A DNA stretch of 64,000 bases from an uncultured Thermoplasmatales archaeon (GTDB taxonomy: Archaea > Thermoplasmatota > E2 > UBA202 > DSCA01): contig CAZESS010000007.1 in NCBI GenBank assembly GCA_964514975.1, forward strand, positions 8,028 through 72,027. Reading direction: 5' to 3'. The position numbers and the translations under genes were made by a program. The notes under the pieces are model-generated. The model searched no databases, had not been told where the DNA came from, and was given only the letters and a program-made list of their open reading frames with translations. This document shows, piece after piece, positions 1-64,000 of the stretch; within the stretch, counting starts at the first letter, position 1, and every line of letters starts with the position of its first letter.

Positions 1-1001
1 AGCAGGTATGCCAGTTTGGGGTTCACCACTAATGTTCGGCCTGTTAGCTCCGCTACGTTTTTTAATGTTTCAAACCGAGTGGTATCCTTCCAACCGAAAT
101 CAACAATAGCGAGGCCGTCCTTTTGTTCAATCATCTTCTGCATATCTTCTTCTACCCCTAGTTCGTCATCCCGTGCCTCTTTATCGATTCTGGTTCCTTC
201 ACACAGCAAAATATCTACAGGGGCATCTTGGATAAACAATTTGAAAGCCTTGGTTCTTTCCATAAAGCGTCCGTGAAATCTGATGTCGCCTGTATACAGC
301 AGCCGTGTACCATCTGAAGTTACAATATAGAATGCGCTTGCCCCTGGCACGCTATGATCAACGGGAAGCATGCGGACCTGTAGAGTTCCAATGGAAATTG
401 GCTCTTTGGATTCTATGGGCCGTATATCTCGTGGGCGTGGTTCTTCTGTTTTTATGCGAGGCTCATCAGGAAACGTGGATCGCTCGGATGTATGGGCTAT
501 TATTCTCTTTTTTATTTGGTAGAACTCGTTTTCTATGCCGCTGCGGGAGACATCAGAGATCGCTTGTAGCATAACCTTGGTGATTGGAGAGCAGTAGATG
601 GGTATCTCGGGGTCTAGATAGGAAATATATTGGTAGTGATCTGCATGTGCATGGCTCAGGAGCACAGCGTCAAGGTAGGGCTTTCCTTCCTTTTTTTTGT
701 AATCTTGGTAGCTTTGTATGTCACAGGTCCAATATTCAGGGCAATCGTAGTCAGCAATCACATCCTCTGCTATATCGATGAGATCGTCTCGGTAAATGCC
801 ATCAACCGCCGGGAGCATGCCTAGCTGTAGAAGATCACGCAGGCAGGAATTGGTTCGTGGCTGCAAAAACTCGTCAAAATACGCGTTCTTTTGCCCGAAA
901 CTCATTCCGAAATCTAGGAAGACTCGGGTTCCATCATTTTCGAGTAAAAATTTATTACCACCGATTTCGTTTATGCCGCCAAAACAAGTTAGTTGGACCA
1001 T
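1..1001 (-). CDS. RNase J-like / beta-CASP metallo-beta-lactamase-fold nuclease (3' end runs off the window; absent from the ORF track)
   Basis: Manual translation from ATG 1001: MVQLTCFGGINEIGGNKFLLENDGTRVFLDFG...LLSHAHADHY...LPVDHSVPGA...YTGDIRFHG...LLCEGT. Has HxHxDH and the other RNase J-type MBL motifs; starts 13 bp after the stop of the UvrD-like gene. Confidence 0.88.
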   Translation of the reverse strand, partial: MVQLTCFGGINEIGGNKFLLENDGTRVFLDFGMSFGQKNAYFDEFLQPRTNSCLRDLLQLGMLPAVDGIYRDDLIDIAEDVIADYDCPEYWTCDIQSYQDYKKKEGKPYLDAVLLSHAHADHYQYISYLDPEIPIYCSPITKVMLQAISDVSRSGIENEFYQIKKRIIAHTSERSTFPDEPRIKTEEPRPRDIRPIESKEPISIGTLQVRMLPVDHSVPGASAFYIVTSDGTRLLYTGDIRFHGRFMERTKAFKLFIQDAPVDILLCEGTRIDKEARDDELGVEEDMQKMIEQKDGLAIVDFGWKDTTRFETLKNVAELTGRTLVVNPKLAYL

Positions 1002-1014
1002 ATTATTTCCCTCA

Positions 1015-3087
1015 TTAATCGGTATGTTTTTCGATTATCTCTCGTATTGCCTCTATGTCAAGGTCTGATTCGTATTTGCCAAGGGAGTAGTCAGTCCTGT
1101 AGAGTTGGTAGGCAAATTTTATGGCTGTTTTTTTATCTCTTTGTTTTACGAAATGAAGATAATTTTTTATGACATCTTCACGGAGGCGTTGTTCGATATT
1201 TGTTTGTTTTTTATGCTTTCTAACATCTTTTTGGGAGAGATGTTTGATGTTGATAAAATTTTGATTGATGTCTTTGAGAAAATCGCAATAATCTCTGTGA
1301 TCACATGTTATTATCAGTTCGTTCATGGCACGGGTCATAGCAACGTATAACAACTTTTTTTGCTGGGTAACATATATGTCTCTTTCTTCTTCGTCAATAT
1401 TTTTTAACCCAGAGAGAAAAAACTTGTTGTCTGCTCCTAAAATGTATACCAATGGAAACTCTAGGCCTTTAGAGGACTGCAGCGTAATACATTTCACCGT
1501 ATTTGCGTTGACGTCCACTGAATCCTTGTAAAAAGACGCATTGATACCTCTTTCTTCTAATTTTTCTGCTACTTTTTTAGCATAATAGGTCCGAGGGCTC
1601 AGTACGCCAATATTTTTTCTAAGGCAGGATGCCGTATCAATTCGGTAGCTTATGTCATCTACAATCCATTCTATCTGGTCTTGAAATGATCCATCAAATT
1701 TTAGCAGTACCGGCTTTAACCCTGTTTTTACAGAACATTCTGGGTCTAATATGTTATCCATATCTGCAATATCTGGATTTTTATCCACAAAACTTTGAGC
1801 TGCCTGCAAAATCTGTTTGGTATTGCGATGATTTTTTGATAATACGTATACATTTTTTGAGCCAATGGTTACCCCGATGTCAGCCCAGCTGAAGCCACTT
1901 TGATAAATACTCTGTGCAGCATCTGCCACTATAAACAATCGGTTTGGATCTTCCACTAACTGCATTGCTATAGAAAAAGCAATTTTATACAAATCTTGAG
2001 CCTCATCGATAATAACATAGTCATATTTTCTGCATTTGGACGTTCTCAGTGTCTCCAATGTTTTTACCAGAATATCAATATAATCATCTCTCCAATTTTT
2101 CAGTCTTTCGTATTCTTCGTATACTTTCCAGACAATTTTTCGTGCTTGTTGGCCGAGAGAGGTCCCACAGCCAATCCTATCGACATCCATATATTGATCA
2201 AACTGAGCTTCGGCTCTCCCCTTAATGATTTCATCAATCTCCTTCCGCCAAAAGCTAAAATTTCTACTGAATAATCTGCTTCGCTCATCTTGTTGCACAT
2301 TTTTAACAGCTTGCTTCAATAAATCATTTAATTTTTCTTGCCATTTATGGTACTTCGGAGGTTTCACTTTCTTGTTATGTCTCTTCAGATACTTTGTGCA
2401 CCATCGATGCAACGTTGAAATCTCTACGCCTTTTGGAATACCGCCCGATAACTCGCTGATTAAAGTTTCTGCAGCTTCCATTAAGCTATGGTTGTATGTA
2501 AGATAGAGAATTCTGTTGGAGTCATTGGCAAAATTTCTCATCCTATAAATTGCAATGGTTGTTTTTCCAGATCCTACCACTCCTTTCACCAAGATGGGGC
2601 TTTTATCCGTTTGTTTTCTCATGAGTTCTTTTTGTTCATCTTCCAGCCTCAGCAAAAGCTGGACAATGTCTCTGCGATAGAATCGACTGAGATGTGTTTC
2701 ATCCTCAGCTTCATAGTAGACTGGTGACTGCCGTTTTTTTGAGGCATGCTGCACTAGCCATTGATCAAGTTTTAATCTCGTTTCAATACTTATCGGTAAA
2801 TTTTTTAGATCTGCTACATCGGTCGCTGCTCTAACATGATCAAAATATCGTTCGGGAATACCCATTTGACGAAGAGCATCATCTTCAAGCAAAGTGAAAG
2901 GGGCTCCATCAATCCCTTCTAATGCCAGCGTTTCTCCTTCTTTCTCAAATATAATTTGCTTATCGGTCTCAATAGTTACGGCTTCTTCCCCCTCACCTAT
3001 CACTTCTGTGAGTGATGCTGATAACTTTTCTTTATCTGGATAATTTTGCAGTTGCTGAGCACAGCTTTCTTTGACATAGATTTCCAT
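1015..3087 (-). CDS. UvrD/Rep-like SF1A helicase with extra N-terminal domain
   Basis: Walker A GVVGSGKT, IIDEAQD, motif III ADAAQSIY, SSKGLEF, LYVAMTRA. N-terminus includes LRQMGIPERY, reminiscent of RelE-fused SF1 helicases. Confidence 0.9.
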   Translation of the reverse strand: MEIYVKESCAQQLQNYPDKEKLSASLTEVIGEGEEAVTIETDKQIIFEKEGETLALEGIDGAPFTLLEDDALRQMGIPERYFDHVRAATDVADLKNLPISIETRLKLDQWLVQHASKKRQSPVYYEAEDETHLSRFYRRDIVQLLLRLEDEQKELMRKQTDKSPILVKGVVGSGKTTIAIYRMRNFANDSNRILYLTYNHSLMEAAETLISELSGGIPKGVEISTLHRWCTKYLKRHNKKVKPPKYHKWQEKLNDLLKQAVKNVQQDERSRLFSRNFSFWRKEIDEIIKGRAEAQFDQYMDVDRIGCGTSLGQQARKIVWKVYEEYERLKNWRDDYIDILVKTLETLRTSKCRKYDYVIIDEAQDLYKIAFSIAMQLVEDPNRLFIVADAAQSIYQSGFSWADIGVTIGSKNVYVLSKNHRNTKQILQAAQSFVDKNPDIADMDNILDPECSVKTGLKPVLLKFDGSFQDQIEWIVDDISYRIDTASCLRKNIGVLSPRTYYAKKVAEKLEERGINASFYKDSVDVNANTVKCITLQSSKGLEFPLVYILGADNKFFLSGLKNIDEEERDIYVTQQKKLLYVAMTRAMNELIITCDHRDYCDFLKDINQNFINIKHLSQKDVRKHKKQTNIEQRLREDVIKNYLHFVKQRDKKTAIKFAYQLYRTDYSLGKYESDLDIEAIREIIEKHTD

Positions 3088-3091
3088 TTTA

Positions 3092-5311
3092 TCACATAAT
3101 AATTTGTTCCATTTCTTGTCCTCTTTTCAGGGCCTCTATCTCATTTATAGGGACAGTAATAGTTACATTTCCACTAGATATCTGTTTATTTATTCGTACT
3201 CTGTGTCCTTCAACTTTGTCAATTGGATATATCTCTCCTCGCCATTGGACAAACAAATAATCTTTCGCCATTTCACGCACAGTTGATAATTCATACATCC
3301 TTTTAGTAGCCGGCCACTCAGATCCAATAGATGCAAAGATGAGGTCAAGTTGATCTAAATCTGTTAATTTGATAGCTTGCCCCCATCTGTCAGCGATGCC
3401 AAGCATTTTGGTGACAAGTCCACCTGGCAGATGTTTGCGAAACGTATCAGCATGCGCTATTATCATCAATCTTTTTTTTGCCCGCGATAACGCAACATTA
3501 AGAAGCATCGGAAGCGCACGATGTTTTTTTTCATTGAGAAAATGGGGGGGAACGGGTGGCGCGTCACAGAGATCCAAAATTATAACGTCTCGTTCTTGGC
3601 CCTGAAATGAGTGGATAGTATTAACAGCAACATCTAGATTAGCCACGTTTTCTTTACTTTTTTCAAGATTTTCAAGAACTTGTTTTATAATCCGACGTTG
3701 CCCTCTATATGGCGTTAAAATCCCAACAGTCGTATCTGCTTGAATACGTCCCACTATATAGGAGATTATTTGGGCATGTTTTATGTTCATTCTCGTTTCT
3801 TCCTTTGTCTCATTCCGTGCATCAAATCCACTGGTATCGATTAAAAATACGGCACCATCTGAGGGCGACATTGGCTGTTTTCTTGAAGATATGGGAATGT
3901 TTTTTAATATCTTGTTAGCGGCTGTATTTAGTTTCCCCCAGTAGAATAGCTGATTCACTATGGTGCATATGTCTGGATGCATTCTATATTGGGTTTGCAA
4001 TATTGGCCGCTTCGGATATTCCTGCATCGCGTTATCTAATTTTGCGTACTCGAAAATATTTGTACCAAGCTGGGTTTCAACCCATGGCATATCAGACTGG
4101 ACAATCGGAGGTAACTGATTAAAATCACCCACTAAGATAAGTGATCGATCAGTTTTCCCAGCTGCATTAATGACTTGGGGAACAGATGCACAACTCACTT
4201 CGTCGATGATTAAAACATCGATATTTTCTAGGTAGGCATCCAGCTGACTATCTGAATATAATTTCGTTAGCGTGGTTCCTATAACTGCTGCTTCTTCAAC
4301 GGCCTGATACACAATCGTTTGTAATTCAGCGTTAATTTTTTTACCTTTAGTTATTTTATCTTCAGAGATATCTGACTGATGAGCTTTAGACATAATATAT
4401 CTCAGAAGCATTCTGGTGTTCATGTCTTTTTTATGTTTCATTTCCTTTTCTTCCATTACTTCAGATCCCAAATCTAACACGGCTTTCCTAAGGTCTAGGT
4501 GTTCACGCTGTACAATTCTTTCAACAGCTTCATCAACTCCTGGCACCTTGTCATTAATTTCTGTAGAGAAATGACCATATCGAAGGAGCTTATGCCGCTG
4601 ATTGAACTTTATAGAACATGCTAATACACTGTTAAGCGCGGTGTCGACAGCTACATTGGTATGGCTTGTTAATAAAACCCTTTTCCCACGTTGTACAAAC
4701 TCATGGGTAAGAACACCTAAGGCAGTTGTTTTTCCTGTCCCCGGCGGCCCCCAGATATATAGTATATCGCTTCCAAGAGCTTTTTCTAAGGCCTTTAATT
4801 GAAACTTGTTTAAATCATATCGATGCTTCACTTTCTTTCTTCCAACATCACCATTGTTATGTAGTAGTTTTTTGATAAGATCGATGTTATAGTCTTCAGG
4901 GTTATCTTTGATAGATGTCAAGGCTTGGGAAAGTTTTTCCAACAAATATGTTAGATCAAAGATTAATCGTCCTCCTGCCAGGTCATCTCCAATGAATTCA
5001 TCAAAATGTATATGTAGAATGTCCTCGTCTTTGTTACAGAATTCGATCTGGCCGAAGATGAATGGGATACCATGTTCCTCATTTGAATAACTGACACTGG
5101 TATCTATAGGAATTTTTTTGTATAGTGTTCCAACGGCAAACTGGTACAAAAAACCGTCACCACTTTGGTCTATGAGAGTAGCAGAGACAACAGGAAGGGG
5201 TTCGCCGATGCCTTTCCGATGCATATCACTTCGAATCCAATTTATTTCCCCAAATATCGCTTGTTGTAAGTCGTTAAACAATTGGATCTCGTCTTGTGAC
5301 CACATCGACAT
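3092..5311 (-). CDS. Upf1/DNA2/NAM7-like SF1B helicase (AAA_11/AAA_12)
   Basis: GPPGTGKT, SHTNVAVD, IIDEVS, VGDFNQLPP, QYRMHPDI, TPYRGQ, TIHSFQGQE, NVALSRAK. Confidence 0.92.
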   Translation of the reverse strand: MSMWSQDEIQLFNDLQQAIFGEINWIRSDMHRKGIGEPLPVVSATLIDQSGDGFLYQFAVGTLYKKIPIDTSVSYSNEEHGIPFIFGQIEFCNKDEDILHIHFDEFIGDDLAGGRLIFDLTYLLEKLSQALTSIKDNPEDYNIDLIKKLLHNNGDVGRKKVKHRYDLNKFQLKALEKALGSDILYIWGPPGTGKTTALGVLTHEFVQRGKRVLLTSHTNVAVDTALNSVLACSIKFNQRHKLLRYGHFSTEINDKVPGVDEAVERIVQREHLDLRKAVLDLGSEVMEEKEMKHKKDMNTRMLLRYIMSKAHQSDISEDKITKGKKINAELQTIVYQAVEEAAVIGTTLTKLYSDSQLDAYLENIDVLIIDEVSCASVPQVINAAGKTDRSLILVGDFNQLPPIVQSDMPWVETQLGTNIFEYAKLDNAMQEYPKRPILQTQYRMHPDICTIVNQLFYWGKLNTAANKILKNIPISSRKQPMSPSDGAVFLIDTSGFDARNETKEETRMNIKHAQIISYIVGRIQADTTVGILTPYRGQRRIIKQVLENLEKSKENVANLDVAVNTIHSFQGQERDVIILDLCDAPPVPPHFLNEKKHRALPMLLNVALSRAKKRLMIIAHADTFRKHLPGGLVTKMLGIADRWGQAIKLTDLDQLDLIFASIGSEWPATKRMYELSTVREMAKDYLFVQWRGEIYPIDKVEGHRVRINKQISSGNVTITVPINEIEALKRGQEMEQIIM

Positions 5312-5329
5312 ATCACAAATAAGAATATA

Positions 5330-5337
5330 TTTATAAA
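5330..5337 (-). promoter_or_regulatory. Archaeal TATA box of the helicase-helicase-nuclease operon
   Basis: TTTATAAA 19-26 bp upstream of ATG 5311, consistent with a leaderless transcript. Confidence 0.55.
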
Positions 5338-5401
5338 TGTTTTATCCAGTTAAAAAATTTGTGTGAATGAAATTTAATGGGCTAACAAAAATTGGATGAT
5401 A

Positions 5402-6951
5402 GGTAGATACAGATTAGCCGTCTTCATATAAAAGGCTGAGTGTTTTTGAGGGAGGCCGTCGCTCAAAAAATTCCGTAAAAAAGAAGAGAATCCCATCCGC
5501 TTTGGAGAGTGGGAATCGAAATGGGATGGGATGAGTTACAAATAGACACGCTCATAAAAACCTGTCGAAAAAAGCTGGACGAGGAGCTCAGTGATGACGG
5601 ACCACAGTTCCCATTGTTCGAAAACCCGACGGAGCAACATCCGGTGGAGACCTCGGAGTTCCTATCGCATCTCCACCTAAATTTCCTGAACCGGATACCC
5701 CGTGAGCTGTTCCCCCGGCTGGAACAGATCAAGCCAGGGGTCCACGCCCGAGTACGGCTGGTGCTCTTCATGAAGCTCCAGGGCATCCAGTACATAACCG
5801 AGGCCTACCGGATCCTGCAGACCAGGCCCATCGTTGCTGAGAACCTCGGGTTTAATCCCACCCATCTGCCGTCCTATGAGACCATACGGCACTTCATCAA
5901 CGATCTGCTGGCGGACATGATCGATGACATATTCTACCGTGTGGTACGGGAGATAGACCGGTATCTGTCGAAGCAGGGGGAATCGCTTGCGAAAGCCCGG
6001 GAAGATGCCACCGTGATCACCGCCCGGCGTGGCGATGCCACCGCATCGTACAGCGGCTATTACAAGACCTGGGGATGGAAAAAGGACCTGATGGTATCCG
6101 AGCAGGGCATCTTCCTCTCCTACAGAGACATGGCGATAACCGACGACGAAGGACAAGCACTCCCCTCTCATCTCGGGACACTGCAGGACCATGGCATCCG
6201 ACTGGACAGCCTCATCGTGGACGGCGGATATCCCAGCTACCGGAACATCGCCATCGCCCACTGCGGATATGGAACGACGCTGCTGTACAAGCCCCAGCAA
6301 CACTAAACCTACAACGAGACGGGCAGCCCCACGGCCATACGGGAACGGTACAGCCGATACTGGCGAGACAAAAGGCATCGGCCAAACGTGGACAGCGAGT
6401 ACATGCTGCAGTTTCTGTACACGAAACGGGAATATGAACGGGTCGGCGCCTGGTTCCGCAACCATCAGGTCCACCGCTATCAGGCGAATGAGCAACTCCG
6501 AGATGAGATCGCTCAGGGGCGAAACCAGAGCGAGGGCTTCAACTCCTACCTGAAGCAACATGTGGGCTTTGAATGCATGCTCCCCTGGAAAGGAGCGGAG
6601 CACGCGTTCTTGCACACCACGCTGTGCCTGCTATCGGTGAACCTGGTGGCGTTGACCCGGCTGCAGAACGGCGTAACGGACAACCTGACCAGCGTCGCCT
6701 ATCTGACATAAATTGAGCGTGTCACCGCAAAAATGGAAAAGCATCGACGCCATTCATTCAGTGTGGGATAGCATCACATCACGGGATATACACCCAATTT
6801 TTACCTGCTTTTTACCCGCGGCTGAACTGCGCAGGTAATTGTTGGCTGCAAACAGCCAAAAAATCGATGCGTCTGCCGCCCTCTTGTTGCATCCCGCCTG
6901 CTACATGACAAAAAAATACAGACGAAAAACCGGCAAATCTGTAACCACCCC
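5402..6951 (+). mobile_element. Insertion sequence (DDE_Tnp_1-type, IS4/IS5-like superfamily)
   Basis: Imperfect terminal inverted repeats GGTAGATACAGATTAGCCG (5402-5420) and CGGCAAATCTGTAACCACC (6931-6949), 16/19 match. Direct repeat ATGATAGGT at 5396-5404 and 6952-6960. Higher GC than flanks. Confidence 0.75.
5509..6711 (+). pseudogene. DDE transposase interrupted by one in-frame TAA (6304-6306)
   Basis: ORFs 5509..6306 and 6388..6711 are in the same frame. Motifs EDATVI, VDGGY and RNQSEGFNSYLK give a D-D-E triad split by the stop. Confidence 0.8.
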
Positions 6952-7051
6952 ATGATAGGTTAATTTTTTGAACGTAAATATATTTATATCAAATTCAGTT
7001 TGTACATTTGATTCGTGAGATGCAAATTGGGCTAATTAACGGGTGAACCTA

Positions 7052-7900
7052 ATGGGAACTAATAATGAGACTTCGAAAAGCTTATCAGATAAATACGAAT
7101 CCGCAATAAAAAACCAAAAATTTCTTCCCTTCATTAAAGCCTTAAAAGAAAGTGTGGACGCATATTCTGGCGTTCATGCAGATATTCTTTCTTACTCGCC
7201 AGATTTTTTCGCTATGATTGTTTCATTGTACAAAAAAAATCTAGCTTCCCCCTACAAATATATGATCAACTCCACAATTTCATATTTTGTCTTACCAGAT
7301 GATATATTGCCTGAAGAAGAACTGGGAGTATTAGGATATTTGGAGGATCTTTACCTCTGCGCCCATGTGATAGAAAAATTGTCCACGGAAACCCAAACAA
7401 GAGATATGGTAAAAGAGTTGTGGCAACGAGATGAAGATGTTTTCAAAGTTGCTAAAAAGATAATCGAGGAAATAGAGGAAACTCCGAACCCATCTATTCA
7501 GGAAGCTATTCGCGAGGTGCTGACATTCAGCGGCATTAATGAGATTGAGAAACAAATAGAAAATCAAGTGCCAACCAATGAGCGCCCCGATACAACCTCC
7601 ACTACATCAAAGGAACGAGAGATACTTCGAAGTAACGAATTATTGCAGGACAGAATACCTGTCACAATTATGTTTCATTTGGCCAGTAAGGCCAAATATA
7701 ATAATATGTTGAATAGCTACCTACGAAAAGCTCTTTACGATTTTGCCAGCAAAAAACATAAACAAATCGAGTTTTCTCAAAAACAAATCGATTTTTTAGA
7801 AAACATTCTACAACAGGCGATAGATGAGGGAATCGTTGAAGCTTCATGTGAAGACGACCCTTGCGATAAATGCATCATACTTAAAGAATTGATAGGCTAA
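7052..7900 (+). CDS. YkvA/DUF1232-domain protein with C-terminal helical domain and CxxxxCxxC
   Basis: YFVLPDDILPEEELGVLGYLEDL matches the DUF1232 pattern; ends in SCEDDPCDKC. Start ATG 7052 (GTG 7043 possible). Confidence 0.7.
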   Translation: MGTNNETSKSLSDKYESAIKNQKFLPFIKALKESVDAYSGVHADILSYSPDFFAMIVSLYKKNLASPYKYMINSTISYFVLPDDILPEEELGVLGYLEDLYLCAHVIEKLSTETQTRDMVKELWQRDEDVFKVAKKIIEEIEETPNPSIQEAIREVLTFSGINEIEKQIENQVPTNERPDTTSTTSKEREILRSNELLQDRIPVTIMFHLASKAKYNNMLNSYLRKALYDFASKKHKQIEFSQKQIDFLENILQQAIDEGIVEASCEDDPCDKCIILKELIG

Positions 7901-8255
7901 TTTTAGAAGAGTGCCAACCTGAATATTTTATCACATACTATACGTCAGTAGTTTTATTTAATCCTCTTTGAAAGGAATATGACCATTAGCTCACACCTTT
8001 CATATATTAGGATAAAATTCTAACCATTTTGTTGTGCAAACGAAGCTAATTGAAGAAATTAAAAAAACGGAAGCCAATCTCAAAAATTTATAAACAATAT
8101 TTAAGGCCTGCTTTTCTCGAAGAAAACCACTGTTTCAGTCCCTGAATATTTCTCCGAAAATATCTCCGATTAAATCGCAGAAATAATCGCGTATTTGCCA
8201 CACCTTGCCGGGCTTGGCAAAAAAGCACTACCTACAACGTGTGGGTCTTTTCCCG

Positions 8256-8280
8256 AGGGGCGGAATCGCCCCTATTTTTT
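8256..8280. terminator. GC hairpin with T-run between convergent genes
   Basis: AGGGGCG-GAAT-CGCCCCT followed by ATTTTTT, directly after the stop of the minus-strand gene at 8279. Confidence 0.45.
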
Positions 8281-8806
8281 AAATTTTCTTTAAAATATCC
8301 TTAATCCTCGCTTCTACTTTATCCGTTAGTGTTTCTGCCGATTCAGCACAAATAATTTCAATTTCTCCCAACGATGAATCGGTTGCCATTTCGCTGAGTC
8401 TTTCTGATATTTCTTTTGTTCTCTTGCATATACCAGAACCTTCTGGTTTTAAAATGCCAAGAATCACATGTGTCTGGTTTAACTTTAGAGGCTCATCAAA
8501 ATCCATAATATGAGCTTCGTCTGCAAGAATAGCGGACATAAGATCTCCGATTATCAATTTTGGCCGAAATTTTGTTTCCTCTATCTCACAGAGAATCCTT
8601 ATATTTTCGCCATCAAATATAGCTAAATCTGCCTCACCAAGATCATATTTTGTGTTATCTTTACTTTTAAAATATAATGTAATTTCCTTAACATTATCAT
8701 CTTCTTTTGTATTGCCATGGTCAAAACATATTTCGAGGTTGGAATTGAAATCTTTAATGCAATCTCTCATTTTTTTACCTAGTATGACTGTATTTTCTCC
8801 ACTCAT
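8279..8806 (-). CDS. Hypothetical protein, possible PD-(D/E)xK-like nuclease fold
   Basis: Likely start MSGENTV at 8806, because the ORF-track extension translates a palindromic repeat. Motif EADLAIF...LCEIEE resembles a D...ExE nuclease core. Confidence 0.6.
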   Translation of the reverse strand: MSGENTVILGKKMRDCIKDFNSNLEICFDHGNTKEDDNVKEITLYFKSKDNTKYDLGEADLAIFDGENIRILCEIEETKFRPKLIIGDLMSAILADEAHIMDFDEPLKLNQTHVILGILKPEGSGICKRTKEISERLSEMATDSSLGEIEIICAESAETLTDKVEARIKDILKKI

Positions 8807-8881
8807 AAAAGAACATATGTATAATGCGTTAAAATTTCTTACTATCTCCGAAAGTAAAAAGAATCGCCTAAAATCTGCTAT

Positions 8882-9008
8882 CCCACGGAGCAAGCTCCGG
8901 GGCATTACGCAGATTTTCAAGACGGCGATTCCTCTTTCAACAGGCTTCCACTCATGCAATTGTGGTCGGCCATTTATTTGCATAGCATCCCCACAGCAAG
9001 CTGCGGGG
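8882..9008. mobile_element. Small non-autonomous palindromic element (IS200/IS605-end-like, PATE/REP-like)
   Basis: Two similar hairpins in direct orientation: CCCACGGAGC-AA-GCTCCGGGG (8882-8902) and CCCCACAGC-AA-GCTGCGGGG (8989-9008), with no transposase between. Confidence 0.55.
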
Positions 9009-9201
9009 TATTCTAATAAAATAAAATCTAGCACCCTTTCTATCGCGATTATTTTTTCTACCGCCCGTTAGAACCGCCGTCTAACGCCGTCTCTCCGGGA
9101 GGGAAAGGCATTCTTATTAAGCCCGTCCTCGCGGGCTCTAGAGCCGTTAGAGGCCCCTCTAGATTTATCGACCGAATATGGTAAGTATACACTTATTTCT
9201 T

Positions 9202-9465
9202 TCAGGAGATTCTTGGGTCGTGAAGAACCGCCCAGACATATGAGGGACCTCTAACATACTTATTGATAGCCCCTGGCCCCTCCTTAATAGGCATCATACC
9301 ATAGGCCCACTCAAAATCAGCTTTCGATATGTTATAGTCGGTTCTACTAGGATGAAAGATATCTCCCTCTATCGAGTAAGTAAACCTTAATCCAGTCTTA
9401 GTATGGAAAATATCGCCCTCGTGCTCACGTATTTTCCTCCATATTTTTTCAAAATTTGTCATCAT
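9202..9465 (-). CDS. Small hypothetical protein (87 aa)
   Basis: Protein-like composition (FEKIWRKI...GPSYVWAVLHDPRI); co-oriented 28 bp downstream of the McrC-like gene. Confidence 0.7.
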   Translation of the reverse strand: MMTNFEKIWRKIREHEGDIFHTKTGLRFTYSIEGDIFHPSRTDYNISKADFEWAYGMMPIKEGPGAINKYVRGPSYVWAVLHDPRIS

Positions 9466-9493
9466 ATCTTAACTAGAATATGAATAAATGTGT

Positions 9494-10849
9494 TTACGTC
9501 TCTTCAGTAGAATTTTTGAACAATAATCTTTCTTTTACTTTTACCTGATTATCTCCTAGGGGTATAACCGCGATATTGTCAGAAACATGAGATTGTATCT
9601 CCATGGTATCAACGAATAGCCAGCCTTTGATTTTATCTGATACGAATATTCTATCGGGGTTTCGCTCAAAATATCTATTATTTTGTCTGATCAACGCCAT
9701 ATATTCAAGAAGTTCTTTCAGACCTTGGGCAGCATAGTTTTTAGATCGAGTATATTTGACTTCGCCGATAAAGACCTGGCAGAGTTTTTGGTTATCTTTC
9801 TCACATTTTTCAACAAGAATATCTGGTCTTCCCCCCCACAAGGTATCTGACTTTTCCATATCTAGCATTTTTTTACATTGTGTTTGCCAGTTTTGTATCA
9901 CTTTTCCTTCTCGTTTGAGGTATCCATCTTTTTCGGGTAGTTCTATGTCTGCCCAGTGCTCATAGAAACTAAATGTACCGGTGCTATCATGATAAATACG
10001 ATAGAGAAATTCACTGTCTTCCCACTCCGCCACTATATTATGGTCTCCTTCTATCAAATGGAATCGGATTGATTTATCATCCTCTGTCATAGCTCTGATG
10101 ACCTGAAACGTCCAGTATAGCTCGAAGAGAACTTCTATTTTTTCAGGTTTGATAAACGTATTCTGTAACAGTTGTTCTGCCTCGTCTGGATTAATATCAA
10201 AGTTCATCAATTTTTGATAGTCTGAAAGTAATGCTGCCGCTGTCCGGTACAGCTGTGTCCTTGATTTCCTTGCATTTGAGATCATGCGCTGTGTGACATC
10301 TTTGTGGCCTTGTTGGCGTATACGGCGGATGTAGATATTTTTCAAGTAGACTGATTTCACGATATCGGTGAGATTTTCTGTGGTCCATTCCTTGAGCCAT
10401 GGGTGGTCGTATTGTATGGCTGGTTTGAGGTCTTGAAACACGATGTTGTGTATTATGGAGAGCAATTCTTTCAGCACAATGTTTTCGGAGATGCCATAAT
10501 TGCGTTCTCGTCTGTTTACTGAAAAAAGGGTGGGGTCTGCAAAGTTTTCGCTGCATCTTTGCTTAATCGTTTTTTGCCAGTCTATTTTTCCCCGTATTTT
10601 TCCATGTTGTCGCTCGTTCTCCTGGATAGTTGTAGTTTTAATTCGTCGGATCCACTGGGGAACGTGCTCTATAAATTCTATGACATCGTTTCTGAGGACG
10701 AAATGGATGCGGAGTAGTTTTTCCATGTCATCGATGTTTAGCTCTTCATCTATTTTTTTGGTGAATGAGGAAATATTGCCATGTTTGAGGAAGGTAATCA
10801 GATAGCTGCCTACTTCGTCGAGTAAAAATTCGGCTGTTGTTTTAGTCAT
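9494..10849 (-). CDS. mcrC: McrC-like PD-(D/E)xK restriction nuclease subunit
   Basis: GKIRGKIDWQKTI, ENIVLK, LFELY, RPDIL...IGEVKY. ATG 10849 overlaps the McrB stop (ATGACTAA). Confidence 0.8.
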   Translation of the reverse strand: MTKTTAEFLLDEVGSYLITFLKHGNISSFTKKIDEELNIDDMEKLLRIHFVLRNDVIEFIEHVPQWIRRIKTTTIQENERQHGKIRGKIDWQKTIKQRCSENFADPTLFSVNRRERNYGISENIVLKELLSIIHNIVFQDLKPAIQYDHPWLKEWTTENLTDIVKSVYLKNIYIRRIRQQGHKDVTQRMISNARKSRTQLYRTAAALLSDYQKLMNFDINPDEAEQLLQNTFIKPEKIEVLFELYWTFQVIRAMTEDDKSIRFHLIEGDHNIVAEWEDSEFLYRIYHDSTGTFSFYEHWADIELPEKDGYLKREGKVIQNWQTQCKKMLDMEKSDTLWGGRPDILVEKCEKDNQKLCQVFIGEVKYTRSKNYAAQGLKELLEYMALIRQNNRYFERNPDRIFVSDKIKGWLFVDTMEIQSHVSDNIAVIPLGDNQVKVKERLLFKNSTEET

Positions 10850-13800
10850 GTTTAAATTTCTCGGTTGGTATCTCGAAGAAATCAATCGCCATCTCTTTTA
10901 GTCTAGCATATCCTTCGTCATCTGTTAAGCCATTACTTTTTAGTTCTTTGATAAAGTTGATTTGTTCATCTTGTGGAATGCCCTCAAACTGAGGAAAGAC
11001 ATACATAGAAATAGCTGAGACATAGCCACCCCCTTGTTGGATATGGTTGAGCATATCACGTGCGATGGCCGGCCCTATCTTTCTATATTTGTTAATAGTA
11101 GTCCATAGTTTTACTATATCGTTTTTCACTGATTCTGGTAGGTCAGTTATGCCCCATTTAGCTGTAAGATGTGGTAACGCTTCTTCAATATTTTTGGGAA
11201 CGCCGACGTTGATGAAGGCAAATCGTCGCATGAATGCATAGGACATTTCATACAGTGACGCCTTATCAAAGGTGTTCATTGTCGCAATGATTCGCCAGTC
11301 TGGATGAATGAAAAACCGATAGGGGTGGATCTTATCATCTTCTTTGGGATTCCCTAAGACCTTTATTCGATTGCCGTCTAATTCCTGTGCTAGGCGGACA
11401 TTATCGCCCGTGAGAGCTGAAAAGAGAGCTCCGAAAGCTTTGTCTATATCAGCACGGTTTATTTCATCGAGAATAAGCCATTTGTTTGCGGGTTTGCCTT
11501 TTTCGGTTTGGAAACATTCAAGGAAGACACCTGGCTTAAATTCAAGTTGTTGATTTTCACAGGGCATATATCCTCCGATGGTATCAAATGTTGACCAGTC
11601 GGAGGAGGCAGTGACCATGCGGTAATGGTTATCTCCGCAAAATACCTTACATATTTCCTTTGCAAGTTTTGATTTACCGGTGCCAGGTGGGCCGTTAAGA
11701 ATAATATGTTTACCGTTTTTGAGGGCTGTAAGAATCTGGGAGAATAGATTATCAGCTTCTTCAAAATAAAGGTTGCTTTGTTCGATTAGCTGGTGCTCAT
11801 TGCGGTTAAAATTAACTTTAAGTACAGTAGAGTAGCTATGATATTCGGGAACATCTGGTGGTGTTTCTAAAGATAGAATTGTTTCGTATTCTTTGGGTGA
11901 AAGCTCAAAAAGACTCCCCTGTGCCCTGTTGGCAATAGGTGCTGCATCCTGTAAATCTGCTACCTCAGTAAGCTGCTGCCAAGATATGCCTGCGACTTTG
12001 TTGTCATAGCCAATTGTTATGCCTTCAACTTCTCTATCTGGAGCAGGCTTGCCAGGTTCGATATGTAGTCCCTCCTTTATTGCACCAGTTGCTACGATTT
12101 CTTTTACAGGACTTGCTTCATAGAAGATCACCTTGTCTCCCTTACGTGCTTTTTGAAAAGCCTCGTAGATGCGACGTCTGTTACCCTTTTCATTTACAGC
12201 AGAGTAAAAAATGGCACCTCCGTCTTTTATACTATCTACAGACCATATTGCGGGATTAGCAGTAATCCAGAAATAGTTCGGCTGCAAATCCTCATCTTCC
12301 GGGATATAGGGCGCTAAATCTTCAACGCCTTCCTCTAATAGTTTAGAGCGTTTGCTTTCATCTAAAATTGATTTTACAATTTCTGGCTGATTGTATTTTC
12401 GATAGGGGCTGGCATCCCAATCAGCGAACCTCTCGGCGATGATGGTAAGAGTCTGCTTGAAAGTATTCAATAGATCCTTATTGAGAGGCAGCACATCGAA
12501 AGGGAGTTCCGTCAAGCGGACGTTAGAATCAGCAAAATAATCCCACTGCTTTAAAATTAGATCGGGGTCAATATCTCCTTGTAAAGCCATGCCGATGCGA
12601 TAATCATTTTTGCCCTTATAGGAGAAATGGATGACTGCCCAGTTGCCGTAGTTTAACCGAAGGGTATTTCCGCTACGGGTTATGGTGACAGAGGAACATT
12701 CATCTTGTGTGGTAATGCCGATAACATCGAAGGCTTTCTCTAACAAATTAAAGGCAAGGTCTGCATCATGTTTATTGCGGAAAATGGCATCAAAAGGTTC
12801 AGCTAACTTTTTTTGTGTAATGCTCTCAAATTTTTGTTTATCTAGTTCTAAGAGCGTGCGCCGCCAGCCGGGTTCATCGACCTGTTTGGGCGTTGTGTCA
12901 GTCCATTCAACGGGATATCTATGGCCATGTTTTTCGTTAGGTTCGAAATAATAGTGCTCGGTTATTTTACCAAGGCCAAGAACTTCAGTTATCCCTCGAT
13001 TTGCAACAATATAATCGCCAATTTTTATTTCATTCACAAATTTCCAGAGTTGTTCCATACCCTCAGTAGTATAATCCTCATTCTCGGCCACTAATTTATC
13101 TCGCCTGTTTTCAAATTCTTCTCGATTCATTTGGGATATATCACCAGTTTTATCCCATCCAATAGCAATAAATTCTCCCTCGCGACAGGTATCCCAGTTC
13201 CATGCATTTTTTCCAGGAGATATTTTCCAATAGCGAGTTGTATCAACATTATTTATTTCTTTGAATGTCGGGTATACGGATTGCAATTTTTGTAGTACCT
13301 GGTTTAATGAAAATGATTCTGCATTAGGCACAGTTTCGAAGTCATGATCTAAAACCTTACTCCTAATATTCTCACCAATTGCTAAGCCATACATTATTTT
13401 ATCATGATATACACCGAGAAACAGTTGCGCCGCATCCTGATGGCTATCATATCCTGCGGGATATAATGCTATCCAGCAAGAACTGATTCCAAAATTGCGG
13501 TTCCAGGAAAAATCGTTAATGGTATTTTTTTCATCAAACCGTGTATCCCCAAATGGTTTGTATTGTCGTAGATATGCATGTAGCGTGGTGAGCAGGTAGG
13601 ATATTTTCGGTTTGAAATAAATGAAGTATATCTGAAACAAAATACGAAATTCATTCCAACTTTTTAGAAAAGCCTCACCATAGGTTGTACTCTTTTGCCC
13701 CATGACTTTATGAACATACTCAATACTGATGGGTTCATCCGCCAATATTTTCTTGATAATCTTATGTTTAATATCATTAATCTTTTCACTATCACGATAC

Positions 13801-14573
13801 TTTTTTTCCATATCAGCTAAATGGTCTCTGTCCATTTGAGAAATGGCATCCACAAATTCGCTCGGATTCTCCTCGAAGTTCTTGAGGCGCTGTGCAAAAT
13901 CAAAAAGACATTTTACATATATTTTGTATTTTAGTTCATCATATCCGCTTATACAGTATAGAAAATCCTGCGCGTCCATAACGTCTGGGTTATTAACGAC
14001 TCCATAATCATCTAAAAATTCTGAAATTTCGTTGCATACCAAAATATATGCCACGTATTTTTCCCCGATGTCTGATCTTGAATAATTAAATTCTAAATCG
14101 CTAAGAGCTTGAAAATGTGTAAAAAGTTCTTTCCTATACAGCGGATATTTGCGGGGATTGAATGCCGCTAAAATAAAGGCAAAGAAGGCTGTTCCGAAAT
14201 TTCCATAGGTGATTTCTTTTAGTGTATCCCGAGCTTTCTCGATTCTTTCTTGTAGGGGAATAGATCCGTTTTGTAAAAGATTAAATTGTTCTGCAACAAG
14301 TGCAGGGTTCTCTTGTGCGGCACGTTTTAGATTATTTATTTCTGACCAATAAACAAAAGAACCACTGCTAGGATTATATTCCTCAAGTAAAGATATCTTT
14401 TTCAATATGGAATCCTTGGTAAAATTACCATCAATAAATTTTGTATGCAACCCTGGCAGTATATCCCATTTATACTGTTCATCCCATACTGCGGTACCTC
14501 GAAATTTTTTATATTCATTCGCAGCAATATCAAAAAAATGATCAGATTTTATTTCTTCAGCTATGTCTCCCAT
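10842..14573 (-). CDS. mcrB: McrB-like AAA+ GTPase with about 950 aa of N-terminal recognition domains including EVE-like domains
   Basis: GPPGTGKS, LILDEINRAD, IIATMNTFD (NxxD signature), AFMRRF. EVE-like NYFWITANP...GDKVIFY and RYWKISPG...GDYIV. Start MGDIAEE at 14573 avoids overlap with the divergent gene. Confidence 0.88.
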   Translation of the reverse strand: MGDIAEEIKSDHFFDIAANEYKKFRGTAVWDEQYKWDILPGLHTKFIDGNFTKDSILKKISLLEEYNPSSGSFVYWSEINNLKRAAQENPALVAEQFNLLQNGSIPLQERIEKARDTLKEITYGNFGTAFFAFILAAFNPRKYPLYRKELFTHFQALSDLEFNYSRSDIGEKYVAYILVCNEISEFLDDYGVVNNPDVMDAQDFLYCISGYDELKYKIYVKCLFDFAQRLKNFEENPSEFVDAISQMDRDHLADMEKKYRDSEKINDIKHKIIKKILADEPISIEYVHKVMGQKSTTYGEAFLKSWNEFRILFQIYFIYFKPKISYLLTTLHAYLRQYKPFGDTRFDEKNTINDFSWNRNFGISSCWIALYPAGYDSHQDAAQLFLGVYHDKIMYGLAIGENIRSKVLDHDFETVPNAESFSLNQVLQKLQSVYPTFKEINNVDTTRYWKISPGKNAWNWDTCREGEFIAIGWDKTGDISQMNREEFENRRDKLVAENEDYTTEGMEQLWKFVNEIKIGDYIVANRGITEVLGLGKITEHYYFEPNEKHGHRYPVEWTDTTPKQVDEPGWRRTLLELDKQKFESITQKKLAEPFDAIFRNKHDADLAFNLLEKAFDVIGITTQDECSSVTITRSGNTLRLNYGNWAVIHFSYKGKNDYRIGMALQGDIDPDLILKQWDYFADSNVRLTELPFDVLPLNKDLLNTFKQTLTIIAERFADWDASPYRKYNQPEIVKSILDESKRSKLLEEGVEDLAPYIPEDEDLQPNYFWITANPAIWSVDSIKDGGAIFYSAVNEKGNRRRIYEAFQKARKGDKVIFYEASPVKEIVATGAIKEGLHIEPGKPAPDREVEGITIGYDNKVAGISWQQLTEVADLQDAAPIANRAQGSLFELSPKEYETILSLETPPDVPEYHSYSTVLKVNFNRNEHQLIEQSNLYFEEADNLFSQILTALKNGKHIILNGPPGTGKSKLAKEICKVFCGDNHYRMVTASSDWSTFDTIGGYMPCENQQLEFKPGVFLECFQTEKGKPANKWLILDEINRADIDKAFGALFSALTGDNVRLAQELDGNRIKVLGNPKEDDKIHPYRFFIHPDWRIIATMNTFDKASLYEMSYAFMRRFAFINVGVPKNIEEALPHLTAKWGITDLPESVKNDIVKLWTTINKYRKIGPAIARDMLNHIQQGGGYVSAISMYVFPQFEGIPQDEQINFIKELKSNGLTDDEGYARLKEMAIDFFEIPTEKFKHD

Positions 14574-14685
14574 GTCTGGATAAGTTACTAAAGATTTATT
14601 AATTTTTAGATAGCGGATTTGGAATACAACAAAATTTTTTAAAAGATTAAACCATTGTCCCATTACGAAATGGAGGAAACCATAC

Positions 14686-17600
14686 ATGGCTAAGAACTCC
14701 CAGTTGTCATCGATATATGAAGGCTGCAAGCCACGCAGTGAAATATTGGAAGGTGCTCTAAGATTAGAAGCATTTGCGGCTAATCTGTCTATGGTGGCCC
14801 AGGATGAGGGCCCTAATATTTACAAAGACCCTGAGACTTTTTTTGCGAATACTTATCCCACTGAGGGGTTGAAAACCACGATAAGAGAGGTTTTTGGCCG
14901 ACTCACTGGAAGCCGTGAGGGAAGCCCTGTCATAAAGTTGGAGACAGGTTTGGGTGGCGGTAAAACGCATACCCTGATAGCATTATATCATATTGCCAGG
15001 CATGGGTCGACGATTAAAAATATTGGTGAGCTTCTTGATGAATTGCAAGTGGAGCCGATGTCGGTTGCTGCTTTGGTGGGTACAGAATTGGCAGTTGGTG
15101 GTTCCATGCCACCTAAGACCTTGTGGGGTGAAATGGCTCAGCAACTCCGAGGTGATGAGGGCTACGCCATTTTAAAGGCATCTGATGAGAGCATGACGAG
15201 TCCTGGAGAGCGAGTGCTACGGGAGCTATTCGGTGACGAGAATTGTTTGATTTTGCTGGATGAGTTAGCACAGTATTTGACGAAAGCCTCGGCAACTCCT
15301 ATTCCAGAGTCGGGCTCCAATCTGGGGAAGCAGACTGCTGCTTTTTTGCAGGAGTTGACACAGGTTGCTGCCTCTATGGACAACGTTGAATTAGTGCTAA
15401 CAGCGCTCGATGAAAAATCAGTCTATGAGGACGAAACGAAGAACATTCGGGATGTGTTGGAAGCTGCGCTGGAAGAGGAAGAGATTCGGAAAAACGTTCA
15501 GGATACGAAAGAAATATTGACGCGGATTGTTCGGACGTTAGAGCCGACGAAGGGGGAAGAATTTGCACATATCATTCGTCATCGGCTGTTCGAAGATATT
15601 GATGCCTCGGTCCGTGAGAAGGTTGTTGAAGCATATCTGGATGGCTATCGGAGTGATGGGGTAAAGGAATTCTTGCCGAGTGAGACCCAGGACCCTGAGT
15701 ACCGTGAGGTGATGATTAAGTCATATCCATTCCACCCAGAGGTAATCGATATTCTTCGAACTAAGACAAGCAGCATTGAGAACTTCAATAAGACTCGTGG
15801 TGTACTGCGGCTGTTGAGTGTCCTGTTGAAAAACACATGGGATAACCGAGATGAATATGCTCCCTCTCTTATCCATCCGTATCATTTTGATTTTTATGAT
15901 GATACGATTCGGGCAGAGCTGATACATCGGCTGGATATGGTGGAGCTCATGCCAGCTATTGGGGAGGATTTGGCCAACGAGGATAAGGAGACACGGGCGG
16001 AGGTGGTGGATAAGATGTTCAAGGAACCCTATGGGTCTCGGGTAACGACAACTGTATTATTGCATAGTCTAACCCAGAAACTCAAAGCGGATATCCACAA
16101 GGGAGCTAACAGTGCTGAGGTTCATCTTGCGATGTGGAAGCCGGGATTGGACCCTGAGACAGTGAACGCGGTGCTGGAGCATCTGGATGAGACATGGTTT
16201 TATTTTGGTCCTGAGGGGCAGTATTATGTCGCGGGTCTGAATCCTCGTCTAACGAAGATTATCGATGATACTAAGGAACAGATTGGGCAGACGAGTGTGA
16301 ATCAGGAAGTGGAAGACTGGATTCGGAAGGTGTTTCATGCTAAGAAATTTTTCAAGCCTGTGTTCTTCCCGAGTTCTCCTTCGGATGTCAATGATGATAC
16401 CAAACAGCAGACAAAGCTTGCGGTGATGCATTATACGGATTGTCGACTGGAGCACGGATCACAGCGTATTCCAGATTTGGTGAGAAAGATTTTTGAGGAG
16501 ACAGGATCGCAAGGGAAGCCACGGTCGTTTATCAACAACTTGGTTTTTTTGGTGCCCGATACAGACAGGGTGAAGCAGATGCAGGCTCAGGCGCGGCAGT
16601 ATCTCGCGCTCCGACAGCTTATTCAGGAATACGAGGGTGGAGCGTCTTATCTCTCTGCCCTCACAAAGGGTCAGAGACAGGATTTGCGGCAGAAACGCGA
16701 TGAGACGGAGCTCTATCTTAAGGTTGCCGTTATCATTGCCTATAAGCATGTTATTGTCCCGACGCCGCAGGCGTCGCTCTCTCAGGCGTCTAGCCAGCGT
16801 CCGTTGCGAGTTATAAGCATGCGTGACACTGAACGAGATATTGAAAACCGGCTCCAGGAAGGAGAAACGGCGGAAGAATCACTTGCATCGTTCCTTCGAG
16901 ATAGAGAGGTGGCGCGGACGATGGACGACAAGCCGCTTTCACCAGAGCGGATACTGGACGGACTTTGGAGAAAGACGGCGGAGCAGCTTGATGGAGACGA
17001 GTTCAAGAAGCTGTTCTACAAGAATCCATTGGCAGGTATTCATTTCAGCGATGAGCTTATCCGAAAGTCTATGAAGAAGGGGATACAGGAGGGCAAATGG
17101 TACGCCGTAGCAGCTGACAATTTCTATGACGAAGAGAACTGGCAGAGTTTCAATCCTACCTTTACCACCGACACAATTATTATCCTCGCTGATTCCGAGG
17201 CAGGCAAAGAAAAACATGACCAATATTATTGCTCCACATGTGGGAAACGAAAAACAGAATGCATCTGCGACAAACAACCAAAAGCACCCGAGGAAACTTG
17301 TCCAAAGTGCGGCAGGAAAAAATCCGAGTGTATATGCGGTCCTAAACCTATTTCCACGTTTGAGAAAAAGGGCTTGACCATGGAGCGCATTGGAAGCAAT
17401 CTACAAGCCTGGATAGATGATGAAGACATCCAAAAAATTAGAGTGGCACGGTTTGGAGCATTAAGCAGGACGGCGCTGAGCGCACTTGCAAAGGCATTGA
17501 AACAGTTCAGGACCGACTATGAAGTCATATTTGATATAAAAGGAGAGATGACTCGGCCGGAAGAGGAGATGGAGTTCGAACTGAGATATCGCGGCGGGGA

Positions 17601-17802
17601 GGAAGGATTCAGGAAGCTGAAGTCGGCAATCTTTGACTTCAAACCCCAGGATGAGTTTGACTTCAGCGAGCTGTGGATCCACATCATATTCCTTGAGGGA
17701 TATGCCGCTGAAAAATTCGTGCAGGACATCAACGAACGGGTTGCAGAGTTTACCACGGGTAGCTCATATGACATCGAGGTTGAGCCCGTGGAGGAAGGAT
17801 AA
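14686..17802 (+). CDS. DUF499 AAA+ ATPase (restriction-like system component)
   Basis: FFANTYPT, GLGGGKTHTL, ILLDEL, SYPFHPE, TRGVLRLL; two CxxC-x6-CxC motifs near the C-terminus. Confidence 0.88.
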   Translation: MAKNSQLSSIYEGCKPRSEILEGALRLEAFAANLSMVAQDEGPNIYKDPETFFANTYPTEGLKTTIREVFGRLTGSREGSPVIKLETGLGGGKTHTLIALYHIARHGSTIKNIGELLDELQVEPMSVAALVGTELAVGGSMPPKTLWGEMAQQLRGDEGYAILKASDESMTSPGERVLRELFGDENCLILLDELAQYLTKASATPIPESGSNLGKQTAAFLQELTQVAASMDNVELVLTALDEKSVYEDETKNIRDVLEAALEEEEIRKNVQDTKEILTRIVRTLEPTKGEEFAHIIRHRLFEDIDASVREKVVEAYLDGYRSDGVKEFLPSETQDPEYREVMIKSYPFHPEVIDILRTKTSSIENFNKTRGVLRLLSVLLKNTWDNRDEYAPSLIHPYHFDFYDDTIRAELIHRLDMVELMPAIGEDLANEDKETRAEVVDKMFKEPYGSRVTTTVLLHSLTQKLKADIHKGANSAEVHLAMWKPGLDPETVNAVLEHLDETWFYFGPEGQYYVAGLNPRLTKIIDDTKEQIGQTSVNQEVEDWIRKVFHAKKFFKPVFFPSSPSDVNDDTKQQTKLAVMHYTDCRLEHGSQRIPDLVRKIFEETGSQGKPRSFINNLVFLVPDTDRVKQMQAQARQYLALRQLIQEYEGGASYLSALTKGQRQDLRQKRDETELYLKVAVIIAYKHVIVPTPQASLSQASSQRPLRVISMRDTERDIENRLQEGETAEESLASFLRDREVARTMDDKPLSPERILDGLWRKTAEQLDGDEFKKLFYKNPLAGIHFSDELIRKSMKKGIQEGKWYAVAADNFYDEENWQSFNPTFTTDTIIILADSEAGKEKHDQYYCSTCGKRKTECICDKQPKAPEETCPKCGRKKSECICGPKPISTFEKKGLTMERIGSNLQAWIDDEDIQKIRVARFGALSRTALSALAKALKQFRTDYEVIFDIKGEMTRPEEEMEFELRYRGGEEGFRKLKSAIFDFKPQDEFDFSELWIHIIFLEGYAAEKFVQDINERVAEFTTGSSYDIEVEPVEEG

Positions 17803-17804
17803 AT

Positions 17805-18257
17805 ATGGCACGGAAGCGTCTTGGTTACAGGTTGGCGGTAAAACCTCTCTCTGATGACGACTTTAAATGTCTGTTACGAGCGGAGCCAGTAGTTGACTCT
17901 GATGCTCCTTCTGGAAGAAAAAGCCGACTGGTGTCCTCGTTGAACGGGTGGCGGCTCGACGTGGCCATGGGCTTCATAAAACGGATGCTGAAGGAGGAAA
18001 GATACAAGCCATCACGTCTGAATCGTAGCAGGAAAACACCATTCCAGCTTGACGAGCAACATGGAGCAAAACTCGACTTGGTATTCCGAGCCATCAAGGA
18101 CATCCAGAAACGAACAAAAATGGAAGAAATCATCTATGGCATCGAGGGAATGAGTGGTGAGGAGGCGCTCTATTGGCATTCAAAGCTTGAGCAGGACTTC
18201 AAACGGCCAGAGAAAAGAGCATTGAAAGCACTACGAATCATGCTTGGAGGAGAATAA
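17805..18257 (+). CDS. DUF3780-like small protein
   Basis: Sits between the DUF499 and DUF1156 genes; GAKLDLVFRAI...MSGEEALYW...ALKALRIML pattern. Confidence 0.72.
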   Translation: MARKRLGYRLAVKPLSDDDFKCLLRAEPVVDSDAPSGRKSRLVSSLNGWRLDVAMGFIKRMLKEERYKPSRLNRSRKTPFQLDEQHGAKLDLVFRAIKDIQKRTKMEEIIYGIEGMSGEEALYWHSKLEQDFKRPEKRALKALRIMLGGE

Positions 18258-18258
18258 A

Positions 18259-21030
18259 ATGGAAGAAATACAAAGAGATGAATATGGACGACCACGCGTA
18301 TTTTTAGAAGGAGACAACGTGCCAGTGCAGGAGCTTGGAGTGGAATGTCAACGGGAGGGGGGAGCAGGGTTACATCCTCCTGTAAATCGGCTACATGTTT
18401 GGTGGGCGCGTCGGCCTTTAACCGTGAGTCGAGCGGCAATTTTAGGTTCCCTTCTCCCTGAAAGGTATGACAGTAACGACTTTTTGGAATTAATGGGTAT
18501 ACCGCCAAGCAAGGATCCAGTGAAAGCAAAAAAAATAATTGAAGAAGTAAAGGCTGGGCTTCGAAAACGTGTGAGTGACCCGTATGGATATGATAGGGCT
18601 TTTAAAAACGAGTTAACTGCATCAAAGATTTCAGAGCTCCACGATGTTTTGGCGAAAACGTGGAATGAAAACGACATTGTATTGCTAGATTCCTTTGCTG
18701 GCGGCGGTTCCATACCATTCGAAGCAAAAAGGCTAGGGCTTAATGTGGTCATGAATGAATTGAACCCGGTCGCTTCTGTCATTGAACGGGCAACAATTGA
18801 GTATCCCTCTTTATTCGGAAAGGAACTGCTGGACGATATTGAAAAATGGGGAAAAAAGATAGAAGAATCAATAGAAAACCAACTCTCTGAATATTTCCCT
18901 CGAAATCAAGGAGAAAAAAATTTGTGTTACATCTGGGTTCGTACAGTAACATGCCCCCACTGCGAACTTAAGGTGCCACTGTCCCCAAATTTCTGGTTGG
19001 ACAAAGAAAATAATATTGGCTATAAACTGGTGCTTCCTGAAAATGGAAACGAATGCCGTTTTAAGATAGCAAAAAAATCAGATGATTTCGACCCGGGTAA
19101 AGGCACGGAATCTCGTGGGAAAGGACGATGTCCCCGTTGTGGAGAAGTTATAGAAGGTAAAGAAATAAAGCGACAGGCTAAAAATGGAGATATGGACCAT
19201 CAAATGGCGTGTGTTGGTTTCAAGATGGAAGGAAGGAGTGGGAGACATTTCCGTGAAGTTACAGAGATGGACCTTGAAGGATATAAAAAAGCAGAGCAAT
19301 TAATTGAAAAAAAATTGCCAAAATTAAAAGCAAAAGGATTGATACCCGAAGAAGATTATCCTCAAGTTACTAACGATTCAAGACCGCATAACTATGGCAT
19401 GCAACAGTGGTATAAATTTTTCAATTCTCGTCAGCTTTTAGTCCATACTACTACCATGGAAGCAATATTAGGCAAACTAGGTGATGAAATAAGGGACGGA
19501 AAAAAACGTGAGGCTTTACGAGTATATATGCAATTAGCGTTTGATAAATGTATAGACTATAATTCAATACAAACCAGGATGCATTCAACCAGAACTGTAA
19601 TGGTTAATACTTTCGATAGACATGATTTTTCATTTAAATGGTCGTATGGAGAAATAGATGGGGCTGGACAATTATTTAGATGGGCAATTAGTCAAATACT
19701 CGATGCGTATGAAAATTTAGTTGAGTTAATAGGAGATGCAGAAAACAATACAAAGTATTATGCCAGAGACGCAGCCAACTTAATTGACATTATTGACAAG
19801 TCTATTGATGCCGTTGTTATTGATCCACCTTATTATGACAATGTGATGTATGCAGAATGCTCTGACTTCTTTTATGTCTGGATGAAACGCGGCCTCAGCG
19901 ATATATTCCCAGAACTATTTTCTCCAGAGCTAACCAATAAAGAGGATGAAGCCGTTGCAAACAGGGCGAGGTTCAAAGATGCTGCTAGAGGAAAGAAAAA
20001 ACAGCTTGCCGAACAGGATTATGAAGCCAAGATGGCTGCCGCCTTTCGGGAGATGCATCGAGTACTCCGTGATGACGGCGTCATGACGGTGATGTTTACT
20101 CATAAAAAGACAAAAGCGTGGAATGCACTTGCTAGGGGACTCATGGACTCAGGATTCGAAATCACATCGGCATGGCCTATACATACGGAGAGTCAGCATT
20201 CACTGCATCAAGCCAAGAAAAACGCAGCTGCATCCACCATTCTGTTGACCTGTCGGAAACGACCTGAAGACAATGGTACTGGCTGGTGGGAGGAGCTCCG
20301 ACCACAGCTTGAAGAACGGGTCAAAGAACAAGCAGAAATATTTGAACAACAGGGAATCAGCCGCCTCGACCTCTCAATCGCCTGTTTCGGCACCGCTCTT
20401 GAAACTATTTCAGAAAAATGGCCAGTGAAACGAGGCGACGGTACCATCATTTCGCCTGAAGAAGCGCTTGATGCAGCCCGAGAGGTGGTATCCCAATGGT
20501 TCATGGACAAAATTACAAGCGGGGAACGAAAAGCAGTTGACCCTGCAACGCAGTTCTACATACTTGCCTGGTACATCTTCCAGGCGCGGAAATTCCCGTA
20601 TGATGAGGCACGGAAGCTCTCACTTTCTGTCGGCGTCAGTCTCGACGACCTAAAACGACGGAAGCTCTGGCGGAAGAAAGGCAAATATATCATGCTTCGA
20701 AAGCCATCCGACAGAACAGTCCAGGGTGGACTGAAAGCTGGAAAGAAAACCAACAAGTGGCATATCGACTACGTCCACGCCGCGATGCTCGAATACGAAG
20801 AAGAAGGCGCCCAGGGACTCAAACGATTCCATCAGAACAGCGACGCCATGGAGCAGCCTGGCTATCGACATGCCATCTCCTACCTGCTCGACGTACTCCC
20901 ACGGACAGAAGAAGTCACCGAGTATCACACACTGGAAAGCATGTGGGAGTCAACGTATCACGACGTGGTGGACAGAAAACGACCTGCAAAAACGGTTGAA
21001 GGGCGGCAAACGCGCCTCGATGGAGTATAG
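18259..21030 (+). CDS. DUF1156 adenine-specific DNA methyltransferase with Zn ribbon
   Basis: LHVWWARRPL, DSFAGGGSIPFEA (SAM binding), CPHC/CPRC, catalytic DPPYY. ATG 18259 preceded by GGAGG. Confidence 0.9.
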   Translation: MEEIQRDEYGRPRVFLEGDNVPVQELGVECQREGGAGLHPPVNRLHVWWARRPLTVSRAAILGSLLPERYDSNDFLELMGIPPSKDPVKAKKIIEEVKAGLRKRVSDPYGYDRAFKNELTASKISELHDVLAKTWNENDIVLLDSFAGGGSIPFEAKRLGLNVVMNELNPVASVIERATIEYPSLFGKELLDDIEKWGKKIEESIENQLSEYFPRNQGEKNLCYIWVRTVTCPHCELKVPLSPNFWLDKENNIGYKLVLPENGNECRFKIAKKSDDFDPGKGTESRGKGRCPRCGEVIEGKEIKRQAKNGDMDHQMACVGFKMEGRSGRHFREVTEMDLEGYKKAEQLIEKKLPKLKAKGLIPEEDYPQVTNDSRPHNYGMQQWYKFFNSRQLLVHTTTMEAILGKLGDEIRDGKKREALRVYMQLAFDKCIDYNSIQTRMHSTRTVMVNTFDRHDFSFKWSYGEIDGAGQLFRWAISQILDAYENLVELIGDAENNTKYYARDAANLIDIIDKSIDAVVIDPPYYDNVMYAECSDFFYVWMKRGLSDIFPELFSPELTNKEDEAVANRARFKDAARGKKKQLAEQDYEAKMAAAFREMHRVLRDDGVMTVMFTHKKTKAWNALARGLMDSGFEITSAWPIHTESQHSLHQAKKNAAASTILLTCRKRPEDNGTGWWEELRPQLEERVKEQAEIFEQQGISRLDLSIACFGTALETISEKWPVKRGDGTIISPEEALDAAREVVSQWFMDKITSGERKAVDPATQFYILAWYIFQARKFPYDEARKLSLSVGVSLDDLKRRKLWRKKGKYIMLRKPSDRTVQGGLKAGKKTNKWHIDYVHAAMLEYEEEGAQGLKRFHQNSDAMEQPGYRHAISYLLDVLPRTEEVTEYHTLESMWESTYHDVVDRKRPAKTVEGRQTRLDGV

Positions 21031-21033
21031 AGT

Positions 21034-24000
21034 ATGGGTCTCGGAGACCTCCAATATAAACGCGTCTATGTGTCCTGCGTTGACAATCTCGTAGAAGACT
21101 TCTATATCCCCACGCTGTCAGAGAGTGTCCTCTACCAGCGGAAAACTGGCTATTTCAACAGCCGTGCCCTGGCCATGGCAGCCCGAGGCATCTCAGGCTT
21201 GCTTGAGAAAGGCGGTAAAATGCAGTTGCTCTGCTCCGTCGAACTTGACATCGACGACCAAGATGCACTTAAAGATCCTCATAGATACCTCCATGACCAT
21301 GAGGAAGACGTCATCGAGCAATTGCATCAGCCCTATGACGAGATAGAAAAGAAACGCCTAGCATTGCTCGCAAAGCTCCAGGCGCGAAATGCTCTTGAAA
21401 TTCGGGTCTGCGTGAAACAAGGCGGCATCTACCATGAAAAGACAGGGATTTTTGCTGATGAAGATGGCAACTATGTGGTGTTCACTGGGTCTGGCAACGA
21501 GACACCAGGCGGATGGATAAACAACATGGAAAATTTTTCCGTGTTTAATTCATGGGATAGCAAAGAATATGCTGACGAACACCGAGAAATTTTTGAGCGG
21601 CAATGGAACGGAGAATTCCCTGGCCTGCAAACCTATCCTGTTTCCACCGCTATCTATGAGAACATCGCAAGGTTTAGCGATTATTATAAGGAGGGCATGG
21701 ATGAGCCGGTTGACCCTGCAGACACGGGGATAGCTGAATACCGAGAGGACTGGGAATGGGCCCCTGAGCTGGCGTTTATATCAGAGGCACAACGGTTGTG
21801 GAATTACCGCGACTTTGCCTATGGAAGAACCGCGGTAACCCCCTATGACCATCAGGATTACATAGCGTCTCAGGCGCTGGAGGAATGGCCTCCTCGCTAT
21901 ATTCTTTGCGATGAAGTTGGTCTCGGTAAGACTATCGAGGCGGGCATGATAATCCATGGGTATATCGCCTCAGGACATATCCGTCGCCTTCTCATCTTGG
22001 CGCCCAAACATGTGCTTAAACAGTGGCAGCAGGAGTTGTACAGCAAGTTCGGGTTGAAGGTATGGCGGCTTGACGGAGCCCATGTTTATGGACCGAAATT
22101 CCATCCCGAGCATGAGCCGGAGCAAGCACCGTTAAACCCTGAAAATCCCTTTGCAACGAAAGACATGATGCTCGTCTCCAGCCAATATGCCCGTCTGGAT
22201 AATCGGCAGGAACAACTCCTCAATACATATTTCGACATGGTCGTCCTCGACGAGGCCCATCACGCTCGCGCGCACTATAAAGGCGGGAGTAGACAGCCCA
22301 ATAAGCTATTGCAGCTTCTCCAGAGATTGCGGTATCGGACACAGGGCATGCTGCTGCTTACCGCCACACCAATACAGGTAGACCGACGGGAGCTATGGGA
22401 TCTCCTCAATGTGCTGGAGCTTCCTGGCAAATGGCAAAGTCCAGATAAATTCAACGAATTTATACGGGCGCTGGATGCTGAACATATGGACTGGGGTTTT
22501 CTCTTGAAGATGGCAAGTGAATATTATGAGCAAGAGATCGAAGACCCCTCAGAGATTACAACCAACATTCGAGAAGACCATCCTGATGTAAATATTCCCA
22601 AACTGCTCGATATCCTGAGCAAACGAAGGACAGAAGAGGCTTACCATCTCTCCGAAAAAGAAAAAGAAGCTCTCCGTTTGATAGTCTATCGAAGCACCCC
22701 TATCAGAGGAATGGCGTTCAGGCATACCCGAGAACTATTAAAGAAATACAAGGATGAAGGAAAATTCGATGGCAAGATAGCAGATAGGCAGCCACATAAA
22801 ATTTCTATCACTCTACATGGAAGCGAGGACAACGCGACATCTGAGGCAGGTATCTATGAGCGGATAGGGGAATACGTGAAAGAATATTATGGGAAATACA
22901 AAAACATACGAAAAGGCCTTGGATTTGTTATGGTCACATATCGGAAACGGCTTACGTCCTCATTTGAAGCCATCAAAATAAGCCTTCAAAGACGATATAA
23001 AAAACTCGATAAGGCTCTCCAAACAGGTGACCCTTCAATACTCTTCTCGGGGATATTGGATGAAAATATTGACTGGGAAGAGCTTGAAGGCTCCGCGGAT
23101 ATCGAAGACTTTGAAGAACTCGACCTTGCACGAAGCGACGTCAAGGGGGCGTTGCAGCGAGATAAAATCGTGGAGCGCATGCTGTATCTCATCCAAGAAG
23201 AAAAACAATATCTCCAAAGCCTCGTGCATGACCTTGAAAATTTGACAACAGATTCGAAGCTCGAAAACTTCAGAGAACGGCTGACGAATCTCACCAACCA
23301 GGGTATCAGCCAAATAATTGTTTTTTCCCAGTTTAAGGATACCGTCAACTATCTAAAGGACATTTTTTCACATACTTTCGGAGAACGAGTTGGTACCTAT
23401 ACCGGTGACGGCGGCATATATTTTGAAGATGGCGATTGGCGTACATGCTCAAAACAGGAAATCCAGGAAAAATTCAGGGACAATAAGGACCCCCTGTCAA
23501 TTTTGTTTTGCACTGATGCTGCCAGTGAGTCCCTCAACCTACAAACCTGTTCACACATGTTCAACTACGACATCCCATGGAACCCCATGCGAATCGAGCA
23601 GCGGATAGGACGTGTCGACCGCATCGGGCAAGAAGCACCCGAGGTCCACATATATACCTACAGCTACAAGGACACCGTCGAGGAGAGGGCATTTTATCGA
23701 TGCCTCGACCGCATCGATTTCTTCAGGACTACCCTTGGAAACATCCAACCTATTTTAGAAGCTACAAGAAAGGCCATTCATGATGCGACAATGGAACAAG
23801 AAGAATCCCAGGAAGATGATGTTATCGAAGAACATTTCAAATCAGTCGCAGAGATCGAAGAGGACACCACCATTAAGTTTTTGTTAAACACATATGAGCC
23901 CCAATTTGAAAGACTGCATGAGCGGGTACCTGTCAAACAGGATAAATTCGAGCAAATATTATCTAACCGTTTACAGCAGATGGGGTGGACCAAACAGGGT

Positions 24001-24711
24001 AATGTATGGGAAAAAAATGATAAAAAGGTTACATTTGATCTCGAAGCCTTTGACCGAACAGGGGAAGAGGCGCTGCCGCTTACGCCAAAAATGAATCTAG
24101 CAGAAATATTTGGCAATCTCCCACCTGTTCCAGAAAAAATGGAAAACGATGGAGTTGAAGTTCGACGCGTGGAAGCGGAAGGATATACGGGGTTCTTGGT
24201 CTCAAGCAATAGTGGTTATAGGCTAGCGCGGACCATTGATGATTTAACTGGTATGCGCCAGGGCAGAGTTTATCATTCAGTTGAGGATGGTAAAGAAGGA
24301 CTCGCTAGAAAGGTAGAGCAGTTAGAACAACAAAACCTTAAGAGCTCGTTGCAAATCTGGCAACAAAGATATAAGAACTGGAACACACGGGTTGAAATGT
24401 ATCTTGATGAGCTATTCAAATGGGTTAAAGAACAAGAGATACAGCCTGGCTCGCTCGAAACCTTCGGGAAGGACGAACTTATTGGATACTGGAAAAGATA
24501 TCTCTCAGAGTCACAGAGAAAAAATCTGCAGGCACTTGCCGAGCACATTAACTATGGCCCCGATCCTCAAATTGAAGTAACACGGACCAAGGGGAGAAAA
24601 CGGAGAAGTCCACGTGATTCTCAGAAGGAAGAAATGTTCCTGAAAGAACTACAGAGGATAAACGAGAAGATACAATCGCTTAGACAGCGTGAGGTACAAC
24701 TCGAAAAATAA
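21034..24711 (+). CDS. PLD-nuclease-SNF2 helicase fusion
   Basis: HEKTGIF...GSGNET (PLD HxK), DEVGLGKT, DEAHH, LTATP, PWNPMRIEQRIGRVDRIGQ. Confidence 0.9.
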   Translation: MGLGDLQYKRVYVSCVDNLVEDFYIPTLSESVLYQRKTGYFNSRALAMAARGISGLLEKGGKMQLLCSVELDIDDQDALKDPHRYLHDHEEDVIEQLHQPYDEIEKKRLALLAKLQARNALEIRVCVKQGGIYHEKTGIFADEDGNYVVFTGSGNETPGGWINNMENFSVFNSWDSKEYADEHREIFERQWNGEFPGLQTYPVSTAIYENIARFSDYYKEGMDEPVDPADTGIAEYREDWEWAPELAFISEAQRLWNYRDFAYGRTAVTPYDHQDYIASQALEEWPPRYILCDEVGLGKTIEAGMIIHGYIASGHIRRLLILAPKHVLKQWQQELYSKFGLKVWRLDGAHVYGPKFHPEHEPEQAPLNPENPFATKDMMLVSSQYARLDNRQEQLLNTYFDMVVLDEAHHARAHYKGGSRQPNKLLQLLQRLRYRTQGMLLLTATPIQVDRRELWDLLNVLELPGKWQSPDKFNEFIRALDAEHMDWGFLLKMASEYYEQEIEDPSEITTNIREDHPDVNIPKLLDILSKRRTEEAYHLSEKEKEALRLIVYRSTPIRGMAFRHTRELLKKYKDEGKFDGKIADRQPHKISITLHGSEDNATSEAGIYERIGEYVKEYYGKYKNIRKGLGFVMVTYRKRLTSSFEAIKISLQRRYKKLDKALQTGDPSILFSGILDENIDWEELEGSADIEDFEELDLARSDVKGALQRDKIVERMLYLIQEEKQYLQSLVHDLENLTTDSKLENFRERLTNLTNQGISQIIVFSQFKDTVNYLKDIFSHTFGERVGTYTGDGGIYFEDGDWRTCSKQEIQEKFRDNKDPLSILFCTDAASESLNLQTCSHMFNYDIPWNPMRIEQRIGRVDRIGQEAPEVHIYTYSYKDTVEERAFYRCLDRIDFFRTTLGNIQPILEATRKAIHDATMEQEESQEDDVIEEHFKSVAEIEEDTTIKFLLNTYEPQFERLHERVPVKQDKFEQILSNRLQQMGWTKQGNVWEKNDKKVTFDLEAFDRTGEEALPLTPKMNLAEIFGNLPPVPEKMENDGVEVRRVEAEGYTGFLVSSNSGYRLARTIDDLTGMRQGRVYHSVEDGKEGLARKVEQLEQQNLKSSLQIWQQRYKNWNTRVEMYLDELFKWVKEQEIQPGSLETFGKDELIGYWKRYLSESQRKNLQALAEHINYGPDPQIEVTRTKGRKRRSPRDSQKEEMFLKELQRINEKIQSLRQREVQLEK

Positions 24712-24853
24712 TCGCTTGACGATAACCTGTTTTTCTATACTTAACAAACCCCCCGGTCGTGTTAATGTTCTTTAGACCACGAGCTTGGCTTGAACCCGCG
24801 ATGTAGTCAAGGGTTCGGAGATCATTTTTTATATGCATTCACATTATATTCAT

Positions 24854-25036
24854 ATGGTCCAGTGCGAGTTCTGCCTGAACTATAACGGCGATACCTGCAC
24901 CGACTCAGGCGGCGTCAAATATGGCGAAGTCATCGAAGATCCTTATGAGGACATTGCCTGCCCTGCCTATTTCGAGAAGGGAGCCGCAGGAGCACTGAGC
25001 CCCACGTTCGACGATCAATTCTTCGATATGTTCTAG
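24854..25036 (+). CDS. Small Cys-containing acidic protein (CxxC...C...C)
   Basis: MVQCEFCLNY...TC...IACPAY; TATA-like TTTATAT about 25 bp upstream. Confidence 0.55.
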   Translation: MVQCEFCLNYNGDTCTDSGGVKYGEVIEDPYEDIACPAYFEKGAAGALSPTFDDQFFDMF

Positions 25037-25119
25037 CCTCTAAACACCCCTAACAACAAAAAAGACCGGGGAAGGCATGGCTCTGTACGGGGTATCACTA
25101 GAATAAATATATTACAATG

Positions 25120-25151
25120 TACCAAGAAGAGGGTTTACCAAGAAGAGGGTT
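25120..25151. repeat. Perfect 16-bp tandem duplication
   Basis: TACCAAGAAGAGGGTT at 25120-25135 and 25136-25151. Confidence 0.85.
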
Positions 25152-25176
25152 CAGGCCTGTAAATCGTATGGGCGCC

Positions 25177-25728
25177 TTACCGAGGAGTTGTAAGAAAGTC
25201 ATGCGACGTAACGATTCCTACCACCTCACCCTCCTTGGTCACCAGCACAGCATGACAGCCATCTTGCAGGAGCGTCACGGCCCATGATCGTGGAGCATCA
25301 TATGGCACCGTTGGCAGCCCTCTTTTCATCACTCCGCTTACCGCAGTGGTGGGATGCTCCGCTACTTTTCCAAGAATATCCCAGCTAAAGATGATGCCTA
25401 CATAGTGGCCATCCTTTTTGACGGGCAATTGACTATAATCATGCTCGTGCATCAGTTGAGCGGCTGTAGAGATGGTATCCCGGGAATCAATGGCTGTTAT
25501 AGTGGTACACATATACTCGCCAACGGTTTCTGTGTCACTGCTAGGCTCTGAAAGTGCATTCCAGATAGCTCGCAGTCGTTCGTAGTTGGGGATGCGGTCG
25601 CCGCGTTCCAGCTTCGATATCAGCGATTGTGAGAGCCCTGCCTTGCTGGCCAGCTGAGCCTGTGACCAGCCTCGTTCGTTTCGCCGGCGTATGATTTCAT
25701 CTTTGAGGTAGCTATATTTTGGCAACAC
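25177..25728 (-). CDS. XRE-family HTH regulator with tandem CBS domains
   Basis: RRNERGWSQAQLASKAGLSQSLISKLERG (HTH_3); YSQLPV...VGII and VVGIVTSHD (CBS pair). Start codon uncertain. Confidence 0.85.
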   Translation of the reverse strand: MLPKYSYLKDEIIRRRNERGWSQAQLASKAGLSQSLISKLERGDRIPNYERLRAIWNALSEPSSDTETVGEYMCTTITAIDSRDTISTAAQLMHEHDYSQLPVKKDGHYVGIIFSWDILGKVAEHPTTAVSGVMKRGLPTVPYDAPRSWAVTLLQDGCHAVLVTKEGEVVGIVTSHDFLTTPR

Positions 25729-25752
25729 AGTATCATTCCATTTGTAATAACT

Positions 25753-25780
25753 TAATACCTAAATGTATTATAAATGTATT
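25753..25780. promoter_or_regulatory. Candidate operator / divergent promoter
   Basis: Palindrome TAATAC-N6-GTATTA (25753-25770) overlapping a TAAATGTATT direct repeat (25760-25769, 25771-25780) in the 71-bp divergent gap. Confidence 0.45.
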
Positions 25781-25799
25781 GGTTACTAGAATTGATAGT

Positions 25800-26390
25800 A
25801 TGATATACCACCATCATACCGTCTATGAACACGGTGAGCCCGTGGGGGAAATCTTTGTTGACGGCATCGGAGGCGAATGCAGCCTATTTGCCATGCTGCT
25901 ACCCGGATGCATCAAATTGCGGAACAACACAGCGGACTTTACCTTTGGGCAGTCAAGTAACAACCGTTGGATACCGCTTGATGAACGATCTTTAACGGGG
26001 CTGCAAGCTCTCATCAATCTGTGGCTCAAACGACGGCCGCAGCTTGAGCACTATACCCCTCCGCCCGTTCCGTTTTATTATTTTGATGAAAGACCGGATT
26101 CCGATTTCATGGAAGAGTTTGAGATGAAAGAACCACGTGATATATCCAAAGCTGCCAGGCAGCTCCAACAGCGATATGGGATAGAACAGACAGCCGAGCT
26201 ATATGCCCATGGCAAACAAATTGAAGAACTCTACAGGCTCCCCGATGGCACAACCTGTACGCTCAAGCAAGACTGTCTGAGCATTTCCATCAATGGGTCA
26301 GCCCCGCTCATACTCGACGAAACAGATATTCAAACACTCAAGGAATACGTGCAGGTGTGGAAAAAACACTGGCGCAACCAGAGGCAATGA
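25800..26390 (+). CDS. Hypothetical protein, paralog of the downstream gene
   Basis: Start MIYHHHTVYEHGEPVGEIF; stop overlaps the next start (ATGA). Confidence 0.7.
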   Translation: MIYHHHTVYEHGEPVGEIFVDGIGGECSLFAMLLPGCIKLRNNTADFTFGQSSNNRWIPLDERSLTGLQALINLWLKRRPQLEHYTPPPVPFYYFDERPDSDFMEEFEMKEPRDISKAARQLQQRYGIEQTAELYAHGKQIEELYRLPDGTTCTLKQDCLSISINGSAPLILDETDIQTLKEYVQVWKKHWRNQRQ

Positions 26391-26950
26391 TGATATTCAA
26401 GCAGCAAGAGATATTCGAGGATGGCGAGCTACTGGGCGAGATATTCAGCAAAATGCAACATGGGGATTGGACGCTACAGGCAGCTATGCAGACGGATCAG
26501 ATAGGATTTTTCAAAAAAGAATATGAGGATATCCTTGCCTTTGACAAGGATACCATAACGGAGTTGACGACAGCAATTAATGTATGGCAGCAACGGAGAA
26601 TGCAGTACGCCGGGTACTATCCAATTCTCGCCCATGTTAAAGGGCTGGTTGGATATGCCTATATGCCTCCGGGGAGCACCGTGGAAACCAGACTGAACAG
26701 CTCCGAGGTCGATGACGAAGAAACGGTGGAAACGAAAAAAGAAAAGATAGCTGGGTTGCAGAAGATAAAGGAGATATTCTTCAACGATGAGTTCACCAAA
26801 GAACGATTTCTGTTGGATGGCGGGATACTCTGCACCATGACGCGGTCATACATCAGACTTGAGCAGGGAGAAAACACGTTGCGGCTACATGAAGATGACA
26901 GACACACCATAACCGAATGCATCCAGACCTGGAAGAAACGGTGGCCATAA
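26387..26950 (+). CDS. Hypothetical protein, paralog of the upstream gene
   Basis: MMIFKQQEIFEDGELLGEIF aligns by eye with the upstream N-terminus; both end in Q(V/T)WKK(H/R)W. Confidence 0.7.
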   Translation: MMIFKQQEIFEDGELLGEIFSKMQHGDWTLQAAMQTDQIGFFKKEYEDILAFDKDTITELTTAINVWQQRRMQYAGYYPILAHVKGLVGYAYMPPGSTVETRLNSSEVDDEETVETKKEKIAGLQKIKEIFFNDEFTKERFLLDGGILCTMTRSYIRLEQGENTLRLHEDDRHTITECIQTWKKRWP

Positions 26951-27125
26951 CGGAGTTTTGAAAGTACGTACGGGAACCACCCCTTTTTTGTTTATAATTT
27001 TTTCTAACTGTTGGTTCTGTCTCAAGACACGATGGATAACAATGTATTTACCTCTGGGAAGTCTTTGGTTATCCCTCGAATTTGCTGACAATATTTGTTG
27101 TTTCCTCTGTGGCTTTCAAATTGTT

Positions 27126-27371
27126 TTATTCCTCTTTAAAGTCGTCAAGGTCGAGCTGGCGGGCATGTGGCTGAAGAATGGCACCAAACTTCTTAATAAC
27201 GGCAACTTTCTTCTCAAGATCGCGACTTAACACTGCCTCCAGGAGCTCGCGGAATGCCTCGCTCTTATTCCCATTATATCCGATGTCGGCGACCTCCTGC
27301 AGTCGATCTCCAACCCAGCGGTCGACTGCGGCGCCCGCTGTTACCTTTTTCGCGGATCGTGTGTCACGCAT
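27126..27371 (-). CDS. Putative ribbon-helix-helix DNA-binding protein
   Basis: VTAGAAVDRWVGDRLQEVA...NKSEAFRELLE, a CopG/RHH-like pattern; starts 4 bp after the upstream stop. Confidence 0.55.
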   Translation of the reverse strand: MRDTRSAKKVTAGAAVDRWVGDRLQEVADIGYNGNKSEAFRELLEAVLSRDLEKKVAVIKKFGAILQPHARQLDLDDFKEE

Positions 27372-27375
27372 CGTA

Positions 27376-27609
27376 TCAGACTGCCTCCCCGACGGCATAG
27401 CCGTCATTGGTTTGCAGGATGGCGACGCGTTGCCCTTGTAGCTCCAGAAGCCTCTGGTAGTGGTCCTCTCGAAAGGGGAACACGACTGTGCCAACGTCAG
27501 CTAGCGTTACATAGATGTGTCTCTCTTGAAAATGGACATCGTCGAGGACGCCCACCGCCTCCTCCCAGGGCTGCAGATGGATAACCTGCGAGTCTACATC
27601 GCTGTTCAT
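27376..27609 (-). CDS. Small hypothetical protein (77 aa)
   Basis: ATG 27609 with TTTATATA about 25 bp upstream; beta-rich protein-like sequence, operonic with the RHH gene. Confidence 0.55.
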   Translation of the reverse strand: MNSDVDSQVIHLQPWEEAVGVLDDVHFQERHIYVTLADVGTVVFPFREDHYQRLLELQGQRVAILQTNDGYAVGEAV

Positions 27610-27720
27610 CTATAATAGAAAATACCGGTGATATATAAATTTCGCATAACAAAAACTGTGACACGACGACCAATCTACCAGAGGCCATACACGGGAAACA
27701 GCATCGCTGAGAATCTGCAG

Positions 27721-28662
27721 CTATTCCAGGCCGAGCTGGGGGATATGCGCCAGGTACTGCTTCCGCAGGTCCTCGTGGTCGATGTGGTTGTAGAGGTCGA
27801 TGGCGCCCTTGGGCGAGTCACCGCGAAGCTCCGCCACATACTCCCGGGACATCCCCGCGCGGAACAAATGCGTGGTGAACCAGTGACGGAAACAATGCGG
27901 CGAGAAATGATCCTCTAATCGATCGGAGTTTGTGTCATAGATGCCATATTTTTTCGCCCATTTCACGATGCTCCTGTAGACGCCGTTGCGATGCAAGCGG
28001 CCGCCGTACTGGTTGAGGAAGATCGCCTGGCTGCCACCATCAAGCTTGCTCCTGAGGTGCAGCCACCGCTGCAGCACCCTGGCGCATTCATCGTCAAAAT
28101 AGACAAGGAGGTTGCTCCGCTTCCGTGTCGGATGCAGCCTCACACGCCGAATATCCCAGTCGATGTCGTCCATGTTGAGGGCGAGCATCTCGCCGCGTCG
28201 GATGCCTGTCTTCGCCAGCAATACCGCGATCGCGCGGTCACGGGGATTCATGATCGAGGTGACATAGCCCGCCATCTCAGGCACGCTGATCAGCATCCTT
28301 TGTGCCTGCCGGCCGTCATCGCTCTTGTATTGTTTGAGATATCGCTTGCGGATAGCCGGAACGGGATTCTGGTCTGCCTTGTCGGTGTAGACGAGGTAGT
28401 CGTAGAAGCTGTTGAGTGCCGTGAAATAGTATTTCACGCGTTTCGTGCAGTTATCCCGCTCCTCACGGAGATACCGGATAAACGACAGCAACGTTTCGCG
28501 GTCTGGCTCCAGGACCTCGCCGCCCTCTCGTTCGAGATAGTCGAGATAAATGGTGACCATGCCATGATAGTTGCGGATGGTCTCATGGGTAAGATTCATG
28601 GCCTCCAGGTCCTTGTGGTAGTGCTTGCTGAGCTGCTGATGGCTTAGCCGTTCCATCGCCAT
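27721..28662 (-). CDS. Tyrosine recombinase/integrase (XerC/D-like, LRGD variant)
   Basis: SAM-like N-terminal domain; TGIRRGE (R), HCFRH (HxxR), ELRGDS in place of LLGH, DLYNH (catalytic Y). Confidence 0.93.
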   Translation of the reverse strand: MAMERLSHQQLSKHYHKDLEAMNLTHETIRNYHGMVTIYLDYLEREGGEVLEPDRETLLSFIRYLREERDNCTKRVKYYFTALNSFYDYLVYTDKADQNPVPAIRKRYLKQYKSDDGRQAQRMLISVPEMAGYVTSIMNPRDRAIAVLLAKTGIRRGEMLALNMDDIDWDIRRVRLHPTRKRSNLLVYFDDECARVLQRWLHLRSKLDGGSQAIFLNQYGGRLHRNGVYRSIVKWAKKYGIYDTNSDRLEDHFSPHCFRHWFTTHLFRAGMSREYVAELRGDSPKGAIDLYNHIDHEDLRKQYLAHIPQLGLE

Positions 28663-29204
28663 CCCTCCCCTGTCGGCTCCAACAGGCCATAATCTTCCAG
28701 CTGCGCAATCTGCCGGTGGATGGCCTTGACGGTATCTGTGTCCTGCGGGCTGACATCGAGATGGTCGAGCAGCCGGTCGCTCTTCACCGATTGTTTTCGC
28801 TTGAACAGGTCGATGAGCTCCTTGTCATACCGACGGAGGCCCTTGTATCCGTCCTGCTGAAAGGGCTGCTGCCGATACCCCTTCAATTCGTCTTCCAGCC
28901 GCTCATAGGCTTTTTGGAGAATGTCGTAGTCTTTTTGGAGTTCCTTGCTGTGCTGCTCCAGCTCCCTGACATGTTCGACGAGCTCGCCGCGTGGCGTATA
29001 GTCGCTGTCATCCTCCCGCAACGAATTCTCGACATGCTCAACGACAAATTTGGAGATGGAGACACCAGCCTCGTCGGCACGCTGCTTCCATTCCTCGGTC
29101 ATCTCCAGCGATGGCAGATAGACGTAGATGGCCCGCTGCTTGATGGTCTCCGTCTTCCCCTGTCCACCCTGTCCACCCTGTCCATCGTGTTGCTTCTTGC
29201 TCAT
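28644..29204 (-). CDS. Integrase-associated regulator (RHH-like N-terminus, coiled coil, winged-helix C-terminus)
   Basis: IYVYLPS..EEWKQRADEAGVSISKFVVEHV; heptad segment; QLEDYGLLEPTGEGWRW. Overlaps the integrase start. Confidence 0.75.
   Translation of the reverse strand: MSKKQHDGQGGQGGQGKTETIKQRAIYVYLPSLEMTEEWKQRADEAGVSISKFVVEHVENSLREDDSDYTPRGELVEHVRELEQHSKELQKDYDILQKAYERLEDELKGYRQQPFQQDGYKGLRRYDKELIDLFKRKQSVKSDRLLDHLDVSPQDTDTVKAIHRQIAQLEDYGLLEPTGEGWRWNG
29158..29184. repeat. 9-bp coding tandem repeat (GQG x3)
   Basis: CCCTGTCCA three times. Confidence 0.8.
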
Positions 29205-29249
29205 ACCCCCATAACAGCACCTACAATAAAAGGTTTACTAGTAAAATGA

Positions 29250-29370
29250 TGCGGGCGCCGGGATTCGAACCCGGGCGACAAGCTGTTTCCCCAATTTTTC
29301 CGTCCACGCTTTGTGCGGAGCAGAAAGGATGGATGGGAAGCTTGTATCCTAACCCCTAGATCACGCCCGC
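29250..29370 (-). tRNA. tRNA-Gly(CCC) with 49-nt intron at 37/38 (29285-29333)
   Basis: GCGGGCG acceptor stem, CAAGC/GCTTG anticodon stem, GGTTCGAATCC T-arm. Canonical BHB: TTCC/GGAA helix, CA^T and AC^A bulges. CCA not encoded. Confidence 0.93.
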
Positions 29371-29449
29371 GCATGATGTATATCCCCGGATATTTTAAAA
29401 ATATATGGGACATATCCACACGAAGGATAAGCATATCTGGCTGGCAGGG

Positions 29450-29968
29450 TCAGGGTCGATGGCTGATGCATCGCGCCGGCAGCGGAACAGAATCATCGGT
29501 GGCATTGTCCCATTGTTCCCGGAACAGTTCATACTGGACGGTCCAGCGGTCGCCAGTTCCGGTGTTGTTGCTTGTAAAGGTGACGTTGGCGATGTGCGCC
29601 GTGACGGTCACGTTGTCGCCCGCGTGGTACTGCTGGGTGATGTCTCCCTGGAAGGCAAGACCGCCGCGCAGCGGGTCGGATGAGTTGACAGACCTGAACT
29701 TGATGAGGGTTCTGTTCTGCTCGGCTGTTGTGTTGAAGGTGATGATGTCTATGGTGTCGTTGATGATGACGGTGTCTCCTTCATCGAGCGATGTGAGCCA
29801 TATGTATGCTGTTTTGTTGGCGGTATCTTTCGCCTGCCTGTAATGGTCAAGGTATGCCTGCATCGTCATCGTCGCTGCCGTCGGCTGACTTGCATCTTCA
29901 TTGGTGAGGCATCCCGCCGTGGCCGCGATAACGCAGAATATGACACCTATTGTAGCAAGGCGATACAT
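29450..29968 (-). CDS. Secreted lipoprotein-like protein
   Basis: MYRLATIGVIFCVIAATAGC (hydrophobic signal plus AGC lipobox); many NxT/S sequons. Confidence 0.75.
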   Translation of the reverse strand: MYRLATIGVIFCVIAATAGCLTNEDASQPTAATMTMQAYLDHYRQAKDTANKTAYIWLTSLDEGDTVIINDTIDIITFNTTAEQNRTLIKFRSVNSSDPLRGGLAFQGDITQQYHAGDNVTVTAHIANVTFTSNNTGTGDRWTVQYELFREQWDNATDDSVPLPARCISHRP

Positions 29969-30212
29969 GGCGTAGAACCAACAGGGCGTCTTTTTTATAT
30001 ATTTCCGTAACAGTCGCTGTGTCTGGCATGGCGGAGAGAGTCCATGAAATTGGTTTTGGTCGGGTGGACCGTGGGTGTTCCTGTCTGTCATGTGCACGGA
30101 AAAACATGGCATGTTTGCTGCCGTCATACCTATTTCGAAAACTGGTATCCGGGAAATGGCAGAGTGCGGGCACGATTCCCTTTGAGGCCTGTTTTCCCGG
30201 TAGGGAATTTGA

Positions 30213-30312
30213 TGGGCCCGCCGAGATTTGAACTCGGGTCAATGGCATTTTCTAATCCTTCACAGATAGGATTACCCGAAGCCACAAGGATTCCAAACTA
30301 CCCCACGGGCCC
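30213..30312 (-). tRNA. tRNA-Pro(CGG) with 27-nt intron at 37/38 (30248-30274)
   Basis: GGGCCCG acceptor stem, GTGGC/GCCAT anticodon stem, AGTTCAAATCT T-arm; relaxed BHB with AATCC/GGATT outer helix. Confidence 0.92.
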
Positions 30313-30326
30313 AGATGAATGTGCGG

Positions 30327-31583
30327 CTATGTTTTTGTTTTGTCGGCTGCTTGAGCGTGGCTCTGGCTGCTGGTGTTGCGGCCGGGGAGAACGCTGAAGA
30401 TGGTAACGTCGAGCTCTGCTGTCGCGTTGAGGCCAGCCTCGTCGAATGCCTGTATCTGCAGCGTATGTCGCCCGAAGGCCAGGCCCCATGTCCATTCATA
30501 TGGAGCTTCCGATGTATTGTACTGTTTTACGCCGTCGACGGAAAAGATAACGTCGCTGACCGGCGAAGCTGTACCGTCGACCTCCACACTGACAGTTATC
30601 CGCCCGAGGATGATGGTCTTGTCCCGCAGCGATGGTAGAAGCGACCGTCCGAAGAAATGTATGTAGCCCGCGTCCGGGTTGGTTACGTTGACGGTGGGGG
30701 GCCCTTTGTCGATTTTTATATGTGTGGCCTGTACCGTCTCGATGTTGCCTGCGTCGTCAACCGCATAATACTCAAGGCGGTTGTTCCCCTGCTGGCTGAG
30801 GACGAATGTCGTTGAATATGTTTTCCATGTGCCGTTGTTTATGCTGTAGTAGGTCGTGTCGACGCCGGATGTGGCATCGGTTGGCAGCAGTGTTATGCTG
30901 ACGTTGCTGGTGTACCATCCATTTTCTCCCTCGTCCCCGTCGATTGAGATGTTCGTGGTCGGAGCTGTCGTGTCAACGGTGATCTGAGCTGTATCCTCGT
31001 CTGTTAACCCGTCGTCGTCGGTTACGTTCAGCGTCGCATCATAGACGCCATCTTCTGTATAGTTGTGTGTCACAACGGCCGATGTCCCGCTCGTGGTGTC
31101 TCCGTCTCCGAATGCCCAGGCATAGTTTTCGATGGTTCCGTCCGGGTCATATGACTCGGTTCCGTTTAATGTCACCAGGGTATAGTTTACGACCTGGTCG
31201 GGGCCAGCGTCTGCAACCGGGGGCTGACCATGGATGGTGATCTGTTTCGTTCTCGAGTCCGTGGACCAGTTGTAGTCGGTGACCGTCAGCGTGACATTGT
31301 AGGTTCCCTCCTCGTCGTACTGGTGAGTGGGATTTTGAGCTGAGACGTTTTGCGTGCCATCTCCAAAGTTCCATTCCCATATCTGGATGTCGTCGTTGGG
31401 GTCCGTGCTGTCATCGATGAACTGCACCACGGTGTCGGTCGTCAGGTCTTCCCCTGTTGGCTCCCAGTAGAAATCTGCGGTCGGCGGCTGGTTGCCAATT
31501 GCAGCGGACAATGGCACGACAGATGTGACAAGCAAACCGACGATGAGGAAAACAGCGAGAGGTACCTTTTTTTTCATGGACAT
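30327..31583 (-). CDS. Secreted PKD-domain protein with C-terminal Ig-like domains
   Basis: Signal peptide; two PKD motifs (WNFGDG, WAFGDG); GENGWYTSNV Ig module; GYIHFFGR...TIILGRI terminal module. Confidence 0.88.
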   Translation of the reverse strand: MSMKKKVPLAVFLIVGLLVTSVVPLSAAIGNQPPTADFYWEPTGEDLTTDTVVQFIDDSTDPNDDIQIWEWNFGDGTQNVSAQNPTHQYDEEGTYNVTLTVTDYNWSTDSRTKQITIHGQPPVADAGPDQVVNYTLVTLNGTESYDPDGTIENYAWAFGDGDTTSGTSAVVTHNYTEDGVYDATLNVTDDDGLTDEDTAQITVDTTAPTTNISIDGDEGENGWYTSNVSITLLPTDATSGVDTTYYSINNGTWKTYSTTFVLSQQGNNRLEYYAVDDAGNIETVQATHIKIDKGPPTVNVTNPDAGYIHFFGRSLLPSLRDKTIILGRITVSVEVDGTASPVSDVIFSVDGVKQYNTSEAPYEWTWGLAFGRHTLQIQAFDEAGLNATAELDVTIFSVLPGRNTSSQSHAQAADKTKT

Positions 31584-31730
31584 ACTTCCACCTGTTAAAC
31601 AATATATTAAACGAGTTTTTAAGTGTATCGCCTGCGGTCGATGACGGCCTGGTTACCGGGTATCCGTCCGGCTGTAACGGGCTTCAAAATATGTGAGATG
31701 TATCATTACAGCACATAGTAAAGGGATATG

Positions 31731-31770
31731 AAAAAAGGAAAAATGAGGGAAAAGAAGGGAAAAGGGGTGT
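31731..31770 (-). terminator. Pyrimidine-rich archaeal terminator
   Basis: Transcript reads CCCCTTTTCCCTTCTTTTCCC...TTTTTT just after stop 31781; same core at 46034 and 63269. Confidence 0.6.
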
Positions 31771-31780
31771 GTTGTTAGCT

Positions 31781-34700
31781 CTACAGTATCTTCAGGTAGG
31801 CAACGGATGCCACGTTGTTGTTGGCGTTCCCTGCGTTGTCTGCCACGGAGATGGTCAGCGTGTCGCTGCCAACCAGGTACATCGGCATGTGGTACTCGTA
31901 GGGGCTGACCGCGTCTTCCACGGTGCCCTTGCTGGTTTCGAAGGTCACATAGTCGACGCCTGATGTCGCATCGCTTGCGCTTGCACTCGCTGTCAGCGGC
32001 CCGATGATCAGTGCCTTGTCCTTGAACAGGATGCGTGGCATGATGTCGCGGCCGAACAGGTAGATACGTCCTGCCTGTGGCATTTCGAGGTTTGCCGTGG
32101 GGTTGGTCTGGTCTATCTTGAACGAGATCGTCTTGTGTTCCTCTTCGTTGCCGACTGCGTCGACGCTGTAGTATTCCACGGTGTGTTCGCCGTCGTCGCT
32201 GACCGTGAACGGGCTGGAGTAGGTCTGCCATGAGCCGCCGTCGATGCGGTAGTATGTGGTGCCCATCTCTCTGTCTTCGGCGTTCAGCGTGACGGTGACG
32301 TCGCTCACGTACCAGCCGTTTTCGCCGTTGGGTGTCGACGGGCCGAGCACGGCGGTAGTCCTCGGAGCCTCGGTGTCTTCTTTGCCAGTGATGCGCAGGT
32401 CGTCAAGCTGGATGGCTCCCGGCGCAACGGATGCGTCGGAGAGGAGGTGCCAGCGGAGCATGACTTCCTGTCCCGCGTACGCCGTGAGGTCGATACCGTA
32501 GTCGTGGCCCCATGGCAGTATCGCCTGGCTGTCAACCGGATACTGGTCGACCCAGCCGCCGGAGTCGCCGGCGTAGCCGTAGGGTGAGAGCTGGTGCCAG
32601 GTTTCGCCGTCGTCGGTGCTGATTTCGACCATCAGGTGGTCCTGCGGATATGCGTTGCAGTCCATCAGCTGGTAGTCATAGTAGTCGTAGCCCTCTTCGA
32701 TGCTGTAGTTGAGCATGTAGCGGAGGTATGCCTGGTAGACGCCGCTGAGGTCGATGGTGGTCACAATCTTGTCGTTGGCCCTGTTGCGGTAGGTGCCGTA
32801 GCTGCTGTCATAGGCAATCGCGTTGTCCAGACCGGTGTAGCCCAGCCACTTGTTGTAGTTGCTGTAGGTGTAGGGGTCAAAGTTGGCTACCGAGTAATCG
32901 CCGGTGTAGCTGCAGGTGTCGGTGTGGTGCCACATGCTGCCGGTCCACTGCTCGATGTTCAGCCACTTGTCCAGGGTGCCGCTTTCAAAGTCGTCCTCGA
33001 ACAGGGTGGTGTGTGTCCACATCCAGGTGTTGTTGTGGCCGTTCTGCGGGATGGTCTCGTTGACGTAGCTTATGACCTCCACGTTGTCGATGTAGGCGCC
33101 CTTGAACGTGTATGATGCGTCGGTCAGGATGTGGAAGCGGAACGTCATCTCGTCGGTGAGGCCGACATTGACCGGGATGTTGAACAGCCCTGTCACGTCA
33201 TACTGCTTGAACGCGGGGATGTAGTCGGTGCCGTTGAACAGCTCGATGGAGATGTCCTGCCAGACTTCCTGGTTTGCGGCGGAGTTTGTCAGGTTGTTCC
33301 AGGCGGCGACGGTCCACCAGTTGTCGCCGGAGTCGTTGGTCACTTCGAGGGTGAGGTAGTCCCAGGCGTATTCGATTTCGTTCCACAGGTCGAAGTGTAT
33401 CTCGACCGCGGAGTGCTGGCCCCACTTGAACGTCTTGATGTCGCCGTCTTCTGTGGCGGGCACCAGGCAGTCGTCGGCATTCCATTCTGTCTCGCTCTCA
33501 TAGCCTTCGCCGGTGTATGCATACTGGTTGTATGTCCACTCGTCGGGGCTGACACCGTTGTCAACGACCTCCCAGTTGCCGGGGACGCCGAAGGTGTTGT
33601 CATGCGTGCTCCATCCGGTGGGCATTTCGTCCGTGTCATCGAAGTTTTCTTCGTAGAGGCACCGATGGATGTAGGTCATGTCGGAGCGGGCCTCATCGTT
33701 GTACATGTATCCGAGGTCCGGATCTCCCTTGAAGCCGCTGTTCCAGTCATCCTCGACGTTGGTGGTAATCGTGGCCATGTAGTTGCTGTAATCGCAGGCC
33801 TCCCACTCGAGCTCGATGTCGTCCGACTGCTCGCCAGGGGTCAGCACGTCGGTGGTGCCGCTGCTGCTCCAGACGGTCTCGCCGGTAGATACCGAGTAGG
33901 CGTGGATGTCGTCCAGGAAGAAGCCGCCCCAGCCGTCGGGACCCGTATTGATGCTGCCGTCGCTCATAAACGCCCAGAACACGCCGATTTCGCCGGTCAT
34001 CGGAGCGTAGTTGTTCGCGAGGAACCAGCCATTTGCAGCATTATACAGCGAGGTGATCGGTATGCCGTCTTTCACCCAGCCGCCGGACGAGCCACTCTTC
34101 TCGAGGCCGGTGAAGCGAAGGAGCAGCCCTGCGTTCGGGTTGAACACGCCGAACCACATGTTGTCGCCGGTCGCGATGGAGTACTTGTTGAAGTATTCGA
34201 GCTGGACGTTGACATTGTTGGCCAGCTGTGAGGAGACGTCCATCACCGGGGACAGGAGATAGTGGAAGTACGCGTTGTTCGGGTACACGTTGTCGTCGAT
34301 GCCGGTGCCCATTTCCTCGCAGAAGCCCCAGGAATGCGTGCCTGAATGAGCAACGGTGTCGGATACGTGCCAGTATTCCGAGGGTGCCTCACATTCGTTG
34401 TCGAAGTAGCCAGTCTGCCAGTCGCCTTCGCCGTCCTCGACGTCATCCTCTATCAGGTAGTTGATGTACGCCTTTTTGATGTCGACGGTGTAGGGGATCG
34501 CCTCGGCGATGGTTCCCTGGTTGCTGACGTGACCGTTAATCGGCACGGTGACACAGTCGCCGCTCTTCCGTATCTCGGGGGTCGGGATGCTGATGTCATC
34601 GCCCTTTCCGTCATGCCAGTCGCCGAAGTACACGCTCTCGTTGACGCCGTTCAACGGGTCCCAGTACATGTTACCCGTCATCGAGTCAAGTTTCCAGGCG

Positions 34701-35971
34701 CCGTTGTAATCGGCGGCGCCGTCGACGTCGCCGAGCTCGTCGGCGCTGACGGTGTATGCCTCAAAGAAGTATGTAACATCGTCTTTAGGGTCAAAGCCGA
34801 AATGGAACTTGACCTGCGTCTGGAAAGGTGACATGTAGCCGTTCTGAGGGCTCATCTCGGTGGTGTTGTCGAACGCTTCCAGGTGCAGCGGATGGCTCAC
34901 GGGCTTGTACTGCTGGTCGACGAGTTCCTGCGTGGCGCCGCACATGCCTTTCAGGACGAAGTCATCGATGTACCAGCCCTCGTATTCCTTATGCGGGTCT
35001 GATGTCCATGTGAACTTGAACTGGACTGTTTCGTTGGCCTGCGTGAACCCGTTGATGACCCAGCCAATCGGATTGTCCGCTGCATCATAAGCGTATGAGT
35101 TGCCAGCGAACATTTGATACCGGACGTTCTGGCCGTCTGGCGCTCCGCTCACCCATTCACCGAAGCTGTCCTCGTACCGGGCGACGGGCTGCCAGTCTTC
35201 GTCGTCAATGCGGTAGTACACGGTGCCATAATCCTCGAATTTTTCCAGATAATAGGTCATTTCGCCGCGAATCCACTGATTGAAGTCAAACCAGAGGCGG
35301 GTTGGCTTCTCGCCGCCGCACATTTCCGGAATGTCTATTTTTTTGCTGATCAGTTCATCCTCGGAGTTGGCAGCGTATGTGCCGGCCGAGCAGTCTTTGA
35401 CGTTATGCCAGCTGTGCGTGGGTGAAACCGATTTTTCCTCCGTCCGTGCCCAGGTGTTTCCGTCGCCGTCGATGTCGTTGGCTGTCCAGTTGGTGTAGCA
35501 GGATTCCATGTCGTCCTTCCATATCATAAATGGATCGGGCTCGACTTCCTCGTAAACCTGCAATGCTACACGAACGTCACGCGCCACTTCACCCCAGTTG
35601 GTTACCGTGACCACCACGTTCGTTGGCGCTTCGTCATGAGGAACGGTAGGGTCAGGTTGATTGAGATAGGTCACGTCAGTGTCATTGGTGGGCCGACGTG
35701 CCGCGTCACTGTACGGGTCGGTTGCGTCCGTTCCCTTGTACCGGTTGTCCTCGTGCCGTGCATAGTCGGTGGGGTCTTCCGGGTCATAGGGAGGGGTTCC
35801 CGGTTCGCCATATAAGGCTGTCTCGTAATCTATATCACAGGTACCGTTAGTGCCGTCATCACCAGTAGTATGGCCGTCACTGAAACTATTCGCCGGTATG
35901 CCTATCATCGCAAAAGCGACGAGTAGAGAGATTGCCACTTTCAGTCCTTTTCTGCTTGTTTTTGCTTTCAT
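31781..35971 (-). CDS. Large secreted surface protein (1396 aa) with repeated jelly-roll (InhA/MAM/cleaved-adhesin-like) domains
   Basis: Signal peptide; repeats such as DDMES/DDVED/DDFES...L.SP.ID...GWYIDD; C-terminal GENGWY Ig plus GRIYLFGR module. Confidence 0.88.
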   Translation of the reverse strand: MKAKTSRKGLKVAISLLVAFAMIGIPANSFSDGHTTGDDGTNGTCDIDYETALYGEPGTPPYDPEDPTDYARHEDNRYKGTDATDPYSDAARRPTNDTDVTYLNQPDPTVPHDEAPTNVVVTVTNWGEVARDVRVALQVYEEVEPDPFMIWKDDMESCYTNWTANDIDGDGNTWARTEEKSVSPTHSWHNVKDCSAGTYAANSEDELISKKIDIPEMCGGEKPTRLWFDFNQWIRGEMTYYLEKFEDYGTVYYRIDDEDWQPVARYEDSFGEWVSGAPDGQNVRYQMFAGNSYAYDAADNPIGWVINGFTQANETVQFKFTWTSDPHKEYEGWYIDDFVLKGMCGATQELVDQQYKPVSHPLHLEAFDNTTEMSPQNGYMSPFQTQVKFHFGFDPKDDVTYFFEAYTVSADELGDVDGAADYNGAWKLDSMTGNMYWDPLNGVNESVYFGDWHDGKGDDISIPTPEIRKSGDCVTVPINGHVSNQGTIAEAIPYTVDIKKAYINYLIEDDVEDGEGDWQTGYFDNECEAPSEYWHVSDTVAHSGTHSWGFCEEMGTGIDDNVYPNNAYFHYLLSPVMDVSSQLANNVNVQLEYFNKYSIATGDNMWFGVFNPNAGLLLRFTGLEKSGSSGGWVKDGIPITSLYNAANGWFLANNYAPMTGEIGVFWAFMSDGSINTGPDGWGGFFLDDIHAYSVSTGETVWSSSGTTDVLTPGEQSDDIELEWEACDYSNYMATITTNVEDDWNSGFKGDPDLGYMYNDEARSDMTYIHRCLYEENFDDTDEMPTGWSTHDNTFGVPGNWEVVDNGVSPDEWTYNQYAYTGEGYESETEWNADDCLVPATEDGDIKTFKWGQHSAVEIHFDLWNEIEYAWDYLTLEVTNDSGDNWWTVAAWNNLTNSAANQEVWQDISIELFNGTDYIPAFKQYDVTGLFNIPVNVGLTDEMTFRFHILTDASYTFKGAYIDNVEVISYVNETIPQNGHNNTWMWTHTTLFEDDFESGTLDKWLNIEQWTGSMWHHTDTCSYTGDYSVANFDPYTYSNYNKWLGYTGLDNAIAYDSSYGTYRNRANDKIVTTIDLSGVYQAYLRYMLNYSIEEGYDYYDYQLMDCNAYPQDHLMVEISTDDGETWHQLSPYGYAGDSGGWVDQYPVDSQAILPWGHDYGIDLTAYAGQEVMLRWHLLSDASVAPGAIQLDDLRITGKEDTEAPRTTAVLGPSTPNGENGWYVSDVTVTLNAEDREMGTTYYRIDGGSWQTYSSPFTVSDDGEHTVEYYSVDAVGNEEEHKTISFKIDQTNPTANLEMPQAGRIYLFGRDIMPRILFKDKALIIGPLTASASASDATSGVDYVTFETSKGTVEDAVSPYEYHMPMYLVGSDTLTISVADNAGNANNNVASVAYLKIL

Positions 35972-36024
35972 GTTTTGCCTCCAAACCTATATGGGGGAAT
36001 TGGTATATAAATACTTCGGTCGGA
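35961..36024 (-). promoter_or_regulatory. Promoter/5' leader shared with the 3110-aa gene
   Basis: TTTATATACC TATA box and CCATATAGGTTTGGAGGCAAAAC-ATG leader; 35961-35994 identical to 55372-55405. Confidence 0.75.
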
Positions 36025-36261
36025 GGAGCCTGTTTCAACTGATGACACAGGCGCGGAAACGGCTGAAAAAGAGGGAACGAGGGGAAACGGAGCAAAAAAA
36101 TTCGCGTGTCGGCACCCGGTACGTTGCGTCGCACGCGTGCCAGTTCGGCAAACATTCCGCCGCAGCAGGGATGCCCACCGACGGCGCGGTGCTGACATGT
36201 GCATCATGGGCGAATGTATCCTGCCATGAACCATTCGCTGCCGTTCCCGCCGCCGGCATGG

Positions 36262-39200
36262 CTACCCCGTCCAGTGGTCCAGGATGACGATGACATCGGA
36301 GATGTTGATAACATCGTCCTGGTTCACGTCGACGGCTGCATCCCAGCCGGCGCTGGATGGCGTCTCCCCCCAGTGGTCGAGCACCAGCAGGACATCGGAG
36401 ACGTTGACGCTGCCGTCCCCGTTGACATCCCAGGGGTCATGGACAATCCAACAGGTGGCATCCGGCTTCGTTCCCTCCACCGGAAGCGGCTCTTGGCGGC
36501 CGACGTAGTCCTCCGCCACCGAGTAGAACTGGTAGTAGCCGCTGCCGTTGGGCGACCCGAACGACCATGCATACGTATCCGTGGCTGTTCCGTAGGGCAG
36601 CCAGGATGTCCAGGACGCGTTATCCTCGCTGTACCGGTAATACAGGGTGACCGATGCGACGCCGCCGTCATCCTGGGCAGCAGCCGTTATGTTCAGCGTC
36701 GTCCCGTGCCATCGCGACGGAAGAGCATGCACCTGTGATTGAGGGATGTCGCAGTCGACATACACGTCGTTCCATTCGACGACCTCGGTGGTGCCCGCCA
36801 TGTCGACGCTGTAAAACTCTATCTCATATTTCCCACATGGATCGTAGCCAAATGCTGCTCCGAGCGATGCCAGATCGATGGGGTCATACGGCGGATGCGG
36901 GTTCCACACCCCGTATTCCTGCCAGTTGAAGAGCATACGCCATGTACCCGTCGACTTCATCCACTTGTAGATGCGGTAGTATGTGTGGTTGATGCCTGAT
37001 GCACCATCCTGCGGAAGGTCGGTTGCATCCAGCGTGATGGTCGTGTTTGCGGTAATGAAATGCAGGACATATTCGCCATGGCCCTGGAAGTAGGTCACGT
37101 TGTGGACGATGCCGTGGAATACCTTGTGAGTGTCCGGCGGCTGCGCGCTGACGGTCGCGTTTGCCCAGGCCCGGTCGGAGAGCCCCTCGTCACAGGTCAC
37201 GTCCACCCGGTTGTGCAGCGTGTCTCCCTCCTGAGCCACGGGCAGCACGTCTGCATGTACGGTTATCGTGAACTGGTCTCCCGCCTGGAGCACATCGAGG
37301 TTCCATGTCGTGTTGGCCGTGTTGTTCGGCATCGGGGAGGCAGTGCTGAAGCGAACGTGCGGGTCATATGTCTCCGTTACCACCACGTCTGTGGCGGGCG
37401 CCGTGCCGGTGTTGTTCACCCGTATAGTATACACGAGATGGCCCTGTTTTTCCACGGTTGTCGGGGAGACCTGTTTGTCGATTGAGATGTTGGGGTGGGA
37501 CACCACCGTGGTGTTTTCCTGTGCCGTGTCCTCGACGCCATCCGAGCAGGTGACGTGCACGGTGTTCAGGAGCATCGTTCCATTTTTGACCGACTCGACG
37601 TGCACGCGGATGACGATGTGTTTGCTCTCGCTGACGTTCACCCGGGATATATTCCATATCGTGGTGCCGCTCGACGGCATCGGCGATGCATCGACATAGC
37701 TCACGTTGGCGTCATACAGCTCCGTCACCACCACGTTGGTGGCGTTGGCGTTCGCGGTCGCGCTGTTGTTGACCCATACGTGGTAGGTGAGGTTCTGTCC
37801 CGCCTCTACCGGGTCCACGCTGTCGGTTTTTTCGATGGTGAGCTCGGGTGACGAGGATATCTGCATGGCGGTGCCATTGCAGCTCACCATGTCATTGCTA
37901 TAGTTACCATTGCTATCCCAGTGCACACAGGCCGTATTGTTCACCCATGTGCCATTATCCAGCGGCACTGCAACCGTCACGTTAAACCCAACCATGATGG
38001 AATCATTCACCGGCACCACGCCATCCCACACCACACTCCCATTCACACTGTCAAACAACGCGCTCCCATCGCTCCACACCAGCGAACCCGGCACATAGGC
38101 AGTATGCCCGGGAATCGTATCGACCAGCTCATGCCCCGAATTGTTGTACTGCGGCATCGTCCCCGAGTTGTTCACCCAGAGGGTATAGCATACCAGGTCA
38201 CCCGGCTCAAGACTCCCGCCATCAACATCCACCATATGCTTTACGATAGATATCTCGGGCGAGGACACCACCTGCGTCGTCTCATAGGTCTCATCAAAGC
38301 AGCCCTCCCCGCATGTCACGTTGACCGTGTTGTTCAGCACCGTGTTATCGAGCGCCGATGCAACCTGAACGGTGACATTGATCGTCCAGCTCTCGTTCGC
38401 CACGAGCAACGACCGGTTCCACAACGTGGTGCCAGTCGACGGCATCGGCGACGCATCGACATAGCTTACGTTGGCGTCATAGGTCTCGATGACCGTCAGA
38501 TCGGTGGCGTTGGCGTTCCCCGTGTTGGAAACCATGATGGTATAGTTGAGCATGGATCCCGGCTGCGTCGTATTATCACTATCGGTCTTGATGATGGTGA
38601 GCTCGGGTGACGAGGATATCTGCATGGCGGTGCCATTGCAGCTCACCATGTCATTGCTATAGTTACCATTGCTATCCCAGTGCACACAGGCCGTATTGTT
38701 CACCCATGTGCCATTATCCAGCGGCACTGCAACCGTCACGTTAAACCCAACCATGATGGAATCATTCACCGGCACCACGCCATCCCACACCACACTCCCA
38801 TTCACACTGTCAAACAACGCGCTCCCATCGCTCCACACCAGCGAACCCGGCACATAGGCAGTATGCCCGGGAATCGTATCGACCAGCTCATGCCCCGAAT
38901 TGTTGTACTGCGGCATCGTCCCCGAGTTGTTCACCCAGAGGGTATAGCATACCAGGTCACCCGGCTCAAGACTCCCGCCATCAACATCCACCATATGCTT
39001 GTCTACGGTGAGCATCGGTGTTGATATGACGGTTGTTTCTTCCCAGGTATGGTTTGTTGCGCCCTCCTGGCATGTCACGGTGACGGTATTGTTGAGCACT
39101 GTTCCGTTGTCGAGCCCGTGGGCGACGGTGACGGTGACGGTGATGGTTTTTGTTTCGTTGACGGCGAGGTCGAACAGCCATGTGTCGTTCCCTGCGCTGG

Positions 39201-42200
39201 GAGCCGGGGTGGCGCTGCTGTAGGAGACGTTTGTGTCGTAAAACTCGGTGAGGTTGACGTTTGTGGCGTTGCGGTTGCCATTGTTGTGGACGGTGACCGT
39301 GTAGGTGAGAGATGCGCCCGGCTGCACCGGGTCCGGCGTATCGGTTTTGTTGATTGCGAGGATGGGCTCATATGTTTCGACGTAAAATGTTTCGTTGTCG
39401 TAGCGGACGTGGCCGAGGCAGTCGCCGGCTCTGATGTCGAGGGTGTGGATGCCCGCGGGCAGCGTGACGTTGACCGGCGGCGTGACCGGTGTCCATTGGC
39501 CGCTGTCGATGCGATAGGCAACGGTCATGCTGGGGCAGCATCCGGGCGTGGCGTCGATGGTGATGTTGGTGGCCGTCGTGATGTTGTAGTCGGTGGCGAC
39601 GTCGCCGTCGTAGTCTACCTGTGGCGTGCCGACGGTTTTGATGATGGTCGGCGCGGTGTCGTCGACGCAGAAGGTGAGGTTGCGATGGGTTGTGTGGCCG
39701 AGGCAGTCATAGGCGGTTACGTTGAGCCAGTGGATGCATTCCTCGGCGAAATAATGCATGAAGGGCAGGTCGGTGGCCTGCGTCCAGCCGCTGCCGTTGT
39801 TGTATATGACGGTCATGCTTGGACAGCATCCGGCATCGGTGGCGTCGATGGATACCGGCGTGGATGTGGTGACGCAGTAGTCTGCAATGCCCACGTCGGT
39901 GCAGTTCGGCTGGCCGACGTCGATGGTGATGGATGGCGCCGCGTCGTCGACATGCAGCGTGACGTTGTGGTATCCGGTGGCGGGCCAGCGGTTACCGAGG
40001 GCGTCCTCGGCCCATACGCCCAGGACATGGGTGCATGTTTCGTCGATGACCAGCGAGGTGTTGCCGGCGCTGCTCCCGCTGTCGTAGAGCCCGGTGCTGT
40101 TCCAGATGGCCCAGTGGATGACGATGCCGCCGACGGTGCAGTTCGGGGTGCTGCCGGCGTCGGTCGCGTTGAGCCACACGGGCGTGTCGGGAGTGATACA
40201 GTATTCGCTTCCGGCGCTGATTTCGCAGTGCGGCTGGCCGATGTCGACGCCTGCCGCTGGAGGTGTGGTATCGACATGGTGGGTCTGCTGCTGCCATGGC
40301 TCCTCGTTGGACAGGGCATCCCGGGCTTTCCATCGTATCCGGTGGTAGCATGATTCGTTGAATGTGACGACGGTGTTGATGGAGCCATCCGCAGGGTTGT
40401 CGTCGTGGGGGCCGTTGTCATCGACCACCCGTGATAGCACTATTTCGCCGGGCTGGAATATCCCGTCCTGGTTTGCGTCCCGATGGATTTCGATGGTGAT
40501 TTGTTGTACGCCGACGGTGCAGGTGCCCGTGTCGCTGGCGTTTATGTACAAGGGCGTGTCGGTGGTCACGAAGTCGTCATATCGCGGGGTGCCGATTTCC
40601 TTCGCTGACGTTGGCGTGGTGTCGTCCACGTGGAAGGTTTCGTTGTCGAGGGTTTCATGCCCCAGGCAGTCCCTGGCGCGTATCTCGAGGTAATGGGTGC
40701 ATTCCTCGCCGAACGAGAGGTCGTGGGGCAGCAGGGCGGTGATGTTGACCCAGGGCGTCCAGCTTCCGTTCCACCATATCCGGTATTCCACGGTCATGCC
40801 GGGGCAGCAGCCGGGGTTGTCCGCGTCGATGGTGATGGGCGTGCCGGTTGTGACGTAGTATTCCTCCTCCGGCGTTACGGTTACATGTGGGTCTCCGACG
40901 GTTTTGATGATGGATGGCGCGGTGTCGTCGACACAGAACGTGTGGTTGCTGTAGGCTGACTGGTCGAAGCAGGTATATGCGGTGACGTTGAGCCACTGGA
41001 GCCCCTGGCTTGAAAAATAATGGGTGTATGGCATCTGGTCGGTGATGTCGGTCCAACCACTGCCGGTGTCGTACATGACCGTCATGTTGGGGCAGCAGCC
41101 GTTCGTGACGGTGATGGTGACAGGGGTGGCAGTGGTGACGCAGTAATCAGCGGCGCCCGCGTTGGTGCAGTTCGGCTGCCCGACGTCGATGTCGATATCC
41201 GGGATTGAGTTGTCAACATAGAAGGTATGGTTGTCGACCTGCTGGTTGCCGACATTGTCCATCGCCCTGATTTCAAGGTAATGCTGGCAGGAATGTGAAA
41301 ACGTGAAGCCGTCCCCGGGCGTAATCGCCGTCCAGTCTGTCCAGGACCCGTTCCACCAGATCCGGTATTCCAACTGCTGGAGGCCGGCGCCGCCCGCGCA
41401 TCCCTCGTCGCTGGCATCAAGCGTTATGAGCGTCTGAGAGGTGACGCAGTACCCGTCATCCGTCGGACAGTGCGGGTCGCCAATAGTCATGTCGATCGGC
41501 GGCGGCGTGACATCCACATGTATCTCGTGCTCGTCAGGGGAAATCCGGCGTGGTTCCTCCAGACACCAGAAGGTGTCACGGTGACCGTTTTCGTCGCCCC
41601 AGTCGTAGAACAATATCTCTGCGGCGCCGTCGCCATCGATGTCGGCGACAGTGGGAGACGTATGAATCGGGCCGTTGGTCAGATACCGGGATGCCAGGGA
41701 GCCATTGCTGCCGTACAGCTTGTACAGGTATCCGTCGTCAGAGCCGATGAACACGTGCAGGCCGTTGCCGGGCACGACATCGCTTTCATAGACCCCCGTG
41801 CGGCGGCAGTCATGCCGGAACATCGGCCACTGCAGCGGGAACAACGGCGGAGACTGGCTGAAAGATGCCGAGGAATACACCGCACCACCGGTGGTGTACT
41901 GCCATTCCATGCCGCCATTCGCGTCCACGCAGTATACGGTGCCGTCAACGGAGCCGAAGACGATTTCCGGATACCCGTCACCGTCGACATCGCCAACGGA
42001 CGGCGACGAATACACCGCACCACCCGTGCTGACATTCCACTGCTCCGCGCCGGTTTTCCCGTCGATGCAGTAGAGACGGCTGTCGTTCGAGCCGACGAGC
42101 ACCTCCATCCAGGGGTCTCCATCGGGCAGGTTGACGAGCGCTGCAGACGAATAGACAGCTTTTCCGGTGGTGAAGCTCCATTTTGGCGTCCCGTCGTGAT

Positions 42201-43407
42201 TTATCGCATAGATGGTGCCGTCGAGTGAGCCGACGACAACGTCGAGGGGTCCGTCCCGGTCTATGTCGGCGACCGCAGGTGAGGCGATGACGGGCTGGCT
42301 GTTGTTATATACCCAGAGGACATCCCAGTCTGTTCCCTCGATGCCGAGTGGGCCTTCGTCCCATGGGAAATAAGCCGGGTTGATGGTGAGATCGTCGTCG
42401 GCGCCGTCGCTGTTGTCACCGTCGAAGCACCAGACGTTGTGATAGGGATTGTTGCCGATGATAATTTCTTTGCCGCGGAGGTGTGAGCCGCCGAGGATGT
42501 CGGCGACCGCGGGCGAGGAATGCCAGCAGAAGCTGCCCTCCCGGTGGGTGGTGTTGGGAAACGTCCATATGAAGCCGCCGCTCGCGTTCATAACCTCGAC
42601 GTTCCATCCACTCGTCGTCCCGGCTGCTATCTCAAGCGTGCCGGCGGGGTCGTTGTCGATGTTGCAGACCGCGGGTGAGCTCCGGGCCTCATCGGTCCCG
42701 GTGGGTTTGACCCAGAGGATGGTGCCATTGGGATGCCAGCATCGCCAGATGCCGCCCTCCCGCTGGCTGGTGTTAGTTTCGGGGTAGACATTGCGTGTTT
42801 CGTCGCTGCCGCAGATGATTTCGTATCCCTGCGCGGGGTTGAGATCCGCCACGGCGGGAGACGAGCCGAAGGCCATTTTTTTGTACTGGCTTTGCGGCCA
42901 TTCGTCGCTGAACATGTGGGTGACGATGCGCTGGAACGTATAGTTCCATTCCTTCTGGAGCTGATGCCCCCCGGTGACGGGGACGTTGCCCGCGGTGTCG
43001 GCCGCGTAGAGCATTATTTTGTGGTGACATGAGTCGTCGATGCTGGTTTGCGCTGCTATGCCGCCCGTGGGGTCGTGGTCCTGCGACGTGTCATTGAACA
43101 CGGTGTCGGTTTCCACCAGGGTTTCATAGTCGCCGTCGTCGTCGGCGTCGAGCCAGATGCTGTAGTTGAGGAATGCGACGTCGCTTTCGGCGTCGGTGGC
43201 GTTGAGCCAGATTGTGGTCTGCGGCGAAATCCAGAGATGGGTGCCGTTGTACATCGGCCCTTCGTATTCCACCGTTGCATCGGGCGGGGTGGTGTCGTCT
43301 CTCATCTCCCCCTCTGCACCATATATGTGCACCGAGAGGATGGCGGTCAATGCTACGAGAAACAAAAAGAACGTGATGGCTCGCTTGCTGAGAGTGCGCG
43401 ATTGCAT
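36262..43407 (-). CDS. Giant secreted protein (2381 aa): FG-GAP/PQQ-like propeller, Cys-rich Ig modules, DUF11 repeats, C-terminal dockerin-like domain
   Basis: SSPAVAD repeats; GCCP modules; KTD..DPV..G..LTY DUF11 repeats; DVNGDGSVNVSD/DVNQDDVINISD duplicated EF-hand-like motif. Confidence 0.88.
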   Translation of the reverse strand: MQSRTLSKRAITFFLFLVALTAILSVHIYGAEGEMRDDTTPPDATVEYEGPMYNGTHLWISPQTTIWLNATDAESDVAFLNYSIWLDADDDGDYETLVETDTVFNDTSQDHDPTGGIAAQTSIDDSCHHKIMLYAADTAGNVPVTGGHQLQKEWNYTFQRIVTHMFSDEWPQSQYKKMAFGSSPAVADLNPAQGYEIICGSDETRNVYPETNTSQREGGIWRCWHPNGTILWVKPTGTDEARSSPAVCNIDNDPAGTLEIAAGTTSGWNVEVMNASGGFIWTFPNTTHREGSFCWHSSPAVADILGGSHLRGKEIIIGNNPYHNVWCFDGDNSDGADDDLTINPAYFPWDEGPLGIEGTDWDVLWVYNNSQPVIASPAVADIDRDGPLDVVVGSLDGTIYAINHDGTPKWSFTTGKAVYSSAALVNLPDGDPWMEVLVGSNDSRLYCIDGKTGAEQWNVSTGGAVYSSPSVGDVDGDGYPEIVFGSVDGTVYCVDANGGMEWQYTTGGAVYSSASFSQSPPLFPLQWPMFRHDCRRTGVYESDVVPGNGLHVFIGSDDGYLYKLYGSNGSLASRYLTNGPIHTSPTVADIDGDGAAEILFYDWGDENGHRDTFWCLEEPRRISPDEHEIHVDVTPPPIDMTIGDPHCPTDDGYCVTSQTLITLDASDEGCAGGAGLQQLEYRIWWNGSWTDWTAITPGDGFTFSHSCQHYLEIRAMDNVGNQQVDNHTFYVDNSIPDIDIDVGQPNCTNAGAADYCVTTATPVTITVTNGCCPNMTVMYDTGSGWTDITDQMPYTHYFSSQGLQWLNVTAYTCFDQSAYSNHTFCVDDTAPSIIKTVGDPHVTVTPEEEYYVTTGTPITIDADNPGCCPGMTVEYRIWWNGSWTPWVNITALLPHDLSFGEECTHYLEIRARDCLGHETLDNETFHVDDTTPTSAKEIGTPRYDDFVTTDTPLYINASDTGTCTVGVQQITIEIHRDANQDGIFQPGEIVLSRVVDDNGPHDDNPADGSINTVVTFNESCYHRIRWKARDALSNEEPWQQQTHHVDTTPPAAGVDIGQPHCEISAGSEYCITPDTPVWLNATDAGSTPNCTVGGIVIHWAIWNSTGLYDSGSSAGNTSLVIDETCTHVLGVWAEDALGNRWPATGYHNVTLHVDDAAPSITIDVGQPNCTDVGIADYCVTTSTPVSIDATDAGCCPSMTVIYNNGSGWTQATDLPFMHYFAEECIHWLNVTAYDCLGHTTHRNLTFCVDDTAPTIIKTVGTPQVDYDGDVATDYNITTATNITIDATPGCCPSMTVAYRIDSGQWTPVTPPVNVTLPAGIHTLDIRAGDCLGHVRYDNETFYVETYEPILAINKTDTPDPVQPGASLTYTVTVHNNGNRNATNVNLTEFYDTNVSYSSATPAPSAGNDTWLFDLAVNETKTITVTVTVAHGLDNGTVLNNTVTVTCQEGATNHTWEETTVISTPMLTVDKHMVDVDGGSLEPGDLVCYTLWVNNSGTMPQYNNSGHELVDTIPGHTAYVPGSLVWSDGSALFDSVNGSVVWDGVVPVNDSIMVGFNVTVAVPLDNGTWVNNTACVHWDSNGNYSNDMVSCNGTAMQISSSPELTIIKTDSDNTTQPGSMLNYTIMVSNTGNANATDLTVIETYDANVSYVDASPMPSTGTTLWNRSLLVANESWTINVTVQVASALDNTVLNNTVNVTCGEGCFDETYETTQVVSSPEISIVKHMVDVDGGSLEPGDLVCYTLWVNNSGTMPQYNNSGHELVDTIPGHTAYVPGSLVWSDGSALFDSVNGSVVWDGVVPVNDSIMVGFNVTVAVPLDNGTWVNNTACVHWDSNGNYSNDMVSCNGTAMQISSSPELTIEKTDSVDPVEAGQNLTYHVWVNNSATANANATNVVVTELYDANVSYVDASPMPSSGTTIWNISRVNVSESKHIVIRVHVESVKNGTMLLNTVHVTCSDGVEDTAQENTTVVSHPNISIDKQVSPTTVEKQGHLVYTIRVNNTGTAPATDVVVTETYDPHVRFSTASPMPNNTANTTWNLDVLQAGDQFTITVHADVLPVAQEGDTLHNRVDVTCDEGLSDRAWANATVSAQPPDTHKVFHGIVHNVTYFQGHGEYVLHFITANTTITLDATDLPQDGASGINHTYYRIYKWMKSTGTWRMLFNWQEYGVWNPHPPYDPIDLASLGAAFGYDPCGKYEIEFYSVDMAGTTEVVEWNDVYVDCDIPQSQVHALPSRWHGTTLNITAAAQDDGGVASVTLYYRYSEDNASWTSWLPYGTATDTYAWSFGSPNGSGYYQFYSVAEDYVGRQEPLPVEGTKPDATCWIVHDPWDVNGDGSVNVSDVLLVLDHWGETPSSAGWDAAVDVNQDDVINISDVIVILDHWTG
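37834..39000. repeat. 408-bp direct repeat (37834-38241 and 38593-39000) encoding a DUF11-like domain
   Basis: The copies look identical by eye and give identical shadow ORFs in the track; offset 759 bp. Confidence 0.9.
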
Positions 43408-43668
43408 GCTTAAATAATGCTCATGTGTTTTTTAAGTTTGCTGCTCACCCGTTGCGAGTTGTGAAGAAAGATGCGGCCATGGGTGAGACCCTCATTGAGG
43501 ATGCCGTGACACGGAAGACATCCCGCGGGAACAGTATGCCAGAGGGAGGACACACATACAGGATATTGCGCTCAGTGTACTCTGGATGGATGTCGGAATA
43601 TTCAGAGATGCATCCGATGACGTGGAGCCCCGCTATCCGTTGCGGATATCACCGGGGGTTCACAGGGC

Positions 43669-45843
43669 CTATGGCAGCAGATGGAAAAATGTGAACAGCG
43701 CCTCGAGCAGCGTTTCGAGCAGCGGCATGCCCGTGCCGGTGAGCGGCATCGTGACGGGCATGGGATCGGACCATTCGCTTTCGGCGCCCTTGCTATCCCG
43801 TGCCTTGACCTTTATCTCGTAGCTTCCCCTGCGCATCCATCGGTGTTCGGCGCTGACTGTTTCGCCGGGCTCATGGGGGCCGAGCCATTCGCTGGTGGAG
43901 CCGTCGCCCCAGTCGAACATGTAGGAGACGCTGTCCCCGTCGGGGTCGGTGGTTGATGCGTTGTAGGTGTACTCCCGCCATCGTTTGCCGTCCGCCGGCC
44001 CCGTCGGCGCAGATGGCGTGTGCGGCGGATTGTTTTCGGCCGGGGTGTACGCGATTGACAGCGACGGGTCGCCGAAGGCCTGCCATTCCTCGATGGTTTT
44101 GTAGTCGGCCGCGTCCATGCCGCCGCCGAGATAGCTCTCAATGGTTGTCCCCCAGAGCTCGCCGAACGTGTCGGCGCCCCTGTCCTGGAATGACCTGAAT
44201 GACTCGATTTCCATTTTGCCGACCAGGCCGTATGTGATGTATTTCCCGGTGTACACGTATCCGAGGCCGCTGCAGCCGAGGGTGGCGATGCCGCCGCCGT
44301 CGGGGTTGCTGATGAACGACCAGCCGAAGCAGTTGTCATCGTCGGTGTATTTGGCGGTTGAGCAGGCGCCGGTGACCACGACGGGGAGCATGTCGCTGTT
44401 GGACAGGCTGTCGACGTCCGATGTCTTGTAGCCGTTGGGGCGTGGTATCCATGAATATTTGCTGCCGTTGTGGGGATGTGTCGCCCATAGCTCCGGGTTG
44501 CCATGCCCGGAGAACTCGACGAAGCCCGCACCGTTCTCGATGGCGTCCTTGATGTTTTGTTTTTCGTATACTTTTCCGTTTGACTCCCATATCCGTTCGG
44601 GGCGGAAGGTATCCATGATGTCTATGATTTCGCTGTTGATGAGCTCGCCCTCGTTGACGCCGGATGTTTCGCCGTATGCGTCGGTGAAGGAGTCGCCGCC
44701 GACGACCACGAGGTTGGTGAACCATGGCTGGGAGCTCGACTCGGATGTTTCGTAGGCGATGATTTTGTCGACCGAGGTGGTTACCTCGCCCGTGCTGGTG
44801 CATGCCAGCCTGCCCAGGTAGACATCCGGATAGAGGTCGACGATGTCCGTGTTTCCATTCCAGTTGTATTCGCCGAACACGTTGTTTTCGTTGGTGTCCC
44901 AGCTGGCGAACCCGCCGGTGCCATTGTACACGTCGGCATAGTAAAGATCGGATGGGAAAATCTCGTCGTCGCTGTCGCCGACCTCGACATGGGTTTCCCG
45001 TACCGGGAATTCGTCTGCGCCGCCGACGAGCATGACATAGGTGACCCCCCAGTTTTCTATGGCGTCGCGGATGAAATATTTTATCCGCTCCTGTTCGTCC
45101 CGTCCCTCCGGGGTGAAGTAGACGCCGTTTTTGATGTCGTCGAGCGTCACCAGCTTGCTGTCCACGTTGCGTGACTCCTTGTGGGAGACCAATCGTTCAA
45201 GCGGCTGGCTGAACGTCTCGGGCGTGATGACGAGCAGGTCGTATGCATCGTTCGCCGCCGGCAGCGGAGCCGGGCGTGGCTGGTCAAGCCTTATTTCCAC
45301 GGTGACCGTGTCGGCATACTGCAGCGTGTCGTCAGCGGGGATGTACCGGGCGGGAAACGCCGACACCGACAGGGAGAGCACGTGTCGCCCGTCCTGCAGG
45401 CCGGCCCGTGTGTCCCAGGTTGCCCATGATGACGGATACGGTGAATCGCTGGTATATATGGATCCCTCGGCCGGTGCTGTCGGTTGTTGTCCGTTCAGCC
45501 GGGTGGGCTGCGGAGACGGGCAAAGCTTGCTGGAAAGCGACATGGTTTTGATGGATGACGTCTCTACATGGACATCCTTGATACGGGTGCCAAATGGAAG
45601 CGTCTGCATCGTCGTCCGGACGGGCAGCAATGGCGCGCCGGGCTGCACGTGATACCCGGTGGTTTCGTCCATGAACAGTTTAAGGTATTCTCCTTCCCGT
45701 TCGAGGGCGGGCGATGAAAAATGAAATGTTATCTGTCTGGACTCCAGGCCGCCGGTGTCTCCTCCATCCGCCATGACGTGTCCCATTGAGCTCACGACAA
45801 AAAGTACTGCCAGCATGACGCTGATACCGTGTTTTGTTTCCAT
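43669..45843 (-). CDS. Secreted C25 (gingipain-family) cysteine peptidase with propeptide and PKD domain
   Basis: PGAPLLPV propeptide, YVMLVG, SDLYYAD, YLGRL, FSGHG (His), GACST (Cys), FGDPS; C-terminal amphipathic LLETLLEALFTFF. Confidence 0.9.
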   Translation of the reverse strand: METKHGISVMLAVLFVVSSMGHVMADGGDTGGLESRQITFHFSSPALEREGEYLKLFMDETTGYHVQPGAPLLPVRTTMQTLPFGTRIKDVHVETSSIKTMSLSSKLCPSPQPTRLNGQQPTAPAEGSIYTSDSPYPSSWATWDTRAGLQDGRHVLSLSVSAFPARYIPADDTLQYADTVTVEIRLDQPRPAPLPAANDAYDLLVITPETFSQPLERLVSHKESRNVDSKLVTLDDIKNGVYFTPEGRDEQERIKYFIRDAIENWGVTYVMLVGGADEFPVRETHVEVGDSDDEIFPSDLYYADVYNGTGGFASWDTNENNVFGEYNWNGNTDIVDLYPDVYLGRLACTSTGEVTTSVDKIIAYETSESSSQPWFTNLVVVGGDSFTDAYGETSGVNEGELINSEIIDIMDTFRPERIWESNGKVYEKQNIKDAIENGAGFVEFSGHGNPELWATHPHNGSKYSWIPRPNGYKTSDVDSLSNSDMLPVVVTGACSTAKYTDDDNCFGWSFISNPDGGGIATLGCSGLGYVYTGKYITYGLVGKMEIESFRSFQDRGADTFGELWGTTIESYLGGGMDAADYKTIEEWQAFGDPSLSIAYTPAENNPPHTPSAPTGPADGKRWREYTYNASTTDPDGDSVSYMFDWGDGSTSEWLGPHEPGETVSAEHRWMRRGSYEIKVKARDSKGAESEWSDPMPVTMPLTGTGMPLLETLLEALFTFFHLLP

Positions 45844-46000
45844 TCCAATCCCTACTAACTGTATTTTTGGGTTTTATATAAAGATTGTCGTGGGACAAGG
45901 AAATCAAACATCACGGTGTTATATGCCCATGTGTCGTGGGTAATGGAGCCTCGAAACATGGAAAATCATCGGAAAAGGGTGGTTTGTCGTACAAAAAAGG

Positions 46001-46049
46001 GTGTTAAAAAAGATATAAAAAAAGGGGAAAAGAAAGGGAAAAGGGTGGT
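46001..46049 (-). terminator. Pyrimidine-rich archaeal terminator
   Basis: ACCACCCTTTTCCCTTTCTTTTCCCCTTTTTTT on the transcript directly after the stop. Confidence 0.6.
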
Positions 46050-49000
46050 TTAGAGGTTCAGTAGCCAGACCTCTATGTTCTCTGTTGCCTTGTTGCCGGC
46101 GCCGTCTGTTGCTTCAACGGTTATCGTTTTTGGTCCGATGGCGAACTCGTCCAGCGTCCAGCTGGTGTGGTCGGTGAAGGTCTTCTTGACTTCGCCGTTG
46201 AACGAGAGGGTTGCGCCTGCTATACCGGAGGTTGCGGGGTCGCTGACCGATACCTCGACGTCTATCTTACCGACGATGACGGTGCTCTTTCCGGGCAGCG
46301 GCATGACCGCTCTGTTGAACAGATACAGGTTGCCGGTTGCCGGTTTGTGTACCGTTATCTCCGGTGCGTCCTGGTCGATCTTCAGCGTCTTCGTGCTCGT
46401 GGACTCCTGGTTGTCCCTGCTGTCGGTGGAGCGGTAGTAGATGGTGTGTTCCTCGTGCTCGGTGATGGTGAACGGTCCGGTGTACTCGGTCCATTCGCCG
46501 TCGTCGACCTTGTAGTATGTCGTTATCGTGTCGCCCTCGGGGTCGGCTGCGGTCAGGGTGACCGTCACGTCGCTGGTGTACCAGCCGTTGTCACCGTTGG
46601 GTGACTCCGGATTCAGCGTGCAGGTCGTCGTTGGCGCCTGGTTGACCGCTGAGACCACGAATATGGTTCGGGCTGTCGGAGTGAACCGGCCGACGTTGTC
46701 GACACCGTAGTAGTAGAGCGAATGTGTTCCGGTTGGCATGGTGAACGGTCCGGTGTACTTGGTGAACTCGCCGGTTATGCCCGTGCCGTTGTCGATGCGG
46801 TACCATATCTCCGCGATGCCGAGCGGTGCGGCTGCCTGCATGTCGAACATGACCTTGGTGTCCGGGGTTATCTCCCAGTGGTCGTCGACCTTTTCTGCAG
46901 GGCCGTCGAAGGCGAGGAGGTCGGTTATCTGCTCGTCGGGCATCACTCTGAACTCCACCGTGTGGTGCTGTTCCTCGTTCCCGAGGCAGTCAACCGCCCA
47001 GTAGGTAATCGTCCAGGTGCCCGGGGTCGGTGCCGTCAGGGTGACGGAGCTGTTCACGTCGCCGTGCTGTACCGGCTGATCCTTCCACTGGTAGTAGATG
47101 GTGTAGCCGCCAACCGGGCATGCTCCCTGGTCCACCGCGCTGATGGTGATAGGCGTGCCGGGTGACGGGTTCTTGCTCGTGATGTCCGGTGAGGTGGTCG
47201 TCTGCGGCGGTGAGTTGTCGACCTTGTAGGTGTTGTTGATGGTCCGGGTCTGCCCGAGGTTGTCGGTCGCCTTGACCTCCACATAGTGGGTGCATTCTCC
47301 GTCGAGGGTTATTCCCGGCGGTGCGCCGTACAGGGTGAATGCACGGTCGTCGTATGTCGGACCGCTGCCGCCCTGGTAGGAGTACCCGTCGCCGTCAGGT
47401 GAGCTCGCCCACATGAATGTATCTCCGTCTGCGTCGTCGTGGCTCTGGACTGCTATCCAGCCTTCGTTGAGCGTGACGGTCGAAGGCAGGGTTGCATCGA
47501 ACTTGTACATCGAGAATCCAGCGTAGTCAAGACCGGTGTCCGTTACCGTTATGTCGCCGGGCGAGAGGTCGAAGGACTGCACCAGGTCTGACGGTGAGGT
47601 GTCGCTTGCCGGGTCGGAGTAGAAGTCAACGTAGAAGTTCATGCCTGCCGGGTCGCCCGGATACCAGCCGCCGCTGTAGTACAGCGTGAGGCCATACCAG
47701 GTGACGCTGCGGGTGGAACCGGCGACATCCCAGAAGTTCTCGTAAATCTTGTAGCCCATGTTGTAGTCGCTTGTGCCGAATGACCAGCTCTGGCTCGGGG
47801 TGTGCGGTACCTGCTCGAACAGGACGTTGCCCGCACGTGTCGGCTCGCCGGTGGTTGGCTCAGCCTTTGCGTCAACCTCGATGGCGGTCTCGTCCTCAAT
47901 GGTTGGGAGATTGTTGCCGATGGTGTTGAGCTCGTCGATGAGGTCGCTGCCTGCGGGCAGGCTTCGATCCTCTTCACCGAGAAGAGCCGGATAGCCGGGA
48001 TAGGATACCCAGTTGGACCAGCTGCCCTGGTACCAGATGCGGTACTCGAGGTTCTGTACACCCGAGTCACAGCCCGGTATCGGGTCGGGTCCCTGGCCGC
48101 CGCCGGTGTACGGAATGGCGAAGCCGGTGACCTCTGCGGAGTTGATGAACGATCCGATGAGCGTTGTGCTGCCGTCGGCCGTGCTCACGGTATACAGGCC
48201 GCCTGCACGGTTGGTGTCCCGTGGTTCAGGTGCGAGCGCGTCAATCGGCGTCTCGGTCTGCGTCTCCTTGTCACGTGCACTGTATGTGTAGCCTGCAAGA
48301 TACAGGATATCGCTGTCCTTGTCGTATGCCACGTCCTGTGCATAGTAGAGGTCGAGGCCAGTCTGGCCTATCAGCGTTGCATCACCGGTGGCTGTGTCGA
48401 TGGCCCACACGCGGTTGTTGTACGAGGTGCCAATGTCGACGCCGTACATGTTGCCGCTGCTATCGCAGGCGATGCCTATCATGACGTCCGTGTAGCCGGT
48501 GTTGAAGTCGCCGACATAGGTGGTTGCGCCGCTGCTCGGGTCGACGGTGTAGAGCGACTCGCCGCTGGCACCGTACATGGTCTGCGTTGACGGGTCATAG
48601 GCGAGGCCGTTCAGGTTGGACACGCCGTAGCTGCCGACAACCGTCATGTCACCCGTGGATGGATCGATGGTCCAGAGGTTGTTGTCGCCGTAGCCGCCGT
48701 ATTCGACACCGTACCATGTGCCGTCAGCCCAGCATGCACCGGCGATGAAGTAGTTGGAACTCGTTGGTGCAATTGAGGTTACCGCTCCGGGGTCGTCAGA
48801 CGGGAACTCTATGGGGCCTTCCGGTATCGTTGAACCGGGATCGTAGGCCATGTAGCCATAGAAGATGTCGCGTCCCTCTCCCAGGAATTCTCCGCTGTCG
48901 CTCGCATCCACCGTTATCTTGGTGTCCGAGGTGACATGGGTGCCATAGCAGAACGGATCGCCGACGGTCACGTTCATCAGCGGGCCAGCATTGTCGACAT

Positions 49001-52000
49001 AGTAGGTCTGATTGCGGACGTATTCGTTGCCGACGTTGTCAAAGGCTCTAATCTCGAGATAGTGCGTGCACTGCCGGTCGAACGGTTGGATGACCGCTCC
49101 TGAACCAATGTCCGTCCAGTCGCTCCAGTGACCGTTGTACCACACACGGTATTCCGACGTGTTGAAGCCGGAGGTCACGCCCGATATGGCGGGCTGCTCG
49201 ACCAGTCGGATGTTGTCAACCTGTGCGCCCCAGGCCCAGCCGGATGCACCAGTTTCATCTGTGTCAGAGTATGTGAATTTCACCACGAAGTTGGGGTTGT
49301 TGTCCGCATAGGCAGATATGTCGAGCGGCAGACGCGGGTCCTGGTTGAATCCGGTACCATATCCTGCGGGATCGAGATCTTCGGTCTGGTAGAGGACGTT
49401 CGTCCAGGTGCTGCCGCCGTCCGCGGACACGTTCACCCAGAACTCTCCATGGCCACCAAAGTCCTCGAAGTCGCCATCGAAGTCAAGGAGGACGTTCTCC
49501 CGTCCGGTACAGTCAATCACCGGGGATATCAGCTGGTCGTTGACGTTATCATCGTTGTTATCATCGTCGTCAATGCCCATCCGCCAGCCAGATGCCCCGC
49601 CAGCGTCACAGCCACTCACGTCGGTATCCACCCGTTCCCAGGTGTATCCTCCACCGTCGCCGTCAACAGTCGTCCAGCCGCCTGTGCCTGCTTCGAAGTC
49701 CTCAAGATAGAACTCTATCTGCGGGCCGGCAGGTGACTGCTCGTAGGCGGTGATGGTGAACGGCGTCGAGGAGTTCACGTACATCTTGTCGTCGTCGCTG
49801 TCATAGTACTGTGGCTGCCCGATCTCCTTGTCGATGCCGGGCGGTGTGCAGTCAGCTATCAGGGTCTGGTTGTTCAGCGGGGTCTCGTTGTTGCCGAGCG
49901 CGTCAGTGCTATAGTATTCAATATAGTAGAGGCCGTCGTCGGGCAGGCTGATGGTCGCCACGCGGTCCCTTGCAGCCTGAGTGAACGAAACATCGTCAAT
50001 GTACAGTCCGGCGTACGCAACCACAGTGGTGGCATGCATGCCGAAGGTCACGTTGACATCGGACTGGCCTGCATAGGAATCCAGGTTAATCGTTGCTTCT
50101 TCCCAGGCGGTGCCGGGATAGTCGTCTACTGACCAGACTTCGTTGCCGTTGACCTCCACGTAGCCATAGTCCCAGCTGCCGAACAGGTCGCTCCAGTACC
50201 AGAAGTTCATCGTCAGGCTCGAGAAGCCCGAGAAGTCAAAGGTCTTGCTCAGGTACGTCTCGCCGCCGGAGTTCGTGTACTCGTTGTAGAGCACGGTGCC
50301 CCACAGCCCGTCTCCGGAATGCGCCGCGGTCGGCGGGTCATGGGTTCCCTGGTAATCATTGACGTCATAGTCGTCGGTCCATTCCCAGTCGCCGACGGGG
50401 TCCCAGTCAGCCCACGGCGTCCAGCCGCCATCGTTCGAGTCAAAGTTGAACGAGTACTGGTCTCCGCCTCCGCCGCCGCCGCCGGTGGCGTTCATCCAGT
50501 CTGTCCAGCCGGTGAACTGGTTCCAGTAGCGGTAATAGGTGGTGCTGCTGTCAACGTGATAGTTCTCCGGCAGGTCGTTCGGCGTCAGGATGATGTCCGT
50601 GGAGCAGGACACCCAGTGAGTACCTGCGTCGTTCCAGTACGGGCCCTCGTAGGATATCTCGGTCTCCGGTGGCGTGTCATCCACATAATCTTCCTCGACC
50701 GTGGTGTTCTCGGTGTTGCCAATCATGTCGACGCTGTAATAGCGGACCTGATGCAAGCCCTCGTCTGCCAGCGTCATGTTGTAGTCGATGACGCCAACTG
50801 CGGGGTTGTCATCCATGCCGCCGTTGTCAACGACGTTGAACACGGTTGTCTCACCGGGCTGTACGTCGCTGCCGTCGTCGTTCGCGTCATACCAGTGTGT
50901 AATATTGATATATTGTACACCGGAGATGTCGTCCTCGGCATGGAACCAGAGGTCGGTCGATGATGTGATGTACCATTTCTCGTCCGCGGGCGGAACCTGC
51001 GGAAGCTCCTTCTCCACGTGCACGTCGTCAATGGCAAGGCCCCAGAGCCAGTCGTTGCCGTTGGTGTCATACAGGAACTCAATGTACACATCGCTCGGGT
51101 CGCTGTAGCCGGCAGGGTCAAAGGTATGCGATGCCGTGACACCGCCGTACGGGTCGTCGCTGTCCGACCACCAGATCTGCTCCTCAAAGTTCGCAGAGCC
51201 AGTGCCGCCGGAGTACACGTTGACCGCCGCTTCATCGTAGCCCGCGTAGTTCTGGTAATCACGGGCATAGGTCAGGGTGACCTCGTTGGTATTTGAGCAG
51301 TCAAGCGAGGGTGTAAACAGACCGACATCGAAGATATCCGAGGGGTTGTCGTCGCTGTTCGCGAGCGCGTAGTAGTCGCCGGAGCCCGGAGGCTCACAGG
51401 TATGATAGTCATCGTAATCCCACTGCTCCCAGGTGCCGGTGCCGCTGTGCTGGATAATCGTCCAGCCGGTCGGCGGGAATGTTCCCTCGAAGCCCTCGTC
51501 GAGGAGGTCGAGGCGGTGTCCGCGAGCGGATGGCACGTTCACCGTGTAATCGTAGGCAGTATCGCTTGAACCACATGACATGTTGTAGACGGATGCTCCG
51601 GAGCAGTCAAAGATCTCGTAGTAGTTCTCCGTGGCATAGCTGCCATAGGTGTAGTCGAAGAATATCTCGTCGCCGGGCATCACCGGTATCTCTGCGGTGA
51701 CAGGCCCATGACCCTGCGCAGTGGTGACGGTCAGGCCGCTGTGCACGATGTCACCGTTGACGTACACGTCAAGGGTGCCGCCGTTCCAGCCGTCTCCCCA
51801 GCTGTCCCACAGGCTGACGGTGTAGTTGCAGCCTGACGGGCCGCTCTGGTTGGCGTCCACGGCGGGGCCGACCAGGGTCTTGGTCGTCGTCGGCGGGTTC
51901 ATGTCCAGGAACTCCGTCACGTCGGCGGTGTCGCTGCCGGTCAGCGTGTCGCCAGTGATGGTCGCCGAGGCCTCGACGTCCAGCTCGTTGGTTACGTTAA

Positions 52001-55000
52001 CCATGGGCTCGGCCATACTGCAGCCAACCGCGGTGGCAGAGAACGTGATGTTCAGCCATTCGCCGTTGGGCAGACCCTCGGGGTAACTGAGTGGTGCCGG
52101 AGGTGCAAGGCCGATGATTTCGACGTTGTCGATTGCCCATTCCTCAGCATATGAGAGACCGTCGTAATAATAGAACTCTATCTGCACGTCGGATGGGTCA
52201 GTGTAGCCGGATGCGTCGAAGGTCAGCGTCTGATGACAGTCATGGTCGGCGGTGTACGTGGCCAGGGTTTCCTCAAGGGAACCGGCCGAGTAGGTACGAA
52301 CCTCAGCGTAGTCGCTCGGACCCCAGTAGTCGAACTTGGAGTCAAATTCGAGCGTGATATCGCCGTATGAAGCGTATGAGGAGAGATCCATGGACGGGCT
52401 AAGCAGTCCCACATCGTAGTCAACGCCGCTTGAATCATCTGCGTAGGCATAGAATCCAGTGCTATTCGGTGGCGCATAATAGTAGTAATCATAGGCTTCC
52501 CATTCTCCAGTGCCGCTGTAAATCTGGTTGTACCAGCCCGGGGGCGGGAACGTCGAGAAGTCATTTTCGTAGGCGGTAGATGTAATCGATGTGCCGTTGA
52601 GGTAGAAGTTGTCGATTGCCCAGTACTGTGTTCCGCCAGAGTAATAACTTTCGTAATACCGGAACATTATCTGGACGTCGCTCTCACCGGCCGCGTAGCT
52701 ACTGATGTCATAGGACATCACCGTGCCACTGTCATAATAGTAAGATAGGTCGTCAATTTCCGTCCAGGTGGTACCGCCATCAGTTGAGATTTCCACTTCC
52801 TCATCCGCATATCCATCTAATAGGGTATAGAACTCCAGTGTGACAATATCGTAAGCGGAGCAGTCGTAGGACTGCGTGATGAGCTCGTCTTCCTCGCCGC
52901 TTGCTGTACAGGTTACATTGAGCATGCCGGCGTCGGCAGCCCAAGTGTTCCCGTTGCCGTCGACATCGGTGACCGTCCACATGCCGGGTACGCCGCCAGC
53001 GAAGTCCTCTGAACCAATTGTGGCCTGGGTCAATGTGCCAACCCAGAAATCATCAACGGTCCAATCATCAAACTCGCTGGTACCGTCAGTGCTGTAGAAC
53101 CGGAACGCTATCTTGACGTTGGACTCGCCGTCGGCCCACGAGGATATGTCGATTTCCTGAATACCCGTATGGTCGCCATAATGAGCAAGTAACTGTGTCC
53201 ATGTGGAGCCGCCATCTGTGCTGCCCCAAACCTCGCCGTATGAGTCGCCGCTGGACGTGCTATTGTAGAAATCGCTGTAGAATTTCAGCGTCGTGCCGGT
53301 CTGACCGGTACAGTCAATCACCGGGGAAATCAGCCATTCATCCTGTTCGCCGGAGGATTCCTCAACCGTAGCTTCGCCGCCAGCAATAACCCACGGGTCA
53401 CCGCGAGTCTGGTTCTCAATCGTCCAGCCAATGTCAACATTGTCGAAATCCTGCGACATTACGGTCTGCGGCTGCGGGCCGCTGGTGTTGTAATACCACC
53501 ATTTGAGGTTCTGACCGCCGGTGACGGTCTCTATCGCGTCGGGTGCTGGATTGGAGCAGTTGAGCACGAGGTCGTCGGGCAGGAAGTCAACAATCGAGAT
53601 GTCGGTGAGGTTGTAGGTGCCAAGGCCGTTGTTGTGGATGGCCAGCAGGAAATCCGCGTCGGTGCCGTTGCGCACGTATGCATGACCTGTCCACTGTCCG
53701 GAATCCTCATCCCATACATATTTGTATACATCCATATCCGGGATGGGGTTGCCGAACACCGTCGCGTTGTCCATGTCAGTTTTGACGACAGAGCCGGTAG
53801 TCATAACACAGAGTGCCTCGACATCGACATCGTTGGTCATGTTGAAGCCGGTGTCGTCCACGGTCGCCTCGAACTCGATGTACCGCACATCGTTTTGCGC
53901 CATCGGGGTGGTAAGGTTCCACTCGATGGTCTGGCCGCTGACGCTCGTCGGGTTAACCGTCGCGCTGCCGCTCACGTAGCTCAGGCCAGTGGGCAGCACG
54001 TCTGTGATGTGGACGTAACTGGTGTTCACATTCAGGCCGTCGTTCTCGACGGTGATGTTGAACGTGACCGTGTTGCCGACGTCTTCCTCGACGTATTCAA
54101 CCCAGCTGCCGCCGTCCCAGACGGTTTTTTCAACATCGATACTGGGTACCTCAAGCGGTGAAACCATCACGGCTGTCTCGATCTCGGTGTGGATGGTGGA
54201 CACGCCGTCCCACGGCGCACTATCGGCCGTGAAGTTGGACGGGACGTTCATGCCCTCAAAGTACACGGGGTCGGCTGCTGCCGGATAGTCCGGGAGCCAC
54301 AGCTGACCACCGGGCGATTCTGAGCCATCAAGCACGGCGTAATAGTCCTGCGACACGTTCGCGGGGTTGTTGTGATTGGTCGCGCCATGAGCGGAGCAGT
54401 TGTGTCCCTCGGGCAGCGTTCTGCCCGGGCCCATGTCGGTGCCGTTCCAGTCAAAGTATGGGTCGCTGACGGCGATGGTCTCCGTGACGGAGTTCACGCC
54501 TGCCATGGTCACCCAGTGACCGCCGACGCGCGTCCAGTCGCCGCTGTCATTGTACCAGAAACCGAGGAGCAGCATGACGTCCTGGCATCGCTCAAGTTCA
54601 TCCTCTAAGAACGTGAAGTTGGGCTGCCATTCCGTGTGCTCATACAACAGAGGGGTCGTCGGCCATGTGGCATTTATCCAGTCCCTGATGCCGGCCTGCA
54701 TCGTGTCCGGGTCGATACCCGTCGTGGGGTCGTTGCCCAGCGTGGTGTGCAGGTCGTTGATGAGCGTTGCAGGGTCAGACGTTGTCACCAGGTCATCGTA
54801 TGCCGAATGAGATGCATCGTACCACCAGAAACAATCCGCGACCGCCGTTGGGCCGTCCATGGCCGGGTCGACAAACTGCTTCTGATCGAAGTCAGGCATG
54901 CCGCTCGGCGCTCCGGTTGATTCAGGCTTGAAGTACCAGTCCATCGTGACGTTGATGTTCAACTGGGACACGTTTGTCGGTGGCATCACCGACGAATTGT

Positions 55001-55382
55001 GACCCTGCCGTGTATCGGTTGTCACCCAGACATCAATCGTCTTTCCAGGAGCATATTCCGGTGTCGGAATTTGAGAATATGTCACCTGATAAAGTCCGGG
55101 GTCGCCTTGTGCATCATCCTGCGTGGTGGTGTTGTGCCAGTGGGGATTATCCGAAGCGTCGAACGTTCGCGTGACGACGGTGGCGCCGTTAATGCCATTG
55201 CCTTCGTCGTCGGTTACGTGGCCGCTTACAACACAGATAATACCGCTTGCTTCCGCATCATCCGATACGTTCATTCCCAACAGAGAAAGACCCGATATCA
55301 CCAGTGCCAGCGCAATCACCGTACTTACCAATGCTTTACTAGTTATGTTCACCTTGAATGCTTCTTTGCTGTTTGCTTTCAT
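46050..55382 (-). CDS. Giant secreted multidomain surface protein (3110 aa)
   Basis: Signal peptide; papain/C39-like domain (GPTAVA...GHWVT...SDPY); DUF11; many cleaved-adhesin-like jelly rolls; beta-propeller; C-terminal GDNGWY Ig plus GNLYLFNR module. Confidence 0.88.
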   Translation of the reverse strand: MKANSKEAFKVNITSKALVSTVIALALVISGLSLLGMNVSDDAEASGIICVVSGHVTDDEGNGINGATVVTRTFDASDNPHWHNTTTQDDAQGDPGLYQVTYSQIPTPEYAPGKTIDVWVTTDTRQGHNSSVMPPTNVSQLNINVTMDWYFKPESTGAPSGMPDFDQKQFVDPAMDGPTAVADCFWWYDASHSAYDDLVTTSDPATLINDLHTTLGNDPTTGIDPDTMQAGIRDWINATWPTTPLLYEHTEWQPNFTFLEDELERCQDVMLLLGFWYNDSGDWTRVGGHWVTMAGVNSVTETIAVSDPYFDWNGTDMGPGRTLPEGHNCSAHGATNHNNPANVSQDYYAVLDGSESPGGQLWLPDYPAAADPVYFEGMNVPSNFTADSAPWDGVSTIHTEIETAVMVSPLEVPSIDVEKTVWDGGSWVEYVEEDVGNTVTFNITVENDGLNVNTSYVHITDVLPTGLSYVSGSATVNPTSVSGQTIEWNLTTPMAQNDVRYIEFEATVDDTGFNMTNDVDVEALCVMTTGSVVKTDMDNATVFGNPIPDMDVYKYVWDEDSGQWTGHAYVRNGTDADFLLAIHNNGLGTYNLTDISIVDFLPDDLVLNCSNPAPDAIETVTGGQNLKWWYYNTSGPQPQTVMSQDFDNVDIGWTIENQTRGDPWVIAGGEATVEESSGEQDEWLISPVIDCTGQTGTTLKFYSDFYNSTSSGDSYGEVWGSTDGGSTWTQLLAHYGDHTGIQEIDISSWADGESNVKIAFRFYSTDGTSEFDDWTVDDFWVGTLTQATIGSEDFAGGVPGMWTVTDVDGNGNTWAADAGMLNVTCTASGEEDELITQSYDCSAYDIVTLEFYTLLDGYADEEVEISTDGGTTWTEIDDLSYYYDSGTVMSYDISSYAAGESDVQIMFRYYESYYSGGTQYWAIDNFYLNGTSITSTAYENDFSTFPPPGWYNQIYSGTGEWEAYDYYYYAPPNSTGFYAYADDSSGVDYDVGLLSPSMDLSSYASYGDITLEFDSKFDYWGPSDYAEVRTYSAGSLEETLATYTADHDCHQTLTFDASGYTDPSDVQIEFYYYDGLSYAEEWAIDNVEIIGLAPPAPLSYPEGLPNGEWLNITFSATAVGCSMAEPMVNVTNELDVEASATITGDTLTGSDTADVTEFLDMNPPTTTKTLVGPAVDANQSGPSGCNYTVSLWDSWGDGWNGGTLDVYVNGDIVHSGLTVTTAQGHGPVTAEIPVMPGDEIFFDYTYGSYATENYYEIFDCSGASVYNMSCGSSDTAYDYTVNVPSARGHRLDLLDEGFEGTFPPTGWTIIQHSGTGTWEQWDYDDYHTCEPPGSGDYYALANSDDNPSDIFDVGLFTPSLDCSNTNEVTLTYARDYQNYAGYDEAAVNVYSGGTGSANFEEQIWWSDSDDPYGGVTASHTFDPAGYSDPSDVYIEFLYDTNGNDWLWGLAIDDVHVEKELPQVPPADEKWYITSSTDLWFHAEDDISGVQYINITHWYDANDDGSDVQPGETTVFNVVDNGGMDDNPAVGVIDYNMTLADEGLHQVRYYSVDMIGNTENTTVEEDYVDDTPPETEISYEGPYWNDAGTHWVSCSTDIILTPNDLPENYHVDSSTTYYRYWNQFTGWTDWMNATGGGGGGGDQYSFNFDSNDGGWTPWADWDPVGDWEWTDDYDVNDYQGTHDPPTAAHSGDGLWGTVLYNEYTNSGGETYLSKTFDFSGFSSLTMNFWYWSDLFGSWDYGYVEVNGNEVWSVDDYPGTAWEEATINLDSYAGQSDVNVTFGMHATTVVAYAGLYIDDVSFTQAARDRVATISLPDDGLYYIEYYSTDALGNNETPLNNQTLIADCTPPGIDKEIGQPQYYDSDDDKMYVNSSTPFTITAYEQSPAGPQIEFYLEDFEAGTGGWTTVDGDGGGYTWERVDTDVSGCDAGGASGWRMGIDDDDNNDDNVNDQLISPVIDCTGRENVLLDFDGDFEDFGGHGEFWVNVSADGGSTWTNVLYQTEDLDPAGYGTGFNQDPRLPLDISAYADNNPNFVVKFTYSDTDETGASGWAWGAQVDNIRLVEQPAISGVTSGFNTSEYRVWYNGHWSDWTDIGSGAVIQPFDRQCTHYLEIRAFDNVGNEYVRNQTYYVDNAGPLMNVTVGDPFCYGTHVTSDTKITVDASDSGEFLGEGRDIFYGYMAYDPGSTIPEGPIEFPSDDPGAVTSIAPTSSNYFIAGACWADGTWYGVEYGGYGDNNLWTIDPSTGDMTVVGSYGVSNLNGLAYDPSTQTMYGASGESLYTVDPSSGATTYVGDFNTGYTDVMIGIACDSSGNMYGVDIGTSYNNRVWAIDTATGDATLIGQTGLDLYYAQDVAYDKDSDILYLAGYTYSARDKETQTETPIDALAPEPRDTNRAGGLYTVSTADGSTTLIGSFINSAEVTGFAIPYTGGGQGPDPIPGCDSGVQNLEYRIWYQGSWSNWVSYPGYPALLGEEDRSLPAGSDLIDELNTIGNNLPTIEDETAIEVDAKAEPTTGEPTRAGNVLFEQVPHTPSQSWSFGTSDYNMGYKIYENFWDVAGSTRSVTWYGLTLYYSGGWYPGDPAGMNFYVDFYSDPASDTSPSDLVQSFDLSPGDITVTDTGLDYAGFSMYKFDATLPSTVTLNEGWIAVQSHDDADGDTFMWASSPDGDGYSYQGGSGPTYDDRAFTLYGAPPGITLDGECTHYVEVKATDNLGQTRTINNTYKVDNSPPQTTTSPDITSKNPSPGTPITISAVDQGACPVGGYTIYYQWKDQPVQHGDVNSSVTLTAPTPGTWTITYWAVDCLGNEEQHHTVEFRVMPDEQITDLLAFDGPAEKVDDHWEITPDTKVMFDMQAAAPLGIAEIWYRIDNGTGITGEFTKYTGPFTMPTGTHSLYYYGVDNVGRFTPTARTIFVVSAVNQAPTTTCTLNPESPNGDNGWYTSDVTVTLTAADPEGDTITTYYKVDDGEWTEYTGPFTITEHEEHTIYYRSTDSRDNQESTSTKTLKIDQDAPEITVHKPATGNLYLFNRAVMPLPGKSTVIVGKIDVEVSVSDPATSGIAGATLSFNGEVKKTFTDHTSWTLDEFAIGPKTITVEATDGAGNKATENIEVWLLNL

Positions 55383-55435
55383 GTTTTGCCTCCAAACCTA
55401 TATGGCGAGAACGGTATATAAAAACTTCGGTTGGA
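55372..55435 (-). promoter_or_regulatory. Promoter/5' leader shared with the 1396-aa gene
   Basis: Near-identical to 35961-36024, including the TATA box and GGAGG. Confidence 0.75.
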
Positions 55436-55458
55436 ATGCCGTGGCGGGACGCCGGTCG

Positions 55459-58197
55459 CTATGGACACCCGCCGTGCCAGACGCCCGATGTGTCGGTCTC
55501 GACAAAGACGGCCGTCCCGCGCTCTATCGGAAAATTATGTGACGGCGGGGAAATACCCATCACGAATGAGGTAAACGATTGCGTGGCGGCGTCCCATTTG
55601 CTCACGATCGTGCAGTTATCGATGCTCCCCCCGAAACCCTGCGCCGTCGTATCCGACGCGTTGCACCAGCCGACCAAATTGAAGCCCGGTTCCATAGCAA
55701 TGGAGATATGTACAGGGGCGTCCCCACAAACGGTGAATGTGACGGGAGATGTAAGATGTACCATGTATCCATGCCCCGGCTCGATGGCGTAACTATACTG
55801 GGGCGGCGAGACATTGACCAGATATGTCAGGAAACATTCATCGGAAGCATCATATGCAGCTACAATGGTGCATCCCGGGAGAGCCGCGCCCAGCGCCTTT
55901 GCGGTGTAGTTGGCCTGCACCGGGATGGTGAACACGTTCCATCCCTGCTCGAAGTGGAACACCTGTCTGACCTCGACGATCCGGAAGCCACGGCCGGCAG
56001 AGGTGTCAATGTTGCCGCTGCTGTCCGACGCGCAGACAGTGTAGCTGTAATTGCCCACGAGGTCATGGGTGACGCTTCGGTAATACGTGTCATCGGTGCC
56101 GTGCTGCATCGAAAGATTGGTGACGGTGCCGTCGGGCGCGGTCACGCTGAGCACGACATCGGCGACCATCCGGTTGTCGGACACCCTGGCCGTGATGTTG
56201 ACCGGCTGCCCCTGCTCCTGGACCTCCGGCGCCGCCTCGACGTCGGCAACAACGGGCTGCTCTGTGTCCGGCGGCGGCGTCTGCAGCGCGATGGCGGGGT
56301 CGCCGAAGAGCGTGATTTCGTAGTAGCACCAGCGCATGCAGTCCTCGTTGATGCGCCAGACGTTGTCCTCCCTGGCGTTTTGCAGCGCCCGGCCGAGGCG
56401 TATGAGGCTGTCGTTGTAGACGGCGTCCCAGAACGCCCGGTTGTAGCGGTGGGAGGCGCCGTCGGTGCTGTTGTATGCACCCCATCCCTGCCGGGTGTTC
56501 ATCACGGCGGCGAAGGCGCCGTGGGCGCTGCCGATGAGCTGCTCGGCGAAGCAGTCGTCGCTGTCGAATGCGCCGGCGAGACAGGTCTGTGAATATATGA
56601 ACGGGTAATGGGTGTTGGTGAGCGCGTTGACGTCGCTCATGGTCATTTTCATGGCGGTTGTGATGCTGCCGTGGCCGAAGTGGTTGATGACGTGGACGCC
56701 GTTGTTGATGATGCCGGTCAGCGCGGATGTCGGCCACCCGGATGTGTATGGCGAGGTGATGTCGAAGCCGGGCCAGTCGCGGTCGTAGAGGGTGGTGATG
56801 TTGTATTCCGCGTCGGGGATGCCGGTCGTGGTGTAGCCATGGGCGGTGGAGCCGTCGATGAGCTGGTCGAGATATGCGCCGCCGTAGTCGGCGACACCGC
56901 CGAACCCGAGGTATTCTCCCGGCAGCAGCACCCGTTCGAGATATGTATGGTTTGTCTGCTGGTAGGCGAGCGTTTTTCTCACAAAGTTGGCGACCTCTGT
57001 GGGATTGTCGACGGGCGCCCGGCCAATGTATACCTCCGCGTAGAGGTCGGCCTCGTCCTGCCCCTGCGCGTTGCCCGTCGCGTTTTCCCCCCATCTGTCG
57101 TCCTGGTCCTGGTTCCAGTTGCCGTCGAGGCAGGCATAGTAGACATCCGACGGGATGCTGCCGGTGTAGCCATCGCCGGATGCGGGTGCTCCCTCTGCAG
57201 TCGCATATAATTTCCGGGCGGGGATGACCGGGGTGCCGGTGTCTCCGTCCCCTGCCAGCAGCACGTATTCGGTATCCCATTCAAGGTAGGCATGTCTGAT
57301 GAACGCCCGTATCTGCGCCTGGGTGTCGTTGAACATGGGCGTTGCGTTCCAGTATGCAGGCGTACCCGTGATGTTTTGGACGGTGACGATGGTCGCGTTC
57401 AGTCCCTGCGCTGTCTTGCTCGCTGCCAGGTCCTGCAGGGTATGGTTTCCCTGCATGTTTTTCAGCGTTTCGCTCGTGATGATGACATAGTCATAGGACG
57501 GGGTATCGGTGGTGCGCTGCCCGCCGCCGTGCAGCGGATATTGCTGGAGCATGCCCGGGTTGTCGACCATGTCCCTGACCCTGCTTGTATCTGACGGGCT
57601 CCCCCGGTACAGCGTGGATGGCTCGCCCGCCGATGTCGTGGTGACGGTGACCGTCATGTCCGTGTGGTAGGAAAGGGTGCCGGATGCCGCCCCGTAGCGG
57701 ACGGGGTGGAGCTGGACGGTGAGGATGGGGTAGCCCCGGTATGACTGCACGCCAGCCGTGTGGTATGGCCGGGCGGGATAGACCTCTCGGGTTGTTACGG
57801 GCGGGCGGGCTGCCTGGCCGTGCGATGTGCTGCCGAGCGGCACCTGTGGGCCGGCTGTGGGCAGGTCGATGCCGGTGGCGGCGATGGCTGCATCGCTACA
57901 TGTGACATCTATCGTGGATACGGTGTGCCCGGGCGGCAGGAGCAGCCGGACGGGCTTGACCGGCAGGGAGGGATGCCCCGCCTGCGCCGTGGCCGGGAGA
58001 TCGGACATGGTGACCCGTGCGGCTCCGTCATGGCTAGAAATCACGGGTGATGAAAAATGACAGGTGATGGATATGCCGTCGGTGTCGTCGTCACCGCCAT
58101 CGGGGAAAAGAGAGAGAACGCGGCTGCTTCCGCTGACGAGGAGGATGCCGGTCACGATGAATGTGAGAACGAGGTGCCCATATCTCCCATGATGCAT
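55459..58197 (-). CDS. Secreted C25 gingipain-family peptidase with tandem C-terminal GWN modules
   Basis: YVLLAGD, SDVYYAC, YIGRAP, HFGHG, QTCLAG, LFGDP. Start MHHGRY at 58197 preferred because a TATA-like TTTATAAC lies about 25 bp upstream. Confidence 0.88.
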   Translation of the reverse strand: MHHGRYGHLVLTFIVTGILLVSGSSRVLSLFPDGGDDDTDGISITCHFSSPVISSHDGAARVTMSDLPATAQAGHPSLPVKPVRLLLPPGHTVSTIDVTCSDAAIAATGIDLPTAGPQVPLGSTSHGQAARPPVTTREVYPARPYHTAGVQSYRGYPILTVQLHPVRYGAASGTLSYHTDMTVTVTTTSAGEPSTLYRGSPSDTSRVRDMVDNPGMLQQYPLHGGGQRTTDTPSYDYVIITSETLKNMQGNHTLQDLAASKTAQGLNATIVTVQNITGTPAYWNATPMFNDTQAQIRAFIRHAYLEWDTEYVLLAGDGDTGTPVIPARKLYATAEGAPASGDGYTGSIPSDVYYACLDGNWNQDQDDRWGENATGNAQGQDEADLYAEVYIGRAPVDNPTEVANFVRKTLAYQQTNHTYLERVLLPGEYLGFGGVADYGGAYLDQLIDGSTAHGYTTTGIPDAEYNITTLYDRDWPGFDITSPYTSGWPTSALTGIINNGVHVINHFGHGSITTAMKMTMSDVNALTNTHYPFIYSQTCLAGAFDSDDCFAEQLIGSAHGAFAAVMNTRQGWGAYNSTDGASHRYNRAFWDAVYNDSLIRLGRALQNAREDNVWRINEDCMRWCYYEITLFGDPAIALQTPPPDTEQPVVADVEAAPEVQEQGQPVNITARVSDNRMVADVVLSVTAPDGTVTNLSMQHGTDDTYYRSVTHDLVGNYSYTVCASDSSGNIDTSAGRGFRIVEVRQVFHFEQGWNVFTIPVQANYTAKALGAALPGCTIVAAYDASDECFLTYLVNVSPPQYSYAIEPGHGYMVHLTSPVTFTVCGDAPVHISIAMEPGFNLVGWCNASDTTAQGFGGSIDNCTIVSKWDAATQSFTSFVMGISPPSHNFPIERGTAVFVETDTSGVWHGGCP

Positions 58198-58322
58198 GAT
58201 TCCATAATATGATGCAACGTTATAAATATTGCGAGTGATGAACATGGAGCTGGAGGGGGAGGTGAATCTGTCACGGCATCCTCAGGGTGCATGTTCCATG
58301 GGGGAGATATGACTGCCGCCGT

Positions 58323-61300
58323 TTAGCCCTGCCCGTTCCATGTGCCCGGCGCGGTGACGTAGACGAACACGCCCATGCCCCTGGTGATGGTAAACCCGGG
58401 CGGCGGCGTCACACCGACCGTGTAGGACTCAAACGTGCTGCTCGACGCGTTCCAGTAGGCAGCGATGCTGCAATAGGGCACCGACGGGGCGAGCGAGCTC
58501 GCACTCGTTGCAGCGGCATCAAACCAGCCAATCGTGTTCCAGCCCGTGTACAGGTCAACCGCAACGGTTGACAATGGCGCACCGGTCACCGAAAACGTAT
58601 CGGAGGTGTTCACATACACAAAGTAGCCGACGCCGTCCTCGATAGCGAAACCATCACCGGGCGTCACACCAACCACATAGGACTCAAACATGCCCGCGGA
58701 GGCGTTCCAGTATGCCACAATATCACAGCCCGGAATCGCATTGCCCAGCGAACTCGCAGAAAAATCGTTCCCCACAGGCACCGTTACCAGGTTCCAGCCC
58801 GCCTCCAACGGGATGTCAACCGAGGTGGAAGCGTTTTCCTGTGTACCGAAGATGAAAATGTCGTCGATGTACCAGCCGGTGTCATCATGCACCGAGCCAT
58901 CCGAGCCAAACCGAAAGCGAAGCTGCACCGTATCCCCCACAAAACCAGTCAGATTAAACACCACCTGCTCCCAGCCACCACTACTCCCGCTAAACACCGG
59001 CGTCCCACTCGGAAACGCGGCATTCCCACCCGTCGAAATCGTATCCGGATATCCGGATATCGGCGAGAGCTGCTGCCAGCTGCCACCATCAACCGAAATC
59101 TCCACCAGCCCACCATCATACCCCCCCTCAATCTCATACCACTGCCAAAACGACAACGACACCAAACCATACCCCGACAAATTCACCACCGGCGACACCA
59201 ACCAATCATCCATATCATCCACATACCCCCCACCATCAAAACCACACAACCACGCATGTGTCGGCGAATGACTATCCGCCGAGGTCACATGCCACAAATC
59301 CGACCCCGAGCCGGCACCATGAACCCAGCCACCCTGCCCGGCCTCGACATCATCCGCAAAGACGGCCGGCGCAAGCTGGAACGACCACGTCATGTCGCCG
59401 GTGACGTAGACCGTTTCCTGGACGGGGAGATGCTGCCGGGCGCTCACCTTGAACACATAGGTGTAGGGGAGCAGGCTGAACGAGTAGTGCCCGTCTGATG
59501 TTTCGGTGCTCGCGACCTGCGTCATGGTGTCAGCCCGGTGGACGGTGACGTTCGACCAGAGGAGCTGCCCGCTGTTCGCGTCGGTGATGGTGCCGGATAC
59601 CGTGTAGTTTGACGCCGGCTGGAGCGTGATGTCATGGGTCTGCGAGCCGCCGGTGACGGTTATGGTGGCAACGTGGGGCTGGTAGCCGTATTTGTGTGCC
59701 CGGAACGTGTATTCACCGACGGGGATGCCGGTGATGCTGTAGGAGCCGCCGGTATCGGTAGATGTGCTGAACGCCGGCGGATTGGTTTCCGGGTCGACGC
59801 TGGAGTTGTACAAGGTGATGTTGACGTCGGTGACGGGGTCGCCCGAGCCATACTCGGTGACGGTGCCGCTGACGCTGCCGGTCGGCCCGGTGGAGACGAT
59901 GATGGCTGCGGAGCCCGTGGTGTAGCCCGCCGTTGATACCTCGACGGTGACCGTTCCGGTGCTGTCGGGCTGGATGACCATGGTGGCGACGCCGTTTGTC
60001 ATGGACGCTGTCGCCGATACGCCGGCCCCTGTCAGGGTGACGTCGGCGTCGTCGAGCGGGGCGCCGGTCGTTGAATGGTTGGCGTAGATGGTGACGGGGA
60101 GCTGCTGGTCGACCTGCATGCTGCCGATGGTGTCAACGCTTATGTCCGCCCTGTTGACCTGGATCGTGGCGGTCGCGGTGTCGAAGCCCGGGCGTGACGC
60201 GCTGATGGTCGCCTCCCCGTTGATGGATGGCGTCACGGTGAACATGGCGGTGCCAGCGCTGTCCGTCATGTCGCTCTGGTTGAGGCCGGCTCCCTGCACG
60301 GTGACCGTCGCCCCGTCTATCAGGGTGCCCGATTCGGTGCAGTTTATCGTGACGGTGAGCGTGTCTGTTTCCCCGACGGTGAGCGAGCCGGGGGTGTGCG
60401 AGATGCCGAGGTGCAATGTGAGCACGGAAATGTCCTCCTGCATGACCCGGTATCCGGGTTTGAGGAGCGCCGCATGGAGCGTGCCGACGCTGTCGGGTGT
60501 GACGGTGAGCGATGCCTGTCCGCCGGTGGCGTTGGTCTGCGTGTCGATGCCGGCTCCCTCCGCGGCAAGGGTGTAGGTTGACGTGTTCGATGACGCGTTA
60601 ACAAGGCCCTGCAGGCTCGGGGCGAGGACGCCGGTGACGCCGAGGCTGGGAACCGAGGCGGTGATGGTGCCAGACAGCAATGTGCCGCCGGTGACCTGGA
60701 TAGTGTCCTGATGGGTGTCGTAGTCTTCTTTTTCGACGAGGAGGGTAAGGTTTTCCCCATATGGCGGGGTGACGGTGAAGCTGATGGTGCCGTCCGGGGC
60801 TGTCTGGCCCGCTGCATCGATGCCCCATCCCGTCAGGGTGACGTTGGCGAGGAGCGATGCGTTGGTGTCGGCGTCCGCCACGTGGACGTCGATGGTGCTC
60901 TGGGTGGATATCGGGATGGCGGTATCGCTTATCGTGACGTTGAACGAGTGCGGTGGCTTGTCGGGCTTATGTCCGCCGTAGTTGACGTTTATGGCGTCGG
61001 GCTGCGGGGACGTCCAGTTGGCCTGGACAAACGGCACGTTGGGGTCACCGTACACCACGTATTGCAGCGAGCCGTCGACGTTGCCCGGGTAGGTATGGGC
61101 GCCGGGCGTGTACAGCTCGGCGACACGCGCCGTGGCATATGTCGCGGCTTCGCCGACGGTGTAGCCGTGATGCGTGGCCAGGTGGACGAACATGTTCCAC
61201 CACCAGCCGGAGCCGGTGAACGAGACGCTGGTGTAGCTGGCAACCGATGCCGCGCCGCCGTGCTCGAGCACGATTTCGTTCATGATGCCGTTGGCCATGA

Positions 61301-63179
61301 GGCAGGCGTTGTACGCGGTCATCGCGCCGTGGACGTTGTCCAGGTCGTTGTCGAGGTCGGACTGGCTGTAGCTGCCGCCGCCGCTGCCGTCGTAGACCCT
61401 GCCGTCGGTGGACGGCCAGTATGCATCGCCAAATGCCACCTGGTCACCTGGGTCCTGCGCGACGCCGTTGTCGATGTCGCGGACCGCGATCGAGGTACCG
61501 CCGCCGTGGCAGCTGATGTAGAGAAACGCGGAGCCGTTGTTGACGTCGTTGACGAACCCATGGTTGGGGACGCCTGGCTGCGCTGGATGGCTCCCGCTGC
61601 CCGGATATGCCCCGGAATGAAACCGGGCGGTGTAGGATGCGTTGAAGGAGGCGAACTGTCCCGGGTCACTGTCGGCGCCGTCACCCTGCCCCGGCGTCAT
61701 CAGTGGCGACAGGTTCGGGGTGTTGTTCTGGATGTCCTGCCAGGGGAAGTTGCCGTTGGCCGACGTCCAGCCACGATACGGCCAGCCGAACACCTCGTTG
61801 ACGATGTGGTTGGTGCCCCATTTGTCCATGGTGGGAGAGCCCGCGTCGACGGTGTGCTGGACCTCGTAGGCGTTCATGGCCAGCGTGGTGTGCTTGGGGC
61901 GTGGATTGGCGAAGATGGTCGCCCGGTACATGCCGTCACGGTTGGCGACGGCGATGTTGTCGCTGTAGCCGAGGGGCATCCTGCCGGTGACCGCTCCGGC
62001 ATTCGACGGATGGGCAGGGTCGCCGCTGATCGCCCTGTCGAAGGTAACGGCGAAGCCCTGAGCGCTGTCGTATTCCGGAGAGGGATTGAACGTGGTGACC
62101 GTTTCGAGGGCGTCGGTGTCGTTGCCGCCGATGCCTTCCAGCCAGGTGTAGAAGTCCTGCGCCAGGGTTTCCTCACCGCTCCGGTAACCGCGGGCCAATG
62201 GCTCGGGCTGCTCGAGCTTGTAATATGAATGATTTCCGTCTTTGATGTAGGTATCGTAGAGGGTGTTGCTCCTGCTGCGGATGGTGTCGGGCAGGAACAG
62301 CACGTAGCCGCCGTAGCGGGCGCCGGACAGCGCCGCCGGCATGGTCTGCGGGCCGTGGAGAACGGCGCTCAGCGTGGAATGGCCGGTGAGATTGCGGATG
62401 CGGGAAACAACCGAGGTCTCCATTGTGAGGTCGTGCGCCACCGATATCCCGCTGGTGGAGAGCTGCGTCTCGACAGCCGTATCGATGGTGTCCCCGATTT
62501 CGACGAGCGTCGCAGTGCTTGCGCCCAGATCCTGTATGATGTCGATGGTGTCGGCGGTCAGCGAGGACGGCGGGGTGAGCAGCAATGGGACGTTGGCGAG
62601 CGAGGCGAGCACGGCGGCGTTGGCCACGCTTTCCATGTCCTCTTGTGACGGCGCCGCAAGGTAGGGTGCTATCACGACGCTGTCGGCTGTTTTCCAGTCA
62701 TGCGCGGCCAGCTGGTTGGCGATAGACACCGGGCCGCCGGTGACATTTGAGGTGTTCTCCCAGCTGAGGTTGTACTGCGTGATGAACGTGTTTTTCTTTG
62801 CATCGGAGACGTTGCCGATGAAGTTGATGTGCTGCGCTCCACCCCAATCGTCCAGGTATGTTTTCCAGTCGTCCAGCAGGTGGCTCGTCGGCTCCCTGCC
62901 GGTGTGGTCGGTGGTGATGAGTGACTGGTAGACGGTGCCATTGTGATGGAAGACGGTCATGGGGATGCCGGCGAAGAACCCGTAGTGGCTGTCGTTGTCC
63001 GCCCCGGTGACGTTGACCACGTTCACCCGGGGGAGAAAAGTGACGGGCGCATGGCTGGGCGGCCAGCTTCTGTCATCCCGGGGAGCACTGTCGGCGTCGG
63101 CGGACAGCATGGGAACGGCGGATGCTGCGAGACATATGACAACTGCTACTGAAAAAAGTTTACGCATTAGGGGGTTCAT
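58323..63179 (-). CDS. Large secreted protein (1618 aa): cell-wall-binding-2-like N-terminus, divergent C25-like domain, Ig/carboxypeptidase-regulatory-like and InhA-like domains, GWN modules
   Basis: Signal peptide; LASLANVPLLLT; SCHGGG and YNACLM dyad, YVVYGDP; GSVSGTVT repeats; GWNLVTVPV/GWNTIGW tail. Confidence 0.82.
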   Translation of the reverse strand: MNPLMRKLFSVAVVICLAASAVPMLSADADSAPRDDRSWPPSHAPVTFLPRVNVVNVTGADNDSHYGFFAGIPMTVFHHNGTVYQSLITTDHTGREPTSHLLDDWKTYLDDWGGAQHINFIGNVSDAKKNTFITQYNLSWENTSNVTGGPVSIANQLAAHDWKTADSVVIAPYLAAPSQEDMESVANAAVLASLANVPLLLTPPSSLTADTIDIIQDLGASTATLVEIGDTIDTAVETQLSTSGISVAHDLTMETSVVSRIRNLTGHSTLSAVLHGPQTMPAALSGARYGGYVLFLPDTIRSRSNTLYDTYIKDGNHSYYKLEQPEPLARGYRSGEETLAQDFYTWLEGIGGNDTDALETVTTFNPSPEYDSAQGFAVTFDRAISGDPAHPSNAGAVTGRMPLGYSDNIAVANRDGMYRATIFANPRPKHTTLAMNAYEVQHTVDAGSPTMDKWGTNHIVNEVFGWPYRGWTSANGNFPWQDIQNNTPNLSPLMTPGQGDGADSDPGQFASFNASYTARFHSGAYPGSGSHPAQPGVPNHGFVNDVNNGSAFLYISCHGGGTSIAVRDIDNGVAQDPGDQVAFGDAYWPSTDGRVYDGSGGGSYSQSDLDNDLDNVHGAMTAYNACLMANGIMNEIVLEHGGAASVASYTSVSFTGSGWWWNMFVHLATHHGYTVGEAATYATARVAELYTPGAHTYPGNVDGSLQYVVYGDPNVPFVQANWTSPQPDAINVNYGGHKPDKPPHSFNVTISDTAIPISTQSTIDVHVADADTNASLLANVTLTGWGIDAAGQTAPDGTISFTVTPPYGENLTLLVEKEDYDTHQDTIQVTGGTLLSGTITASVPSLGVTGVLAPSLQGLVNASSNTSTYTLAAEGAGIDTQTNATGGQASLTVTPDSVGTLHAALLKPGYRVMQEDISVLTLHLGISHTPGSLTVGETDTLTVTINCTESGTLIDGATVTVQGAGLNQSDMTDSAGTAMFTVTPSINGEATISASRPGFDTATATIQVNRADISVDTIGSMQVDQQLPVTIYANHSTTGAPLDDADVTLTGAGVSATASMTNGVATMVIQPDSTGTVTVEVSTAGYTTGSAAIIVSTGPTGSVSGTVTEYGSGDPVTDVNITLYNSSVDPETNPPAFSTSTDTGGSYSITGIPVGEYTFRAHKYGYQPHVATITVTGGSQTHDITLQPASNYTVSGTITDANSGQLLWSNVTVHRADTMTQVASTETSDGHYSFSLLPYTYVFKVSARQHLPVQETVYVTGDMTWSFQLAPAVFADDVEAGQGGWVHGAGSGSDLWHVTSADSHSPTHAWLCGFDGGGYVDDMDDWLVSPVVNLSGYGLVSLSFWQWYEIEGGYDGGLVEISVDGGSWQQLSPISGYPDTISTGGNAAFPSGTPVFSGSSGGWEQVVFNLTGFVGDTVQLRFRFGSDGSVHDDTGWYIDDIFIFGTQENASTSVDIPLEAGWNLVTVPVGNDFSASSLGNAIPGCDIVAYWNASAGMFESYVVGVTPGDGFAIEDGVGYFVYVNTSDTFSVTGAPLSTVAVDLYTGWNTIGWFDAAATSASSLAPSVPYCSIAAYWNASSSTFESYTVGVTPPPGFTITRGMGVFVYVTAPGTWNGQG

Positions 63180-63240
63180 AGTCTAGAGTTTGCCCGCTAT
63201 ATAAATAGTTTCTGGAGATCGTCGTGGAAATGGCCAAACA

Positions 63241-63284
63241 AAAAAAGCGAAAAAGAGAGAGGGAGAAGAAGGGAAAAGGGTGGT
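63241..63284 (-). terminator. Pyrimidine-rich archaeal terminator
   Basis: ACCACCCTTTTCCCTTCTTCTCCC...TTTTT after stop 63291. Confidence 0.6.
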
Positions 63285-63290
63285 GTGTGC

Positions 63291-64000
63291 CTAGGTGGTC
63301 CAGACGGTGGTTTCGGTCACGTACACGAACAGTCCCATACCGCGGGTGACGGTGAACCCGGGCGGCGGTGACTGGTCGACCACGTAGGATTCAAACGTGT
63401 TCGTCGCGGCGTTCCAGCGTGCAACGATGTCGCAGGTGTCGATGGACTGTCCCACCGAGCTCGCACTGGTCGAGGTGCCGTGACACCAGCCGACCATGTT
63501 CCAGCCCGGCATCAGCTGCACCGACACGTTCGACAGGGGCATCCCGGTCACCGAAAACATCGACGATGTGTTCATATACACGAAGTAGCCGCGGCCGTTC
63601 TCGATGGGGAACGCCTGTGACTGCGGCGTCTGACCGACCAGGAACGACTCGAACGTATCCGTTGAGGCGATCCAGCGTGCAACAATCTGACAGCCTGAGA
63701 TGTTCTGGCCGAGCGAGCTGGCGGTGAGATTGTTCGCCACGGGGACCGAGAGCATGTTCCAGCCCGCGGAAAGCGGGATGTCGACGGTGACCTGCGGTGG
63801 TTCCTGGATCCAGGTCGTCGTCGCCGTCTGGTTGTTGCTGTCGTCCTTGTCGCCGGGAAGCTGGGTCGATACCTGCACCGTGTAGTTGCCAATGGATGGA
63901 TTCCATGCGGGCGTGAACTCCACGTAGGCGCCCGTGTAGGCGGTGACATCCACATATTCCATGTCGGTGTACACGATGTCGCCCACGTCACGCGCCAATG
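63291..64000 (-). CDS. 3' part of another secreted protein (CARDB-like plus two GWN modules); start outside the window
   Basis: Frame open to the edge; GDKDDSNN, GWNMLSVPV, GWNMVGW, similar to the tails of the two genes to the left. Confidence 0.82.
   Translation of the reverse strand, partial: LARDVGDIVYTDMEYVDVTAYTGAYVEFTPAWNPSIGNYTVQVSTQLPGDKDDSNNQTATTTWIQEPPQVTVDIPLSAGWNMLSVPVANNLTASSLGQNISGCQIVARWIASTDTFESFLVGQTPQSQAFPIENGRGYFVYMNTSSMFSVTGMPLSNVSVQLMPGWNMVGWCHGTSTSASSVGQSIDTCDIVARWNAATNTFESYVVDQSPPPGFTVTRGMGLFVYVTETTVWTT

Follow-up and report, generated by a model that had tools for sequence, protein, structure and literature searches.

A putative mosaic anti-MGE operon pairing two SF1 helicases with a beta-CASP–CARF–PIN–HAD module in an archaeal defence island

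We describe six adjacent genes of an archaeal metagenome-assembled genome (MAG), three of which lie at the left edge of the 64,000-nucleotide stretch of DNA analysed here (the window). Our preferred but tentative reading, to which we give a probability of about 0.45, is a mosaic operon directed against mobile genetic elements (MGEs), in which a rare helicase pair has been grafted onto a catalogued, CRISPR-independent CARF–PIN–HAD(+beta-CASP) module. The second half belongs to an archaeal family that has already been catalogued, with a putative function; its combination with the helicase pair was seen nowhere else among the loci examined. An earlier note on this DNA had proposed that two helicases of opposite polarity feed a nuclease as an antiviral sensor–effector, an interpretation that is partly supported. 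The genes beyond the window change the reading, because the recurrent partners of the nuclease are CARF proteins, not helicases.

Operon architecture

Three co-oriented open reading frames (ORFs) called on the minus strand of the window are spaced by 4 bp (3088–3091) and 13 bp (1002–1014), as the earlier note had described, and they stand behind a single TATA-box-like element, TTTATAAATA. Sequence inspection places this element 17–26 nt 5′ of the gene 1 ATG, a spacing from which a leaderless or near-leaderless archaeal transcript would result. The third gene, reported as missing from the original ORF track, indeed enters the ORF list only if open-ended frames are permitted, and the suspicion that the operon continues past the left edge proved correct: CARF, PIN and HAD genes follow there. 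The features are listed below, with those to the left of the window in coordinates of contig C7 of the host genome (G000); subtracting 8027 from a C7 position gives the window position.

5327–5336, minus strand: TATA-box-like element TTTATAAATA, putative promoter (sequence inspection)
3092–5311, minus strand: gene 1, Upf1/IGHMBP2-like SF1B helicase, 739 aa
1015–3087, minus strand: gene 2, UvrD/Rep-like SF1A helicase, 690 aa
1–1001, minus strand: window part of gene 3, beta-CASP metallo-beta-lactamase (MBL) nuclease, running off the left edge (ORF 3–1001, first 333 codons)
G000:C7:7412–9028: gene 3 in full, 538 aa
C7:6909–7415: gene 4, CARF_m1 protein, 168 aa, overlapping gene 3 by 4 bp, left of the window
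C7:5893–6912: gene 5, PIN partner (predicted RNase) of 339 aa, sharing 4 bp with gene 4, left of the window
C7:5237–5929: gene 6, HAD phosphatase, 230 aa, overlapping gene 5 by 37 bp, left of the window

The successive spacings of genes 1–6 are +4, +13, −4, −4 and −37 bp. Inspection of the 13-bp gap between genes 2 and 3 and of the 3′-terminal part of gene 2 revealed no obvious TATA box; a ribosome-binding-like GAGGG precedes the gene 3 ATG. Longer gaps or strand changes lie between the other island neighbours in the window. All six proteins retain intact catalytic motifs, and genes 1–6 probably constitute one tightly packed, co-transcribed operon.

The helicase pair

Gene 1 is a Upf1-like SF1B helicase, with an AAA_11/AAA_12 core (Pfam, 1.8e-31 and 8.4e-33, respectively), a 1B barrel with its stalk, and SF1 motifs. 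Its architecture comprises an N-terminal helix and 1B-like beta-barrel, two RecA domains and a small C-terminal beta domain (residues ~687–736), and the motifs GPPGTGKT (188), IIDE (368), GDFNQLPP (395) and QYRMH (441) are intact. Foldseek searches with the predicted structure (pLDDT 88.6) matched Upf1 and IGHMBP2 with TM up to 0.75 (TMt 0.75 for IGHMBP2), as well as SETX, Dna2 and ZNFX1; against the NCBIfam IGHMBP2 family the protein scores 189 bits, below the cut-off of 348.9.

Gene 2 matches Pfam UvrD-helicase (2.5e-27) and UvrD_C (1.1e-18) and carries GSGKT (172), IIDEAQD (359), KGLEF (540) and MTRA (584). Every NCBIfam match is far under its cut-off, and the match to the PADLOC model NERD+UvrD C3a187 (4e-46) covers the helicase part only. 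The N-terminal domain (residues 1–150), to which no family could be assigned, is shared with the protein P0244 (31% identity over 150 aa, E 7e-22); a RelE-like identity for it was rejected on comparison. By family rules, SF1A and SF1B motors have opposite polarities.

Relatives of both helicases probably stand together on one further public contig. P0123 is the third-best relative of gene 1 (38% identity), and P0244, which has the same N-terminal domain, is the second-best relative of gene 2 (43% identity). Each is a single-contig protein from the same two sources, and both contigs measure 15,635 bp; it is these matching numbers that point to a shared contig. No close relative of gene 3 from that presumed contig is among the best 120 matches.

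The beta-CASP nuclease

Gene 3 is a member of the beta-CASP subfamily, with HxHxDH, the later His and Asp ligands, insert motifs A–C and an RMMBL tail. It matches Pfam Lactamase_B_2 (5.1e-13) and RMMBL (8.4e-5), and the motifs HAHADH (117–122), DHSVPG (215), TGD (237), SGHA (489) and IHTEH (512) bear out the earlier description of intact HxHxDH beta-CASP motifs. H117, H119, D121, H122, H216, D239, H487, H491 and H513 are invariant in 26 members of the family. The predicted structure (pLDDT 90.1) finds 2AZ4 (EF2904) as its best Foldseek match (TMt 0.81), followed by bacterial and archaeal RNase J and then CPSF-73, and the top of the list consists of beta-CASP enzymes only. With these Pfam matches and structure models, the earlier family calls for all three genes (Upf1/DNA2-like, UvrD-like and RNase J-like in fold) were right.

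We rejected the identification of gene 3 as RNase J proper or as a host orthologue. It scores 58.1 bits against the NCBIfam RNase J family (TIGR00649; cut-off 400) and has 22% identity to the 452-aa beta-CASP gene on contig C14 of the host. Three other RMMBL/beta-CASP genes are present in the host genome (637, 452 and 436 aa), and on the gene 3 family profile these paralogues score 66, 39 and 23 bits, compared with 840 bits for gene 3. Because the host already encodes three beta-CASP enzymes, gene 3 represents an extra, acquired copy; it is not the only RNase J of the host, a possibility that the earlier note had raised.

CARF, PIN and HAD proteins

On profile evidence, gene 4 is a stand-alone CARF_m1 protein that matches PADLOC PDLC01971 (CARF_m1--CARF) over the full span of the model (1.2e-48, positions 2–154 of 156). 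It has TPGRK at 109, a motif kept across the family, and the family profile matches Crn1/Sso2081 (3.6e-6), Card1 and PDB entry 9JXW. Gene 5 is, by sequence homology, a PIN partner equivalent to the C-terminal half of fused CARF–PIN proteins, and is predicted to be an RNase: its residues 63–317 align to profile positions 218–456 of 465 in PDLC01973 (CARF_m1--CARF_PIN; 3.8e-19), and D112, T113, R182, D216, D240 and K301 are invariant, and E142 nearly so, in 15 PIN partners. Fused forms do exist, as the PDLC01973 profile covers both halves, and among the best 150 family representatives, four measure 510–531 aa and have a PIN match that begins at residue ~175–181. The PIN partner adjoins CARF_m1 in all 20 loci. 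Gene 6 matches Pfam HAD_2 (2.5e-33), has DMDNT at 18 and scores 134.5 bits against TIGR02253 (cut-off 169.75).

Foreign composition and island setting

The operon is foreign in composition, patchy in distribution and situated in a laterally acquired defence island. Gene 1 occurs in 1 of 401 genomes of the phylum and gene 2 in 1 of 197 genomes of the class, in each case this genome only. The gene 3 family is found in 42 of the 197 class genomes and in none of 12 from the host's family; CARF_m1 is found in 38 of 401 genomes and in none of 11 from that family. The earlier note had called the operon uniformly AT-rich. It is AT-rich (GC 0.38–0.46, compared with 0.577 for the genome) but not uniformly so: both helicases have a GC of 0.38–0.39, whereas the nuclease and CARF genes are at 0.45–0.46. 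From gene 2 to gene 3, GC/GC3 rises from 0.379/0.352 to 0.453/0.466, a step that points to separate origins and would allow mere juxtaposition.

The McrBC-like and restriction-like neighbours noticed earlier are both present, the former as a giant McrB-like EVE+AAA_5 gene (10842–14729) and the latter as a system that PADLOC models name Hma (HmaC 1.2e-111, HmaB 9e-83 and HmaA 2.8e-66). The same island carries PDC-M57B and a transposase remnant, and a tyrosine integrase (27721–28662) lies at a GC step. Integration at a tRNA, as had been suggested, was not confirmed, because an ARAGORN scan of the window, of the 14 kb to its left and of the entire 72-kb contig C7 detected no tRNA. An Rfam search of the window at gathering level returned no matches.

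Gene neighbourhoods in other genomes

The combination of helicases, nuclease and CARF–PIN–HAD genes was seen nowhere else among the loci examined. At the thresholds used, helicases like gene 1 or gene 2 occurred in 0 of 80 and 0 of 14 loci (0/94) with gene 3 relatives; a match to the gene 1 profile in locus L223 (E 9e-4), just under the cut-off, was set aside from this count. Conversely, none of 74 loci with gene 1 relatives had a gene 3-like nuclease, a CARF or a PIN gene. The earlier note had named a failure of the three genes to co-occur elsewhere as grounds for refutation, and for the trio this failure is largely borne out among these loci. Close relatives of gene 1 or gene 2 were also absent from 20 CARF_m1 loci, two of which contain other SF1 helicases: L122 (an AddA-like UvrD–PD-(D/E)XK protein) and L130 (an SF1 fragment at a contig end).

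Where the gene 3 family has any recurring neighbours, these are CARF proteins (CARF–PIN pairs and CARF–wHTH regulators), not helicases. The relevant arrangements are as follows.

L113, L127: CARF–PIN with HAD
L131, L025: CARF–PIN–HAD–MBL
L086: CARF–PIN–MBL
L031: PIN, MBL and HAD
L116, L236: MBL ~5 kb away

A CARF–wHTH regulator adjoins the nuclease in six further MBL loci. The link between nuclease and CARF–PIN is a minority pattern, seen in 3 of 20 CARF-anchored and 3 of 94 nuclease-anchored loci, and most CARF–PIN pairs of related archaea sit in a housekeeping context (homoserine dehydrogenase, LeuA-like, ribosomal L10e and CTP synthase genes), not in defence islands.

Search for a signal synthase

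We searched the MAG (98.9% complete) for a source of the CARF signal. The genome has no match to Cmr2/Csm1 (TIGR02577, TIGR02578), RAMP (PF03787) or Cas1 (PF01867), and a k-mer scan found coding tandem repeats only and no CRISPR array; cas genes and arrays alike can drop out of MAGs. With no Cas10 in the genome or at the locus, we rejected an ancillary (cOA) module of a type III CRISPR–Cas system. Neither mCpol (PF18182) nor GGDEF (PF00990) has a match in the genome, and the lone SMODS (PF18144) match, considered as a CD-NTase, is the CCA-adding enzyme. Signalling of the Panoptes or CBASS type was therefore rejected, as no mCpol, CD-NTase or GGDEF synthase was found.

Possible mechanism and competing explanations

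Co-transcription, cooperation of the two halves, ligand, substrates and antiviral role are all matters that we infer. In the mosaic operon that we favour, the CARF protein would bind a small nucleotide signal and switch on its paired PIN RNase, and the resulting RNA cleavage could halt growth or clear the invader. Nucleic acid and nucleotides may be the targets of the beta-CASP nuclease and the HAD phosphatase, which would either produce or remove the signal or else contribute to the damage, and the helicases, moving in opposite directions by family rule, might unwind duplexes or structured regions for the nucleases. A bolder version, which we consider quite improbable, is self-contained, CRISPR-independent surveillance, in which the helicases and beta-CASP enzyme would process invader RNA or DNA and thereby make the oligonucleotide or nucleotide signal of the CARF protein, which would fire the PIN RNase, with HAD resetting the signal. 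If true, this would be, in outline, a prokaryotic counterpart of RNA surveillance by a Upf1 helicase and a PIN endonuclease, and would answer which ligand CRISPR-less CARF proteins read.

The composition step between genes 2 and 3 also suits two independent systems set end to end by tight island packing, a helicase pair (a defence or repair module) beside a beta-CASP–CARF–PIN–HAD module. Phyletic patterns differ in the same sense, genes 1 and 2 being unique to this genome among 401 and 197 relatives and CARF_m1 and the nuclease being patchy but common; moreover, the presumed second contig of the helicase pair contributes no close nuclease relative to the best 120 matches, and CARF–PIN modules occur elsewhere without such helicases. 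Yet the junction is a gap of just 13 bp in which neither a promoter nor a terminator is visible, GAGGG stands ahead of gene 3, other island neighbours in the window are set apart by longer gaps or strand changes, and two helicases with no effector at their side, nuclease or otherwise, would make an unusual defence system on their own. We regard this arrangement as rather unlikely. The same close spacing of 4 and 13 bp would fit an autonomous sensor–effector trio in which, much as in RecBCD, opposite-polarity helicases supply the beta-CASP nuclease with substrate, with CARF–PIN–HAD as a separate add-on. RecBCD and AddAB follow a logic of SF1A motor, SF1B motor and nuclease that the trio would share, and helicases are established partners of beta-CASP RNases, as ASH-Ski2 is of archaeal RNase J. 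However, the trio is conserved in none of the 94 and 74 loci, the GC of the nuclease gene resembles that of the CARF gene and not that of the helicases, and its recurring neighbours elsewhere are CARF–PIN, HAD and CARF–wHTH genes. We consider the idea very unlikely.

A role outside defence deserves mention, namely an RNA-turnover or stress-response module, composed of RNA helicases, an RNase J-like enzyme, a PIN RNase and a nucleotide phosphatase, that reads an endogenous nucleotide signal and rides on a mobile island. It would accord with the conserved housekeeping neighbourhoods of most CARF_m1–PIN pairs in related archaea, with a genome that has neither cyclase nor CRISPR and with the RNA helicases Upf1, IGHMBP2 and SETX as closest structural relatives of gene 1. 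Such a module is hard to square with six genes of foreign composition that the genus and family of the host lack, with a position between Hma, the McrB-like gene and other defence candidates, and with a host that already possesses three beta-CASP enzymes; we consider it highly improbable.

Comparison with known systems

Neither PADLOC models nor the literature searched yielded a named system with this make-up, in agreement with the earlier note. Genes 4–6 match split archaeal CARF_m1 + PIN (+HAD) operons, with HAD next in line as in L113, L127, L131 and L025; they differ in standing behind two SF1 helicases and a beta-CASP gene within one putative operon, and in that they lie in a defence island and not in a mostly housekeeping setting. 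The CARF_m groups reportedly derive from a census by Makarova et al. (2020). Among solved structures, the 429-aa ‘PIN domain-containing protein’ of PDB 9JXW/9JXX is the sole chain matched by both the CARF (1.5e-3) and PIN (0.024) profiles, and thus fits a single-chain CARF–PIN relative; the similarity in both cases is weak, and its two domains are fused, as opposed to the split pair of genes 4 and 5.

Gene 1 shares its Upf1-like helicase type with Mokosh (PADLOC MkoA 3.5e-68, MkoC 2.4e-36), and its closer relatives among the matches listed are six proteins at 32–38% identity and P0241, the others being mostly ~1070-aa helicase–PLD proteins. Mokosh consists of MkoA (~1100 aa) and the PLD nuclease MkoB, or in type II of the helicase–PLD fusion MkoC. 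By contrast, the 739-aa gene 1 protein aligns to the helicase core of MkoA only (profile positions 586–1081 of 1112). Mokosh was rejected, as none of the six genes encodes a PLD domain and the nucleases are of the beta-CASP and PIN types. With RecBCD and AddAB the operon shares SF1A and SF1B motors encoded beside a nuclease, but its SF1B motor is Upf1-like and not RecD-like. These systems were rejected on scores far below family values (recB 62 bits compared with 696, recD 40 with 310 and addA 47 with 708) and for want of a PD-(D/E)XK domain. Gene 2 matches several GajB models (best 4.9e-33) through the shared UvrD core only, and Gabija was rejected because PADLOC finds no GajA among 24 island proteins.

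Chp offers a precedent for an HAD phosphatase tied to a CARF sensor and acting as a nucleotide-depleting effector. It is a CARF–HAD phosphatase effector of type III-A CRISPR that depletes ATP, dATP and IMP, and a single bacterial membrane protein activated by cA4 from Cas10 (PMC12715507). The HAD protein here differs in being separate and soluble-looking, in a genome with no Cas10. RNase J shares the fold and motifs of gene 3 (TMt 0.55–0.72) but only 14–18% identity, and EF2904 (2AZ4), a beta-CASP protein of E. faecalis, has the same fold and the same metal and beta-CASP motifs, with a sequence match at E 4e-23 and TMt 0.81.

A probable six-gene operon of mosaic composition

The operon comprises six genes rather than three. 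The earlier note had described three co-oriented genes separated by 4- and 13-bp gaps behind one TATA box, an arrangement that the ORFs and the box confirm, and its suspicion that the operon might run past the left edge of the window proved well founded: genes 4–6 lie there on the same contig (C7; window coordinates are C7 coordinates minus 8027).

Genes of the operon and its TATA-like box (window coordinates unless C7 is given)
3092–5311, minus: gene 1, Upf1-like helicase, ORF of 739 aa
1015–3087, minus: gene 2, UvrD-like helicase, ORF of 690 aa
3–1001, minus: gene 3, beta-CASP nuclease, in-window part, ORF of 333 aa, open at the left edge
C7:7412–9028, minus: gene 3, entire, 538 aa
C7:6909–7415, minus: gene 4, stand-alone CARF protein, 168 aa; PADLOC model 'CARF_m1--CARF', 1.2e-48 over the entire profile
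C7:5893–6912, minus: gene 5, PIN protein, 339 aa; C-terminal PIN half of 'CARF_m1--CARF_PIN', 3.8e-19
C7:5237–5929, minus: gene 6, HAD phosphatase, 230 aa; HAD_2, 2.5e-33
5327–5336, minus: TATA-like box TTTATAAATA, 17–26 nt upstream of the gene 1 ATG

Left of the window, genes 3/4, 4/5 and 5/6 overlap by 4, 4 and 37 bp, and the 13-bp gap between genes 2 and 3 contains GAGGG before gene 3. The final 100 nt of gene 2 show no TATA box, and co-transcription of all six genes is therefore plausible as judged from the DNA.

The island has a GC content of ~0.40 from window position 1 to ~27,000 and ~0.58 past that. At 0.38–0.46, against 0.577 for the genome, the six genes are as AT-rich as had been claimed, but they are not uniformly so: the helicases stand at 0.38–0.39 and the nuclease and CARF genes at 0.45–0.46. 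The GC/GC3 values (gene 1, 0.394/0.343; gene 2, 0.379/0.352; gene 3, 0.453/0.466; gene 4, 0.460/0.491; gene 5, 0.42/0.435; gene 6, 0.41/0.411), together with the differing phyletic patterns of the helicases and the remaining genes, indicate a mosaic in which a helicase pair has been joined onto a beta-CASP/CARF–PIN–HAD module.

Protein families

The three families originally proposed (Upf1-like, UvrD-like and beta-CASP) are all borne out by Pfam matches and structural models, and the catalytic motifs of all six encoded proteins are intact in a sequence check, including the HxHxDH motif already noticed in gene 3 (HAHADH, residues 117–122). Gene 1 encodes a Upf1-like SF1B helicase (Pfam AAA_11/AAA_12), the model of which (pLDDT 88.6) matches Upf1, IGHMBP2 (TM 0.75), senataxin, Dna2 and ZNFX1; its best PADLOC model is MkoA of the Mokosh defence system, over the helicase core only. 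Gene 2 encodes a UvrD-like helicase with an N-terminal domain of 150 residues for which no family match was found. A RelE-like identity for this domain had been suggested by the Atlas (0.88, under the 0.9 level for leads) and by a ParE/RelE domain in the distant relative P0258, and was dropped because a comparison brought no similarity to light. In the PDB search the CARF profile was nearest to the Crn1 ring nucleases (Sso2081, 3.6e-6), Card1 and the CARF–PIN chain 9JXW; its TAL-effector matches are repeat artefacts.

Gene 3 encodes a beta-CASP enzyme, the model of which (pLDDT 90.1) is nearest to the uncharacterised Enterococcus faecalis structure 2AZ4 (TMt 0.81), followed by bacterial and archaeal RNase J and then CPSF-73, and the protein scores far under the NCBI RNase J cut-off. 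Comparison with the RNase J of the host, which the earlier note had called for, rules out that gene 3 is the host's own enzyme: the genome holds three other RMMBL-bearing genes (637, 452 and 436 aa), the nearest of these paralogues shares 22% identity with gene 3, and the gene 3 family profile separates them cleanly, at 840 bits for gene 3 and 66, 39 and 23 bits for the paralogues. Across the class, 42 of 197 genomes carry a member of this family, and the 12 genomes from the host's own family have none.

The helicases are rare and the trio is not conserved

The gene 3 family (~530 aa) is large, with 3154 matches at E<=1e-5 among 8000 scored, the best of them at 55% and 53% identity to gene 3. 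The two helicases and the nuclease do not form a conserved trio: in none of the 80 + 14 loci compared does the nuclease have a gene 1 or gene 2 relative at the cut-off beside it. The 80 loci come from species-representative genomes (31–47% identity), and their flanks yielded no gene 1 or gene 2 relative by tblastn or profile; none passed the cut-off in the 14 further loci of the host's class, one of which (L223) has a gene-1-profile match just below it (E 9e-4).

Gene 1 was detected in one of 401 genomes in a sample of the phylum and gene 2 in one of 197 from the class; each time the genome was this one. Among the matches listed, full-length relatives of gene 1 are very few (P0122 and P0123 at 38%, P0124 at 35%, and a few besides), and most of the rest are helicase–PLD proteins of ~1070 aa, of the MkoC kind, that match in the core only. 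The metagenome matches listed do not exceed 34% identity where substantial, with a few short fragments higher. In 74 metagenome loci with distant gene 1 relatives, drawn from listed matches that include generic Walker-A patterns and lack the contigs of the closest relatives, a gene-2-like helicase lies nearby once, and the nuclease, CARF, PIN and HAD were found in none. A viral origin was rejected, as viral contigs scanned with P0241 and P0002, the nearest relatives of genes 1 and 3 respectively, gave no match.

The helicase pair itself probably occurs elsewhere. P0123, the third-best listed relative of gene 1, and P0244, the second-best listed relative of gene 2 (43% identity, with the N-terminal domain of gene 2, E 7e-22), are each known from a single contig of 15,635 bp and come from the same two sources; the two are probably co-located on one contig, because such a match between top-three relatives from two independent searches is very unlikely to arise by chance. 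Another candidate pair (P0003/P0131, 5,947 bp) was not relied on, since a few chance matches are expected among 120 x 120 listed proteins, and a third (P0054/P0124, 2,673 bp) is impossible by size.

Partners of the CARF–PIN pair and the nuclease

CARF_m1, the family of gene 4, was found in 38 of the 401 phylum genomes and in none of 11 from the host's family, and a PIN partner adjoins it in all 20 contexts compared. The partner family comprises 584 representatives at 50% identity, and these are mostly 330–380 aa long; a few of 510–531 aa, in which the match starts near residue 175–181, are fused forms. A HAD gene follows CARF–PIN in L113 (at 50% identity), L127 and L131, the order CARF–PIN–HAD–nuclease occurs in L131 and L025, and CARF–PIN–nuclease in L086. 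PIN, nuclease and HAD are all present in L031, and in L116 and L236 the nuclease lies ~5 kb from CARF–PIN. A CARF–wHTH protein (HFX_2341_N or Cas_APE2256 plus a winged helix) adjoins the nuclease in six other nuclease loci. CARF–PIN, HAD and CARF–wHTH are the only recurrent partners of the nuclease that we saw, and its link with CARF–PIN is a minority arrangement (3 of 20 CARF-anchored and 3 of 94 nuclease-anchored loci).

Most CARF–PIN pairs lie in housekeeping neighbourhoods. In five loci of one family (L115, L116, L117, L118 and L119), CARF_m1–PIN stands beside homoserine dehydrogenase, a LeuA-like synthase and a gene of ~310–330 aa (~510 aa in L116), and this conserved setting suggests vertical inheritance in that family. 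Another archaeon of the phylum (L122, G011:C96:1-10797) offers a second defence-type context for CARF_m1–PIN. There the pair is flanked on one side by a PLD nuclease that carries a TrmB-like domain and on the other by a CARF-like wHTH regulator, just past which are a PAZ–Piwi Argonaute (810 aa) and a 1002-aa UvrD–PD-(D/E)XK helicase–nuclease.

No signal synthase detected in the host genome

Type III CRISPR systems, or mCpol in Panoptes, make the cyclic oligoadenylates that CARF sensors are understood to read. The 98.9% complete genome revealed no Cas10, RAMP, Cas1, mCpol or GGDEF protein; the sole SMODS-like match, considered as a possible CD-NTase, is the CCA-adding enzyme. A k-mer scan of the genome found no CRISPR arrays, and the two candidates that it flagged are tandem repeats within coding sequence. 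These repeats of 69–90 bp, on two other contigs (C27:4360-4770 and C29:1-2360), mimic CRISPR spacing, and the genes that contain them look like beta-helix/NosD-type surface proteins.

A tentative composite defence operon

We tentatively read the six genes as a composite operon directed against mobile genetic elements (probability about 0.45). We infer a mechanism in which binding of a nucleotide signal to the CARF protein would activate the PIN RNase. Nucleic acid and nucleotides would be the targets of the beta-CASP nuclease and the HAD enzyme, and the helicase pair would open the way to structured substrates. A precedent for the HAD role is Chp, a CARF–HAD effector that depletes ATP, dATP and IMP (PMC12715507). 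Against this reading stand the housekeeping surroundings of most CARF–PIN pairs and the lack of a second instance of the six-gene combination.

Rather unlikely, though the strongest of the alternatives, is that genes 1–2 and genes 3–6 are two systems merely juxtaposed: the GC step, the differing phyletic patterns and the probable occurrence of the helicase pair on another contig speak for it, and the gap of only 13 bp, in which no promoter is visible, speaks against it. We give little credence to the autonomous trio of the earlier note, whose three genes are adjacent and whose helicases have no relative at the cut-off beside the nuclease in any locus compared. Just as improbable is a non-defence module for RNA turnover; the housekeeping neighbourhoods, the lack of any cyclase or CRISPR found in the genome and the RNA helicases among the structural matches of gene 1 speak for it, and the foreign composition of the six genes, the defence systems around the operon and the host's own three beta-CASP enzymes speak against it.

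For the composite operon, novelty resides in the combination. The CARF–PIN half is catalogued, because PADLOC has CARF and CARF–PIN models; our literature searches found no experimental paper on it, and the 2025 CRISPR classification introduces the names Crf1–11 (PMC12669027). No such arrangement turned up in searches that paired CARF with beta-CASP, or beta-CASP with helicases in a defence context, nor is one mentioned in the accessible portion of an archaeal defence survey. The six-gene combination is new and has been met once. Archaeal CARF–PIN pairs without a synthase nearby number in the hundreds, and this locus ties one of them to two helicases and a beta-CASP nuclease in one operon of a mobile defence island. 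Because one pair is thus tied to three nucleic-acid enzymes, the locus offers a compact, portable test case for protection, for the parts needed and for the CARF ligand. If the parts are independent, it is an ordinary case of genes packed into an island and adds a further member to a catalogued family.

Island setting

McrBC and a restriction-like system had been recognized nearby, and we found there a McrB-like protein and a system identified as Hma by PADLOC models. The proposed integration at a tRNA was not upheld: ARAGORN detected no tRNA in the window, the 14 kb to its left or the whole contig, and an Rfam search of the window likewise gave none. An integrase lies at the GC step of the island.

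Neighbouring features (window coordinates unless C7 is given)
5463–6615: transposase remnant, DUF772 8e-5, GC 0.53 (host-like)
9494–14729, minus: McrB-like cassette, 1295-aa protein then 463-aa partner
14686–24711, plus: Hma-type system, four genes, complete
within 14686–24711, plus: HmaC-like DUF499 ATPase, 1.2e-111
17805–18257, plus: DUF7680 small gene, part of the Hma-type system
within 14686–24711, plus: HmaB-like DUF1156 methylase, 9e-83
within 14686–24711, plus: PLD+SNF2 helicase, 1225 aa, HmaA 2.8e-66; also PbeA and DrmD models
C7:2059–5207, plus: SbcD/Mre11-like phosphoesterase (356 aa) overlapping a Rad50/SMC-like ATPase (695 aa)
C7:294–1674, plus: PDC-M57B homologue (8.3e-79), preceded by a YaaA-like protein

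The 1295-aa protein combines a PDC-S02/REase-like region (~499–615), an EVE domain (818–953) and a McrB-type AAA_5 GTPase (1008–1170), and its 463-aa partner has a weak DUF6826 match only. The two genes, which share the strand of the operon and lie ~4 kb upstream of it, resemble a modification-reading cassette of the McrBC type. Between this cassette and the operon promoter, directly upstream of the latter, is the transposase remnant; no clear terminal inverted repeats that would mark IS boundaries were found on the upstream side of gene 1. An AT-rich inverted repeat of 15 nt (5319–5333/6975–6989, 87% complementary) puts similar TATA-like boxes in front of gene 1 (minus) and of a plus-strand DUF1232 gene at 7043, and could represent shared promoter boxes or merely an AT-rich promoter consensus.

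Left of the window, the 695-aa ATPase has weak PADLOC matches at its N terminus only (LmuB, PD-T4-4_A and HEC-01A). Its coiled coil is interrupted midway by a hydrophobic stretch of ~40 residues (296–335), which suggests an SMC-like protein anchored in the membrane. At the contig end, the YaaA-like protein, which bears a C-terminal zinc ribbon, and the PDC-M57B homologue form another candidate defence pair.
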